From positions 1 to 52,409 of the forward strand of contig JAZDIA010000019.1 in assembly GCA_043805375.1 (NCBI GenBank): DNA of 52,409 nucleotides, written 5' to 3'. The notes beneath the pieces are model-generated. The model worked only from the letters and a program-made list of their open reading frames with translations, had not been told where the DNA came from and searched no databases. Positions 1 to 52,409 of this stretch are shown here, one piece after another. The position numbers and the translations under genes were made by a program. The stretch is from Pseudomonadota bacterium (GTDB taxonomy: Bacteria; Pseudomonadota; Gammaproteobacteria; Burkholderiales; SG8-39). The first letter of the stretch is position 1. Every line of letters starts with the position of its first letter.

Positions 1-1
1 G

Positions 2-88
2 ATCGCGATGGAGCAGGGGCTGCGCTTTGCCATTCGCGAGGGCGGACGCACCGTCGGTGCTGGTGTCGTGGCAAAGATATTCGAATAA
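2..88 (+). CDS. tuf: Elongation factor Tu, 3' end (partial)
   Basis: Frame 2 reads IAMEQGLRFAIREGGRTVGAGVVAKIFE*, the canonical EF-Tu C-terminus, directly upstream of rpsJ. Confidence 0.97.
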   Translation: MAMEQGLRFAIREGGRTVGAGVVAKIFE

Positions 89-173
89 CGCGTGAGGAAG
101 GAGGACAGAGGGCAGAGTCGGGGGCAAGGTTTCACCCCTCACCCCTCCCCCCTCCCGAATTCAAAGGAAAGAC

Positions 174-482
174 ATGCAAAGCACGAAAATCAGAATTCGC
201 CTCAAGGCGTTCGACTACCGGCTGATCGATCGCTCGGCGCTGGAGATCGTCGAGACCGCGAAGCGCACCGGCGCCGTGGTCAAGGGACCGATACCCCTGC
301 CCACACGCATCGAGCGCTTCGACGTGTTGCGTTCCCCGCACGTGAACAAGACTTCGCGCGACCAGTTCGAAATCCGTACCCACCTGCGGCTGATGGACAT
401 CATCGATCCCACCGACAAGACCGTGGATGCGCTGATGAAATTGGATCTTCCGGCCGGGGTGGATGTCGAGATCAAGCTGTAA
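174..482 (+). CDS. rpsJ: 30S ribosomal protein S10
   Basis: IRIRLKAFD...GPIPLPT...[18 protein letters not shown]. Confidence 0.99.
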
Positions 483-576
483 TCGCGGTACCACGCGCAC
501 CGAGAGCAAGACTTCGGGCGCGAATTGATGATTGCCGGCCAACTGTAGCCGGCGCCTTTTAACGAAGGGAAAGAAG

Positions 577-1260
577 ATGAGCCTAGGATTAGTCGGTCGC
601 AAGGTCGGTATGACCCGCGTTTTTACGGACGAAGGCGACTCCGTTCCGGTGACCGTGGTGGACGTGTCCGATAACCGCGTGACCCAGATCAAGACCGTCC
701 AGACAGACGGCTATGCTGCGGTGCAGGTCACTTTCGGCAAGCGCCGCCCCTCGCGCGTCAACAAGTCCGCTGCCGGTCATTTCGCCAAAGCCGCGGTCGA
801 GGCCGGGCGCACGCTGAAGGAATTCCGCGTTACGGTTGAGCAGCTCGCTGCCCTCAAGATCGGCGGCAAGGTGGGCGTGGACCTGTTCCAGGTGGGGCAG
901 ATGGTGGATGTCACCGGCACTTCGCAGGGCAAGGGTTTCTCCGGCGTCATCAAGCGCCACCATTTTTCCTCCCAACGGGCGAGCCACGGCAATTCCAGGT
1001 CGCATAACGCCCCGGGTTCGACCGGCCAGGCGCAGGATCCGGGCCGCGTGTTTCCCGGCAAACGCATGGCGGGCCAGCTCGGCAACGTCACGCGCACCAG
1101 CCAGAGCCTGGAGATCGTGCGCATCGATGCGGAGCGCCAGCTGTTGTTGATCAAGGGCTCGGTCCCCGGCAGCAGGGGGGGCGATTTGCTGCTGCACCCG
1201 GCGACCAAAGCCCGCGTCAGGAAGGTCGTTGTCGCGCCGGCGAAGGGAGGCAAGAAATAA
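577..1260 (+). CDS. rplC: 50S ribosomal protein L3
   Basis: [13 protein letters not shown]...[11 protein letters not shown]...[11 protein letters not shown]; start moved to ATG 577. Confidence 0.98.
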
Positions 1261-1883
1261 TGGAACTGAAACTGATCGACGCCAAAGGTGTGGCAGCCTC
1301 AACCATGGCCGCATCGGACGCGATGTTCGGCCGCGACTACAATGAACCGCTGATCCATCAGCTGGTGACGGCCTGTCAGGCCAATGCGCGCCAGGGTACG
1401 CGCGCGCAGAAGGGCCGGAGCCAGATCGCCAAGTCCACGCGCAAGCCGTGGCGCCAGAAAGGCACCGGCCGCGCCCGTGCGGGCATGGCCTCCAGCCCTT
1501 TGTGGCGCGGCGGTGGCAGGATTTTCCCGTCGAGCCCGGATGAGAATTTCACGCAGAAGCTGAACCGCAAGATGTACCGCGCCGGCCTCGCGTCGATTCT
1601 GTCGCAGCTCGCGCGCGAAGACCGCCTCAAGGTCGTCGAGAGCTTCGTCCTGGAAGCGCCGAAGACCAAGCTGTTGTTGCAGAAAGTGAAAGAAATGGGC
1701 GTCTCCGATTCGCTTCTGCTCATTACCGACCAGCTCGACGACAACCTGGTTCTGTCCTCGAGAAATCTGCCCAACGTGCTGGTGCTGGAAGTGGCGGAAA
1801 CGGACCCGGTGTCACTCATCCGCTACAAGAACGTGATCCTGACCCGCAAGGCGGTCAGCAAATTCGAGGAGATGCTGGGATGA
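1260..1883 (+). CDS. rplD: 50S ribosomal protein L4
   Basis: [14 protein letters not shown] motif; operon position. Confidence 0.98.
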
Positions 1884-2221
1884 ACGCGCCACAAGCAACC
1901 AATACCCCGGCGAAAACTGCGGTGAAAAATCCGCAACGCCTCATGCAGGTGCTGCTCGCTCCGCAAGTGTCGGAGAAGAGCACCTACGTTGCCGAGAAAA
2001 ACGAGCAGGTGGTGTTTCGCGTGGTCGGGAACGCGACCAAGCCCGAGATCAAAGCCGCGGTGGAACTGCTGTTCAAGGTAGAGGTGGAGAGCGTGCAGGT
2101 GGCCAATGTCAAGGGCAAGCAAAAGCGCTTGGGCAAGCTGCGTGGCCGTCGCAAGAACTGGAAAAAGGCTTATGTCTGCCTGAAGCCGGGCCAGGAAATC
2201 AACTTTCAGGCGGCGGAGTAG
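1880..2221 (+). CDS. rplW: 50S ribosomal protein L23
   Basis: PQVSEKS...[14 protein letters not shown]...WKKAYV. Confidence 0.97.
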
Positions 2222-2224
2222 AAC

Positions 2225-3052
2225 ATGCCACTCGTCAAAGTAAAACCCACTTCACCCGGTCGCCGCGCCTTGGTCAAGGTCGTCAATCCCGGGCTGCACA
2301 AAGGCAGGCCCCATGCCGCTTTGCTCGAACCGCAGTCAAAGCATGCGGGGCGCAATAACAGCGGCCATATCACCATGCGCCACCAGGGCGGCGGCCACAA
2401 GCAGCATTATCGCGTTATCGATTTCAAACGCGACAAAGACGGGGTAGCGGCCAAGGTCGAGCATCTTGAATACGATCCCAACCGCAGCGCCAATCTGGCC
2501 CTGTTGTGCTATGCCGACGGTGAACGGCGCTACATCATTGCACCCAAGGGTGTTGCAGTGGGCATGCAGCTCATGTCCGGTCCGGAAGCGCCGATTAAGC
2601 CGGGCAATGCCCTGCCGCTGCGCAATATTCCGGTCGGCACCACCGTGCATTGCGTCGAAATGCTGCCCGGCAAAGGCGCGCAGATCGCGCGCGCCGCCGG
2701 CGCCTCGGCGCAGCTCCTGGCGCGCGAGGGCAGTTACGCCCAGCTTCGCCTGCGCTCCGGCGAAGTGCGCAAGGTGCACATCGAGTGCCGCGCCACCATC
2801 GGCGAGGTTGGCAATGAAGAACATTCGCTGGAATCGGTGGGCAAGGCCGGGCGCATGCGCTGGCGCGGCGTGCGCCCGACAGTGCGCGGCGTCGCCATGA
2901 ACCCGGTCGATCATCCCCATGGGGGCGGCGAGGGCAAGACCGCCGCGGGACGGGATCCGGTCAGCCCATGGGGTACGCTCACCAAGGGCTACCGCACACG
3001 CAAGAACAAACGCACCAGCGGCATGATCGTAAATCGCCGCCACCAGAAATAG
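2225..3052 (+). CDS. rplB: 50S ribosomal protein L2
   Basis: EYDPNRSA; [21 protein letters not shown]. Confidence 0.99.
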
Positions 3053-3061
3053 AGGACAGAC

Positions 3062-3403
3062 ATGGGACGTTCAATCAAGAAAGGCCCGTTTGTTGACCAC
3101 CATCTGTTGGGGAAAGTCGAGAAAGTGCGTGGCAGCGGCGACAAGCGCCCGATCAAGACCTGGTCGCGCCGCTCCACCATCCTGCCGGATTTCGTCGGCT
3201 TGACCATTGCGGTGCATAACGGCAAACAGCATATCCCGGTCTACATTTCCGAGAACATGGTGGGCCACAAGCTGGGCGAGTTTGCGCTCACCCGCGTCTT
3301 CAAGGGCCACTCGGCCGATAGAAAAGTCGCAGTGCCCGGCGGCGGAACCCCGGCTCCGGCTCCGGCTCCCGCTCCCGCCCCCGCTGCGGCGGCGAAGAAA
3401 TAG
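3062..3403 (+). CDS. rpsS: 30S ribosomal protein S19 with Pro-Ala repeat tail
   Basis: [10 protein letters not shown]...TWSRRSTI...VHNGK...MVGHKLGEF. Confidence 0.98.
3350..3385 (+). repeat. 6-bp tandem repeat (CCS GCY) x6 encoding (Pro-Ala)6 in S19
   Basis: CCGGCT CCGGCT CCGGCT CCCGCT CCCGCC CCCGCT. Confidence 0.9.
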
Positions 3404-3405
3404 GA

Positions 3406-3816
3406 GTGACGACGATGCAAACCAGAGCCAGCTTGCGCGGTGTCCACCTTTCGGCGCAGAAAGGGCGGCTCGTTGCCGACCTGATCCGCGGCCTGGCGGT
3501 GGACAAAGCGCTCAACGTTCTTGCGTTCAGTCCGAAAAAGGCTGCCAAGATCATCAAGAAAGTGCTGGAGTCGGCCATCGCCAACGCCGAGCACAACGAC
3601 GGTGCCGATATCGACGAGCTGAAGGTGCAGACCATCTTCGTAGAACAAGGTTCGATGCTCAAGCGTTTTCATGCCCGCGCCAAGGGCCGCGGCAACCGCG
3701 TCAACAAGCACTCCTGCCACATTTTCATCACGCTAGGTGACGAGGTCAAAGCGAAGCGCCTCGCGGCCAAGACCGCAACCAAAGCGCGCACGGCCGATGC
3801 CGCCGCGAAAAAATAA
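3406..3816 (+). CDS. rplV: 50S ribosomal protein L22 (start may be ATG 3415)
   Basis: [14 protein letters not shown]...[11 protein letters not shown]...ARAKGRGN. Confidence 0.97.
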
Positions 3817-3825
3817 GGGACAGTC

Positions 3826-4788
3826 ATGGGACAAAAAATCCACCCGATCGGGTTCCGCCTTGCGGTCAACAAGAACTGGGGCTCGCGCTGGTACGCCAAC
3901 AGCAAGAACTTCGGCGCCATGCTCAACGAAGACCTGAAAGTACGTGACTACCTGAAGAAAAAGCTCGCGCACGCCTCGGTCGGCCGGGTGGTGATTGAGC
4001 GTCCGGCCAAGGACGCGCGCATCACCATCCATAGCGCCCGTCCCGGGGTGGTCATCGGCAAGAAGGGCGAGGACATAGAGGTGCTGAAGACCGAGCTGCG
4101 CAAAATACTGGGCGTGCAGATGGTGCATGTCAACATCGAGGAGATCAGGAAGCCCGAGATCGATGCCCAGCTCATTGCCGATTCCATCGCGCAGCAGTTG
4201 GAGAAGCGCATCATGTTTCGCCGCGCGATGAAGCGCGCGATGCAGAATGCCATGCGCTTGGGCGCGCAGGGCATCAAGATCGCGAGCTCGGGCAGGTTGA
4301 ACGGCATCGAGATCGCACGTAACGAATGGTACCGCGAGGGCCGCGTACCCCTGCATACCCTGCGCGCCGACATCGATTACGGTTTTGGCGAGGCCAAGAC
4401 CACCTACGGCGTGATCGGCATCAAGGTGTGGGTATACAAAGGTGAGACGGTGGCGAAGATCGAGCAGCCCGCCGTGGTGCCCGGCTCTGCGCCGGAAGAG
4501 TCGCCACCGCCGAGAAAAGCGAGAAAGGCTCCGGTGCCGGTGGCCAAGACCGAGGCGCCTGCAGCGAAAACCGAGGGCCGCACCGAAGGCGCTGCCGCGA
4601 CAAAGCCAAAGATCGCGCCGCGCGCACGTAAAAAACCCGCATCGGTCGCCGTTACCGCCGATGAAGCTGTCAAGATCGGGATCAAGGCGGAGGACAAGGG
4701 CGAGGGATCGACCAACAAACCCGCCAAACCCGCAGCCAAGGCGAAGAAGACTACGGTAACGCGCGTGACGAAGAAGCCAGGAGCCTAA
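3826..4788 (+). CDS. rpsC: 30S ribosomal protein S3 with ~110-aa C-terminal extension
   Basis: [12 protein letters not shown]...[10 protein letters not shown]...[14 protein letters not shown]. Confidence 0.98.
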
Positions 4789-4789
4789 G

Positions 4790-5203
4790 ATGCTTCAACC
4801 AGCCAGGACAAAATATCGTAAGCAGCAAAAAGGCCGCAACAAGGGCATTGCTACGCGGGGCAACAAGGTCACTTTCGGCGAGTACGGGCTCAAGGCCATC
4901 GGCCGCGGTCGTCTGACCGCGCGCCAGATCGAGGCCGCGCGCCGCGCGATGACCCGCCACATCAAGCGTGGCGGGCGCATCTGGATCCGGATTTTTCCGG
5001 ACAAGCCGGTTTCGCACAAGCCAGCCGAGGTGCGCATGGGCAACGGCAAGGGCAACCCGGAGTATTTCGTCGCCGAAATCGTTCCTGGCAAAGTGCTGTA
5101 CGAAATGGACGGTGTAGACGAGGTGCTGGCACGGGAGGCGTTCCGCCTGGCCGCGGCCAAGCTGCCGATGGAAACCGCCTTTGTCCACCGTTTAGTGGGG
5201 TGA
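4790..5203 (+). CDS. rplP: 50S ribosomal protein L16
   Basis: [16 protein letters not shown]...EVRMGNGKG. Confidence 0.99.
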
Positions 5204-5207
5204 AGAG

Positions 5208-5402
5208 ATGAAACCGAGTGAATTGCGCGCCAAGGACATGGCGCAGCTGAGCCAGGAACTGAACGACCTGCTGAAGGCGCAATTCAGCCTTCGCATGCAG
5301 GTTGCTACCCAGCAGCTAACCAACAACAGCCAGTTGAGGAAGACCCGGCGCGATATCGCGCGGGTGCGCACCATCATTGCACAGAAGGCGGCAAGTAAAT
5401 GA
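5208..5402 (+). CDS. rpmC: 50S ribosomal protein L29
   Basis: 64 aa, [11 protein letters not shown]; between rplP and rpsQ. Confidence 0.97.
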
Positions 5403-5671
5403 GCGATACTCAGACAACCAAGGTAGTCCGCACTCTCACCGGCCGCGTAGTCAGCGACAAGATGAACAAGACCGTAACCGTACTGGTCGAACGCCGCGTG
5501 CGTCATCCCATTTTTGGCAAGATCGTCACCCTGTCGAGGAAATATCACGCACACTCGGAGAATAACGAGTACAAGACCGGCGATCTAGTGATGATCGAGG
5601 AGACGCGCCCAGTGTCGAAGACCAAGGCATGGAAGGTGGCCAGGCTGGTGGAAAAAGCCAAAACAATTTGA
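5399..5671 (+). CDS. rpsQ: 30S ribosomal protein S17
   Basis: [14 protein letters not shown]...RPVSKTKAW. Confidence 0.98.
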
Positions 5672-5686
5672 GTCGCTCGAAAAACA

Positions 5687-5715
5687 TTGCCCTGGCGGGC
5701 AGGGCCGGATATAAT
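5687..5715 (+). promoter_or_regulatory. sigma70 promoter of the spc operon
   Basis: TTGCCC (5687-5692), 17-bp spacer, TATAAT (5710-5715) in the rpsQ-rplN gap. Confidence 0.75.
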
Positions 5716-5848
5716 TCGCCGTTATTCGTGTTACCGCCCCGCTTCAGGCTGGGCGTTTCGACCCCTACGGGTTCCAAGACTGGCCGCAACGCGCTAGGCG
5801 CACCGAAAGGTGAGGCGCGAGTGGTTCAAGTTGGAGAGGAAGCAAATC

Positions 5849-6217
5849 ATGATTCAGATGCAAAGTGTATTGGATGTCGCCGACAACACCGGTGCGCGCG
5901 CCGTAATGTGCATCAAGGTATTGGGTGGCTCGAAGCGGCGTTATGCCGGCATCGGCGACGTGATCAAAGTCAGCATCAAGGACTGTGCTCCGCGCGGCCG
6001 CGTGAAAAAAGGTGAAATCTACAGTGCCGTGGTGGTGCGCACGGCCAAGGGCGTGCGCCGCTCCGACGGCTCGCTGATCAAGTTCGACACCAACGCCGCA
6101 GTGCTGCTCAACGCCAAACTGGAGCCGATCGGAACGCGCATATTCGGGCCGGTGACGCGCGAACTGCGCAATGAGCGCTTCATGAAGATCGTGTCGCTCG
6201 CGCCCGAAGTTTTGTAG
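5849..6217 (+). CDS. rplN: 50S ribosomal protein L14
   Basis: [16 protein letters not shown]...GTRIFGPV...IVSLAPEVL, 122 aa. Confidence 0.99.
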
Positions 6218-6291
6218 GAGACGGGTTGAGGGAACAAGGGGGCAATTCCCCGCGTAACTCGCGCAAGTCAGGAATATAGGAATCGAAGGCC

Positions 6292-6609
6292 ATGCAAAAG
6301 ATTCGCAAAGGCGACGACGTGATCGTTACCACCGGCAAGGACAAAGGCAAGCGTGGCACGGTGCTGCGCTGCGTGGATGACAAGCATCTGCTGGTCGAGG
6401 GCATCAATCGCGCGAAGAAACACCAGAAACCCAATCCGATGAAGGGCCAGACCGGCGGCATCGTCGACATGGACATGCCGATCGACATTTCCAACGTCGC
6501 GCTGTTCAACCCGCAGACGCAGAAAGGTGAGCGCGTCGGCTTCAAGACGCTGGAGGACCGCCGCAAGGTGCGTATTTTCAAGTCCAACGGCGAAGTCGTG
6601 GACGCCTGA
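6292..6609 (+). CDS. rplX: 50S ribosomal protein L24
   Basis: KOW motif [17 protein letters not shown]. Confidence 0.98.
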
Positions 6610-6622
6610 GAGAGCAAAAGCC

Positions 6623-7162
6623 ATGGCGCGCTTATACAGCTATTACAAAGAAACAGTGGTTCCAGATCTGGTCAAGAAGTTCGGGTACAAGACGGCGATG
6701 CAGGTCCCGCGCATCCAAAAGATCACGCTCAACATGGGCGTGGGCGAGGCCGTGAACGACAAGAAGATAATGGACAACGCCGTTGGCGACATGACCAAAA
6801 TCGCCGGCCAAAAACCGGTGGTAACGTTGTCGAAGAAACCTATCGCCGGTTTCAAAATCCGCAAAGGCCTGGCGATCGGCTGCATGGTGACCCTGCGCGG
6901 CGTGCGCATGTACGAGTTTCTCGACCGTCTGGTCAGCATTGCAATACCGCGGATCCGAGACTTCCGCGGCCTGTCGCAGCGCGCTTTCGACGGCCGTGGC
7001 AATTACAACCTCGGCGTGAAAGAGCAGATCATTTTCCCCGAAGTCGAATACGACAAGATCGATGCCCTGCGTGGCATGAACATCAGCATCACCACTACCG
7101 CGAAGACCGACGAGGAAGCCAAAGCACTGCTCTCGGCCTTTAAATTCCCGTTCAAGACCTGA
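6623..7162 (+). CDS. rplE: 50S ribosomal protein L5
   Basis: [11 protein letters not shown]...PRIRDFRG...FDGRGNY, 179 aa from ATG 6623. Confidence 0.99.
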
Positions 7163-7173
7163 AGGATTGCGCC

Positions 7174-7479
7174 ATGGCAAAAACCGCAGTCATCAACCGT
7201 AACGAAAAGCGTCGTACGACCGTGAAGAAGTTCGAGGCAAGACGCACCGCGCTGCTCGCCATCATTAACGACGCCAAGCAACCCGACGACGAGCGGATGG
7301 CGGCGCGCATGCAGTTGCAGCAGCTGCCGCGGAACGCGTCGCCGACGCGTGTACGCAACCGCTGCAAGCTGACGGGCCGCCCGCGCGGCGTGTACCGCAA
7401 GTTCGGCCTGGGGCGCAACAAGCTGCGCGAAATCGCCATGCGTGGCGAGATTCCCGGCATGACCAAAGCCAGCTGGTGA
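7174..7479 (+). CDS. rpsN: 30S ribosomal protein S14 (long, zinc-free type)
   Basis: [19 protein letters not shown]...[11 protein letters not shown], 101 aa. Confidence 0.98.
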
Positions 7480-7492
7480 GAGGAGACAGAGC

Positions 7493-7888
7493 ATGAGCAT
7501 GAGTGATCCTATCGCCGATATGCTGACCCGCATCCGCAATGCGCAACTTGCGGAAAAGCTGTCGGTGACGATGCCTTCGTCGTGCGTGAAAGCGTCCATC
7601 GCACAGGTGCTGAAGGACGAGGGCTACATCGAGGATTTCAAGGTGCGCGACGAGGACGGCAAGTCCACCCTCGAAATCGCGCTCAAGTACTACGCCGGCG
7701 AGCCGGTGATCGAGAAGATCGAGCGCGTCAGCCGACCGGGACTGCGCATTTACAAGGGCCGCGATGATATTCCCAGGGTCATGAACGGCTTGGGGATAGC
7801 CATCGTCTCGACTTCCAAAGGCGTGATGACCGACAGAAAAGCACGCGCCACCGGAATCGGCGGCGAAGTGCTGTGCATTGTGGCTTAA
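7493..7888 (+). CDS. rpsH: 30S ribosomal protein S8
   Basis: [13 protein letters not shown]...SRPGLRIY...GGEVLCIV. Confidence 0.99.
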
Positions 7889-7900
7889 GGGGAGGAAATC

Positions 7901-8434
7901 ATGTCGCGAATCGGAAAAACCCCCATCCTGGTGCCCACGGGCGTCGAGGTGACGCTATCGGCCGAAGAGGTCGCGGTGAAAGGGCCGCTGGGTACGCTGA
8001 CGCAGCGTTTAAGCAGTGACATCCGGCTCGAGCGCGACGGCGACACGCTGCTGTGCCGCGTAAACAATGATTCGGTGCAGGCCAATGCCATGTCCGGCAC
8101 CATCCGCGCACTGGTGGCGAACATGGTCGAGGGCGTGAGCAAGGGCTTCGAACGCAAGCTGACCCTGGTCGGCGTCGGCTACCGCGCGCAGGCGCAGGGC
8201 GACAAGCTCAACTTGGCGCTCGGATTTGCCCATCCGGTGGTGCATCATATGCCCAAGGGGGTCAAGGTCGAGACCCCGAGCCAGACCGAGATCGTTCTTC
8301 GCGGCACCGACAAGCAGCAGGTTGGCCAGGTGGCCGCTGAAGTGCGCGCCTACCGCAGCCCCGAGCCGTACAAGGGCAAGGGTGTGCGCTACACGGGCGA
8401 GACGGTGGTCTTGAAAGAGACCAAGAAGAAGTAA
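7901..8434 (+). CDS. rplF: 50S ribosomal protein L6
   Basis: MSRIGKTPI...[11 protein letters not shown]. Confidence 0.99.
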
Positions 8435-8448
8435 GCGGAGCTAAAGCC

Positions 8449-8805
8449 ATGATAGATAAGAAACAGGCGCGACTGCGCCGAGCGCGCAGATCCCGTGCCA
8501 AGATCGCCGAACTCAAGGTTGTGCGACTCGCGGTGCATCGCACCAACAGCCACATCTACGCGCAGGTGATTTCCGCCTGCGGCACCAAGGTGTTGACCGC
8601 GGCCTCGACGCTGGAGAAGGAAGTGCGCGCGACGGTGGCGAACGGCGGCAATGTAAAGGCGGCCGAGGTCGTTGGCAAGCGCATCGCCGCGAAAGCCAAA
8701 CAACTCGGCATCGAACAGGTTGCGTTCGACCGCGGCGGAATGCAGTATCACGGCCGCGTCAAGGCGCTGGCAGAAGCAGCGCGCCAAGCCGGGCTCAAGT
8801 TCTAA
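8449..8805 (+). CDS. rplR: 50S ribosomal protein L18
   Basis: HIYAQVI...[18 protein letters not shown]. Confidence 0.98.
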
Positions 8806-8817
8806 TCGGGGACGAAT

Positions 8818-9351
8818 ATGGCGAAGATGCAGGGCAGAATGCAGGGCAAGATGCAGGGCCAGGACGACCGCGGTGACGGCCTGCGCGAGAAGATGGTTGC
8901 GATCAACCGCGTCACCAAAGTGGTGAAGGGCGGCCGCATCCTCAGCTTTGCCGCGCTCACCGTGGTCGGCGACGGCGACGGCGGGGTCGGCATGGGCAAG
9001 GGCAAGTCGCGGGAGGTTCCGGTGGCGGTGCAAAAGGCGATGGAAGAAGCCCGGCGCAAAATGTTCCGCGTCAGCCTCAGGAACGGCACGCTGCACCATG
9101 CCGTGTGGGGTCACCACGGCGCGGCCAAGGTCTACATGCAGCCGGCGTCCGAAGGCACCGGCATCATCGCCGGCGGCGCCATGCGCGCGGTATTCGAGGT
9201 CATGGGCATCACCAACGTGCTCGCCAAGTGCATCGGCTCGGGCAGTCCTTACAATGTGGTCCGAGCCACTCTGCAAGGATTGAAATCCATGAACGCGCCG
9301 TCGGAGATTGCTGCGAAGCGCGGCAAGTCGGTCGAAGAAATCACCGGCTGA
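8818..9351 (+). CDS. rpsE: 30S ribosomal protein S5
   Basis: [12 protein letters not shown]...GTGIIAGG. Confidence 0.99.
8824..8859 (+). repeat. 12-bp tandem repeat x3 encoding (K/R)MQG at the S5 N-terminus
   Basis: AAGATGCAGGGC AGAATGCAGGGC AAGATGCAGGGC. Confidence 0.9.
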
Positions 9352-9359
9352 GGATAATT

Positions 9360-9542
9360 ATGATGGACAAGAAACTCAAGGTTACCCTGGTAAAAAGCGC
9401 GATCGGCTGCAAGGCCGCGCACCGCGCCACGGTGCGCGGGCTGGGTTTGAAGCGCGTCAACCAAACCGTGGAGCTTCAGGATACCCCTGCGATCCGCGGC
9501 ATGATCGACAAGGTGTACTACCTGGTGAAGTGCGAGGCATAA
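9360..9542 (+). CDS. rpmD: 50S ribosomal protein L30
   Basis: [16 protein letters not shown]...GLGL...DTPAIRGMI; RBS GAGG upstream. Confidence 0.96.
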
Positions 9543-10187
9543 ATGCAGCTCAATACGATCAAGCCTGCAGCTGGCGCGAAGCGCGCTCGGCGTCGCGTTG
9601 GCCGCGGCATCGGCTCTGGCCTGGGAAAGACCGCGGGACGAGGCCACAAAGGGCAGAAGTCGCGTTCCGGCGGCTTTCACAAAATCGGATTCGAGGGCGG
9701 CCAGATGCCGCTGCAGCGGCGTCTGCCCAAACGCGGTTTCAATTCGCTCGCGAGCGGGCTCACCGCCGAAGTCCGACTTTCGGATCTGCAAAAAATGGCG
9801 GGCACGGATATCGACCTGAAGGCGCTCAAAGGGGCCGGCGTGGTGCCGGAAGCCACCGAAGCGGTCAAGGTCATCCTCTCGGGCAAGCTTGAGCGCAAGG
9901 TCAGTCTGAGCGGCCTGCGTGTCACCAAGGGCGCCAGGGCGGCAATCGAAGCGGCCGGCGGCAGCATCGCCGCGATCGAAGTGAAAGCGCCGGTGGGCAA
10001 GGGCAAGAAGGCCAAGGCCAGGGTCGAAGCCATTGCCAAGGCCAAAGCCAGGGCGGAGGCACCCAAGGGAGCCGCAGCTAAACCGGCGGAAAAAGTGAAA
10101 GCCAAACCCAAGGCGCCCAAGGCAGTAGCGGGCGAGCCGGCGGCCAAAGACAAATCCAAACCCAAGGCGAAGGGCGAGAAGGCTTAA
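9543..10187 (+). CDS. rplO: 50S ribosomal protein L15 with ~70-aa Lys/Ala-rich tail
   Basis: [24 protein letters not shown]...FEGGQMPL. Confidence 0.98.
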
Positions 10188-10202
10188 TTGCCGCTCAGCT
10201 AA

Positions 10203-11528
10203 ATGGCTACCCCGACTCAAAACATCGGCAAGACCGGCAAATTTGGCGACCTGAAGAAGCGTCTGCTGTTTCTGCTCGGCGCGCTGGTCGTGTTCCGCAT
10301 CGGTGCGCACATTCCGGTGCCCGGAATCGATCCGAACGTGCTGGCCGAGCTGTTCAAGTCGCAGCAGGGCGGGATCCTGGGCATGTTCAACATGTTCTCC
10401 GGCGGCGCCTTGTCGCGCTTCACCATCTTCGCCCTCGGTATCATGCCCTACATCTCGTCCTCGATCATCATGCAGCTGATGACGACGGTGTCGCCGCAGC
10501 TCGAGCAGTTGAAAAAGGAAGGCCAGGCTGGACAGCGCAAAATCACTCAGTACACGCGCTATGGCACCGTGTTCCTGTCACTGTTTCAGGCGGCTGGCAT
10601 TTCCATTGCGCTCGAATCGCAGCCAGGGCTGGTGCTTGAGCCGGGGCTCATGTTCCGCTTCGTCACCGTGAGCACGCTGGTGACCGGTACCATGTTTCTG
10701 ATGTGGCTGGGCGAGCAGATCACCGAGCGCGGCCTGGGCAACGGCATTTCCATCATTATTTTCGCCGGTATCGCCGCCGGTTTGCCCAACGCCATCGGCG
10801 GCACGCTGGAGCTGGTGCGCACCGGCGCGATGCACCCGCTCACAGCGCTGCTGATCGCGGCGGCAGTGGCGCTGGTAACCTGGGCCGTGTGCTTCGTCGA
10901 ACGCGGCCAGCGCAAGATCCTGGTGAACTACGCCAAGCGCCAGGTCGGCAACAAGATCTACGGCGGACAAGCCTCGCATCTTCCGTTCAAGCTCAACATG
11001 GCGGGAGTGATCCCGCCGATTTTCGCATCTAGCATCATCCTGTTCCCGGCGACCTTGGCCAACTGGTTCGGCCAGAGCGAAGGGATGAGCTGGCTGCGCG
11101 ACATCTCCGGCACGCTCTCGCCCGGCCAGCCGATTTACGTCATGCTGTATTCCGGTGCGATCATCTTTTTCTGCTTTTTCTATACCGCGCTGCAATACAA
11201 TCCCAAGGATACCGCCGACAATCTGAAAAAGAGCGGCGCCTTCGTGCCCGGTATCCGTCCGGGCGACCAGACTGCGCGCTACCTGGAGAAAATCCTGACG
11301 CGGTTGACCCTGGCCGGCGCGGTATACGTGACCTTGGTCTGCCTGTTGCCAGAATTCCTGATCCTGAAATGGAACGTGCCATTCTACTTTGGCGGAACTT
11401 CGCTTCTGATTATCGTGGTGGTAACCATGGATTTCATGTCCCAGGTGCAGGCCTACATTATGTCGCATCAGTATGAAAGCCTGCTGAAAAAAGCAAATTT
11501 CAAAGGGGCCGGATTCCCGACGAGATGA
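10203..11528 (+). CDS. secY: Preprotein translocase subunit SecY
   Basis: [17 protein letters not shown]; [16 protein letters not shown]; [10 protein letters not shown]. Confidence 0.99.
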
Positions 11529-11531
11529 GAG

Positions 11532-11555
11532 AACAAGGGGATGCATCCCCTTGTT
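11532..11555. repeat. Perfect 24-bp palindrome in the secY-infA gap
   Basis: AACAAGGGGATGCATCCCCTTGTT equals its own reverse complement. Confidence 0.9.
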
Positions 11556-11594
11556 GATCCAGGGATTCAGAGCGGAGAGCGACACGAAAGGGAT

Positions 11595-11813
11595 ATGGCG
11601 AAAGAAGACGTTATCGAGATGCAGGGGGAGATAGTCGAGAACCTGCCGAATGCGACCTTCAGGGTGAAGCTGGAAAATGGCCACATGGTGTTGGGACATA
11701 TCTCCGGCAAGATGCGCATGCATTACATCCGTATCCTGCCCGGTGACAAGGTGACGCTGGAGTTGACGCCGTATGATTTGACAAGAGCGCGGATCATTTT
11801 CCGCGCGAAGTAG
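11595..11813 (+). CDS. infA: Translation initiation factor IF-1
   Basis: [11 protein letters not shown]...[19 protein letters not shown], 72 aa. Confidence 0.98.
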
Positions 11814-11862
11814 CCCGGGTGCGGGTATAGCAACGCGGACTAGGGCGCAGCAGGAGAGGACC

Positions 11863-11976
11863 ATGAAAGTACAGGCATCGGTGAAGAAGATGTGCCGCAA
11901 CTGCAAGGTGGTTCGCAGAAAGGGCGTGGTGCGCGTCATTTGCACCAACCCGCGGCATAAACAGCGTCAAGGCTAA
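11863..11976 (+). CDS. rpmJ: 50S ribosomal protein L36 (zinc-ribbon type); not in the ORF track
   Basis: [47 protein letters not shown]. Confidence 0.98.
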
Positions 11977-11980
11977 CTGG

Positions 11981-12010
11981 TTGGCAGAGAAGATGATATT
12001 AAGCTATCAT
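11981..12010 (+). promoter_or_regulatory. Candidate alpha-operon promoter
   Basis: TTGGCA, 18-bp spacer, TATCAT in the AT-rich gap before rpsM. Confidence 0.4.
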
Positions 12011-12039
12011 AATCAGTTTCGCATTCCTGGAGTGAACTA

Positions 12040-12420
12040 ATGGCCCGCATTGCAGGCGTCAACATTCCAAACCACCAGCACACCGAGATTGCGTTGACCG
12101 CGATCTTCGGCATCGGGCGGGAGCGGGCGCGGGCGATCTGTGCCGCCGCCAAGGTTACCGGATCGGCCAAGATCAAGGACCTGTCGGATTCCGATGTGGA
12201 GCGCTTGCGCGACGAGGTGGCCAAATTCACGGTCGAGGGCGACCTGCGGCGCGAGGTGTCGATGTCGATCAAGCGCCTGATGGATCTGGGCTGCTATCGC
12301 GGTTCGCGCCACCGCAAAGGCTTGCCCGTGCGCGGGCAACGCACACGCACCAACGCGCGCACGCGAAAGGGGCCGCGTAAAGCCGCGATCAAGATGAAAT
12401 CCGTGGCGACCAAGACTTAA
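12040..12420 (+). CDS. rpsM: 30S ribosomal protein S13
   Basis: [10 protein letters not shown]...[18 protein letters not shown]. Confidence 0.99.
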
Positions 12421-12455
12421 GCCCCGGATTAACGGATACATAGAGGAAAGCACAA

Positions 12456-12866
12456 ATGGCCAAACCCCCGAGCACTTCCTCCGCCGCAGCGGCGCGTGTG
12501 CGCAAGAAGGTGAAAAAGAACGTTGCCGAAGGCGTCGCGCACATCCATGCGTCGTTCAACAATACCATCATCACCATTACCGACCGCCAGGGCAACGCGC
12601 TATCGTGGGCGACTTCCGGTGCCGCCGGCTTCAAGGGTTCGCGCAAGAGCACGCCGTTCGCCGCCCAGATTGCCGCCGAGCAAGCCGGTAAGGCGGCACA
12701 GGAATGCGGCGTGAAGAACGTCGAGGTGCGCATTAAAGGGCCGGGTCCGGGACGCGAGTCTGCGGTGCGCGCCTTGAACGCCATTGGACTGAAGATCACC
12801 AGTATCAGCGACGTGACGCCGGTACCGCACAACGGTTGCCGCCCGCCCAAGCGTCGCCGGATCTAA
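12456..12866 (+). CDS. rpsK: 30S ribosomal protein S11
   Basis: HASFNNTI...[10 protein letters not shown]...[14 protein letters not shown]. Confidence 0.99.
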
Positions 12867-12880
12867 GAGGAGACTGGAAC

Positions 12881-13510
12881 GTGGCCCGCAACCTAGACCC
12901 GAAATGCCGCCAGTGCCGCCGCGAGGGCGAGAAATTGTTCGTCAAAGGCGAGAAATGCTTTACCGACAAATGCGCCGTCGAGCGCCGCGCCTATGCGCCG
13001 GGCCAGCATGGCCAGAAGAGCGGCCAGCGCCTGTCCGACTACGGCAAGCAACTGCGCGAGAAACAGAAAATCCGCCGCATCTACGGCATCCTTGAGCGCC
13101 AGTTCCGCGGCATTTATGCCGTCGCTGCGCGCCAGAAGGGGATCACCGGCGAGAGTCTGCTGCAGTTGCTAGAGTCGCGCCTGGACACAGTGTGCTTCCG
13201 CATGGGTTTTGGTGCCTCGCGCAACGAGGCGCGCCAGGTCGTGCGTCACAACGGCATCATGGTAAACGGCAAGCGCGTCAACATACCGTCCTACCAGGTT
13301 CGCACCGGCGACGCCATTGAGGTGGCGGAAAAGGCCAAGAGCCAGCTGCGCATCAAGGGTGCGTCCGAGGCGGCCGCCTCGCGTGGCATTCCCGAGTGGC
13401 TGCAGGTGGATACCACCGCGATGAAGGGCATGTTCAAGGCCAAACCGCAGCGCACCGAGCTGCCTTCGACCATCAACGAGAGCCTGGTAGTCGAACTGTA
13501 CTCGAAGTAA
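12881..13510 (+). CDS. rpsD: 30S ribosomal protein S4 (GTG start)
   Basis: KCRQCRREG...QLREKQK...LESRLD...VVELYSK; RBS GAGGAG. Confidence 0.98.
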
Positions 13511-13537
13511 TTGTCAAAGCTTCCCAGAGGAACCTCC

Positions 13538-14521
13538 ATGCAAAGCAGTGGATTTCTGAAACCGCGCATCATCGACGTGCAGAACATCGCTCCCAATCAT
13601 GCCAAGGTGGTGATGGAGCCATTTGAGCGTGGCTACGGCCACACGCTGGGCAACGCCCTGCGGCGCGTGCTGCTGTCCTCGATGCCGGGTTTTGCCCCGA
13701 CCGAGGTGCAGATCTCGGGCGTGCTGCACGAATACTCGACCATCGACGGCGTGCAGGAGGACGTAGTCGACATCCTGCTCAACTTGAAGGGCGTGGTGCT
13801 GAAGGTGCACAACCGCACCGAAGTGCTGCTGACGCTAAAGAAGAAGGGCGAGGGTGCGGTGACTGCCGCTGACATCGAGGTTTCGCACGACGTGGAAATC
13901 ATCAATCCAGAGCAAGTCATCGCCCATCTGTCGCCAGGCGGCAAGCTGGAAATGCAGATAAAGGTCGAGCGCGGCCGTGGCTACGAGCCGGGTAACATGC
14001 GCGCGATGTCGGGGGAGACCAAGGGCATAGGCAAGATCATCCTCGATGCTTCGTTCTCGCCGGTGCGTCGCGTCAGCTACGCGGTCGAGTCGGCGCGCGT
14101 GGAACAGCGCACCGATCTCGATAAGTTGATCATGGATATCGAGACCAATGGCGTGGTCGAGCCGGAAGAGGCGATCCGCTACGCCGCGCGCGTCCTGGTG
14201 GACCAGTTGTCGGTGTTTGCGGCCCTCGAAGGCACACCGATCGCAAGCGAGCCGGTCAAGGCGCCGCAGGTCGAACCCATCCTGTTGCGTCCGGTGGACG
14301 ATCTCGAACTCACGGTGCGTTCGGCTAACTGCCTGAAGGCCGAGAACATCTATTACATTGGCGATCTGATTCAGCGCACCGAGACCGAGCTGCTGAAGAC
14401 GCCGAACCTAGGCCGCAAATCGCTCAACGAGATCAAGGAAGTGCTGGCCTCGCGCGGGCTGACCCTGGGCATGAAGCTGCAGAATTGGCCCCCAGCCGGG
14501 CTGGAAATCGCCCACGTATGA
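13538..14521 (+). CDS. rpoA: RNA polymerase subunit alpha
   Basis: [22 protein letters not shown]; [12 protein letters not shown]; [11 protein letters not shown]. Confidence 0.99.
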
Positions 14522-14598
14522 GCCCAGGCCGAGCGTAGATTTCTTGCGCTCAAGCTACATCGCCCTCGGGACGAGGGCAGAACAGAAGAGGCAACAAC

Positions 14599-14997
14599 AT
14601 GCGTCACCGCTCAGGACTGAGAAAGCTTAATCGCACCAGCAGCCACCGCCTCGCGATGCTGCGCAACATGACGAATTCGCTGCTGAAGCACGAGGCGATC
14701 ACGACCACGCTGCCGAAAGCGAAAGCGTTGCGCCGCGTGGTCGAACCGATGATCACGCTGGGCAAGATCGCCACGCTCGCCAACCGCCGCATGGCATTCA
14801 ACCGCCTGCGCGACCGCGATGTGGTAACGAAACTGTTCAACGAACTCGGCCCGCGTTACGCCAAGAGGAATGGCGGCTACCTGCGCATTCTCAAGTACGG
14901 GTTCCGCCAGGGTGACAACGCGCCTATGGCGCTGGTCGAGCTTATGGATCGCCCCGAACCAGCGCCGGAGACCGCTGCGGCGGAAGCCAAGGTTTAG
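14599..14997 (+). CDS. rplQ: 50S ribosomal protein L17
   Basis: [17 protein letters not shown]...[10 protein letters not shown]. Confidence 0.99.
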
Positions 14998-15017
14998 ACA
15001 ACGTTGTTGTCGGGAAG

Positions 15018-15043
15018 AAGCCGGCCAGCGCGCCGGCTTTTTT
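15018..15043 (+). terminator. Rho-independent terminator ending the alpha operon
   Basis: AAGCCGGC-cagcgc-GCCGGCTT followed by a T run. Confidence 0.88.
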
Positions 15044-15085
15044 GTTTGTTTCTGGCGTGTCCGGATCGGGGGCTACAATGCGCTC

Positions 15086-15817
15086 ATGGCGATCGTGCTG
15101 TTTACCGATTTTGGTTCCGGCGACCTCTATGTCGGCCAGGTAAAGGCTGTACTGCAGCGGCTCGCGCCGGGCATGGCGGTGATCGACTTGCTGCACGACG
15201 CGCCGGCATTCAATGTGCGCGCCAGCGCGCACCTGCTCGCCGCGATGGTCGGGTATTTTGCCGATGACAGCGTGTTTCTGGCCGTAGTCGATCCCGGCGT
15301 CGGCGGGATGCGCAATGCCGTCGTGGTGCAAGCCGACGAGCGCCGGTACGTGGGGCCCGACAACGGGCTGCTTTCGGTAGTCGGTGCGCGCGCGGTCAAG
15401 GGCGACTGCCGGCGCATCGTCTGGCGGCCGGAGCAGCTTTCGGATTCGTTCCACGGACGCGACCTGTTTGCCCCGGTTGCGGCGACGCTGGCCGTGCAAG
15501 GCAGCCTGCCCAAGGGTTGGTTCGAGCGCGCCGGCAGGCTCGAGGTCGAGTTCGGCGCTGACGACCTGCCCGAGATCATCTACGTCGACCATTACGGTAA
15601 CGCCCATAGCGGCATCCGCGCGAGCGGGATTGCGCGCGACGCTGTGCTCGTCGTGGGCGAGCATCGGTTGTCCTATGCGCGGGTCTTTTCAGAAGCGGCC
15701 GCGGGCGAGGTTTTCTGGTACGAAAACGGCCAGGGTCTGGTGGAGATTGCAGTCAACCGCGGCAGTGCAGCGCAGCGGCTGGAATTGAAAATTGGCGGCA
15801 GGCTAGGCTGGGCGTAA
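15086..15817 (+). CDS. SAM hydrolase / SAM-dependent halogenase family (DUF62) protein
   Basis: LFTDFG..D.Y, VVDPGVG, GPDNGL, SFHGRDLFAP, YVDHYGN; TACAAT 6 nt before ATG. Confidence 0.9.
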   Translation: MAIVLFTDFGSGDLYVGQVKAVLQRLAPGMAVIDLLHDAPAFNVRASAHLLAAMVGYFADDSVFLAVVDPGVGGMRNAVVVQADERRYVGPDNGLLSVVGARAVKGDCRRIVWRPEQLSDSFHGRDLFAPVAATLAVQGSLPKGWFERAGRLEVEFGADDLPEIIYVDHYGNAHSGIRASGIARDAVLVVGEHRLSYARVFSEAAAGEVFWYENGQGLVEIAVNRGSAAQRLELKIGGRLGWA

Positions 15818-15872
15818 CCATCGACGTCACAGCCAAAGGCTGTGAATCCACCTCGTTCAATACGAAAAATCC

Positions 15873-17144
15873 TTACAGTATAAGGATCACCCGGAAATCA
15901 TTGACATTGGTCCGGGTCGGGCCGGTCACTATCAGGTCGTTCAAAATCTCGAAAAAGCTGTAACCGTCGTTGTTGGCCAGGAGTTTCTTGGCCGAGCTGC
16001 CGGCCTGGGCGGCGCGCGCGATGGAGTCCGGTGCAAGCACGGCGCCGGCGTTGTCCTCCGTGCCGTCGATGCCGTCGGTATCGCAGGCGAGCGCATAGGT
16101 ATCGGACATGCCCTCCAGTTCCAGCGCTAGCGATAGCAGGAACTCGGCGCAGCGGCCGCCGCGGCCTTTGCCGCGCACGGTGACCGTGCATTCGCCGCCA
16201 GAAATCAGCGCCACCGGCGGCTTGAACGGCTCGCCATGGCGGCGGATCTGGTGCACGAGCGCGGCGTAGACCTTGGCGACTTCGCTCGCTTCGCCGGTGA
16301 CGCTGTCGCCCAGTACCACCGGCGCGATGCCTTTGCCGCGGAAGTAGGCGGCTGCGGCCTGAAGCGAGCCTTGGGCGGTGGCGACGACGCGGTTTTCCAC
16401 GCGAGCGAACAGCTTGTCGCCCGGCTTGGGTGTCTCGGCGATCTCGCCCCGCACGCCCCGCTGCAGATGCGTCATTACCGGCGGCGGTGCCTTGACCTCA
16501 TAGCGCGCGATGATGTCGAGTGCATCCTGATAAGTGCCGGGGTCGGGGGCGCAAGGGCCGGAGCCGATATGCGTGGGGTCGTCGCCGGTAACGTCGGAAA
16601 CGATCAGCGTCAGCACCTGCGCCTTGCACGCAGCGGCTAGCCTGCCACCGTGGATGCTCGAAAGGTGCTTGCGCACCGTGTTTATGTCCTGAATCGGGGC
16701 GCCGCAGCGCAATAGCTCCTTCGTTGTCGCCTTCAGTTCGTCCATGCCGATGCCCTCGGCGGGCAGGCTCATCAAGCTCGATCCGCCGCCCGACACGAGC
16801 ACGAGCAGCAGGTCATCCGCGCCCAGGGTCTTCGCGTGGCGCAGGATTTCCCGCGCCGCTTTTTCGCCGCTCTCGTCGGGAACCGGGTGTCCGGCTTCGA
16901 TCACCTTGATGCGGTTGGTCAGGAGGCCGTGCCGATAGCGCGTGATGACGAGGCCGTCGAGCGGCGAGGCGGCCGGCCAGTGCTGCTCGACTGCGAGCGC
17001 CATTGCGGCGGCGGCCTTGCCCGCTCCGACCACCAGTGTCTTGCCTGCAGGTGGCTGCGGGAAATGTTGCGGCAAAATTTTCAGCGGATCGGCGGCGCCG
17101 ACCGCGGCCTGAAAGCTTTCTATAAGTAGCGTGCGCGCATCCAT
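15873..17144 (-). CDS. Glycerate 2-kinase, MOFRL/TtuD family
   Basis: VVGAGKAA, LVSGGGSSL, ISGGECTV, DTDGIDG, TGPTRTNVND. Confidence 0.92.
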   Translation of the reverse strand: MDARTLLIESFQAAVGAADPLKILPQHFPQPPAGKTLVVGAGKAAAAMALAVEQHWPAASPLDGLVITRYRHGLLTNRIKVIEAGHPVPDESGEKAAREILRHAKTLGADDLLLVLVSGGGSSLMSLPAEGIGMDELKATTKELLRCGAPIQDINTVRKHLSSIHGGRLAAACKAQVLTLIVSDVTGDDPTHIGSGPCAPDPGTYQDALDIIARYEVKAPPPVMTHLQRGVRGEIAETPKPGDKLFARVENRVVATAQGSLQAAAAYFRGKGIAPVVLGDSVTGEASEVAKVYAALVHQIRRHGEPFKPPVALISGGECTVTVRGKGRGGRCAEFLLSLALELEGMSDTYALACDTDGIDGTEDNAGAVLAPDSIARAAQAGSSAKKLLANNDGYSFFEILNDLIVTGPTRTNVNDFRVILIL

Positions 17145-17206
17145 AGTTGACGAAAGATAACAGCTTTTCCGGGCGCCCGCAACACGGCGGCACGCTGGCA
17201 GACAGA

Positions 17207-18055
17207 TCACCGGCTCATCATGTTCATCGCGCCTTTGAACAGGGCGCTATCGGGGTTGGCGAGTTCTTCAACCACCGTGAGATGATTACGGCCGGGCATG
17301 GGAATATCGCCGGCAAAGACATGGCGCCAGTGCCTGGCAATGAGCTTGTTCTGGCGCAAGAACTCGTTCGTCTCTTCGCCGCCGACTGCGGTATAGAACG
17401 GTGCGTTGGTGGTGGGCGGCATAGTCACGGGACTCAGCCTGCGCGCCAGCATCCGGTCCAGATGCAGGTCTTGATTCAAGAACGGCGTCTGGACGAGGGG
17501 CGCGAGGTCGTAGATGCCGCTCACCGCGAGGCCGCCTTTCACCAGGTTGTGGGGCAGCTCGGGCATGTAGGCGTTCCAGCGCGCCGCCAGCATCATCGCC
17601 GTCAGGTGGCCGCCGGCCGAATGTCCCGCCACGTACAGCCTGCGCGGATTGACGCCGTAGCGCGTGCCGTAGTGCCACAGCCAGGCGATGGCGAGCAGGT
17701 TCTGCTTGACGATATCCTCGATTCCGACTTTGGGGCAGAGCCCGTAGTTGGGCAACGCGAGAGCCACGCCGCGGCCGTTGAGAGCGGGAGCGAGATAGGA
17801 GAAATCGCTTTTGTCGAGCGATCTCCAGTAACCGCCGTGGATGAATACCAGCAGCGCCCCGCCATTTCCCGCTGCGGGAAAGATGTCGAGCTTTTCCGCC
17901 GCGCTCTTCCCGTAGGCAATGTCCAGGTGGCAGGGCAGGCGCGCGCGCGCTTCGCGCGAGCGCGTCTTCCAGCGCTCAAAAATTCCGGCGTGGTCGGAAA
18001 TCAGCGCGCGCACGTTGTACTGCCGGTCGTAGTAGGCGTTCATCACGTCTGCCAT
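17207..18055 (-). CDS. Alpha/beta hydrolase, arylformamidase (kynurenine formamidase)-like
   Basis: FIHGGYW oxyanion motif, GHSAGGHL nucleophile elbow, SGIYDL. Confidence 0.85.
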   Translation of the reverse strand: MADVMNAYYDRQYNVRALISDHAGIFERWKTRSREARARLPCHLDIAYGKSAAEKLDIFPAAGNGGALLVFIHGGYWRSLDKSDFSYLAPALNGRGVALALPNYGLCPKVGIEDIVKQNLLAIAWLWHYGTRYGVNPRRLYVAGHSAGGHLTAMMLAARWNAYMPELPHNLVKGGLAVSGIYDLAPLVQTPFLNQDLHLDRMLARRLSPVTMPPTTNAPFYTAVGGEETNEFLRQNKLIARHWRHVFAGDIPMPGRNHLTVVEELANPDSALFKGAMNMMSR

Positions 18056-18165
18056 GGTTTGCTCCTCGAGTACTGCCTCAACTATAACTCGATCCTCCGC
18101 CGCCTGGGCCCGGCGCTGGCATTCCGGCATATCGTTCGGCGCCGGCCCGCGCTAGAATCACGACC

Positions 18166-18386
18166 ATGAGCACCGTGCTGCCCCAGGAAAAAAACGTCCT
18201 CGGCGGGCCGTTGCAGGCCTGCGGTCATGATCCACTAACCGCTTTTTTCCGCGACGGCTGCTGCGCTGGATCGAGGCGTGGGAGGCGGGCATGGCGCAAA
18301 AAGTCATGCTCGAGGCCAAGCACGAAGACCTGCTGCGGCTGGTGCCGCTGCGCGCGTTCAAGCGCCATGCGCTCGATCTGCATTGA
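18166..18386 (+). pseudogene. DUF2237-family gene with internal deletion and frameshift
   Basis: N-terminal KNVLGGPLQACGHDPLTAFFRDGCC is joined out of frame to C-terminal LRWIEAWEAGMAQKVMLEAKHEDLLRLVPL; central ~50 codons absent. Confidence 0.8.
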
Positions 18387-18412
18387 GGGGCCGTGAGTCT
18401 TTCATTTCCGCC

Positions 18413-18958
18413 ATGACGAACGTCCAGCACCCCGTGCATCGCATCGAGCTGCGCCTGCAGGAACTCGGGCAGCTATTCAACTCGATGGACCCGACGCCGT
18501 TCCATCACAAGGATCTGGATCCCGATGCCGAGGAGTTCATCGAAAGCTGGGCACTGGAATTTCCGCAGGACGGCCGCTTTCAGATCACGGTCCTTCTCGG
18601 GCAGATGCCGCCGGAGGATCCCACCGCGCTGGTGGCCGAGGCGATCCACAATTATTTCGACTACAAGTCCGAACTGGCGCGCCGCAAAGTGCGGGTGCTG
18701 CTGCTCGAAGGGCGCACGAGCCTGATGATAGGCGCCGGTGTCCTCGCCTTGTGCCTGCTCGGCGCGGACGTGCTGGCCAGGTTAGCGACCGGGACCTTTC
18801 TCAAGATCCTGCAGGAGAGCCTCACCATCGGCGGCTGGGTCGCGATGTGGCGGCCGATGCAGATTTTTCTGTACGAATGGTGGCCGCTGGTGCGCCGGAG
18901 CCGGATCTACCGCAGCCTGAGTCGCGCGCAGGTGCACGTGTTGCAGGGAAAACCATAG
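18413..18958 (+). CDS. Conserved hypothetical membrane protein
   Basis: QLFNSMDPTPF..KDLDPDAEEFI...GGWVAMWRP..IFLYEWWP; two hydrophobic helices; host-like codon usage. Confidence 0.75.
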   Translation: MTNVQHPVHRIELRLQELGQLFNSMDPTPFHHKDLDPDAEEFIESWALEFPQDGRFQITVLLGQMPPEDPTALVAEAIHNYFDYKSELARRKVRVLLLEGRTSLMIGAGVLALCLLGADVLARLATGTFLKILQESLTIGGWVAMWRPMQIFLYEWWPLVRRSRIYRSLSRAQVHVLQGKP

Positions 18959-19044
18959 TTAGAGGTCCATGATCCGTTCCAGCCGGAAATCTCCGACAGT
19001 GTTGACCGACATGGTCGATTTGCCGGCCGGCGTCATTGTGCGCA

Positions 19045-19152
19045 CAACCGGTCGCGCAACGCGATCTCTTCATGTGCGTCGCGGCTGGCGGTGCGGTGCC
19101 CGCGCACTGGACCGACGAAATCCACGAGGAATGGATGAGCAATGCACGGTGA
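19045..19152 (+). pseudogene. Remnant of a PIN-domain toxin gene
   Basis: Reads QPVAQRDLFMCVAAGGAVPAHWTDEIHEEWMSNAR*, matching the RDL.M...W(T/S)..I..EW segment of a PIN family; no start, early stop. Confidence 0.55.
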
Positions 19153-19382
19153 CTCCAGTGGTGCCTATATCGCGTGAGTGTGCAGGTGCGTATCCAGTTC
19201 ACCCCGGTTGAAGAAGCAGTGGCTTGAGCGTAGCCTGACCGCGCTAGCCCCCGCTCTTGGGGTCTTATAACGCCCCTTCTTGGGGGGTGTGGCGACTTTG
19301 AGTTAGGCTCCAGAACGGTGGCACGCTCGGAAAGCAAAGCGCGAACGTCGTTAGAGAACCATCTTTTTGGAGGAGTAGTCTC

Positions 19383-20495
19383 ATGCCAGACAATGATCGA
19401 TTGATGTTGCAGACCCTTGTGCTGGTTGCCGCAATGACGCTGTGCGGCGCTAGCGCATACGGGGAGAGCGATCTCCAGCCGACGAATGATTTTCCCAATC
19501 CGTACCAAACCATTGCACCGTGGGGAAAACTTCCCGCCGGAAGAACGTGGGGCGCGCTAAACGGCGTCGCCATCGACAGCGATGGCGAATCCGTGTGGGT
19601 GGCAAACCGGTGCGGTGCGAACCCGGACATTCCGCCCGGCGCGTCCCCATTTCTGTACGATAGCTGCGCCGGTTCGGCCGTGCCGCCGGTCCTCAAGTTC
19701 GATGCGTCTGGCAATCTACTGAAAACCTTCGGCGCCGGCATGTTTATTTGGCCGCACAAGATCTACGTCGATCGCGACGGCAACGTGTGGGTGGTCGACG
19801 GACGAGGTGCAAACGAGCGCGAACGCAAGAACCACCCGGCGGAAACCGGCAAAGGCCACACGGTCGTCAAATTCAGTCCGGACGGCAAGGTGCTGCTCAC
19901 GTTCGGGAAGGCAGGCGTGGCTGGAGATCCGCCACATGCCCTGACCGAACCGACCAGCATTGTCGTGGCGCCGAACGGCGACATATTCATCGCGGAAGGG
20001 CATGCCTTTCAGGAGGCCAATGCGCCACCGAATACGGTCTCGCGGATTTCGAAATTTGCCAAAGATGGCAAGTTCATCAAGTCGTTCGGCAAGTTGGGAT
20101 CCGGGCCGACCGAGTTCAGACTGGCGCATGACCTCGCGATGGATGAGCAGGGGCGGCTCTTCGTTGCCGACCGTGGCAACATGCGCATCCAGATTCTCGA
20201 TCAAGACGGATCGTTCATCGCCGAGTGGAAGCAGTTCAGCCGCCCGAGTGGCATTTACATACGCGGTGACATGATCTATGTGGCTGACTCCGAATCCAAC
20301 GGCGTTGCGCCCCACCCGGGATGGAAGAGGGGTATTCGAATTGGAAGCCTCAAAGATGGCCGCGTCCTATACCGTATCCCCGATCCGCTTGAGATGAACG
20401 GAACCAGCGCGGCCGAGGGTGTAGCGGTGGATGCGAAGGGAAATGTGTACGGTGGGGAAGTCGGACCGAGGCAATTGGTAAAACACGTCAAATAG
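19383..20495 (+). CDS. Secreted NHL-repeat beta-propeller protein (peptidyl-alpha-hydroxyglycine lyase-like)
   Basis: Signal-like N-terminus; repeats WPHKIYVDRDGNVWVVD, LFVADRGNMRIQILD; RBS GGAGG. Confidence 0.85.
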   Translation: MPDNDRLMLQTLVLVAAMTLCGASAYGESDLQPTNDFPNPYQTIAPWGKLPAGRTWGALNGVAIDSDGESVWVANRCGANPDIPPGASPFLYDSCAGSAVPPVLKFDASGNLLKTFGAGMFIWPHKIYVDRDGNVWVVDGRGANERERKNHPAETGKGHTVVKFSPDGKVLLTFGKAGVAGDPPHALTEPTSIVVAPNGDIFIAEGHAFQEANAPPNTVSRISKFAKDGKFIKSFGKLGSGPTEFRLAHDLAMDEQGRLFVADRGNMRIQILDQDGSFIAEWKQFSRPSGIYIRGDMIYVADSESNGVAPHPGWKRGIRIGSLKDGRVLYRIPDPLEMNGTSAAEGVAVDAKGNVYGGEVGPRQLVKHVK

Positions 20496-20554
20496 CAGCA
20501 GGCGACGCGTGCGCCGCCGAAGCGAGGCGACGGAGCAATCGTCTCGAATTCAGC

Positions 20555-21900
20555 TCAGGCCGGTTGCAACCAGTCTATGACCACGGCGCGCAGGCGCGCG
20601 GTAAAACGGTCCCAGGCGTTCGGATTCTGCACTGCCTCGGCGCGGTAGAACGACGGGCACAGGATGGCTGCATGAGCGACTTCGCCGCACAGGCCGCAGC
20701 CGACGCAGCTGTGGTCGACGTGCGCCACCGGGTCCACCTTGAGCGGGTCCAATGAAGCCTTCAACGTGAGCGAGGGGCAGGCGGAGAGCCGGATGCAAGA
20801 ATGGTCGCCCGAGCAGGTGTCGTCGTCCACGCCGAAGCGGGTGCGCACCACGCGCGCACCCGACCCCAGCAGCCGCGCGAGAATGGGGCGGATGCGGCGC
20901 TGGCGCTCGAGCTGGCACTCGCCCTCTGCGACGATGACTTTGAGCCCGGGTTCGTCGGTAGTGAAGGCCTCTAGCAGCGCGCGCGCCATGTCGGCGACGC
21001 GGTAGGTATAGACGTTGCGCAGCCATTTCACGCCGGCGCCGCGCAGCGTGTTCTCGATCGCGCGCTCGGCGCGCACCGCGCTTTTCTCTTGCAACAGTTC
21101 ATCGCTCTCGGCGCGTGGCGAGGAGACCAGGTCCTGCGTTCCGGTGGCCGCGGTGTAGCCATTCTTCATGATCAGCAGCACCGCGTCACCGCCGTTCAGC
21201 TGGTTGGAGACGACGCCGAAGAGAAAGCCGTTGTGCCAGAAGCCGCCGTCGCCCATGATCGCCAGCGAGCGGCCGGCCAGCATAGGCGCGACGCCGGCCG
21301 CGCTCGCGAGGCTCATGCCGTAGCCTAGGATGGAATGACCGAGCGAGAACGGCGCGAAGGTCGCGAACGAATGGCAGCCGATGTCGGCCGAGATGTGACG
21401 CTTGCCGATGTCGCGCTCGACCAGTTTGATCGCGGCGAACACCGGACGTTCGGGACAACCGACGCAGAAATTCGGCGGCCGCGGCAGCAGCGGCGAACCG
21501 AGCAACTCCGCGGCGCGCGCCCACGGCGTCCACCGCTTCGAACCAGCGAATCCCGGACGAAATGTCCAGCTACGGCGCATGTTTCGCAAGGAAGCTCACC
21601 AGGCCGCGCACGATCACCTCGGAGGTATATTCTCCCGCCATGATCAGCAGGTTCTTGCCATGCAGCCCGGTCTGCGCAAGCTGTTCCAGTTCGGGCTGCC
21701 CGGCCGCGCGGCGCAGCAGGGCGGCGATATCCTGTTCGATGAATTCGGGCTGGCCCTCTTCCAGCACTAGCACCGCGGCCTTGCCCGAGCAGAAGGCGGT
21801 AATTTCCTCGGGCACCAGCGGATAGACCACGTTGAGCGCGAGGATGGGGATGCGGCAGTTGCCGAAATCGTCGGCGAGCCCGACAAGTTGCAACGCGCGC
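20555..21900 (-). pseudogene. iorA: Indolepyruvate:ferredoxin oxidoreductase alpha (IorA-like), 5'-deleted, with nonsense codon and frameshift
   Basis: VLEEGQPEFIE, PRPPNFCVGCPERP, DIGCH, MGDGGFWHNG (TPP), CVGCGLCGE ferredoxin; TAG at 21570-21572 and frameshift near 21520. Confidence 0.82.
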
Positions 21901-22518
21901 GGCGCGCACGCCCTCAGCGCGCGCCTTTGCATCTGCGAGGGCACCGCCCTCCACCAAGGTGTCTAAAATGCGCAGGAAACTCGCCTTGGCGCGCCGGTTG
22001 ATGTCACCGTAGCCCTTGATAAGCCGGCCGCAGAGCGCGATTTCCAGCGCGAGTCCCGGCTCGGGCGCGGCGGCGATGGCGCGCCTGGCCAGTACCTTAG
22101 CCGCCGCAACGATGCGCTCGCTGTCGATGCGGCCGTCGCCCAGCGCAATTTTCTCGTCTACCGTGTAGATGCGGTGAGTCGACGCAATGAGCGTGGTGCG
22201 CTCGGGCGTGATATAGCCGTTTGACAAGGCGCGTCCTGCTTCCAGCAGCTCGGAAGCTAGCATCACGTCGATGTTGGCGGGCGAGGGCGCAAGCGTCATC
22301 ACCGGTCGCCGGCCGCCTAGCAGCGCCGCGCGCGCAGGGTACAGCTCGATGTAGTAGGTGGTCGCTCCGGTGCGCTGCGCCACTCCGGGGATGGAGGTGC
22401 TCTGTACGGGGTAGTCCGCGGCTGTCGCGGCGGCGATGATCCAGTTGGCTAGCACCCCGCCGCCTTCGCCGCCGAGTGCGGCGATCAGGATGGTAATTGG
22501 TCGTTCTGGAATGGGCAT
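21894..22518 (-). pseudogene. iorB: Indolepyruvate oxidoreductase beta-family (IorB-like) gene with large internal deletion, fused to the iorA remnant
   Basis: ALGGEGGGVL, SIPGVAQRTGATTYY; residue ~148 jumps directly to the family's C-terminal RLIKGYGD motif. Confidence 0.78.
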
Positions 22519-22593
22519 GGGTTTACTCGAAGGAATCGATCACGCAGAGTACGAGATCGTGCTCACGGGCGGTAGCCGACGCAGGGCTACGGT

Positions 22594-23946
22594 TCAGGCC
22601 GACGCTGCAGGCGACTGAGGTTTGGCTGCGGCAAAACCCTGGATGCGCGCGAGGTTCGTTGCCAGGGTGCGCTCTATATGGGCGACCTGCTCCGGCACAA
22701 GGTGCCGGTACTTGCCGAGCACTTCGAGATACTCGGTAATCGGACGCGCGTGCTCGACCGGGCGCGTCAAGCGCAGGCCGTCGCGCGGATTGAACTCCCA
22801 CAGCAGCACGAAATTGGTCTCGACCGCCTTGCGCGACACCTCGATGTTCTGGTCGGAAGGAAAGCGCCAGCCGGTAGTGCAGGGAGAGTAGATGTGCAAA
22901 TAGGCGAATCCGGTCTTGGCCGCGACGATCGCGCGGTCGAGCTTGTCGTATAGATCCTCCATGAAGGCGGTGGAGGCGGTCGCGACGTACTCGCAGTCGT
23001 GCATCACCATCAAGAGCGGCAGGTTCTTCGCGTCCTGGGTCTTGCCGTGGGCGCGTTCGCCCACCGGCGTGGTCGAGGTCCAGGCGCCATACGGCGTGCA
23101 GCCGGAGCGCTGCATGCCGGTGTTCATGTAGCCTTCGTTGTCGACGCAAATGTACAGGATCTCCTCGCCGCGCTCGGCCGCGCCCGAAAGCGACTGGAAG
23201 CCCACGTCCGCAGTGCCGCCGTCGCCGGCCAGCGCCACCGCCATCACGTCGCGGCCGCTGCGCTTGTAGAACCGGCGCACGCCCGCGAGCATGGATGCGG
23301 TGTTGGTGAGCAGCGGATGGAATACCGGCACCTTGGTGCCGGTGAGCCCGTTGTAGCCGACCGAGCCCATGCCCGGGATGCAGCCGGGTGGGGTCGCCAC
23401 CACCACGTCCGGACCGATGCGCCGCAGCGTATGGCGCATGATCAATTCGGCGTTGCAGCCCTGGCAGCCGGAGAGTCCGGGCACGAACAGGTCTTCGAGA
23501 TTGCCCACCTCGTTATAGATGCGCGCGGCCTTGACGTGCTTCAGTGCACCTGGGGTGCAGGCCTTGACGCAGGCCGGGGCACCTTCACACAGGTCGCACT
23601 TGATCACATGGGCCGAAAGCGCGTCGTAGGCGATTCCGCCGTAGGCGCAGCCGAGGGTGCACAGCAGGCAGTTGACGCACTTCGTTCCGTCCCAGTCGAC
23701 CACGCCGCTGCCGGCGTTTTTCGCGAGCGCCGCCGCCGGGCAGTTGAGCACGCATTCCGGATCGCCGCACTGGCGGCAAATCGCGAGTTCAAAGCCGTCG
23801 CCGGAAGGCACGATCTGGATGCGCGATCGGATCTGGTCGTCCGACTGCGCCTTGGCCTGCGCGCAGGCGCTCATACAGTCAAGGCAGCCGTCGCAGGCTT
23901 CCGGCTTGAAATTGATGGTCTCGTAGGCGGCGCCCATGGTGGTCAT
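22594..23946 (-). CDS. padI: Phenylglyoxylate dehydrogenase beta subunit (N-terminal ferredoxin + TPP domain)
   Basis: CDGCLDC...CVNCLLC ferredoxins; GCQGC; AGDGG...DNEGYMNTGMQRS; closely recalls Aromatoleum evansii PadI; start overlaps padH stop (TAATG). Confidence 0.88.
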   Translation of the reverse strand: MTTMGAAYETINFKPEACDGCLDCMSACAQAKAQSDDQIRSRIQIVPSGDGFELAICRQCGDPECVLNCPAAALAKNAGSGVVDWDGTKCVNCLLCTLGCAYGGIAYDALSAHVIKCDLCEGAPACVKACTPGALKHVKAARIYNEVGNLEDLFVPGLSGCQGCNAELIMRHTLRRIGPDVVVATPPGCIPGMGSVGYNGLTGTKVPVFHPLLTNTASMLAGVRRFYKRSGRDVMAVALAGDGGTADVGFQSLSGAAERGEEILYICVDNEGYMNTGMQRSGCTPYGAWTSTTPVGERAHGKTQDAKNLPLLMVMHDCEYVATASTAFMEDLYDKLDRAIVAAKTGFAYLHIYSPCTTGWRFPSDQNIEVSRKAVETNFVLLWEFNPRDGLRLTRPVEHARPITEYLEVLGKYRHLVPEQVAHIERTLATNLARIQGFAAAKPQSPAASA

Positions 23947-25208
23947 TATCTCCAGTTCCTGGACATCAGCGCGCGTGCCGTCTGCTGCGGTGAACGCAGG
24001 AACGCCAACTTTTCGTCGCCCAGATCGATTGCGCGCAGTATCAGTTCCCACATGATGCCGGGGTCGAACGCGCTATTGACCCCGAAGATCCCGGCGAGAC
24101 GGCTGTCCTTGAGCACGATCTTGAGATAACGGTTCTGCTCGGCGTCCACCTGTTTTTTTACCTCGACGCCCGATTGCTCCAGGGCACCTTCATGCACGCC
24201 GACCGAAACCGCCTGCTGGCCGAAGAAGCTGTAGGTGTTGAGCGGCACGCCGCCGGCGTAGGTCTTCGATCCCGGGTCCTCCGCCATCGCCATGCCGGCA
24301 ATGCGTCCCTGGTCGACCGCATCCGGAAGAATGCCGTTGATGATCTGCTCGCCGGTAAAAAAGCCGCGCGCCTGGGCCACGTCTCCCGCGGCCCAGATGT
24401 TGGCGATATTGGTGCGCATGTGATCGTCGACCAGCACCCCGCGCTCGATCGCGACGCCGCTGCCCTCGAGAAAATCGGTCACCGGCGCAACGCCGGTGGC
24501 GACGAGCAACAGGTCCGCATCGAGTTCGGCGCCATCGGCCAGCTTGGCGCGGCAACCTTCGCCGTCGGCCGCGAACGAAGCCACATGCTTGCCCGTGAAC
24601 AGGCGCACGCCGTTGGCGGCGAAAACTTTTTCGATCATGCCGGACGCTTCCGCGTCGAAATAGCCGGCGAGGACATGGGGCAGTATTTCCACCACGCTCA
24701 CCGCCACGCCGCCCTTGGCCAGGTTCTCCGCCGCGCGCATGCCGATCAGGCCTCCGCCCAGCACCAGCGCGCGCTTGATGCGCGGCAGCGCCTTGCGCAG
24801 GGCGACAGCGTCGCTGAGGGTGCGCAGCACGTGAAACTGCAGTCCGGCGAGGCCCGGGATCGCCGGCAACAGTGGCGCGGCGCCGGTCGCGAGCAGCAGC
24901 TTGTCGAAACCGATTTTGGTTCCATCGGCGAATTCGACTGCGCTCTCGCCCGCGTTCACCTTCCGCACTTTCGCGCCGCGCAGGTAGCTCACCTTGTGCT
25001 CGGCGAAATAGCCCTCGTCGCGCAGGAATACGCGACCCGGGTTGGAGCGGCCCGAGACCACATAGGGCAGGACCGTGGGCGAATACGGCAGGCTGTCGTC
25101 GCGGGTGAGGAGCGTGACCTCCTGCTCCGCGTCGTGCAGCCGGATCGCGTGCAGAGCCGACAGCGCCGCGTGGCTCGCGCCGACGATAAGGTAATGAGTG
25201 TGCTGCAT
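23946..25208 (-). CDS. padH: Phenylglyoxylate dehydrogenase epsilon subunit (FAD/NAD oxidoreductase)
   Basis: PYSPTVLPYVVSG, LLATGA, GGGLIG, WAAGDVAQARGFF, C-terminal MSRNWR as in PadH. Confidence 0.88.
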   Translation of the reverse strand: MQHTHYLIVGASHAALSALHAIRLHDAEQEVTLLTRDDSLPYSPTVLPYVVSGRSNPGRVFLRDEGYFAEHKVSYLRGAKVRKVNAGESAVEFADGTKIGFDKLLLATGAAPLLPAIPGLAGLQFHVLRTLSDAVALRKALPRIKRALVLGGGLIGMRAAENLAKGGVAVSVVEILPHVLAGYFDAEASGMIEKVFAANGVRLFTGKHVASFAADGEGCRAKLADGAELDADLLLVATGVAPVTDFLEGSGVAIERGVLVDDHMRTNIANIWAAGDVAQARGFFTGEQIINGILPDAVDQGRIAGMAMAEDPGSKTYAGGVPLNTYSFFGQQAVSVGVHEGALEQSGVEVKKQVDAEQNRYLKIVLKDSRLAGIFGVNSAFDPGIMWELILRAIDLGDEKLAFLRSPQQTARALMSRNWR

Positions 25209-25227
25209 CTCAGTGTCCGTTACGAAA

Positions 25228-25288
25228 TGAGGGGATACATCCCCTCATACTCCCCTAAGTCAGGGCGGTTTCAGTCATTCTGAAACAG
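25228..25288 (-). repeat. Two-hairpin intergenic element, copy 1 (padG-padH gap)
   Basis: 50/63 identical by hand alignment to 48586-48648; hairpins GGGCTGTTTCAG/CTGAAACCGCCC and ATGAGGGGAT/ATCCCCTCAT. Confidence 0.8.
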
Positions 25289-25292
25289 CCCC

Positions 25293-26516
25293 CTAGTCCT
25301 TTTCGTTGAGCCACACCGTCTCGGCCGGCTGGCCGTCGCGCGCGAGATCGGCGGTGCGGCGGATCACCCGCTCGAAGTGTCCCAGCGTGAGGTCGGCGCC
25401 GGAGAGCCCGCCGATGAAACTCATCGCCGGGATGCGCCTGGGGGCGCAATACAGGGCTGTCATCGTGTCCTGAAACAGCGGCCCGCAATTCCAGCCGAAC
25501 GAGACCGAGCGATCGACCACGCCCACGGCTTTCACCTCGGCCAACGCGGCTGCGAGCGCCTGGACCGGGAACGGGCGATAGGTTTTCACCTTGACCAGGC
25601 CCACTTTCTCGCCGCGCGCGCGCGCCGCGTCCACCGCGTCCTTGGCGGCGCCGGTCATGCTGCCGATGGTCACGATCGCGTGCTCGGCGCCGTCCATGCG
25701 GTAAGACTCGACCAGCGGCGCATGGCAGCGGCCGAAGCGCTGCCCCCATTCTTCGTGCACCTCGGTAATGACGGCGAGCGCGTTCTGGGTGCCGCTGCAC
25801 TGGCCTTTGCGGTAACGCACAAAGGCCGATGGGCCGATGCCGCCGGCGCCGCCGGTCAGAGGATCGACCGCCATCGGGCGTTGCGGATCGAGCGCCACAT
25901 GCCAGTTGACGTTCTTCGCGCCGAGGAACGCGCCGACCTCCTCCTGGTCCGGCAGCTCCGCGCGCGCGGCGCCGAAGGACAGGTAGTTGCCGTCGTGGTT
26001 CACGTTCACGGGCAGCATCACGTCGCGGTGTTCGGCGATCTTGTAGGCCATGATGGTGGTATCGAGCACCTCCTGCACCGACTCGCAGTACATGTGGATC
26101 CAGCCGGCTTCGCGCACCGACATCGCGTCCTGGTGCCCGCCCCAGACGCTCTGCGGCGTGAGCATGTCGCGGGTGACGATGGTCATCACCAGCGGCAGGC
26201 GCAGGCCCGGCGTGCGCACATACGGCTCGAACATGAAGGCGAGTCCGGGGCCGGAAGTCGCGGTGTAGGTGCGCGCGCCCGCGAGACAGGCGCCCTGCAG
26301 CACCGACAGCACCGAATGCTCGCCTTCGACGTCGACGAGTTCGGCGCCGAGCCGGCCGTCGGCGATGAATTTGGCCAGATACTCGACCAGAGAGGATTGC
26401 GGCGTGATCGGATACACCGCGACCATGTCCACATTGGCGAGCGATACCGCCCATGCCGCCGCTTCGTTGCCGTCGCAGACGATGAGTTTCGATTTTGGCT
26501 TGAGTATCGTGCTCAT
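25293..26516 (-). CDS. padG: Phenylglyoxylate dehydrogenase alpha subunit
   Basis: DGNEAAA, YPITPQS, EGEHS, TATSGPG of 2-oxoacid:ferredoxin oxidoreductase alpha; start overlaps padF stop. Confidence 0.88.
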   Translation of the reverse strand: MSTILKPKSKLIVCDGNEAAAWAVSLANVDMVAVYPITPQSSLVEYLAKFIADGRLGAELVDVEGEHSVLSVLQGACLAGARTYTATSGPGLAFMFEPYVRTPGLRLPLVMTIVTRDMLTPQSVWGGHQDAMSVREAGWIHMYCESVQEVLDTTIMAYKIAEHRDVMLPVNVNHDGNYLSFGAARAELPDQEEVGAFLGAKNVNWHVALDPQRPMAVDPLTGGAGGIGPSAFVRYRKGQCSGTQNALAVITEVHEEWGQRFGRCHAPLVESYRMDGAEHAIVTIGSMTGAAKDAVDAARARGEKVGLVKVKTYRPFPVQALAAALAEVKAVGVVDRSVSFGWNCGPLFQDTMTALYCAPRRIPAMSFIGGLSGADLTLGHFERVIRRTADLARDGQPAETVWLNEKD

Positions 26517-26806
26517 TACGCTGCCTCCTGGATCATCGCAATCGCTCGTTGCGGGCACTCGGTGGCGCAGATGCCGCAGCCTTTGCAGGTCGCAAGATTG
26601 AAGTCGAACCAGGCAGGGCGCTCGACCACGCATTGCACCGGGCAGTAGAGCCAGCATACGGCGCATTTCACGCACTTGCCGCGGTCGACCACCGGGCGCA
26701 TGCTGCGCCAGTCTCCCGGCAGCATCGGCGTAGGTTTGGTCGCGATCGGACACAGGTCGTCCGGGATCGTCGATGCGTCGAACATGTCGTATGCCTGGCG
26801 TTTCAT
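26516..26806 (-). CDS. padF: Phenylglyoxylate dehydrogenase delta subunit (2x[4Fe-4S])
   Basis: PDDLCP...MLPGDWRSMRPVV...CVKCAVCWLYCP...CKGCGICATECP. Confidence 0.88.
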   Translation of the reverse strand: MKRQAYDMFDASTIPDDLCPIATKPTPMLPGDWRSMRPVVDRGKCVKCAVCWLYCPVQCVVERPAWFDFNLATCKGCGICATECPQRAIAMIQEAA

Positions 26807-27382
26807 GCCGCCGCCTCCGCCATCCTCTCTATGTGGTGCACCCGGGTCGATTCGTAGCCGCGTTCGAGCGCGACCATGTTCTGCGCGAGTCCGGCATCGC
26901 GAAAATCCGACTTCTGGATCGCGGCGCGCAGCGAATCGAGCGAAACCAATCCGGTGGTGCGCGCGAAGGCTCCCCAGCATGATGGTGTTGGTGATCGAGC
27001 GCTTGAATAGGTCGAGCGCGATCGAAACCGCGTCGCACAGCCCGACCGTCGCGACCTCGCGCGGAAGCTGAAAGTCGGCAATCGTCTTGGATCCGGTCTG
27101 CACCAGCACGGCGCCGTCCTTGATGCCGTCGAAAATGTTCACCGCGCGCGCCACCGTCGGGTCGATGCACAGGACGCAGTCCGGATGATAGATGTTGGTC
27201 ATCTACCGGATCTCGCGCTCGTCGAAGCGCAGGTAGCTTGCCACCGGCGCGCCGCGGCGCTCGAAACCGAAAGACGGTACGGCGACGACGAACTTGCCTT
27301 CGAGCACCAGGGCGGTGGCGAGGATGCCGCCCGCCAGCACCGCGCCCTGCCCGCCGCGACCGTGGATGCGGATTTCGTACAT
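26803..27382 (-). pseudogene. padE: Phenylglyoxylate dehydrogenase gamma subunit, interrupted
   Basis: [13 protein letters not shown]...[11 protein letters not shown]; in-frame TAG at 27203-27205 (EREIR*MTNIY) and an extra G near 26972-26975 that shifts TNTIMLG/AFARTTG. Confidence 0.85.
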
Positions 27383-27438
27383 GCTTCCTCCCCCTTGCGC
27401 TTGCTCCAGCATGACCTGGGCAAGCCTCTGATGAAACG

Positions 27439-27467
27439 AGAGTAGGCGCGGGTCTGGCATTTGTCAA
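27439..27467 (-). promoter_or_regulatory. sigma70 promoter of the pad operon
   Basis: Minus strand TTGACA (27467-27462), 17 bp, TACTCT (27444-27439). Confidence 0.6.
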
Positions 27468-27489
27468 ATTGATGGAAAATATGATATAT

Positions 27490-27504
27490 ATTCCATTCAT
27501 GAAT
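27490..27504. promoter_or_regulatory. LysR-type T-N11-A operator
   Basis: ATTC-N7-GAAT overlapping the regulator's own start codon, upstream of the pad -35. Confidence 0.5.
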
Positions 27505-28407
27505 GTAACGGACCTCGATCTGAACCTGCTGCGCGCCTTCGACGCCATCGCGACCGCGGGCAGCGTCACCGTCGCCGGCGAGCGCCTCGGGCTGTCGCAG
27601 CCGGCCATGAGCAACGCGCTTTCGCGGCTGCGCCAGTTGTTTGACGACCCGCTATTCGTGCGCACGCCGCGCGGCATGCGCCCTACGCCTTTCGCGCAGC
27701 AACTGGCGCAGCCGGTGCGCGAGGCGCTGCGCCTGATTCAGACCGCGCTGCAGCAGCACGCCGGCTTCGAGCCGAAGAGCTCCGATCGCGCGTTTCGTTT
27801 TTACATGTCGGACATCGGCGAAATGGTGTTCCTGCCCGGCCTGCTCGAGCGTATCAAGCAGGACGCGCCGGCGGTCAAGATAGAAGTGGTGCGGATTCCG
27901 ATCAAAGACGTCCACGCGACGCTGGAGGCGGGCGAGATCGACCTTGCGGTCGGCTTCCTGCCCGGCCTGACGACCGGCACGCGCCAGCAGCCGCTATTTC
28001 GCGAGCACTATGTGTGCATGCTGCGCGCCGATCATCCGGTGATCGGCCAAAGGATCAGCGCGAAGCAGTTCCGCGAAGCCGCGCATGTGCTGGTGTCGTA
28101 CGTCGGCAGCGGGCATCAGGTGATCGAAGATACCTTCGTCGCCGAAGGCTTGAGCCCTCGCATCGTGGCGCGCGTGCCGCATTTCCTGGTGGTGCCGATG
28201 ATCCTGGCGCGCACCGACCTGATCGTCACCGTTCCCTCCCGTGTCGCCGCCGCGTTCGCGCGGCTGGGCAACTTCAAGGTGCTCAAGCTGCCGCTGGCAA
28301 TGCCCGGCTTCGAGGTGCGGTTGCATTGGCACCAGCGCTTCGACCAGGACCCCGCCAACCGCTGGCTGCGCGAGGTGATGACGGAGCTGTACGCAGAGCA
28401 GGCTTAG
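27499..28407 (+). CDS. LysR-family transcriptional regulator (NahR/DntR-like), divergent from pad
   Basis: DLDLNLLRAF...LSQPAMSNALSRLR..FDDPLFVRT...DPANRWLR. Confidence 0.93.
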   Translation: MNVTDLDLNLLRAFDAIATAGSVTVAGERLGLSQPAMSNALSRLRQLFDDPLFVRTPRGMRPTPFAQQLAQPVREALRLIQTALQQHAGFEPKSSDRAFRFYMSDIGEMVFLPGLLERIKQDAPAVKIEVVRIPIKDVHATLEAGEIDLAVGFLPGLTTGTRQQPLFREHYVCMLRADHPVIGQRISAKQFREAAHVLVSYVGSGHQVIEDTFVAEGLSPRIVARVPHFLVVPMILARTDLIVTVPSRVAAAFARLGNFKVLKLPLAMPGFEVRLHWHQRFDQDPANRWLREVMTELYAEQA

Positions 28408-29009
28408 AGCGGACTGCAAACTTTCTGGATGCTTTGGCGTTGCGCGCCTGGTGCGCGTATTAGAAAGCTTCGTTCTCGATTGCCGGCTTGATGTCCTCGA
28501 CCAGATCGGCGAGGTGCTTAGTTGTAGTAGTCGCGACATGAAAGGCATCCGATGCGATCAGGACTTGTGGGGCTGCAACCGGCCACTATGCATAGATCTC
28601 AACTAGGGAGAGGTCGTACGGCCAGGATCTGTTTGATGCAGGCGCAGCGCGGCCGTTGGCGAGGTGGGTCAGCGATTTTCTAGACATAGTTTCGGCAGCC
28701 GAGGCCAGTGGTGGTCCCACTTCGGTAGACCTCTATTGGTAACGTCCGACTCTCTCGACTCCAGTGCATCAACTGGTTCCAGGCGCCGGACTCGCTCATG
28801 CGGTTCTTGCAGACGCTGTAACTATGTAAAGAACGCGCCGGCTCCTGATGCGCCGCGCCGCAGGGGCCGGCGTCATTCTTCTCAACATAACTACGCCTAG
28901 TTGGGATCTATGCATAGGGGTCGCTATGTAAAGCTTTACATAGCGGCCAACTGCGGACATTCGCGACGCAGCCGCCCCGCATAGTCTTGGCTTTACCTGG
29001 CGCCAACCG

Positions 29010-29420
29010 CTAGTGCCCTTCCGGCGCTCCTTGCCACAGCATGTCATAGCCCAACTCCTTGGTATCGGAGCACATCTTTGCCAGTGCCTCGAACTTAGTG
29101 GAGAAGATTGTGTCAGCGTGCGATTTCTCGTGCTCTCCGAATGAGCGCCAGTACGTGACGATGACGTAGTGCTCGTCCGCGCTGCGCGATGCATTGAGCG
29201 AACCTTCGTCGGAAACGAAACCGGAGAACTTAAACACCTGGCCGGCGATGAACCCGCCTTGGTCTCCGCCGTATGTTTCCTTGACGACGTTGCACATCTC
29301 GCCCACGGCCAGTTCGACTTCCTCGAAGGTGACGCCCGGCTTGAGCTTGACGGTATTGAACAACATCTTTGCGCCATATGGCAGCGTGATGGGATCGAAC
29401 ATATCGGTGGTTTCCTTCAT
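29010..29420 (-). CDS. Hypothetical dimeric alpha-beta barrel protein, sulfur oxygenase reductase-like motifs
   Basis: 136 aa; VGEMCNVV, GFIAGQ, TYWRSFGEHEKSH, ELGY (alternative start ATG 29402). Confidence 0.7.
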   Translation of the reverse strand: MKETTDMFDPITLPYGAKMLFNTVKLKPGVTFEEVELAVGEMCNVVKETYGGDQGGFIAGQVFKFSGFVSDEGSLNASRSADEHYVIVTYWRSFGEHEKSHADTIFSTKFEALAKMCSDTKELGYDMLWQGAPEGH

Positions 29421-29649
29421 TGTCAGTTATTCGTGGAAGGTGGCCCCGTGACGGCCGAAGGTGAGACTTCCTACTGGGCTGATTTGGATCAGCTTCCTCG
29501 ATAACGGTAGCACAACATTTTGAGTTTTGGTATAGCACGACATTGAACTTCCGCGACCGATTCGGCTCATGGCGGAGACGCGTAAAGTGGGGTGGCGCAT
29601 GAGGCAAGCGGCATTGCCCGCCGATGCCCTGCTGTAGCGACGCTGTTCG

Positions 29650-30078
29650 TTACCGGTTAGCAATCTTCCACGGATTGAGCAGCGGCAGTTTCAGGTCCTG
29701 GAAATGTCGCTGGTTGCGGGTGGCGAGCGTGGCGCGGCGCGCAAGGGCGATGCCTGCGATCAGTGTGTCGCGCACGTCCACCGGGCGTCCGGCCTTCTGG
29801 CGCATGGCCGCCAGCGAAGCGGCTTCGGCTGCGGCGGCGCCGTCGAAATCCAGCACGCGGTTCTCCAGGTCCTCCGACAGCGTTCGCGCAAACGCCGCTT
29901 CCAGAGCCTGCCGCCGTCGGCCTTTGGGCAGCAATGCGAGGCCGAGCCGTGTCTCGAACAGGGTAATGCTGGTAATCCAGATCGATTCAGCGGCCTGGAG
30001 ATCCAGCCACGCCACTACCGCAGCGTCCGGCGGATTTCGCATCAGCGCCGAAAGCACATTGGTATCGAGGATGATCAT
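29650..30078 (-). CDS. vapC: VapC/FitB PIN-domain toxin
   Basis: MIILDTNVLS, E42, RDTLIAGIA, LATRN..HF, NPW; coupled to the upstream antitoxin. Confidence 0.92.
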   Translation of the reverse strand: MIILDTNVLSALMRNPPDAAVVAWLDLQAAESIWITSITLFETRLGLALLPKGRRRQALEAAFARTLSEDLENRVLDFDGAAAAEAASLAAMRQKAGRPVDVRDTLIAGIALARRATLATRNQRHFQDLKLPLLNPWKIANR

Positions 30079-30323
30079 TTGCCGAAATTCGCCGCGCGCA
30101 CCGGCTGGCCGTGCAATTCAGGCAGATCCGTCGTCAGTCCGTCCGGCCCGAAGCGCGCGGCGATGCGTGATCCCAGCCGGGTGACCGGTCGGTTGTCGTC
30201 TTTCACCGCATTGCGCAGAATGTGCCGCACTTCCTCTTCCATGCTGCGCCCATGGCTCGATGCGCGGCGCTTCAGGCGCGTCTTTACTTCTTCTTCAATC
30301 CGGCGAACCACCAACTGGACCAT
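30075..30323 (-). CDS. FitA-like ribbon-helix-helix antitoxin
   Basis: QLVVRRIEEEVKTRLKRRASSHGRSMEEEVRHIL; 4-nt overlap with vapC. Confidence 0.9.
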   Translation of the reverse strand: MVQLVVRRIEEEVKTRLKRRASSHGRSMEEEVRHILRNAVKDDNRPVTRLGSRIAARFGPDGLTTDLPELHGQPVRAANFGK

Positions 30324-30348
30324 TGATTACTCCCTCGCGAACATTGAC

Positions 30349-30362
30349 GATATCATGATATC
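30349..30362. promoter_or_regulatory. Palindromic autoregulatory operator of the TA operon
   Basis: Perfect palindrome GATATCATGATATC 25 bp upstream of the antitoxin start. Confidence 0.6.
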
Positions 30363-30384
30363 ACATGGGCGCCTCAAGCGGACT

Positions 30385-30470
30385 GCGGTCTGCACTGACG
30401 CGAGCGCTTCCACCAGGATCCCGCCAACCGCTGGCTGCGCGGGGTCATGGCCGAGCTGTACATGGAGTAA
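30385..30470 (+). pseudogene. Duplicated 3' end of the LysR gene
   Basis: 30403-30461 matches 28334-28392 at 53/59 nt; reads LH*RERFHQDPANRWLRGVMAELYME*. Confidence 0.85.
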
Positions 30471-30537
30471 ACTGCCCGCCTTCAGCGGCGACTCCAATGT
30501 CGAGGTGAATGTGGCCAAGAAACAGGAAAGCGGTTTC

Positions 30538-31677
30538 ATGAGTTATCGCGCCAGCGCGGCGAAAATCGAATCGATCCAGGCCTGCACCGTGCGCGTGCCG
30601 CTGGATCGGGTCACTTCGTTTGCCACGCGCACCGTGGCGGCGCGCGACTACGGCCTGGTACGGGTGCGCACAGCGGACGGCGCCGAGGGCCTGGGCTTTT
30701 GCTACGCCGGCAGCAAGGCCGGCGGCCTGGTGGCCAAAGCGGTGAGGGAGCTGTTCGTGCCGCTGCTCATCGGCAAGGACCCTTACCGGGTCGAGGGCCA
30801 CTGGGAGGCCATGTACCGGGAAGCGGTGCTGCAGGGCCGCGCCGGCGCGGTGATGCGCGCGCTTTCCATCATCGACATCGCGCTGTGGGATCGCAATGCC
30901 CGTGCCGCCGGGCTGCCGCTGTATAAGTTCCTCGGCGGCTATGCCGAGGGCGGGGTCGAGGCGTATGCGAGCGGCGGTTATTACCTCGACGGCAAAACGC
31001 TGGCCAAGCTCGGCGCCGAACTCGCCGGCTACATGGAGCAGGGCTTTCGTGCGGTGAAAATGAAGGTCGGGCGCCTGGATCCCAAGGCGGAGGAGGCGCG
31101 CATCGCCGCGGCGCGCAAGGCCATCGGTCCCGAGGTGCTGCTGATGCTCGATGCCAACAACGCCTGGTCCGACCTGCCCACCGCGCTGCGCTACGTGGCC
31201 CGCTACGAGGCCTACGATCCGTATTGGATCGAGGAGCCGTTCGGAGTCGACGACATCGACAACCACGCGCGCCTGGCCGAGCGCACGCCGGTGATGGTCG
31301 CGACCGGCGAAATCGAAGTCGGGCGCTGGCGCTTCAAGGAACTGCTGGAGAAGGACGCCGCGCAGATCCTGCAGACCGATGCCGCGGTGTGCGGCGGCAT
31401 CAGCGAATTCCGCCGCATCGCGGCGACCGCGGCGAGCTACGGCGTGACCGTGTGCCCGCACTGGTTCCACGACCTGCACGTGCACCTGGTCGCATCCACG
31501 CCCAACGCGCGCTTCGTCGAATTGTTTACCGACGACCAGGTGCTCAACTTCCGCCGCCTGGTCGACCGCCAGCTCGAGTTCAAGGGCGGCAAGCTGCTGC
31601 TCCCCACGGAGCCGGGCCTGGGCTTCGGCTTCGACGCCAAAATGATCAAAAAGTACGCGCTCGATACCTGGGCGTGA
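30538..31677 (+). CDS. Mandelate racemase/muconate lactonizing (enolase superfamily) acid-sugar dehydratase-like enzyme
   Basis: IDIALWD, YASGGYY, KMK, LDAN, IEEP, TGE metal ligands, PGLG. Confidence 0.9.
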   Translation: MSYRASAAKIESIQACTVRVPLDRVTSFATRTVAARDYGLVRVRTADGAEGLGFCYAGSKAGGLVAKAVRELFVPLLIGKDPYRVEGHWEAMYREAVLQGRAGAVMRALSIIDIALWDRNARAAGLPLYKFLGGYAEGGVEAYASGGYYLDGKTLAKLGAELAGYMEQGFRAVKMKVGRLDPKAEEARIAAARKAIGPEVLLMLDANNAWSDLPTALRYVARYEAYDPYWIEEPFGVDDIDNHARLAERTPVMVATGEIEVGRWRFKELLEKDAAQILQTDAAVCGGISEFRRIAATAASYGVTVCPHWFHDLHVHLVASTPNARFVELFTDDQVLNFRRLVDRQLEFKGGKLLLPTEPGLGFGFDAKMIKKYALDTWA

Positions 31678-31705
31678 GCGCGCCATCGGCGTTAAGGAAC
31701 AGCGC

Positions 31706-32512
31706 ATGAAACGCATACTGATCACCGGCGCCGCCGGCGCCATCGGCAGGGCCCTGCGCGCGGCCTACGCGGGAAAATACCGCTTGCGCCTGTCGGACAT
31801 CGCCCCTTTGGGCGAGGCGGCGGCGGGCGAGGAACTCGTGCGCGCCGACCTTGCCGATCTCGCGGCGTGCGAGCCGCTGATGCAGGGCGTGGAATGCGTG
31901 GTGCACCTGGGCGCAGTGCCGGTAGAGGACGCGTGGGAGAAGATCCTGCCGGCGAACATCGCCGGCTGCTACAACGTGTTCGAGGCGGCGCGGCGCGCCG
32001 CGGTGAAGCGCGTGATTTTTGCCAGCTCCAACCACGCCATCGGTTTTCACCGGCGCGAGCGCTTCATCGACAACACGGTGCAGCCGCGCCCGGACACGCG
32101 CTACGGCGTGTCCAAGGTGTTCGGCGAGGCGCTCGGGCGCCTGTATGCCGACAAGCACGGGCTGTCGGTCGCGTGCCTGCGCATCGGCACCTTCCGCAAC
32201 CCCGACCGCCCGGACAACGCGCGCCAGCTGCTTACCTGGATCAGCCATCGCGACATGGTGCAGTTGGTCGAGCGCTGCATCGATCATCCGGATTACCATT
32301 TCGTCGTGGTCTACGGCGTATCCAACAACCTGCGCAGCCGCTGGGACAACACCAACGTCAAGTTCCTCGGCTACCGGCCGGAGGACGATTCGGAAATCTA
32401 CGCGGCGGAAATCCTGGCCCGAGGCGAAGTGGAAAACGAAATATCCGCGCAATTCCACGGCGGTTTTTTCACGCCCATGGAATTTTCCGGGGACCCCGGC
32501 AAGATCGACTGA
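31706..32512 (+). CDS. Uronate dehydrogenase-like extended SDR
   Basis: TGAAGAIG, FASSNHAIGF, RPDTRYGVSKVFGE, GVSNN..SRWDN, FHGG as in the Udh family. Confidence 0.82.
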   Translation: MKRILITGAAGAIGRALRAAYAGKYRLRLSDIAPLGEAAAGEELVRADLADLAACEPLMQGVECVVHLGAVPVEDAWEKILPANIAGCYNVFEAARRAAVKRVIFASSNHAIGFHRRERFIDNTVQPRPDTRYGVSKVFGEALGRLYADKHGLSVACLRIGTFRNPDRPDNARQLLTWISHRDMVQLVERCIDHPDYHFVVVYGVSNNLRSRWDNTNVKFLGYRPEDDSEIYAAEILARGEVENEISAQFHGGFFTPMEFSGDPGKID

Positions 32513-32544
32513 CCCAAATCACTTTCCGCAATACTGGGACCAAA

Positions 32545-32724
32545 TTGACGACCAAAAAACGCGGCCCCGGCCCCAAGAAAGCGCAAGCCATAGAGCTGGC
32601 CCGGCGCCGCAGCGCGCACCGCCCGCTCAAGCTTCAGGCCGAGCGCGGCTACGCCAAGCTGTATATGAAGAGCGTGCTGCAGGCCGAGCAAGGCTGCGAT
32701 TTCGATTTCCTCAGAAAAGTCTGA
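32545..32724 (+). pseudogene. IlvD/Edd-family sugar-acid dehydratase reduced to its two ends
   Basis: TTG start, then ELARRR...ERGYAKLYMKSVLQAEQGCDFDFL*, the family's C-terminal signature; ~500 codons absent. Confidence 0.8.
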
Positions 32725-32773
32725 GCAAGCTGTTTCTCGGCTGACCGTCACCACGCTACCTGGAGCAAGCGCT

Positions 32774-33691
32774 ATGACCCAACGCATCACCGGAGTATTG
32801 TCCCCCGTCGTCACCCCGTTCAAGCCCGATTGCAGCCCCGACACCGAGCGCTTCGTGCGCCAGTGCAAGTGGCTCATAGCCAACAACGTCGGCCTGGCGG
32901 TGTTCGGCACCAATTCCGAAGCCAATTCGTTAGCCGCAGGCGAGCGCATGGAATTGCTGGAGAAACTGATGGAGGCCGGGGTCGATCCGGCGCGCATGAT
33001 GCCCGGCACCGGCTGCTGCGCGCTCACCGATTCGGTGCGCCTTACGGCGCATGCGCTGAAGCTCGGCTGCGCCGGCGCGCTGATACTGCCGCCGTTCTAC
33101 TACAAAGGCGTGTCGGACGAGGGCCTCTACCGCAATTACGCCGAAATCGTCGAGCGCGTCGGCGATGCGCGCCTGCAGATCTACCTCTATCACATTCCGC
33201 AGGTGACCCAGGTGCCGATCAGCCTCGCGCTGATCGAGCGCCTGCTCAAGGCTTACCCGAAGAACATCGCCGGCACCAAAGACTCATCCGGCGACTGGAA
33301 CAATACCAAGGCGACGCTGGATGCGTTTGGCAAGGACGGCTTCGACGTGTTTCCCGGCAGCGAAACCTTCCTGCTCTCGGGTATGCGCAACGGCGGCAAG
33401 GGCTGCATCAGCGCCACCGCCAACGTCAATCCGGTGGCGATCCACGAGCTCTACACGGAATGGAAGTCGGACGGCGCGGACAAACTGCAGCAGGGCCTGA
33501 ACCGCATACGGCTCATCTTCCAGAAATATCCGATGATTCCGGCACTGAAGTGTGCGGTCGCGCATTGGAGCGGGTCCCCCGGCTGGAGCAAGGTACGCCC
33601 GCCACTGGTGGAACTCGGCGCCGAACAGTCGGCGGCGCTAATCGCGGAATTGCAGGCATGCGGCTTCTCGATGCCCGGTTTGAAGGGCTGA
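32774..33691 (+). CDS. Dihydrodipicolinate synthase/N-acetylneuraminate lyase family protein
   Basis: VTPF, FGTNSE, PPFYYK, YLYHIP, Schiff-base KDSSGD. Confidence 0.9.
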   Translation: MTQRITGVLSPVVTPFKPDCSPDTERFVRQCKWLIANNVGLAVFGTNSEANSLAAGERMELLEKLMEAGVDPARMMPGTGCCALTDSVRLTAHALKLGCAGALILPPFYYKGVSDEGLYRNYAEIVERVGDARLQIYLYHIPQVTQVPISLALIERLLKAYPKNIAGTKDSSGDWNNTKATLDAFGKDGFDVFPGSETFLLSGMRNGGKGCISATANVNPVAIHELYTEWKSDGADKLQQGLNRIRLIFQKYPMIPALKCAVAHWSGSPGWSKVRPPLVELGAEQSAALIAELQACGFSMPGLKG

Positions 33692-33716
33692 TGATGCTGG
33701 ATGCGCTCGGGGACGG

Positions 33717-34799
<1,083 letters not shown>

Positions 34800-34836
34800 G
34801 AGGACGATCCGGCGCGCGCCGGTGGGCAGCGCCAAG

Positions 34837-35049
34837 TTATGCCGCAATCTCAACGTACTCGACTCGACTCGCAGCTTGCGGAATTGGAGCACCATCCTCG
34901 CGCAGACCGTCAAGATGAAATTCGATGGCCTCTCGGATTTGCGATTCCGTTTCCGCAACTGTCGTGCCGGTGGCCACGCACCCGGGTAGATCGGGAACGT
35001 AGGCCGAGTAATTGTTTTCTGCTTTCTCGATCACGATGGCGTAACGCAT
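34837..35049 (-). CDS. hicB: HicB-family antitoxin (short form)
   Basis: [24 protein letters not shown]...[10 protein letters not shown]. Confidence 0.92.
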
Positions 35050-35056
35050 TGGGACC

Positions 35057-35245
35057 TCACTTTTCTAACCCAGCTTGTTTCAAGATACTGTTCAGCGTAC
35101 CCGGAGCGAGATCGTCACTCGGTTTTCCCGGAACCGTAACGCGGCCCGGTTCAAACGAATGTTTAAATTGTCGGTAACTTCCCCGGGTAGCCACCAAATG
35201 CCAGCCATCATCTTGCAACATTCGGAGCACCTCGCTGACCTTCAG
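35057..35245 (-). pseudogene. hicA: HicA toxin, probably inactivated; not in the ORF track
   Basis: (L)KVSEVLRMLQDDGWHLVATRGSYRQFKH...GRVTVPGKPSDDLAPGTLNSILKQAGLEK*; CTG at the start position and GSY in place of catalytic GSH. Confidence 0.85.
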
Positions 35246-35366
35246 TCACTCAGCATATCAGGGTTCCGCACCTGCTGTAGATTTGCGGCATGCGATGTCA
35301 GGTTACAACGCCTATACTGGGCTCGGTTACGACGTACAACACGAATCAATGAAGAAGGGATGGGCG

Positions 35367-36551
35367 ATGATGACTATGCGCGTTTTGGTTGCGGCGGTAA
35401 GTTTGGCTGTGCTCGCAGGCTGCGCCGGCATGCAGCAATCGGGCGGCAAGCGCGAACTGATGATCGTCGGCAACGACGAGAAAGTGTCGTGGGACGAGGC
35501 CGGCAAACTGGTGCTTCTGCCGCCGGGCAAGGACACCGTGTCGGTGATCGATATCGGCACCGATCCGCTTGCGCCCAGGATTCTGGCCAACCTGGCGCTG
35601 ATGAATTCGATCGTCGGGCCGCCCGTGAACCTGGCGATCACGCCGGACGAGGGCCTCGCGCTGGTGGCGAATTCGATGGACGTGCAGACGGACGGTGCGG
35701 GCTGGAAGATGGTGCCGGACAACAAGCTCTATGTCATCGACCTGACAGCGACGCCGCCGGAGTTGATCGACACGGTAACGGTCGGCAAGCAGCCCTCGGG
35801 CATGTCGATCAATCGCGCGGGCAATCTCGCGTTGATCGCCAACCGCGCCGATAATTCGGTCAGCGTGCTGCGCATCGAGGGCAAGAAGGTGACGCTCATC
35901 GACACGGTGGCCATAGGCGAGCAGGTGGCGCACGTGGTGTTCACGCCCGACGGCAAGCGCGCGCTCGCGGGCAAGTTCCCCAACCACAAGGTCGCGCTGC
36001 TCGAAGTGGCCGGCGAGAGCGTGACTTACGCGAAGCAGGACGTCCCGGTCGGGCTGTGGCCGTATAACCTCGACGTCACGCCCGACGGCAAGCTTGCGCT
36101 CACCGCGGACAACGGCAACGCCGGCGCGGCGGACGGGCATGTGGACACGGTGACGGTAATCGATACCGAGGCGAATCCGGCGCGCTTGATCGACAAGGTG
36201 GTGGTGGGCGATGCGCCGGAAGGCTTTGCCATCAGCCCGACCGGCAAGCTCGCGGTCGCGCTGCTGTTGAAAGGCAGCAACTCCGCCCAGTCCGCGTGGT
36301 TCTACAACCGCAATGCGACGGTGGTCGCCCTGAAAATCGACGGCAAGAAGGTGACGCGCACGAACGAAGTGGAGGTGCGCGGGTTGCCGGAGGGCGTGGT
36401 GTTCAGCAACGACGGGCGCTACATTTACGTCGGCAACTTCATGGACAGCGACATCTCCATTCTGCGCGTGGACGGCGACCGGATCGTGAACACGGGCAAG
36501 TCGCTCGCATTGCCCGGCCACCCGGCGTCGATGCGCGGGCGCACGCGTTAG
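35367..36551 (+). CDS. YVTN/YncE-type beta-propeller lipoprotein
   Basis: Lipobox LAGC; repeats AITPDEG, FTPDGKRA, VTPDGKLA, ISPTGKLA, FSNDGRY. Confidence 0.85.
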   Translation: MMTMRVLVAAVSLAVLAGCAGMQQSGGKRELMIVGNDEKVSWDEAGKLVLLPPGKDTVSVIDIGTDPLAPRILANLALMNSIVGPPVNLAITPDEGLALVANSMDVQTDGAGWKMVPDNKLYVIDLTATPPELIDTVTVGKQPSGMSINRAGNLALIANRADNSVSVLRIEGKKVTLIDTVAIGEQVAHVVFTPDGKRALAGKFPNHKVALLEVAGESVTYAKQDVPVGLWPYNLDVTPDGKLALTADNGNAGAADGHVDTVTVIDTEANPARLIDKVVVGDAPEGFAISPTGKLAVALLLKGSNSAQSAWFYNRNATVVALKIDGKKVTRTNEVEVRGLPEGVVFSNDGRYIYVGNFMDSDISILRVDGDRIVNTGKSLALPGHPASMRGRTR

Positions 36552-36589
36552 GCGGGGACCGCAGGTCGGATCGGCGACTCGGATAGAAG

Positions 36590-37837
36590 TCAGCGGCTGA
36601 CCCGGTTCCGCCCCGCCTCCTTCGCCCGGTACAGTGCCCGGTCAGCGGCGCGCAGAACCTCGGCGGGCGTCGAGCGCAGGTCGTCCGGCTCGGCGACGCC
36701 GATGCTCACCGTCACCGACAGCGTCTTGTCGGGCGAGCGCAAGTGGCGCAGCCTGGTTCCGGCCTCGGGGTCTTTCGGCCGATCGTCGCTGCGCACCGCC
36801 ATCCGGTAGGCGGCGATGTCCGCGCGCATTCTCTCGACATGCGGCATGGCCTGATCTAAAGCGCAGCCGTCGAACAACAGGCAGAATTCCTCGCCGCCGT
36901 AGCGGTAGGCGGTACCGCCGCCTTCGATCTCGGCGAGGCGCGCGGCAACCAGCTTCAGCAGCTGGTCGCCGATGTCATGACCGTGGGTGTCGTTGAATTC
37001 CTTGAAGTGGTCCACATCCACCATCGCGATCGCGTGAACCGGACCGAGCCCGTGCAGCCGCTCTTCCAGCGCGCGGCGGCTCGGCAGGCTGGTCAGCTCG
37101 TCGCGGAACGCGAGGCGGTGCGATTCTTGCAACAGCGACACTAGCATGATGGCGCCGGCAGCCGCCATGAATGTGTTGAACGCCGACACTGCAGCCACCC
37201 ACTCGCAGGCGATGAAGAAGGCCACGAGGGCGCCCGCCAGTCCAATGTCCAGCGGTCGCGTGTGGGTTCGAGGAGGTCTTGGCGACGCCCGCCAGATTGC
37301 GGCGATCAGAGCCGCGACCAACAGCAGCCCCCCGGCGGGGGGCATCGGCGGAGAACGGAGCAGCCAGTGCTCGAACAGGTCCTGCCACACCGTGCCGGAC
37401 AGGCTGCTTCGGCCGGCGCTCGCGATCCAGGCGACGAACAGGGTTTCCACCACGGCCAGCATGAGCCAGCGATAGTTGAAGTGGTGGGATACGCCGCGCT
37501 CGGGGAAGACTAGCGCCAGCAGGAAGTTGAGCGGAACGAGAACCGCGGCTGCGGTGAATACCGCGCGCGCGGCGAAGCTGGCGGCGCCGAACTCGAGCGC
37601 GAGGCTGTAGCCGGCAAAGGCGGCGAGCAGCGACGCGAGTGCGATGAATGCGCGGCCGCGATTGAACCACAGCCCCATGCCGGTTCCGAACAGCAGTACC
37701 ACATAGGGCCCCAGCGTCTTCAAGCCGGAGAGGGAGGGCGGCAGCGCCGGGCCTGCGGACAGCGCGAGCACGGCGGCCAACAGGATCGCGGCCGGCGCGA
37801 GTACAGGCCGAAAAGCGCGGAGGAGCGAAAGGTTCAA
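36590..37837 (-). CDS. Membrane-bound diguanylate cyclase (GGDEF)
   Basis: Multiple TM helices then DELTSLPSRR, DVDHFKEFNDTHGH, RYGGEEF, ADRALYRAK; TTG start overlaps upstream stop. Confidence 0.9.
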   Translation of the reverse strand: MNLSLLRAFRPVLAPAAILLAAVLALSAGPALPPSLSGLKTLGPYVVLLFGTGMGLWFNRGRAFIALASLLAAFAGYSLALEFGAASFAARAVFTAAAVLVPLNFLLALVFPERGVSHHFNYRWLMLAVVETLFVAWIASAGRSSLSGTVWQDLFEHWLLRSPPMPPAGGLLLVAALIAAIWRASPRPPRTHTRPLDIGLAGALVAFFIACEWVAAVSAFNTFMAAAGAIMLVSLLQESHRLAFRDELTSLPSRRALEERLHGLGPVHAIAMVDVDHFKEFNDTHGHDIGDQLLKLVAARLAEIEGGGTAYRYGGEEFCLLFDGCALDQAMPHVERMRADIAAYRMAVRSDDRPKDPEAGTRLRHLRSPDKTLSVTVSIGVAEPDDLRSTPAEVLRAADRALYRAKEAGRNRVSR

Positions 37838-38724
37838 CGGTGTGTGCGCGCGCTCGACGCGGCAAGTTCGTTGAAGAGCAGAGCGGCGATCACCAAGGCG
37901 CCGCCGGCCAGCGTGGCCGGCGCCGGCGCTTCGCCCGCGCCGAGCCAGGCCCACAGCGGACCGAGCACCACCTCGAGCAGCGCGAGCAGCGCGATCTCGG
38001 ACGCCGACAGATGCGGGCTCGCGCGCACCAACAGCATGCAGGGCAGGCCGAGCTGCAAGCTGCCGAGCAGTGCAAGCAGGACGAGGTCGTGCGCGTTCGC
38101 GCTGAAGGGCAGCGCGAAGGGCAGGGTGGCGGCGGCGGAGAAGACGCCACCCAGCAACACCGCCGGGATGAGATCCACCGATCGGCCGGCGTGCTTGAGC
38201 GTGACCAGATTGACGGCTGCGGCTAGGGGCACCGCGAGCGCGATCAGCATCCCGGCGAGGTGGCGCGGCTCGCCGCCGGCGAAGCCGGAGCCGAACATCC
38301 ACAGCATGCCCGCGATGGCGAGTGCGATCGCCGCCCAGGTGCGCGGCGCGATCGGCTCGCGCAGCACCGCGCGCGCGAGCAGCGCCGTGATCAGCGGTGT
38401 GATGCTGTTGACGATCAGGGTGTTCGCGGTGGTGGTGGTCATGAGGGCCAGCATGAACGCCGCGAACATGATGGCCCACATCGCACCTGAAAGCACACCG
38501 TAGCCGCCTGCGGCGCGCACCGCCTCCCAGGTTTTGGCGCCGCGCGTGAGCAGCAGCACGGCCAGCACGAAGACGGCGGCGAACAGGCTGCGCCAGAATG
38601 TGACTTCCCAGCGTCCGGCGAATTCCAGGTGCCGCGTGACCACGCCGGCAATGCTCCACAGCATCGGCGCGACGATCATCAATGCTATCGCGCGGCGGTG
38701 CGCGCGCGGGTCGGGGTCGTTCAT
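37834..38724 (-). CDS. DMT/EamA-family transporter
   Basis: ~10 hydrophobic helices in two repeats; LLEVVLGPLWAWLGAGE. Confidence 0.88.
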   Translation of the reverse strand: MNDPDPRAHRRAIALMIVAPMLWSIAGVVTRHLEFAGRWEVTFWRSLFAAVFVLAVLLLTRGAKTWEAVRAAGGYGVLSGAMWAIMFAAFMLALMTTTTANTLIVNSITPLITALLARAVLREPIAPRTWAAIALAIAGMLWMFGSGFAGGEPRHLAGMLIALAVPLAAAVNLVTLKHAGRSVDLIPAVLLGGVFSAAATLPFALPFSANAHDLVLLALLGSLQLGLPCMLLVRASPHLSASEIALLALLEVVLGPLWAWLGAGEAPAPATLAGGALVIAALLFNELAASSARTHR

Positions 38725-38997
38725 CGCGCGCTGACTGACCAGGGCGGCACGCGGGCACTTTCGATGCAATTCGGGGTGCGGAGGAATATCACGGACTTTT
38801 CCCTACGTTGGCTCAACCCGGCAGATTACGGATCATCAATCGCCCCCGATTGTGCCATGAGTCGCGTTCCGCTTTGCAGGCGGACCTTGATTGTTCGCGG
38901 CCGATCATTGCAGCGGTTCGCATGCGGTCCGGCAATTCGGTCACGGCGATTCGGCCAAATTGCGCTCGTACGCAAGCTGGGCTAGACTGATCCGCAT

Positions 38998-39312
38998 ATG
39001 CGAACAGATGAAAACACCCAACCCGATCGTGCCGCTGGAATAGCTGGCGTCACGCCCTGGCACGTAAAGTATGTCCGGCCGCTCGCCGACTTCACGCTGG
39101 AAGTGAAATTTGCCGACGGCACTCAGGGATTGGTGGATATGGCACGCCTCCTGGCGCGCGAATGCGGCGTATTCGAGCCATTGCGCGAACCGTCGCTATT
39201 CAATCAGGTGTTTGTCGATGACGGTGCCGTGGCATGGCCGGGTGGCCTGGACCTGGCTCCTGACACGATGTACGAAGAATTGTGTAAGGCCGGCGTCTAT
39301 GCAATGCGGTGA
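38998..39312 (+). CDS. DUF2442-family putative antitoxin
   Basis: LEVKFADG..G.VDM...GVFEPL...F.QV...GAVAWPGGLDLAPDTMY. Confidence 0.85.
   Translation: MRTDENTQPDRAAGIAGVTPWHVKYVRPLADFTLEVKFADGTQGLVDMARLLARECGVFEPLREPSLFNQVFVDDGAVAWPGGLDLAPDTMYEELCKAGVYAMR
38999..39043 (+). pseudogene. Last 14 codons of a DUF4160-like partner toxin
   Basis: Overlapping frame reads CEQMKTPNPIVPLE*, resembling the I.PLE* ending of DUF4160 genes that overlap DUF2442 starts. Confidence 0.5.
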
Positions 39313-39468
39313 TGCATCCGTGTAAAGCGACAGCATAATCTGCGGTTTATTACGCTAAGCGCTGAAGCTTACGATCCTCTGGAATCACCTACCTGCGGAG
39401 CCGGCGTTAATCCAATCGCGTGCTACGTAGCCAGGGCGCAGATTGCCGCCCAGTTCTATGAGCCGGAG

Positions 39469-39774
39469 TTGGGACTGGCAGTTGCCAAATATGATGGCCG
39501 CAAAGACAACTACGCCGATATGCTCAAGAAGATCAATAGCCGCAAAGAGTGGCATCGCGAGCAAATAGACCCGCTATATGCCGCCGCCGCAAGGCACCTA
39601 GCGGGAAACATAGATGGCATGAATCTGCTAAAGGATTTTCACGCCTTCTGGCTCGGCACCTTGGACAGTTTTCCCCCGCGCTTGGACGAAACAGAAAATG
39701 CGTATAAACGTCGCGTGGCGGACCGAAAAGCCGCGCTGCACGATAAAGAAATCCGCTTGCTGCTTGAGAAGTAA
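39469..39774 (+). CDS. Hypothetical protein, probably 5'-truncated
   Basis: Frame is open from 39313 without an ATG before 39520; atypical codon usage; no motif recognised. Confidence 0.4.
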   Translation: MGLAVAKYDGRKDNYADMLKKINSRKEWHREQIDPLYAAAARHLAGNIDGMNLLKDFHAFWLGTLDSFPPRLDETENAYKRRVADRKAALHDKEIRLLLEK

Positions 39775-39941
39775 TGGCTACCCCGCTGCCGAGCACGTTA
39801 ACCCAGCGTTACCGTAAGCTGCCAGCGGTGCCCAGAATTGCACTGGTCGGGGAGCCGATTAGCGCGCGAACGCGCCCGACATTTTGGCCTGCGCGAGCAT
39901 CAGCCTGCGGATGATCCGGAACCGCGCCGCCGGTGGCGAAA

Positions 39942-40436
39942 TCATCCTTCAGTCATGCCCGAAGTATCTTCCGCCTTCCTTAGATAGGTGTGATCGCAAT
40001 AAGCGTCTCCGGTAGCCAATTGATGGATGCGTTCGAAGCGCCATTTGTCCCGGTTTTCCTTGGCAATCTCCCAATCCGCTTGGCACACGAAAGGCGTTGC
40101 GCCGGAAAGGCCCAGGGTTTTCAGCGTGTCGCAGATCGGACAGTAAGTAATGTTCATTTCGACGACATCGCCGGTGTCTTTGACGATTGAAAAATCAAAA
40201 AAAGGCCTCCATAGCCAGAATCCCTTCTTCATCTTCGTGGAAAAGCTGCCGAAGTCCGACGCGCTTTCCATTCTCGGTACCCAATTCCGCGCGAATGGCC
40301 CGGAGGCCAATGTAAAAAGCGGCCCGCTTAATTCGATCGCTTTCTTCCTGCCCACAAACACCGCAAGGGCGTATGTCCCGGCTATACCGGGAGCAAGTAT
40401 TGCAGTCGCCGCGATTCGTCTGAAGAGCCTTTTCAT
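39942..40436 (-). CDS. L-2-amino-thiazoline-4-carboxylic acid hydrolase-like family protein
   Basis: ITYCPI...VCQAD...FERIHQLATGDAYCD Cys pattern; RBS GGAG. Confidence 0.7.
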   Translation of the reverse strand: MKRLFRRIAATAILAPGIAGTYALAVFVGRKKAIELSGPLFTLASGPFARNWVPRMESASDFGSFSTKMKKGFWLWRPFFDFSIVKDTGDVVEMNITYCPICDTLKTLGLSGATPFVCQADWEIAKENRDKWRFERIHQLATGDAYCDHTYLRKAEDTSGMTEG

Positions 40437-40497
40437 GGTGAGCTCCAAGTAGCTGGATGCAGTATTTGGGCAGGAGCGCAATCGTGGACGCAGGCCG

Positions 40498-41337
40498 TTA
40501 TCGGCTTCGCCGCAACCGATCCAACCCGAACATTTCGCTCAGCTTTCGGTCGACCATTCGGGTCGGCAGCCAGCGCTGGAGAAACGGCAGACGGAAGCTG
40601 TGGGGGCCGCCGCGCACGACCACTGGGGCCGAGTCGGCAAGCACGGCCGTCGCCACCTGCCGGGCGAAATCGCGGGCGGGCATGGCGCCCTTCTGGGAGG
40701 CTACGGCCCGGCCGCGGATGTGCTCGGCCAGGGGCGTAAAGATGGAATCGGCCAGGAGGGCCGCGTTGCGGGTGCCGGTTTCGCCGAGCTTGGACGCGAC
40801 GGAGCCGGGCTGGACCGTGATCACCTCGATGCCGAACGGGGCCAGTTCCATGCGCATGGCATCGGAGAGGGCGTGCAGGGCCGCCTTGCTGGCGCAATAG
40901 GCGCCGGCGAAAGGCGTGGTGAGGATTCCCGAAACGCTGCCGACGTTGACGATGCGGCCGCGGCGCTGCGGCAGCATGAGGGGCAGGAAGGCGCGGACCA
41001 CCTGCACCGGCGCGATGACATTGGTATCGATCTGGCGGCGCAGTTCGTCCGTGGAGAGGTCCACTACGGCGCCTTAGAGGCCGTAGCCGGCGTTGTTCAC
41101 CAGCATGTCCAGCCGGCCCGTCTCTTGCGCCAGAGCCGCGGCCGCGGCAGCGATGCTGTCGGCATCGGTGACGTCCAGCGCCAGGGTGCGGATGCCGCGC
41201 GCGGCCAGGGCCGCCAGCGATTCCAGCCGGCGGGCGGTGGCGTAGACCTTATGGCCGCGCTCGTGGAATTCCTCGGCCAGGGCGGCGCCGATGCCGCTGG
41301 AGCAACCGGTGATCAATATGACGGACTGCGGGGCCAT
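40498..41337 (-). pseudogene. Short-chain dehydrogenase with one in-frame stop
   Basis: TGCSSGIG...NNAGYGL*GAVVDL...YCASK; TAA at 41074-41076, both halves in the same frame. Confidence 0.88.
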
Positions 41338-41409
41338 GGCGATTTCTCCCGGAGATTCGACCGGCCCGTACGATCGAGGGCGATCCGTTGGAACGAAAAC
41401 GTAGAAGAA

Positions 41410-41469
41410 CTACTTTGGTTGCGGCTGCGCGAGTTTATCCCATCGGGTGTTAGTATCGACCGCGAGCAT
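41410..41469 (-). pseudogene. VapC toxin stub
   Basis: MLAVDTN (PIN N-terminal motif) overlapping the antitoxin end, then unrelated sequence and a stop after 19 aa. Confidence 0.7.
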
Positions 41470-41716
41470 TTCTTTCCTTGACGCCGCGGGCGATGGCTTT
41501 TTCCATGTCGGCAAGGGATTTCGCCTTGCCGGTATAGCCGGTGGATCTGATTACGTCCTGCAAGGTGGTGGGTTTAAAGGGTTTCAACGGCCGGAGCAGG
41601 ACACCCCCCTCTGTCGTCTCCACTGCGAATTCGGTCCCCGGAGGCCAGTTGTGGCCATCCCGGATCGATCTGGGCAAAGTGACCTGCCCCTTCGACGACA
41701 GCTTCGTGGTTTTCAT
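41450..41716 (-). CDS. AbrB/MazE-fold (VapB) antitoxin
   Basis: MKTTKLSSKGQVTLPRSIR...W.PG..F...GVLLRP. Confidence 0.9.
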   Translation of the reverse strand: MKTTKLSSKGQVTLPRSIRDGHNWPPGTEFAVETTEGGVLLRPLKPFKPTTLQDVIRSTGYTGKAKSLADMEKAIARGVKERNARGRY

Positions 41717-41745
41717 GGTGAATCTCGATAGCATGAATATGATGC

Positions 41746-42288
41746 TTACCCACCCATCGGGTTGGTGGGATTGCGCTCCTGCAGGATGTCTTCCATGCGC
41801 CACTGGATCGAGGGCTTGATCTTCGGATGAGTGAGGATGTAGAAGCGCTCGTCGCGCACCGCCTCATACACTTTTTGCGCCACGTCCGCAGCCGAGAGTT
41901 TCCCGGACTGCACCGCCTCTTTCAGGCTGGCATCGAGCGCCAGGTCGGCGGCGCTCTTTTGCCGGGTATCTTTCAGATCGGCGGGACGGTTGCGCCCGGA
42001 ATCGGCGATGCCCGTGGGCACGTAGGCCGGGCACAGCACCGAGCACTTGAGCTTGTCGGTCTTTTGCGCCAGCGCCTCTACCTCGGCCGCTTTGGAGACG
42101 TCGGTGCGCACGCCGATGACCCTGGCCCCGGCGGCTTTCATTTCGGCCTCGGCTTTGGCCAGCGCATCGGGCTCGACGTCGGCAAGGACGATGCTCATGC
42201 CCTCGCGCGCGAAACGCTCGGCCATCGCGCGCCCAAGGCCGCTCGCGCCGCCAGTGATGACGGCCACCTTGCCTTGAAATTCTTTCAT
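41746..42288 (-). pseudogene. Short-chain dehydrogenase with in-frame deletion of the catalytic core
   Basis: VITGGASGLG...DVSK..EVEALAQKT joins directly to DKLKCSVLCPAYV; NNAG and YxxxK motifs missing. Confidence 0.85.
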
Positions 42289-42421
42289 GGGACGAACGCT
42301 CCGGTTTAGAGGGGGGGGGAAAAGCAGCATAATACTGAATTGGCGCGCGCGCCGACAGGCCGCTCATGGCGTGCGCGGCGGATTGATTTTTCTATCGCTT
42401 GAATCATTCGGAGGTGGCAAC

Positions 42422-43876
42422 GTGGCACTTAAAGATGGAAATTCATACAGAGAAAGCCTCAGGGCGCTGAAACTCGACGTCACTGCCTATGGCGAAAAGA
42501 TTGAAAACGTCGTGGACCACCCATTGTTCCAGCCGCATATCAACGCCGCCGCTTTGACCTACGATCTGGCGCACGGTTCCGGTGCCGAGACCCTGTTTGC
42601 GACCACCTCTCACCTGACGGGAAATAGAATCAATCGATTCACGCATATACATCAGAGCACCGACGATCTGATCAAGAAAGTCAAAATGCTGCGTTTGATA
42701 GCGGGAATGACCGGCAGTTGCTTTCAACGTTGTGTCGGTTGGGATGCTTTGAACGCCAATTACACGGTTACTTTCGAAATGGACCGCGAATTGGGGACCG
42801 ATTATCACCGACGTTTTCGTCGTTATCTCGAGTTCATCCAGGAGAACGACCTGATGGTGGCCGGCTCCATGACCGATCCCAAGGGGGATCGAGGGCTATC
42901 GCCCGGAAAACAAAAAGACCCGGATATGTTCGTTCATATTGTCGAAAAGAACGACAAGGGAATTGTCATCCGGGGGGCCAAAGCCCATCAGACGGGGGTC
43001 GTTAACTCGCACGAAATGCTGATCATGCCGACCATTGCCATGGGAGAAGAGGACAAGGCCTATGCCGTGGCCTGCGCGTTGCCCACGAACACGCCCGGCG
43101 TGCTCCATATTTTCGGTCGTCAAACCAACGATACAAGACGCACGGAGAGGGGGGAACTCGATCTGGGGAATGCCAAGTACGGCGTCGTCGGAGGCGAAGC
43201 CCTGACCGTCCTGGAGAACGTTTTTGTGCCCTGGGAGCGGGTCTTCATGTGCGAGGAATATCAGTACGCCGGGCTGCTGGTGGAAAGGTTCGCCAGCTAC
43301 CATCGGCAAAACTACGGCGGCTGCAAGGCGGGGGTCAGCGACGTCATCATCGGAGCGACGACGGCCATGGCCGAATACAACGGCACCGCCAAAGCTTCGC
43401 ACGTTCGGGATAAGGTCGTGGAAATGGTTCACCTCACCGAAACCCTCTACTGCGGATCGATCGCCTGTTCCTGCGAAGGGGCGCCGACCGCTTCCGGGGC
43501 CTATTTCGTCGACCCGCTGCTCGCCAACACGGTCAAACAGAACGTGACGCGTTTCATCTACGAAATTGCGCGGTTGTCGCACGACATTTCCGGCGGTTGC
43601 ATCGCCACCATGCCTTCCGAAAAGGATCTGCGCGACGCGCGAATCGGGAAATACGTGGATAAGTATTTCAGTGGCGTAGCAGCGGTCTCCACCGAGGATC
43701 GCATGCGCATGGCGAGGCTGGTCGAGAATATGACCGGAGGCACGGCCCTGGTGGAAAGCATGCATGGTGCCGGTTCGCCGCAAGCTCAGAGAGTCATGAT
43801 CCTGCGTCAGGCAAATCTTGGCCGCAAGGTGAGGCTCGCCAAGAAACTTGCCGGTATTCGGGACGAGAAATCATAA
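42422..43876 (+). CDS. abfD: 4-hydroxybutyryl-CoA dehydratase / vinylacetyl-CoA isomerase
   Basis: GTG start with RBS GGAGGT; INRFTHIHQS, GSCFQRCVG and YHRQNYGGCKAG ([4Fe-4S] Cys/Cys/His/Cys), MTDPKGDR, ESMHGAGSPQAQ. Confidence 0.92.
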   Translation: MALKDGNSYRESLRALKLDVTAYGEKIENVVDHPLFQPHINAAALTYDLAHGSGAETLFATTSHLTGNRINRFTHIHQSTDDLIKKVKMLRLIAGMTGSCFQRCVGWDALNANYTVTFEMDRELGTDYHRRFRRYLEFIQENDLMVAGSMTDPKGDRGLSPGKQKDPDMFVHIVEKNDKGIVIRGAKAHQTGVVNSHEMLIMPTIAMGEEDKAYAVACALPTNTPGVLHIFGRQTNDTRRTERGELDLGNAKYGVVGGEALTVLENVFVPWERVFMCEEYQYAGLLVERFASYHRQNYGGCKAGVSDVIIGATTAMAEYNGTAKASHVRDKVVEMVHLTETLYCGSIACSCEGAPTASGAYFVDPLLANTVKQNVTRFIYEIARLSHDISGGCIATMPSEKDLRDARIGKYVDKYFSGVAAVSTEDRMRMARLVENMTGGTALVESMHGAGSPQAQRVMILRQANLGRKVRLAKKLAGIRDEKS

Positions 43877-43890
43877 GCGGTATGCAGAGG

Positions 43891-43950
43891 ATGAAAGTCG
43901 GCGTCAAGTTCTACGGGAACTGCAACCCTTATCCAGACGGTCCTGCGGCA
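43891..43950 (+). pseudogene. Possible stub of a small Cys-motif protein (K.G.KYCGGCNP-like)
   Basis: MKVGVKFYGNCNP with RBS GAGG right after abfD; frame loses coherence afterwards. Confidence 0.35.
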
Positions 43951-44011
43951 ATCAAGGCAGATGGAATAGCGGGCGACCCGGTTGGCTTCAGGCTCGGCCG
44001 GCTGAGGGACG

Positions 44012-44419
44012 TTATTTTTTCGCCAGGAGGGGCGGTACCGTGCGCGGCCGGCCGTTCCTGTCGGTGGCGACGTAGGTGAGCGTCGCCTCGGTCACCTTGA
44101 CGATCTCTATGTCCTCGGGATTGCGCTGCGCGTACACCTCGACGTTGATGGTGATCGAAGTGTTGCCGACGCGCACGATCTCGGCGTAGAAGGAGAGCAG
44201 ATCGCCGATTTGCACCGGCTGCTTGAACTGGAACGAATTCACCGCCACCGTGGCCACGCGGCCGCGCGCGCGGCGCCCGGCGAGCACGCCGCCGGCAATA
44301 TCGACCTGGGACATGATCCAGCCCCCGAAAATATCGCCGTGATGGTTGGCGTCGGCGGGCATGGGCATGACCCGCAGCACCGGTTTCTTGTCTTCGGGAA
44401 GTTTCAATGGTTCAGCCAT
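44012..44419 (-). CDS. Acyl-CoA thioesterase, YciA hotdog family
   Basis: MPADANHHGDIFGGWIMSQVDIAG, VATVAV, VTEATLTYVA. Confidence 0.92.
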   Translation of the reverse strand: MAEPLKLPEDKKPVLRVMPMPADANHHGDIFGGWIMSQVDIAGGVLAGRRARGRVATVAVNSFQFKQPVQIGDLLSFYAEIVRVGNTSITINVEVYAQRNPEDIEIVKVTEATLTYVATDRNGRPRTVPPLLAKK

Positions 44420-44562
44420 GGTGTCGAATCTTACGCCTAATATTCTTCAGGGTCTTCGGCGACTAGTACAGGTGATTTCAGAGAGATACGTGCCTGACAG
44501 CCGCATGGATACTGGGTCCGCGGCATTTTCAATGCTGTTCGAACTGGTGTGTTGTTCGCCGG

Positions 44563-45264
44563 TCACTTGAACAAACCCTTGATCGCGGATCCTGCCTTGC
44601 CCAGCGCGTCGCCGGCCGACTTCATCAGGCGATCGAAGCTCACTGCGCCGGTCAGTTTTGCCTTCAGCGCGCCGGCCACTTCCTGCCCCAGTTCGCCGGC
44701 GGTGATGCCACCCTTGACGCGGCCGATGTTTTTCAGCGTAATGTCCGGAAGCGGTACGCTGACGGTCTTACCGTTCATGAAGGCGGCGCTCGCCTGCGCC
44801 TTCGCATCGCGAATGGTCAGTTGCTCGACAATCAGCTTCCTGCCGTCCTTCTTGCCCTCGGAGGGGCTGAGATAGGCCGCAATGTTTTTCTGGATGGCGT
44901 CGAAGTTGGTCATCGCGTCGCCTTTTTCATAGATCACGTCGGGGGCGACCACGGCGATACCACGAATCACGATGACATCCTTGGTGACCGAGGCGATGTC
45001 GATGTCGACGTCGATCCGGGCAACCTTGAGAGCATGCGAGGTCTTGAAGCCGGCAGGATTGCCGATGGCGAGGTTGCTGATCGTGCCCTTGCCGTCGGCG
45101 GGAGCAATCTTCACCGCGCCGACGCTGACTTTCGCCTGCGTCATGGCGCTGCCGTAGTTCTCGATGGCGTCCTTGATCAGGCCATCGATGTTGCCGGAAA
45201 GCCAGAAAAGGGCGCCGCCGATAATGGCGACCAAGAGGAGCAGGACGGTGGCGATTTTTTTCAT
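44563..45264 (-). CDS. AsmA-like N-anchored membrane protein
   Basis: N-terminal TM helix, NPAGF, VPLPDITLKNIG. Confidence 0.7.
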   Translation of the reverse strand: MKKIATVLLLLVAIIGGALFWLSGNIDGLIKDAIENYGSAMTQAKVSVGAVKIAPADGKGTISNLAIGNPAGFKTSHALKVARIDVDIDIASVTKDVIVIRGIAVVAPDVIYEKGDAMTNFDAIQKNIAAYLSPSEGKKDGRKLIVEQLTIRDAKAQASAAFMNGKTVSVPLPDITLKNIGRVKGGITAGELGQEVAGALKAKLTGAVSFDRLMKSAGDALGKAGSAIKGLFK

Positions 45265-45283
45265 GGTTTTTTCTCGGGAAAAT

Positions 45284-45312
45284 ATGGCATGGCGTGACAT
45301 GGCATGGCGTGA
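45284..45312 (+). repeat. Tandem duplication with period 15 in the divergent intergenic region
   Basis: ATGGCATGGCGTGA c ATGGCATGGCGTGA. Confidence 0.8.
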
Positions 45313-45506
45313 ACCTTGATACACGGCGCGGCACACGATATTCTTAAAGCATACGAAATGGGCGAATGTCTGTCCATTGACTTTGCGACCGATGGGGCAA
45401 ACATCCGCCCCATGTGCGAAAATGGCTACTCTGCAGCGGCTGCGCTCCGTTTGGCGCCGCCCGAACCCGCAGCCGAATCGACCTTCATTTCCTACCCCAC
45501 CCAAAC

Positions 45507-47342
45507 ATGGCACGTGGAAGCCGTTCCGCCATCCTGTCCGTAGACGCAGACCCGCCCGCGCCCGGCACGCGACGCAATGAATGGCGCGCGGTCGGCATGC
45601 TGCTGCCATACCTGTGGGAATACAAGTGGCGAGTGCTGGTCGCGCTGGTGTTCCTCGCCTCAGCCAAGCTTGCCAACGTCGGCGTGCCGCTGGTGTTGAA
45701 GAATATCGTCGATTCGCTCTCGCCCGCGCAGCAGGTCTTGGCGCTGCCTCTGGCGCTGCTCGTCGCCTACGGCCTGCTGCGGCTCTCGACGGTGTTGTTC
45801 GCCGAGTTGCGCGACGTGGTGTTCGTGCGCGTGACGCAGCGCGCAATCCGGCGCGTCGCGCTTACCGTGTTCCGCCATCTGCACAGCCTGAGCCTGCGCT
45901 TTCACCTCGATCGCCAAACCGGCGGCATGACGCGCGACATCGAGCGCGGCACGCGCGGCATCTCCACCTTGCTTTCCTTCATGCTGTTTTCCGTCATTCC
46001 GGTGATTCTGGAATTCAGCCTGGTGGCGGCGGTGCTGCTGACCAGATTCGACTGGCGTTTTGCCGCCGTGACTTTCGCCGCAGTCGCGATTTACATCTTT
46101 TTCACCGTCAGCATCACCGAGTGGCGCATGGACATCCGCCGCCAGGCGAATGAACTCGATTCCAGGGCCAACACCCGCGCCATCGACAGCCTGCTCAATT
46201 ACGAGACGGTGAAATATTTCAACAACGAGGAGTACGAAGCGCGGCGCTACGACGACAACCTGCAGAAGTACGAATCGGCCGCGGTGAAAAACGAGGTCTC
46301 GCTCGGACTGCTGAACGTTGGCCAGAGCTGCGTCATCGCCATCGCCGTGACCCTGCTCATGATTCTGGCGGCGGAGGGCGTGGTGAACAATACGCTGACG
46401 CTGGGCGACCTGGTGCTGATCAACGGGCTCCTGATCCAGCTCTATATCCCGCTCAATTTTCTCGGCATGGTCTACCGCGAGATCAAGCAGGCACTGATCG
46501 ACACAGACCGGATGTTCCGGCTGCTGGAGCAGAACCGCGAAATCCAGGACGGCCCGAACGCGGTCACGCTCGCCGCGGGCAGCGCCTCGATCCGCTTCGA
46601 GCACGTGGATTTCTCCTACGACCCGAAGCGCCAGATCCTGTTCGACGCGTCGTTCGACGTTCCCGCCGGCAGCAAGGTCGCCGTAGTCGGGCATTCGGGC
46701 TCGGGCAAATCGACGCTGGCGCGGCTGCTGTACCGATTCTACGATGTTGGCCGCGGCGCCATCATCATCAACGGCAGCGACATCCGCGCGGTGCGGCAGG
46801 CGAGCCTGCGCGGCGCCATCGGCATCGTGCCGCAGGACACGGTGCTGTTCAACGACAGCATTTACTACAATATCCAATACGGCCGGCCCGCGGCGACGCA
46901 CGAAGAGGTGATTGGGGCGGCCAGGGCGGCGCATATCCACGAGTTCATCGAAAGCCTGCCGGACAGGTATGAGGCGCGCGTGGGCGAGCGCGGCCTGAAG
47001 CTGTCGGGCGGCGAGAAGCAGCGCGTCGCCATTGCGCGCGCCATCCTCAAGAATCCCTCGATCCTGATTTTCGACGAGGCCACCTCGGCGCTCGACTCGG
47101 AAACCGAGCAGTCGATTCAGGCGGAGCTTGCGCGCATCGCGCAGGGGCATACCACTCTGGTGATTGCGCATCGCCTGTCCACGATCATGGATGCAGACCA
47201 GATCCTGGTGATGGAGGGCGGGCGTATCATCGAGCGCGGCGGTCACCGTGAGCTGCTGGATCGCAACGGCGCTTACGCCCAGATGTGGGCCCTGCAGCAG
47301 CAGGAGGAGTCGCAGCAGTCGCGCGAACGGGCTATCGCTTGA
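45507..47342 (+). CDS. ATM1/HMT1-type ABC exporter (fused permease-ATPase)
   Basis: LSLRFHLDRQTG, DSLLNYETVKYF, PLNFLG, GHSGSGKST, LSGGEKQR, DEATSALD. Confidence 0.93.
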   Translation: MARGSRSAILSVDADPPAPGTRRNEWRAVGMLLPYLWEYKWRVLVALVFLASAKLANVGVPLVLKNIVDSLSPAQQVLALPLALLVAYGLLRLSTVLFAELRDVVFVRVTQRAIRRVALTVFRHLHSLSLRFHLDRQTGGMTRDIERGTRGISTLLSFMLFSVIPVILEFSLVAAVLLTRFDWRFAAVTFAAVAIYIFFTVSITEWRMDIRRQANELDSRANTRAIDSLLNYETVKYFNNEEYEARRYDDNLQKYESAAVKNEVSLGLLNVGQSCVIAIAVTLLMILAAEGVVNNTLTLGDLVLINGLLIQLYIPLNFLGMVYREIKQALIDTDRMFRLLEQNREIQDGPNAVTLAAGSASIRFEHVDFSYDPKRQILFDASFDVPAGSKVAVVGHSGSGKSTLARLLYRFYDVGRGAIIINGSDIRAVRQASLRGAIGIVPQDTVLFNDSIYYNIQYGRPAATHEEVIGAARAAHIHEFIESLPDRYEARVGERGLKLSGGEKQRVAIARAILKNPSILIFDEATSALDSETEQSIQAELARIAQGHTTLVIAHRLSTIMDADQILVMEGGRIIERGGHRELLDRNGAYAQMWALQQQEESQQSRERAIA

Positions 47343-47484
47343 AGAGAGGGGTTTTACCCGCTGGTTTTACCGGCGCTATTCAATTTCTGCTTTAGATAGC
47401 ATCGCTATCCTGTTATTCTTGCTTGCCAAATGGAAATTTGGCGGCTAGACTCCGCGAACACTCATTGTCGCGTCCGGGAGCAAA

Positions 47485-48405
47485 ATGCCGTTGTCCATGC
47501 GCCATAGGTTGATTTGTGCCGGCCTCGGTCTTGGACTCGCGTCCGCTGCCTACGCCGGCCATGTCGAAGCGCGTAGCCGCGTCGACAATGCCACGCCCAC
47601 CGCGCACAAGCTGTCGCTGCGCTCGAGCGCCGCCATTATCCAGGACCAGGAAACGGGCGAGATTCTCTACGGCAAGAATGCGAGCACGGTAGCGCCCATC
47701 GCCTCGATCACCAAGCTGATGACGGCAATGGTGGTGCTGGACGGCGGCCTCGATCTGCAGGAAATTATCACCATTTCGGGCGAAGACATGGATTCGCAGC
47801 ACGGCACGCACTCGCGCCTGAAACCCGGCGCCAGCCTTAGCCGCGACGAGTTGCTGCGCGTGGCGCTCATGGCCTCGGAGAACCGCGCCGCGGCAGCCCT
47901 GGCGCGCAGCTATCCGGGCGGCATCGACGCGTTCAAACGCGCTATGAACCACAAGGCGCAGATGCTGGGCATGAACGATTCGCGCTTTGACGACGCCACC
48001 GGGCTCTCCAGCGCCAATGTGTCCAGCGCCGAGGATCTGGTCAAGTTGGTGCGCGCCGCGCATCAATACGAGCTCATCCGCAGCTATACGACTCTCACCG
48101 GACACGAGGTCCGGGTTGCCGGCAGGCCGCTTGCTTACCGCAATACCAACCGGCTGGTGGCGAACGGAAGTTGGAACATCGGCCTGTCCAAGACCGGTTT
48201 CACCAACGACGCCGGCCGCTGCCTGGTGCTGCAGGCGACCCTCGCCGAGCGCCAGGTGATCATCGTGCTCCTGGACTCATGGGGGAAACTCTCGCGCATC
48301 GGCGATGCCAACCGCATCCGTGTCTGGCTCGAGGCGAACGCAAGGCCGCAAAGCAGCGGCGTGCACAAAGCCGCACAGGGAAGCCGCAAGCCCGCGCCAG
48401 CCTGA
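47485..48405 (+). CDS. pbpG: D-alanyl-D-alanine endopeptidase (PBP7, peptidase S11)
   Basis: SITK, SEN, KTG motifs; LDSWGKLSRIGDANRIR. Confidence 0.88.
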   Translation: MPLSMRHRLICAGLGLGLASAAYAGHVEARSRVDNATPTAHKLSLRSSAAIIQDQETGEILYGKNASTVAPIASITKLMTAMVVLDGGLDLQEIITISGEDMDSQHGTHSRLKPGASLSRDELLRVALMASENRAAAALARSYPGGIDAFKRAMNHKAQMLGMNDSRFDDATGLSSANVSSAEDLVKLVRAAHQYELIRSYTTLTGHEVRVAGRPLAYRNTNRLVANGSWNIGLSKTGFTNDAGRCLVLQATLAERQVIIVLLDSWGKLSRIGDANRIRVWLEANARPQSSGVHKAAQGSRKPAPA

Positions 48406-48573
48406 AACCGGCGGGCACAACCCACTGCGGCCGAGGTGGCGATGGCGCAGCGGGAGCAGCGCCCCCGTGCCGGCTTCGCACCCGGTGAGACCTGGACCGA
48501 CGCAGCCGATCTCTTCAGCGTGCACGGCCTGATCGGCGTCCAGTCCGACGAATCAACGAGCGCTTTCCTGGAT

Positions 48574-48579
48574 TATAAT
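48574..48579 (+). promoter_or_regulatory. -10 box upstream of glgP
   Basis: Consensus TATAAT 83 bp before ATG 48663. Confidence 0.5.
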
Positions 48580-48585
48580 GAAGAC

Positions 48586-48648
48586 CTGTTTCAGACCGAC
48601 CGAAACAGCCCCCGACTCAGGGCAGCATGAGGGAATGTCTCCTGCTCA
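48586..48648 (+). repeat. Two-hairpin intergenic element, copy 2 (predicted glgP 5' UTR)
   Basis: 50/63 identical to reverse complement of 25228-25288. Confidence 0.8.
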
Positions 48649-48662
48649 AGCAAAGGCAATTC

Positions 48663-51221
48663 ATGCAACCGGGCACTAGCTACAATCTCGAGGTCAATCC
48701 CAGAATTCCGCAGCGGCTTATCCGGCTGGAGGAGTTGGCCAACAATTTGTGGTATAGCTGGGACATCATGCCTACGCGGGTGCTGTTTTCGCGCCTGGAC
48801 CAAGTCTTGTGGAATGCCGTAGGACACAGCCCCAAGGCATTGCTCAAGCGCATCGATCAGCAGCGCCTGATCGATGCGGCCGAGGACAAGGTGTTTATCG
48901 ACAACTACAACCGCGTGCTCTCGGCCTACGATAGTTATCATGGAGAACCGACGCGTCGCGACGCAGCGGAGCAACCGCTCGCGCAGTCCGATCTGGTCGC
49001 CTATTTCTGTGCCGAATTCGGTTTCCATGAGAGCCTGCCGATCTACTCCGGCGGCCTTGGCATTCTCGCCGGCGATCACTGCAAGGCGGCAAGCGACATG
49101 CGCCTGCCTTTCGTCGGTGTCGGCCTGCTCTACCGGCAGGGATATTTCTTCCAGACCGTAGACAGTCGCGGCAATCAGGGGGCTGAGTATGTGGATTCGG
49201 ATTTCGAGGATCTGCCGATCTCGCCGGCGCAGCGCGAAGACGGGTCGGAGTTGAAAGTCGCCGTCGACTTCCCCGGGCGCCAGGTCACGGCGAAAGTGTG
49301 GCGGGTGCGGGTCGGCTGCGTGAGCCTGTACCTGCTCGACACCGACATCGAGGAAAACACCGCGCGCGACCGCAATATCGCGCACCAGCTCTATGGCGGC
49401 GACCGCATCACCCGCATAGAGCAGGAAATCGTGCTCGGCCTCGGCGGGGTACGCGCGCTCGCCGCGCTCGGCTTGAAGCCTACGGTCTGGCACATCAACG
49501 AAGGGCACGCGGCGTTCCTGATCCTGGAGCGCTTGCGCGCCCTGGTGCAGCAGGGCCTGGATTTCGCCGGCGCGCTCGAGGCGGTCGCGGTCAACACGGT
49601 GTTTACCACCCACACCTCCGTCCCCGCTGGGCATGATAATTTCTCCACGCAGATGCTGTTGAATTATTTCCAGGACTGGTGCAGCGAGCTGCGGATTCCC
49701 GCCGACCACCTGCTGTCGCTGGGGCTGGGGCCGGGCGCGACCGAATTCAATATGACCACGCTCGCGGTACGCGGCTCGCGTTTCCATAATGGCGTGTCCA
49801 AAATTCACGGCGAAGTATCGTCGCGGATACTCGGAGATCTGTGGCCGCAAGTCCAGCCGGAAGAAAATCCGATCACCTCGATCACCAACGGCGTGCACGT
49901 GCCGACCTTCCTGTCGCCGGAATGGGCCGACGTATTCGACCGCTTTCTCGGCTACGGCTGGAGCCAGAGGCTAAGCGACCAGAGTTGCTGGGATCAGATC
50001 AGCGAGGTGCCGGATCACGTTTTCTGGAGTACCCGCCAGCACCTGAAGTCGCAATTGCTGCACCTGGTGCGCTACCGCCTGCGCGAGCAAAACGCGCGCA
50101 ACCAGGGCAGCGAAGCGCATCTGGACCGGCTCCTCCGGCTCACCAATCCGGATAACCCCGGCGTGCTGATCATCGGTTTCGGCCGCCGCTTTGCCACCTA
50201 CAAGCGCGCCGCGCTGCTGTTCGAGGATCTCGACTGGTTGCGCGAGTTGCTCGGCGACCCCCAGCGCCCCGTGCTGTTTCTGTTCGCCGGCAAGGCGCAT
50301 CCGGCCGATGTGCCCGGGCAGGACCTGATCCGGCGGGTGATGCAGGTGGCGCAAATGCCGGAATTCGAGGGCAAGATACTGCTGGTTGAGGGCTACGATC
50401 TGCGGCTTGCCCGGCGCATGGTCGCCGGCGTCGACGTCTGGCTCAACAATCCGGTTTATCCGCTTGAGGCCTCAGGCACCTCGGGCATGAAAGCGGCAAT
50501 CAACGGCGTGGTCAACCTGTCGGTGCTCGACGGCTGGTGGGGCGAAGGCTACGACGGCACCAACGGCTGGGCGATCAAGCCGGCCGCTGCCGGGCTGGAC
50601 GATTCGAACCGCAATCGCGAGGAAGCGCGCACGCTCTACGAAATTCTGCAGGATCACGTCATTCCGCTTTACTACAACCGCACCAGCGCGGGCTACTCGC
50701 CCGAATGGGTGAAACTGGCGAAGCGCTCCATCGCCAGTCTGTTGCCGCGCTTCAATTCTGCGCGCATGGTGGGGGAGTACGTCGCCAAGTGCTATCTGCC
50801 CGCCGCGCAGCAAGGCCGGCGCTATGCCGAGAACCAGTTCGAGGTCGCGCGCTCGATCGCCGCCTGGAAGTCGCGGGCACGGCAGGCGTGGCCGGGGGTG
50901 ACGCTAAGGCGACTCAATTCGCCGCAGAAGCGCATCCGGTTCGGCGAAACGGTGCACATTAGAACGGCGCTAAAGCTGAACGGCCTCGCTGCCGAAGATG
51001 TGGCGGTGGAATTGCTGCTCCACCGGACCGGGGAATTCGGCAATGGCGCGCTGGCGCACCACCGGTTTATCGCGCAAGGCGCCGATGGGAGCGGCGAGCA
51101 CCTTTTTTCGCTGGAACTTGCCCCGGAGCTGTGCGGCAAGCTGGATTACCGCATCCGCGCCTATCCGTGGCACGAGTTATTGACCCACCCCTTCGAACTG
51201 GGGCTGATGATTTGGGTTTGA
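48663..51221 (+). CDS. glgP: Alpha-glucan (glycogen) phosphorylase
   Basis: AEFG..ESLPIYSGGLGILAGD, HINEGH, ITNGVH, RRFATYKRA, EASGTSGMK (PLP Lys), SVLDGWW. Confidence 0.95.
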   Translation: MQPGTSYNLEVNPRIPQRLIRLEELANNLWYSWDIMPTRVLFSRLDQVLWNAVGHSPKALLKRIDQQRLIDAAEDKVFIDNYNRVLSAYDSYHGEPTRRDAAEQPLAQSDLVAYFCAEFGFHESLPIYSGGLGILAGDHCKAASDMRLPFVGVGLLYRQGYFFQTVDSRGNQGAEYVDSDFEDLPISPAQREDGSELKVAVDFPGRQVTAKVWRVRVGCVSLYLLDTDIEENTARDRNIAHQLYGGDRITRIEQEIVLGLGGVRALAALGLKPTVWHINEGHAAFLILERLRALVQQGLDFAGALEAVAVNTVFTTHTSVPAGHDNFSTQMLLNYFQDWCSELRIPADHLLSLGLGPGATEFNMTTLAVRGSRFHNGVSKIHGEVSSRILGDLWPQVQPEENPITSITNGVHVPTFLSPEWADVFDRFLGYGWSQRLSDQSCWDQISEVPDHVFWSTRQHLKSQLLHLVRYRLREQNARNQGSEAHLDRLLRLTNPDNPGVLIIGFGRRFATYKRAALLFEDLDWLRELLGDPQRPVLFLFAGKAHPADVPGQDLIRRVMQVAQMPEFEGKILLVEGYDLRLARRMVAGVDVWLNNPVYPLEASGTSGMKAAINGVVNLSVLDGWWGEGYDGTNGWAIKPAAAGLDDSNRNREEARTLYEILQDHVIPLYYNRTSAGYSPEWVKLAKRSIASLLPRFNSARMVGEYVAKCYLPAAQQGRRYAENQFEVARSIAAWKSRARQAWPGVTLRRLNSPQKRIRFGETVHIRTALKLNGLAAEDVAVELLLHRTGEFGNGALAHHRFIAQGADGSGEHLFSLELAPELCGKLDYRIRAYPWHELLTHPFELGLMIWV

Positions 51222-51297
51222 ATTAGTTTACCGGCGCGGGGCGGCGACCAAGGCGGGCGAAGCGATGGGCGAATGTCTTGCGGATCTGAAGCGTTTC

Positions 51298-52368
51298 TTA
51301 TCGCTGCTTCGCCAGCCGCGCGTAAATCGCGGCATAGCGCCGCGCACTCGTTTCCCAGCCGAAATCCCTGGCCATGCCGTTTCGCTGCAGCATGCGCCAG
51401 CGGGCGTTGTCGCGCCAGACGCCGGCGGCGCGACGTACCGCGGCGAGCAAGGCTCGCGCGCCGGCTTCGTGGAACAGGAAGCCGCTGGCACTGCCGTCGG
51501 CGAGGGTCGCCGGGTTGTAGTCAACGACGGTGTCCGCGAGCCCGCCGGTTGCACGCGCAACCGGCGGCGTGCCATAGCGCTGGCTGTACATCTGGTTCAT
51601 GCCGCAGGGCTCGAAGCGCGAAGGCATGAGGAAGGCGTCGGCGCCGGCTTCGATCAGATGCGCCAGCGGCTCGTCGAAACCGATGGTGGTGCTCACCTTC
51701 CCGGGATGGCGGTGCGCCAGCGCGCGAAATCCGTGTTCCAGCTTCGGCTCGCCGCTGCCGAGCAGGGCGAGTTGCGCCGGCAGCGACAGCACCTGCGGCG
51801 CGATCTCGAGCAGCCAGTCGAGTCCTTTCTGCGCGGTGAGGCGGCTCACCGCCGCAAACAAGGGCACGGAGGGCGAGGGCGCGAGGCCGAGACGCCGTTG
51901 CAGCGCGCGCTTGTTGACGCCTTTAGCTGCGAGCGTAGCGGCATCGTAGCGGCAGGCGATCGAGGGATCGGTGGCCGGGTTCCACAAACGGGTATCGATG
52001 CCGTTGAGAATGCCGCTGAGGCTGTCGCGCCGCGCGGCGAGCAGTCCTTGAAGGCCAAAACCGAGGGCTTCGCTTTGAATCTCGATCGCATAGGTAGGGC
52101 TGACCGTGGTGATCGCGCCGGCGCACTGCAGGCCGGACTTGAGAAACGAAAGCTTGCCGTAGTACTCGGCTCCATCCGGCGTGAAGCACTCCGGCGGCAG
52201 GCCGAGCGCGGCGACCATCTGCGGCTCGAATATCCCCTGATAGGCGAGATTGTGTATGGTCTGCAGCGTCGCCGCGCGCGCGCCGGCGGCGTAGCGCAGA
52301 TAGATCGGAGCGAGGCCTGTCTGCCAGTCGTTGCAGTGGACCACTTCGGGTTGCCAGTCGAGCGGCGT
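51298..52368 (-). CDS. glgA: Glycogen synthase, 3' part (5' end beyond window)
   Basis: VHCNDWQTG, TIHNLAYQG, TVSPTYA, GILNGID, SRLTAQKG, MPSRFEPCG, TGGLADTV. Confidence 0.95.
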   Translation of the reverse strand, partial: TPLDWQPEVVHCNDWQTGLAPIYLRYAAGARAATLQTIHNLAYQGIFEPQMVAALGLPPECFTPDGAEYYGKLSFLKSGLQCAGAITTVSPTYAIEIQSEALGFGLQGLLAARRDSLSGILNGIDTRLWNPATDPSIACRYDAATLAAKGVNKRALQRRLGLAPSPSVPLFAAVSRLTAQKGLDWLLEIAPQVLSLPAQLALLGSGEPKLEHGFRALAHRHPGKVSTTIGFDEPLAHLIEAGADAFLMPSRFEPCGMNQMYSQRYGTPPVARATGGLADTVVDYNPATLADGSASGFLFHEAGARALLAAVRRAAGVWRDNARWRMLQRNGMARDFGWETSARRYAAIYARLAKQR

Positions 52369-52409
52369 GGGCGCCCGGCCGCGCCCCCGGGGCCCCCCGC
52401 GCCCCCGCC

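Follow-up and report, generated by a model that had tools for sequence, protein, structure and literature searches.

A widespread family of half-size proteins resembling the N-terminal half of sulfur oxygenase reductase

Sulfur oxygenase reductase (SOR) is well studied but taxonomically narrow, being known from only a small number of thermophiles and acidophiles, and presumably belongs to the dimeric alpha+beta barrel clan together with the ABM and Dabb proteins. Persulfide dioxygenase (ETHE1/PDO) oxidizes persulfide sulfur to sulfite at a mononuclear non-heme iron with 2-His-1-carboxylate coordination. This is chemistry of the kind proposed below for a half-size family, although the analogy is functional only, since ETHE1/PDO has a metallo-beta-lactamase fold and is unrelated. 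In SOR, two ferredoxin-like repeats are fused in a chain of ~300 residues and make up an 8-stranded barrel, with an essential Cys31 and with His86, His90 and Glu114 as iron ligands (PMC7398979). The enzyme assembles into a hollow sphere of 24 subunits and disproportionates elemental sulfur in an oxygen-dependent manner. In the literature searched, we found no description of a half-size or one-repeat relative of SOR.

The gene described here is located on contig JAZDIA010000019.1 of a Pseudomonadota bacterium (SG8-39, assembly GCA_043805375.1), within a stretch of 52,409 nucleotides (positions 1 to 52,409) that we refer to as the window. An open reading frame on the minus strand (29010..29420) starts with ATG and encodes 136 residues. 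The original prediction, made from the DNA, described its product as a miniature SOR-like protein on the basis of the motifs MLFNTVKLK, VGEMC43NVV, GFIAGQ, YWRSFGEH97EKSH101, C117 and E122LGY, all of which are present in the translation. The reading frame is real, but its predicted length probably needs correcting: the protein is likely to have 130 residues and starts at Met7, because both the homologues and the DNA conservation begin there. Every homologue alignment extending to the N-terminus starts at query residue 7, and DNA similarity ends at 29402 in nearly all of 90 other loci compared. A Shine-Dalgarno-like AAGGA is located 10 nt upstream of the ATG at 29402. The coding sequence of this SOR-like, ABM-fold protein would thus span 29010..29402 on the minus strand (coding 29013-29402, stop 29010-29012), preceded by six in-frame codons (MKETTD, 29403..29420, minus strand) that are probably untranslated; similarity extends into this stretch in only 2 of 11 same-genus relatives. 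Residues are numbered below according to the 130-residue protein, in which C37, H91, H95, C111 and E116 correspond to C43, H97, H101, C117 and E122 of the original numbering. Rfam gave no match within 28300-30600, and a scan for promoters and terminators returned counts near shuffled expectation.

Within the window, the gene stands alone next to a vapBC pair, and no sulfur gene was found in this part of the chromosome over the 52,409 nt. Directly upstream on the same strand are a vapC-type PIN-domain toxin gene (29650..30078, minus strand; PF01850, E 6e-16) and a vapB-type antitoxin gene encoding a FitA-like ribbon-helix-helix protein (30075..30323, minus strand; PF22513, E 3.8e-16), which overlap by 4 nt. 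Two copies of a 71-nt direct repeat (repeat family D1) bracket a 2.07-kb stretch containing the gene and vapBC. Copy 1 (28322..28392, plus strand) is the 3′ end of an intact gene with LysR domains (27469-28407), and copy 2 (30391..30461, plus strand), 86% identical, is a LysR 3′-end remnant with an in-frame TGA. However, this ~72-nt motif is present in 17 of 22 same-genus genomes and is a conserved LysR C-terminal motif; the repeat is therefore no proof of insertion, which weakens the case for an inserted island. The 2.07-kb stretch contains no integrase, and no empty site for it was found among the 22 genus genomes. Of the "TA-stabilized islet" proposed originally, the adjacency of vapBC stands; the islet itself is a putative one.

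The gene is not, however, something special to a vapBC islet, as it belongs to a large, widespread family without a name. Among 3635 candidate homologues, 3617 match at E<=1e-3; clustering at 50% identity leaves 246 representatives, and a relative is encoded in at least 588 of 599 candidate stretches listed from species genomes. Members carry the label "hypothetical protein" or, more surprisingly, "ligand-binding protein SH3", and no Pfam or NCBIfam model exists for the family. Single-sequence searches with the window's protein returned only CT0912-like_C in Pfam (E 0.17), only PhoC in NCBIfam (E 0.21, with no SOR match), and no match in the PDB at E<=10.

The family signature consists of a cysteine, an HExxH motif and a glutamate. 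The proteins also possess an arm at the N-terminus, and strands 2 and 3 are connected by a conserved loop of 20 residues (GF.S.EGS). The residues singled out in the original prediction proved to be almost invariant when scored over 312 cellular and 33 viral sequences: C37 is kept in 311, H91 in 310, H95 in 308 and E116 in all 312 of the cellular sequences, and each of the four in 33/33 viral sequences, with C111 kept in 304/312. The dN/dS of the gene (0.04–0.13) indicates strong purifying selection. Proteobacterial and Nitrospirota copies share 80–86% identity; saturation at synonymous sites (dS of about 2 or above) led us to reject recent transfer as the cause. Within its own genus the gene is patchy (13/22 genomes), often near contig ends. 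It is retained in two genomes of 1.1 Mb from the 400-genome sample described below.

By sequence profile, the closest characterized relative of the family is the catalytic N-terminal half of SOR, and the likeness exceeds chance. A profile of nine family sequences matched SOR chains in the PDB (6m35, E 0.0018; 2cb2, 2yav and 7x9w, about 0.02) over SOR residues 6–104, and matched no ABM chain at E<=10. With a 54-sequence profile, the best SOR match was weaker (E 0.032), and spurious matches to triosephosphate isomerase came close (0.12). Comparison by hhalign gave a probability of 74.8% for the family against full-length SOR and 85.1% (E 6e-6) against the N-terminal half, compared to 0.8% for the C-terminal half and 9.7% for 27 Pfam-ABM proteins as controls. 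In the reverse direction, an HMM of the SOR N-terminal half was run against 3362 sequences that included the family gene of 80 loci; its top 400 matches contain 328 family proteins and no ABM proteins, the other 72 being locus ORFs that were not sorted singly. In the forward direction, SOR reaches no more than 12.6 bits with the family HMM, and the Pfam SOR model (PF07682) has no match on the source genome at E<=10. There is also a sister subfamily of 150 residues, and for 4/4 of its proteins the NCBIfam SOR model (NF047630) is the only or best match among 18950 models (E 1.4e-5 to 7.8e-3, SOR positions 5–110). Their scores are 15–24 bits against a cut-off of 400, and family members fall below the curated SOR threshold. 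The proposed relationship to SOR is supported by the profile likeness to the N-terminal half, but not by the curated SOR models or by the structural ranking described below.

The superfamily fold is the same as that of SOR (PF07682, NF047630; 2cb2, 6m35, 6qpa, 7x9w), and the elements of the SOR N-terminal repeat are matched in order: the asparagine in strand 1, Cys31, the GF motif, T-x-W, H-E-x-x-H, one pocket cysteine and, probably, Glu114. C37 aligns with Cys31, which is invariant in SORs, in the hhalign comparison (a plain alignment with the nine-sequence HMM is one residue off). H91-E92-x-x-H95 aligns with the H-E-x-x-H of SOR (His86, His90) in the profile alignments, and the W-x5-H-E-x2-H spacing is identical. 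C111 aligns with Cys101, whereas the second pocket cysteine of SOR, Cys104, has no counterpart. E116 and Y119 align with the SOR glutamate (Glu114) and an aromatic residue in the alignment of the sister subfamily, but hhalign pairs the SOR glutamate with the poorly conserved E128 in the subfamily of the window's protein. The SOR motifs quoted in the original prediction were compared with the sequence of PDB 6m35, and the spacings it cited agree with those of 12 genomic SORs: the distance from the cysteine to the first histidine is 55 in the 12 SORs and 54 here, and that from the second histidine to the glutamate is 24 and 21, respectively. The family also differs from SOR in several respects. 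SOR has ~308 residues and two fused repeats, compared to ~130 residues and one repeat here; the elements from which SOR assembles its 24-subunit sphere, namely the chimney helix-loop and a C-terminal helix, are missing; and the half-size family is mesophilic and widespread.

The AlphaFold2 model of the protein (pLDDT 90.5, pTM 0.82) is a single ferredoxin-like domain with a beta-alpha-beta-beta-alpha-beta topology, about half the length of SOR, as the original prediction of a half-size, single-domain protein had envisaged. A structure search with this model returned 63 chains at Z>=8, and all those shown share the ferredoxin-like fold. The top neighbors are ABM monooxygenases, namely RslO4 (7bio; Z 13.7, rmsd 1.6 over 99 residues) and SnoaB (3kg0; Z 13.6, rmsd 1.9 over 97 residues). 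SOR (6qpa) comes only at rank 36 (Z 10.3), the part aligned being its C-terminal half (residues 147–308), and SOR is absent among the best 50 Foldseek matches shown. ABM barrels as the best structural hits had been named at the outset as a finding that would count against the SOR assignment and, formally, this is what was found. ABM and Dabb proteins (PF03992 clan; RslO4, SnoaB, ActVA-Orf6 1lq9, IsdG/IsdI) are similar in size and share the strand-paired homodimeric barrel predicted here, but the half-size family has no PF03992 match and possesses the N-terminal arm and conserved loop as features of its own.

As the family has one repeat, the barrel must come from a homodimer. Homodimerization, which had been suggested originally, is predicted with a score of 0.84 (runs 0.78, 0.86 and 0.84), compared to 0.00 for the best of three controls; among reference proteins, the mark for this score is reached by 20 of 30 whose solved structure is a pair of one chain, but by just 1 of 23 solved as single chains. 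Between runs, 81% or more of the contacts are shared, and the partner has a pLDDT of at least 81. In the predicted dimer, strands 51–60 of one copy pair with strands 118–125 of the other (cross-strand pairs between 55–60 and 118–125), and the model is a ferredoxin-like fold dimerizing through its sheet, as in the dimeric alpha+beta barrel superfamily. Since ABM dimers are well known, the passing score may reflect likeness to solved structures or a memory of such dimers.

The family, found mostly in sulfur oxidizers and in some of their phages, is strongly associated with genes of the Dsr pathway. Among 400 genomes sampled from the class, the gene and DsrA co-occur in 65; another 7 have the gene without DsrA, 61 have DsrA without the gene, and 267 lack both. 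DsrA is thus found in 65/72 carriers vs. 61/328 non-carriers (odds ratio 41) and, conversely, the gene is found in about half (65/126) of DsrA-positive genomes vs. 7/274 DsrA-negative ones. Co-occurrence with dsr genes, which the original prediction had named as a way to check it, is therefore strong. DsrA is also present in 10/10 further proteobacterial carriers, and in 0/5 carriers from Nitrospirota or Acidobacteriota. Within the family of the source genome, the link is weak (11/14 carriers vs. 6/10 non-carriers), and DsrA was not found in the source genome, which is 75% complete. Eight of the 13 SOR-carrying genomes in the 400-genome sample also carry the half-size family. At the level of gene order, the gene resides in a dsr cluster in 21 of 80 loci, adjoins a dsrC-like gene in 19/80, and has a neighboring operon and dsrA in 18–21/80. 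In two cellular loci (L035 and L040), it is co-directional with and 58 nt downstream of iscX, in the order iscU-iscA-hscB-hscA-fdx-iscX. Genomic association as such demonstrates no reaction.

The gene is also carried by 39 T4-like viral contigs from IMG/VR. Eight of these loci have dsrC at a distance of up to 1 kb, 15 have an iscA-like gene at up to 4 kb, and in 4 the gene directly adjoins iscU, such that dsrC, an iscA-like gene or iscU is found near the gene in 23/39 viral loci in all. A tblastn search of the INPHARED phage genomes found no match, and the viral copies fall into no PHROGs family.

On balance, and with modest confidence, we lean towards a remote, half-size relative of SOR, specifically of its catalytic N-terminal repeat: a cytoplasmic homodimer with counterparts of the SOR cysteine and 2-His-1-carboxylate residues, most likely engaged in iron-dependent handling of sulfane sulfur. 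The ~130-residue ferredoxin-like domain would pair into a homodimeric alpha+beta barrel, in which C37 would be the counterpart of the substrate-carrying cysteine of SOR, and H91, H95 and E116 would be those of its iron site. A persulfide or polysulfide might be carried on C37, and its sulfur might be oxidized or disproportionated at a putatively bound metal. Its place of action would be the cytoplasm of sulfur oxidizers of the Dsr type, where sulfur-relay and Fe-S proteins would work beside it. A bolder version, possible but somewhat unlikely in our view, would make the family a missing, widely conserved cytoplasmic component of the Dsr pathway. As a pared-down SOR-like enzyme with non-heme iron, the homodimer would accept sulfane sulfur on C37 from carrier proteins (DsrC/TusE, TusA) and yield sulfite and/or sulfide. 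It would possibly represent the ancestral single-repeat form that preceded the 24-subunit SOR via duplication, and T4-like phages of sulfur oxidizers would carry it as an auxiliary gene for redirecting the sulfur and Fe-S metabolism of their hosts. Should the protein prove to be a sulfur enzyme that depends on iron and cysteine, the cytoplasmic pathway of sulfur oxidation would gain a step, SOR chemistry a tractable 130-residue model, and the sulfur-related auxiliary genes of phages a new class. Otherwise, sulfur oxidizers would still have in it one of their most constrained small proteins without an explanation.

The family could instead consist of ordinary ABM or dimeric alpha+beta-barrel proteins without sulfur chemistry, such as cofactor-independent oxygenases, HmoA/IsdG-like heme degraders or small-molecule binders, with the likeness to SOR due only to descent within one superfamily and to a W..H helix motif that both have in common. 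We regard this as rather unlikely. The ranking of ABM monooxygenases and Dabb proteins as top structural neighbors is in keeping with it, as are the failure of curated SOR models on the window's protein, the Nitrospirota carriers without DsrA, and several annotations: a few members are named "heme-degrading monooxygenase HmoA" by JGI, an Atlas cluster is named "putative ABM domain-containing protein", and one 128-residue member weakly matches an NCBIfam heme oxygenase model (E 6e-4). However, PF03992 does not match the window's protein at E<=10, and a genome-wide search with this model picked up other genes in the source genome and its relatives while missing this one. Also, hhalign places the family with the SOR N-terminal half (85.1%) and not with ABM (9.7%). 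The W-x5-H-E-x2-H spacing shared with SOR, the invariant cysteine aligned to its essential Cys31, and the DsrA odds ratio with the gene beside dsrC in both cells and phages also argue for the SOR-like reading.

A role as an accessory of Fe-S biogenesis, in which a small protein would donate iron or persulfide to IscU or IscA and not serve energy metabolism, seems quite improbable. The invariant Cys and His/His/Glu set would suit sulfur or iron carriage, and the co-directional placement after iscX and the iscU and iscA-like genes of the viral loci point in this direction, but isc linkage is confined to 2/80 cellular loci, and phage auxiliary genes gather in hypervariable regions regardless of pathway. 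Moreover, Fe-S assembly is universal, yet the gene follows DsrA across the 400 genomes. Very improbable is that the gene is a passenger in, or functionally tied to, a mobile or toxin-antitoxin module, perhaps as a defense or addiction accessory. This idea draws on vapBC directly upstream on the same strand, PIN and AbiEii genes near the gene in locus L037, RES-Xre near it in L181, and the patchy distribution within the genus near contig ends. Against it, conservation of both DNA and protein is limited to the gene itself, no toxin-antitoxin or defense gene recurs among the neighbors clustered from the 80 loci, the gene is kept in the two 1.1-Mb genomes, and very strong purifying selection across phyla fits a housekeeping-type enzyme.

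To look for a conserved partner in the same operon, we clustered the 2991 ORFs that surround the gene in the 80 loci, and no real neighbor cluster occurs in more than 17/80. A 523-member cluster spanning 79/80 loci probably consists of low-complexity, GC-rich ORFs. In Nitrospirota, the small ORFs that directly adjoin the gene resemble remnants and not partners.

The SOR-like gene, which encodes a relative of sulfur oxygenase reductase (SOR), is real, strongly constrained and a member of a family without a name. The open reading frame, at 29010–29420 on the minus strand, translates to 136 residues that contain all the motifs quoted in the original prediction of a miniature SOR-like protein. The true start is probably Met7, giving a 130-aa protein, since protein matches covering the N-terminus start from query residue 7, blastn alignments with 90 other loci almost always start at base 29402 (and stop at the stop codon), and an AAGGA lies 10 nt 5' of the ATG of Met7. 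Residue numbers below refer to the 130-aa protein; adding six gives those used previously. Single-sequence searches with this protein matched no Pfam family, NCBIfam family or PDB chain. In a collection of 5.8 billion proteins, 3617 of 3635 candidates match it at E≤1e-3, as do 246 representatives at the 50% identity level, and species genomes contain at least 588 stretches coding for a relative (588 of the 599 candidates listed). The source names are 'hypothetical protein' and, now and then, 'HmoA', and we found no description of a half-size SOR relative in the literature searched. Comparison with 11 relatives gives dN/dS values of 0.04–0.13. Protein identity across phyla reaches 80–86%, which reflects constraint, as synonymous sites are saturated against the Nitrospirota copies and recent transfer is thereby ruled out.

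Conservation was counted in 345 distinct sequences, 312 cellular and 33 viral. E116 is invariant (312/312 and 33/33), and C37 (311/312), H91 (310/312), E92 and H95 (308/312 each) are nearly so in cellular proteins and present in all 33 viral ones; C111 is found in 304/312 and 29/33, respectively. The same residues are conserved in a sister subfamily of ∼150 aa, which shares 29–34% identity with the window's subfamily (alignment A1) and has a Lys/Ala-rich tail and no signal peptide. Four sister proteins of 147–152 aa (P0412, P0413, P0397 and P0242) carry the NCBI name 'ligand-binding protein SH3'. We saw no SH3-like feature in them; they have an ABM-type fold, with SOR as the only or best NCBIfam match, and the name looks like a spreading misannotation.

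Sequence profiles point specifically to the catalytic N-terminal half of SOR. A profile of nine sequences from both subfamilies matches SOR in the PDB (6m35, E 0.0018; 2cb2, 2yav and 7x9w, E ∼0.02) over SOR residues 6–104, and finds no chain of the ABM monooxygenase family at E≤10 despite dozens being present there. With a 54-sequence profile, the top SOR match drops to E 0.032, near spurious matches. Using 12 SOR sequences taken from gammaproteobacterial genomes as targets and 27 Pfam-ABM proteins from relatives as controls, hhalign gives the family a probability of 74.8% against full-length SOR and 85.1% (E 6e-6) against the N-half, versus 0.8% against the C-half and 9.7% against ABM. When 3362 sequences were searched with an HMM of the SOR N-half, the best 400 matches comprised 328 family proteins, 72 ORFs from the loci and no ABM protein; in the forward direction, SOR-like proteins rank first with the family HMM, yet at 12.6 bits only. 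Among 18950 models, the NCBIfam SOR model NF047630 is the sole or best match of all four sister-subfamily proteins searched (E 1.4e-5 to 7.8e-3, SOR positions 5–110), while two proteins of the window's subfamily left it unmatched, one of them weakly matching a heme oxygenase model. The curated SOR models likewise fail to match the window's protein. The best forward matches of the family HMM belong to a divergent subfamily of full-length SORs (∼290 aa; loci L020–L024 in genomes G205, G213, G315, G059 and G255), which match PF07682 at E ∼1e-60, compared to 1e-135 for canonical SORs, and keep the Cys, H-E-x-x-H, C-x-x-C and Glu.

In SOR, Cys31, His86, His90 and Glu114 are described as residues essential by mutagenesis or as iron ligands (PMC7398979). 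The alignments pair N16 with the invariant SOR Asn, C37 with Cys31, the GF motifs with each other, T83-x-W85 with T-x-W, H91-E-x-x-H95 with His86-Glu-x-x-His90, and C111 with Cys101. The counterpart of Glu114 is ambiguous between E116, the conserved one, and E128: hhalign pairs the SOR Glu with the poorly conserved E128 in the window's subfamily, and Glu114 and the aromatic residue after it with the invariant E116 and Y119 in the sister subfamily. Y119 and W123 form dimer contacts in the dimer model, so that strand periodicity probably turns E116 the opposite way, towards the helices bearing C37, H91 and H95.

The best-supported reading is a homodimeric, one-repeat relative of the SOR catalytic half that would act in sulfur trafficking in the cytoplasm of Dsr-type sulfur oxidisers. 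The protein appears to retain the SOR cysteine and candidate iron ligands, and we infer that it may bind a metal, form a persulfide and catalyse a reaction. The chief alternative is an ordinary ABM protein with unrelated chemistry, to which the structural comparisons lend weight and the profiles do not. The AlphaFold2 model (54-sequence alignment; pLDDT 90.5, pTM 0.82) has strands 12–20, 51–58, 78–85 and 111–120 and helices 26–44 and 88–108, the predicted order being that of a ferredoxin-like βαββαβ unit. Best structural matches to ABM barrels were to count, according to the original prediction, as a refutation, and formally such are the matches obtained: Foldseek against the PDB is led by Dabb and ABM proteins (E ∼3e-6), SOR being absent from the best 50 matches listed, and an independent structure search is led by the ABM monooxygenases RslO4 (Z 13.7, rmsd 1.6, 99 aligned) and SnoaB (Z 13.6, rmsd 1.9, 97 aligned), with Halothiobacillus SOR (6qpa) 36th (Z 10.3, rmsd 3.4, 122 aligned) via its C-terminal half. 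Structure by itself thus indicates a barrel of the ABM type, with no preference for SOR. The homodimer proposed earlier is also predicted here, scoring 0.84 (runs 0.78, 0.86 and 0.84) versus 0.00 for the best control; the pass mark is attained by 20/30 proteins solved as one-chain pairs and by 1/23 with single-chain structures. Contacts agree by at least 81% between runs, partner pLDDT is at least 81, and strands 51–60 of one copy pair with 118–125 of the other; two iron ions included in the runs did not enter the score. Resemblance to solved structures may account for this result, given that dimerisation is a well-known property of ABM proteins.

A narrower alternative, on which the phage copies bear, is that the protein would serve Fe-S biogenesis. 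Relatives with 36–63% identity are encoded by 39 IMG/VR contigs, of which 15 have an IscA-like gene (PF01521) no more than 4 kb away, four have IscU next to the gene and eight have a DsrC with a cysteine (C-terminus PKPTGCV) no more than 1 kb away; 23 of the 39 have at least one of these neighbours. T4-like genes occur in four of the six contigs annotated (81 ORFs), such as rIIA/rIIB in L141 and gp32, gp59, a late-promoter regulator, a DNA end protector and a tail tube in L162. The viral SOR-like protein belongs to no PHROGs family. A role linked to the toxin-antitoxin pair is unlikely; vapBC does lie directly upstream on the same strand in the window.

The expected co-occurrence with dsr genes is borne out. 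Of 400 genomes drawn evenly from the Gammaproteobacteria, 72 encode a family member (from the window's subfamily in 21 and from the sister subfamily in the others) and 126 encode DsrA, which is present in 65/72 carriers versus 61/328 non-carriers; seven, including the window's incomplete genome, have the gene only and 267 have neither. The odds ratio is 41, with a p-value that overstates the case because related genomes are not independent. DsrA is also present in 10/10 further proteobacterial carriers, versus 0/5 Nitrospirota (Nitrospiraceae, Nitrospira) or Acidobacteriota carriers. Inside the window's own taxonomic family the link is weak (11/14 carriers versus 6/10 non-carriers), and DsrA was not found in the window's genome, which is 75% complete. 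Two 1.1-Mb genomes retain the SOR-like gene.

Among 80 species-genome loci (tblastn counts over all; neighbours annotated in 20, 134 ORFs), a dsrC-like gene is divergently adjacent in 19, and a neighbouring operon followed by dsrA is found in 18–21. This arrangement occurs in none of 11 same-genus loci, each covering ∼1.5 kb per side. The adjoining DsrC-family protein in Betaproteobacteria MAGs (L047, 5602–5943, minus strand, and 18 other loci) ends in MRKGGY and has no cysteine, and so cannot be a sulfur-carrying DsrC, whereas the phage DsrC keeps its C-terminal PKPTGCV. The three-gene operon between the SOR-like gene and dsrAB (L047, 6393–8691; also L039, L037 and L045, ∼20 loci in total) encodes a 'Cas6'-like protein, which matches PF09559 at E 1e-54 to 1e-58, along with a TauD-family dioxygenase and a 241-aa protein that fits no family; the 'Cas6'-like gene thus sits beside dsrAB with no CRISPR context. 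Neighbours vary among 19 loci of the Gammaproteobacteria (95 of 147 called ORFs annotated, nearest to the gene; L188, a near-copy of L187, omitted), where a YeeE-type sulfur transporter with TusA, ATP sulfurylase and rhodanese occur in one locus each. L035 (86–4380) and L040 contain a complete iscU-iscA-hscB-hscA-fdx-iscX operon, with the SOR-like gene 58 nt after iscX on the same strand. A DegP/HtrA-type protease gene lies upstream of the sister-subfamily gene in 4 of 13 loci (L181, L186, L189 and L192), preceded by an Hsp20 gene in two, which hints at a stress regulon.

The window is chromosomal, as it contains a ribosomal-protein, secY and rpoA cluster (174–14521); it contains no sulfur genes. 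The SOR-like gene is patchy in the genus (13/22 genomes), and a search of 17 other families of the order found no copy of it. The two copies of a 71-nt direct repeat (86% identity) flank 2.07 kb with the SOR-like gene and vapBC; one copy (28322–28392) ends an intact LysR gene and the other (30391–30461) is a LysR-family 3'-end remnant with an in-frame TGA. It is plausible that this stretch was inserted, but the repeat falls short of proof because its ∼72-nt motif represents the conserved C-terminus of LysR and occurs by itself in 17 of 22 genomes of the genus. No convincing ORF is present in 28408–29009. Just downstream of the SOR-like gene, a 28-nt inverted repeat (28580–28607/28896–28923; 89% complementary, arms 288 nt apart) and, immediately after it, the perfect 20-nt palindrome CTATGTAAAGCTTTACATAG (28924–28943) may be what is left of a small mobile element, or may serve as a binding site. 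The surroundings further comprise enolase-family, epimerase and DHDPS-family genes, beyond the LysR gene, and a phenylglyoxylate-dehydrogenase-like 2-oxoacid:ferredoxin oxidoreductase cluster (20555–27460), two products of which match the NCBIfam equivalogs of NADH-dependent phenylglyoxylate dehydrogenase above cut-off (beta PadI, 813 bits; epsilon PadH, 612 bits).
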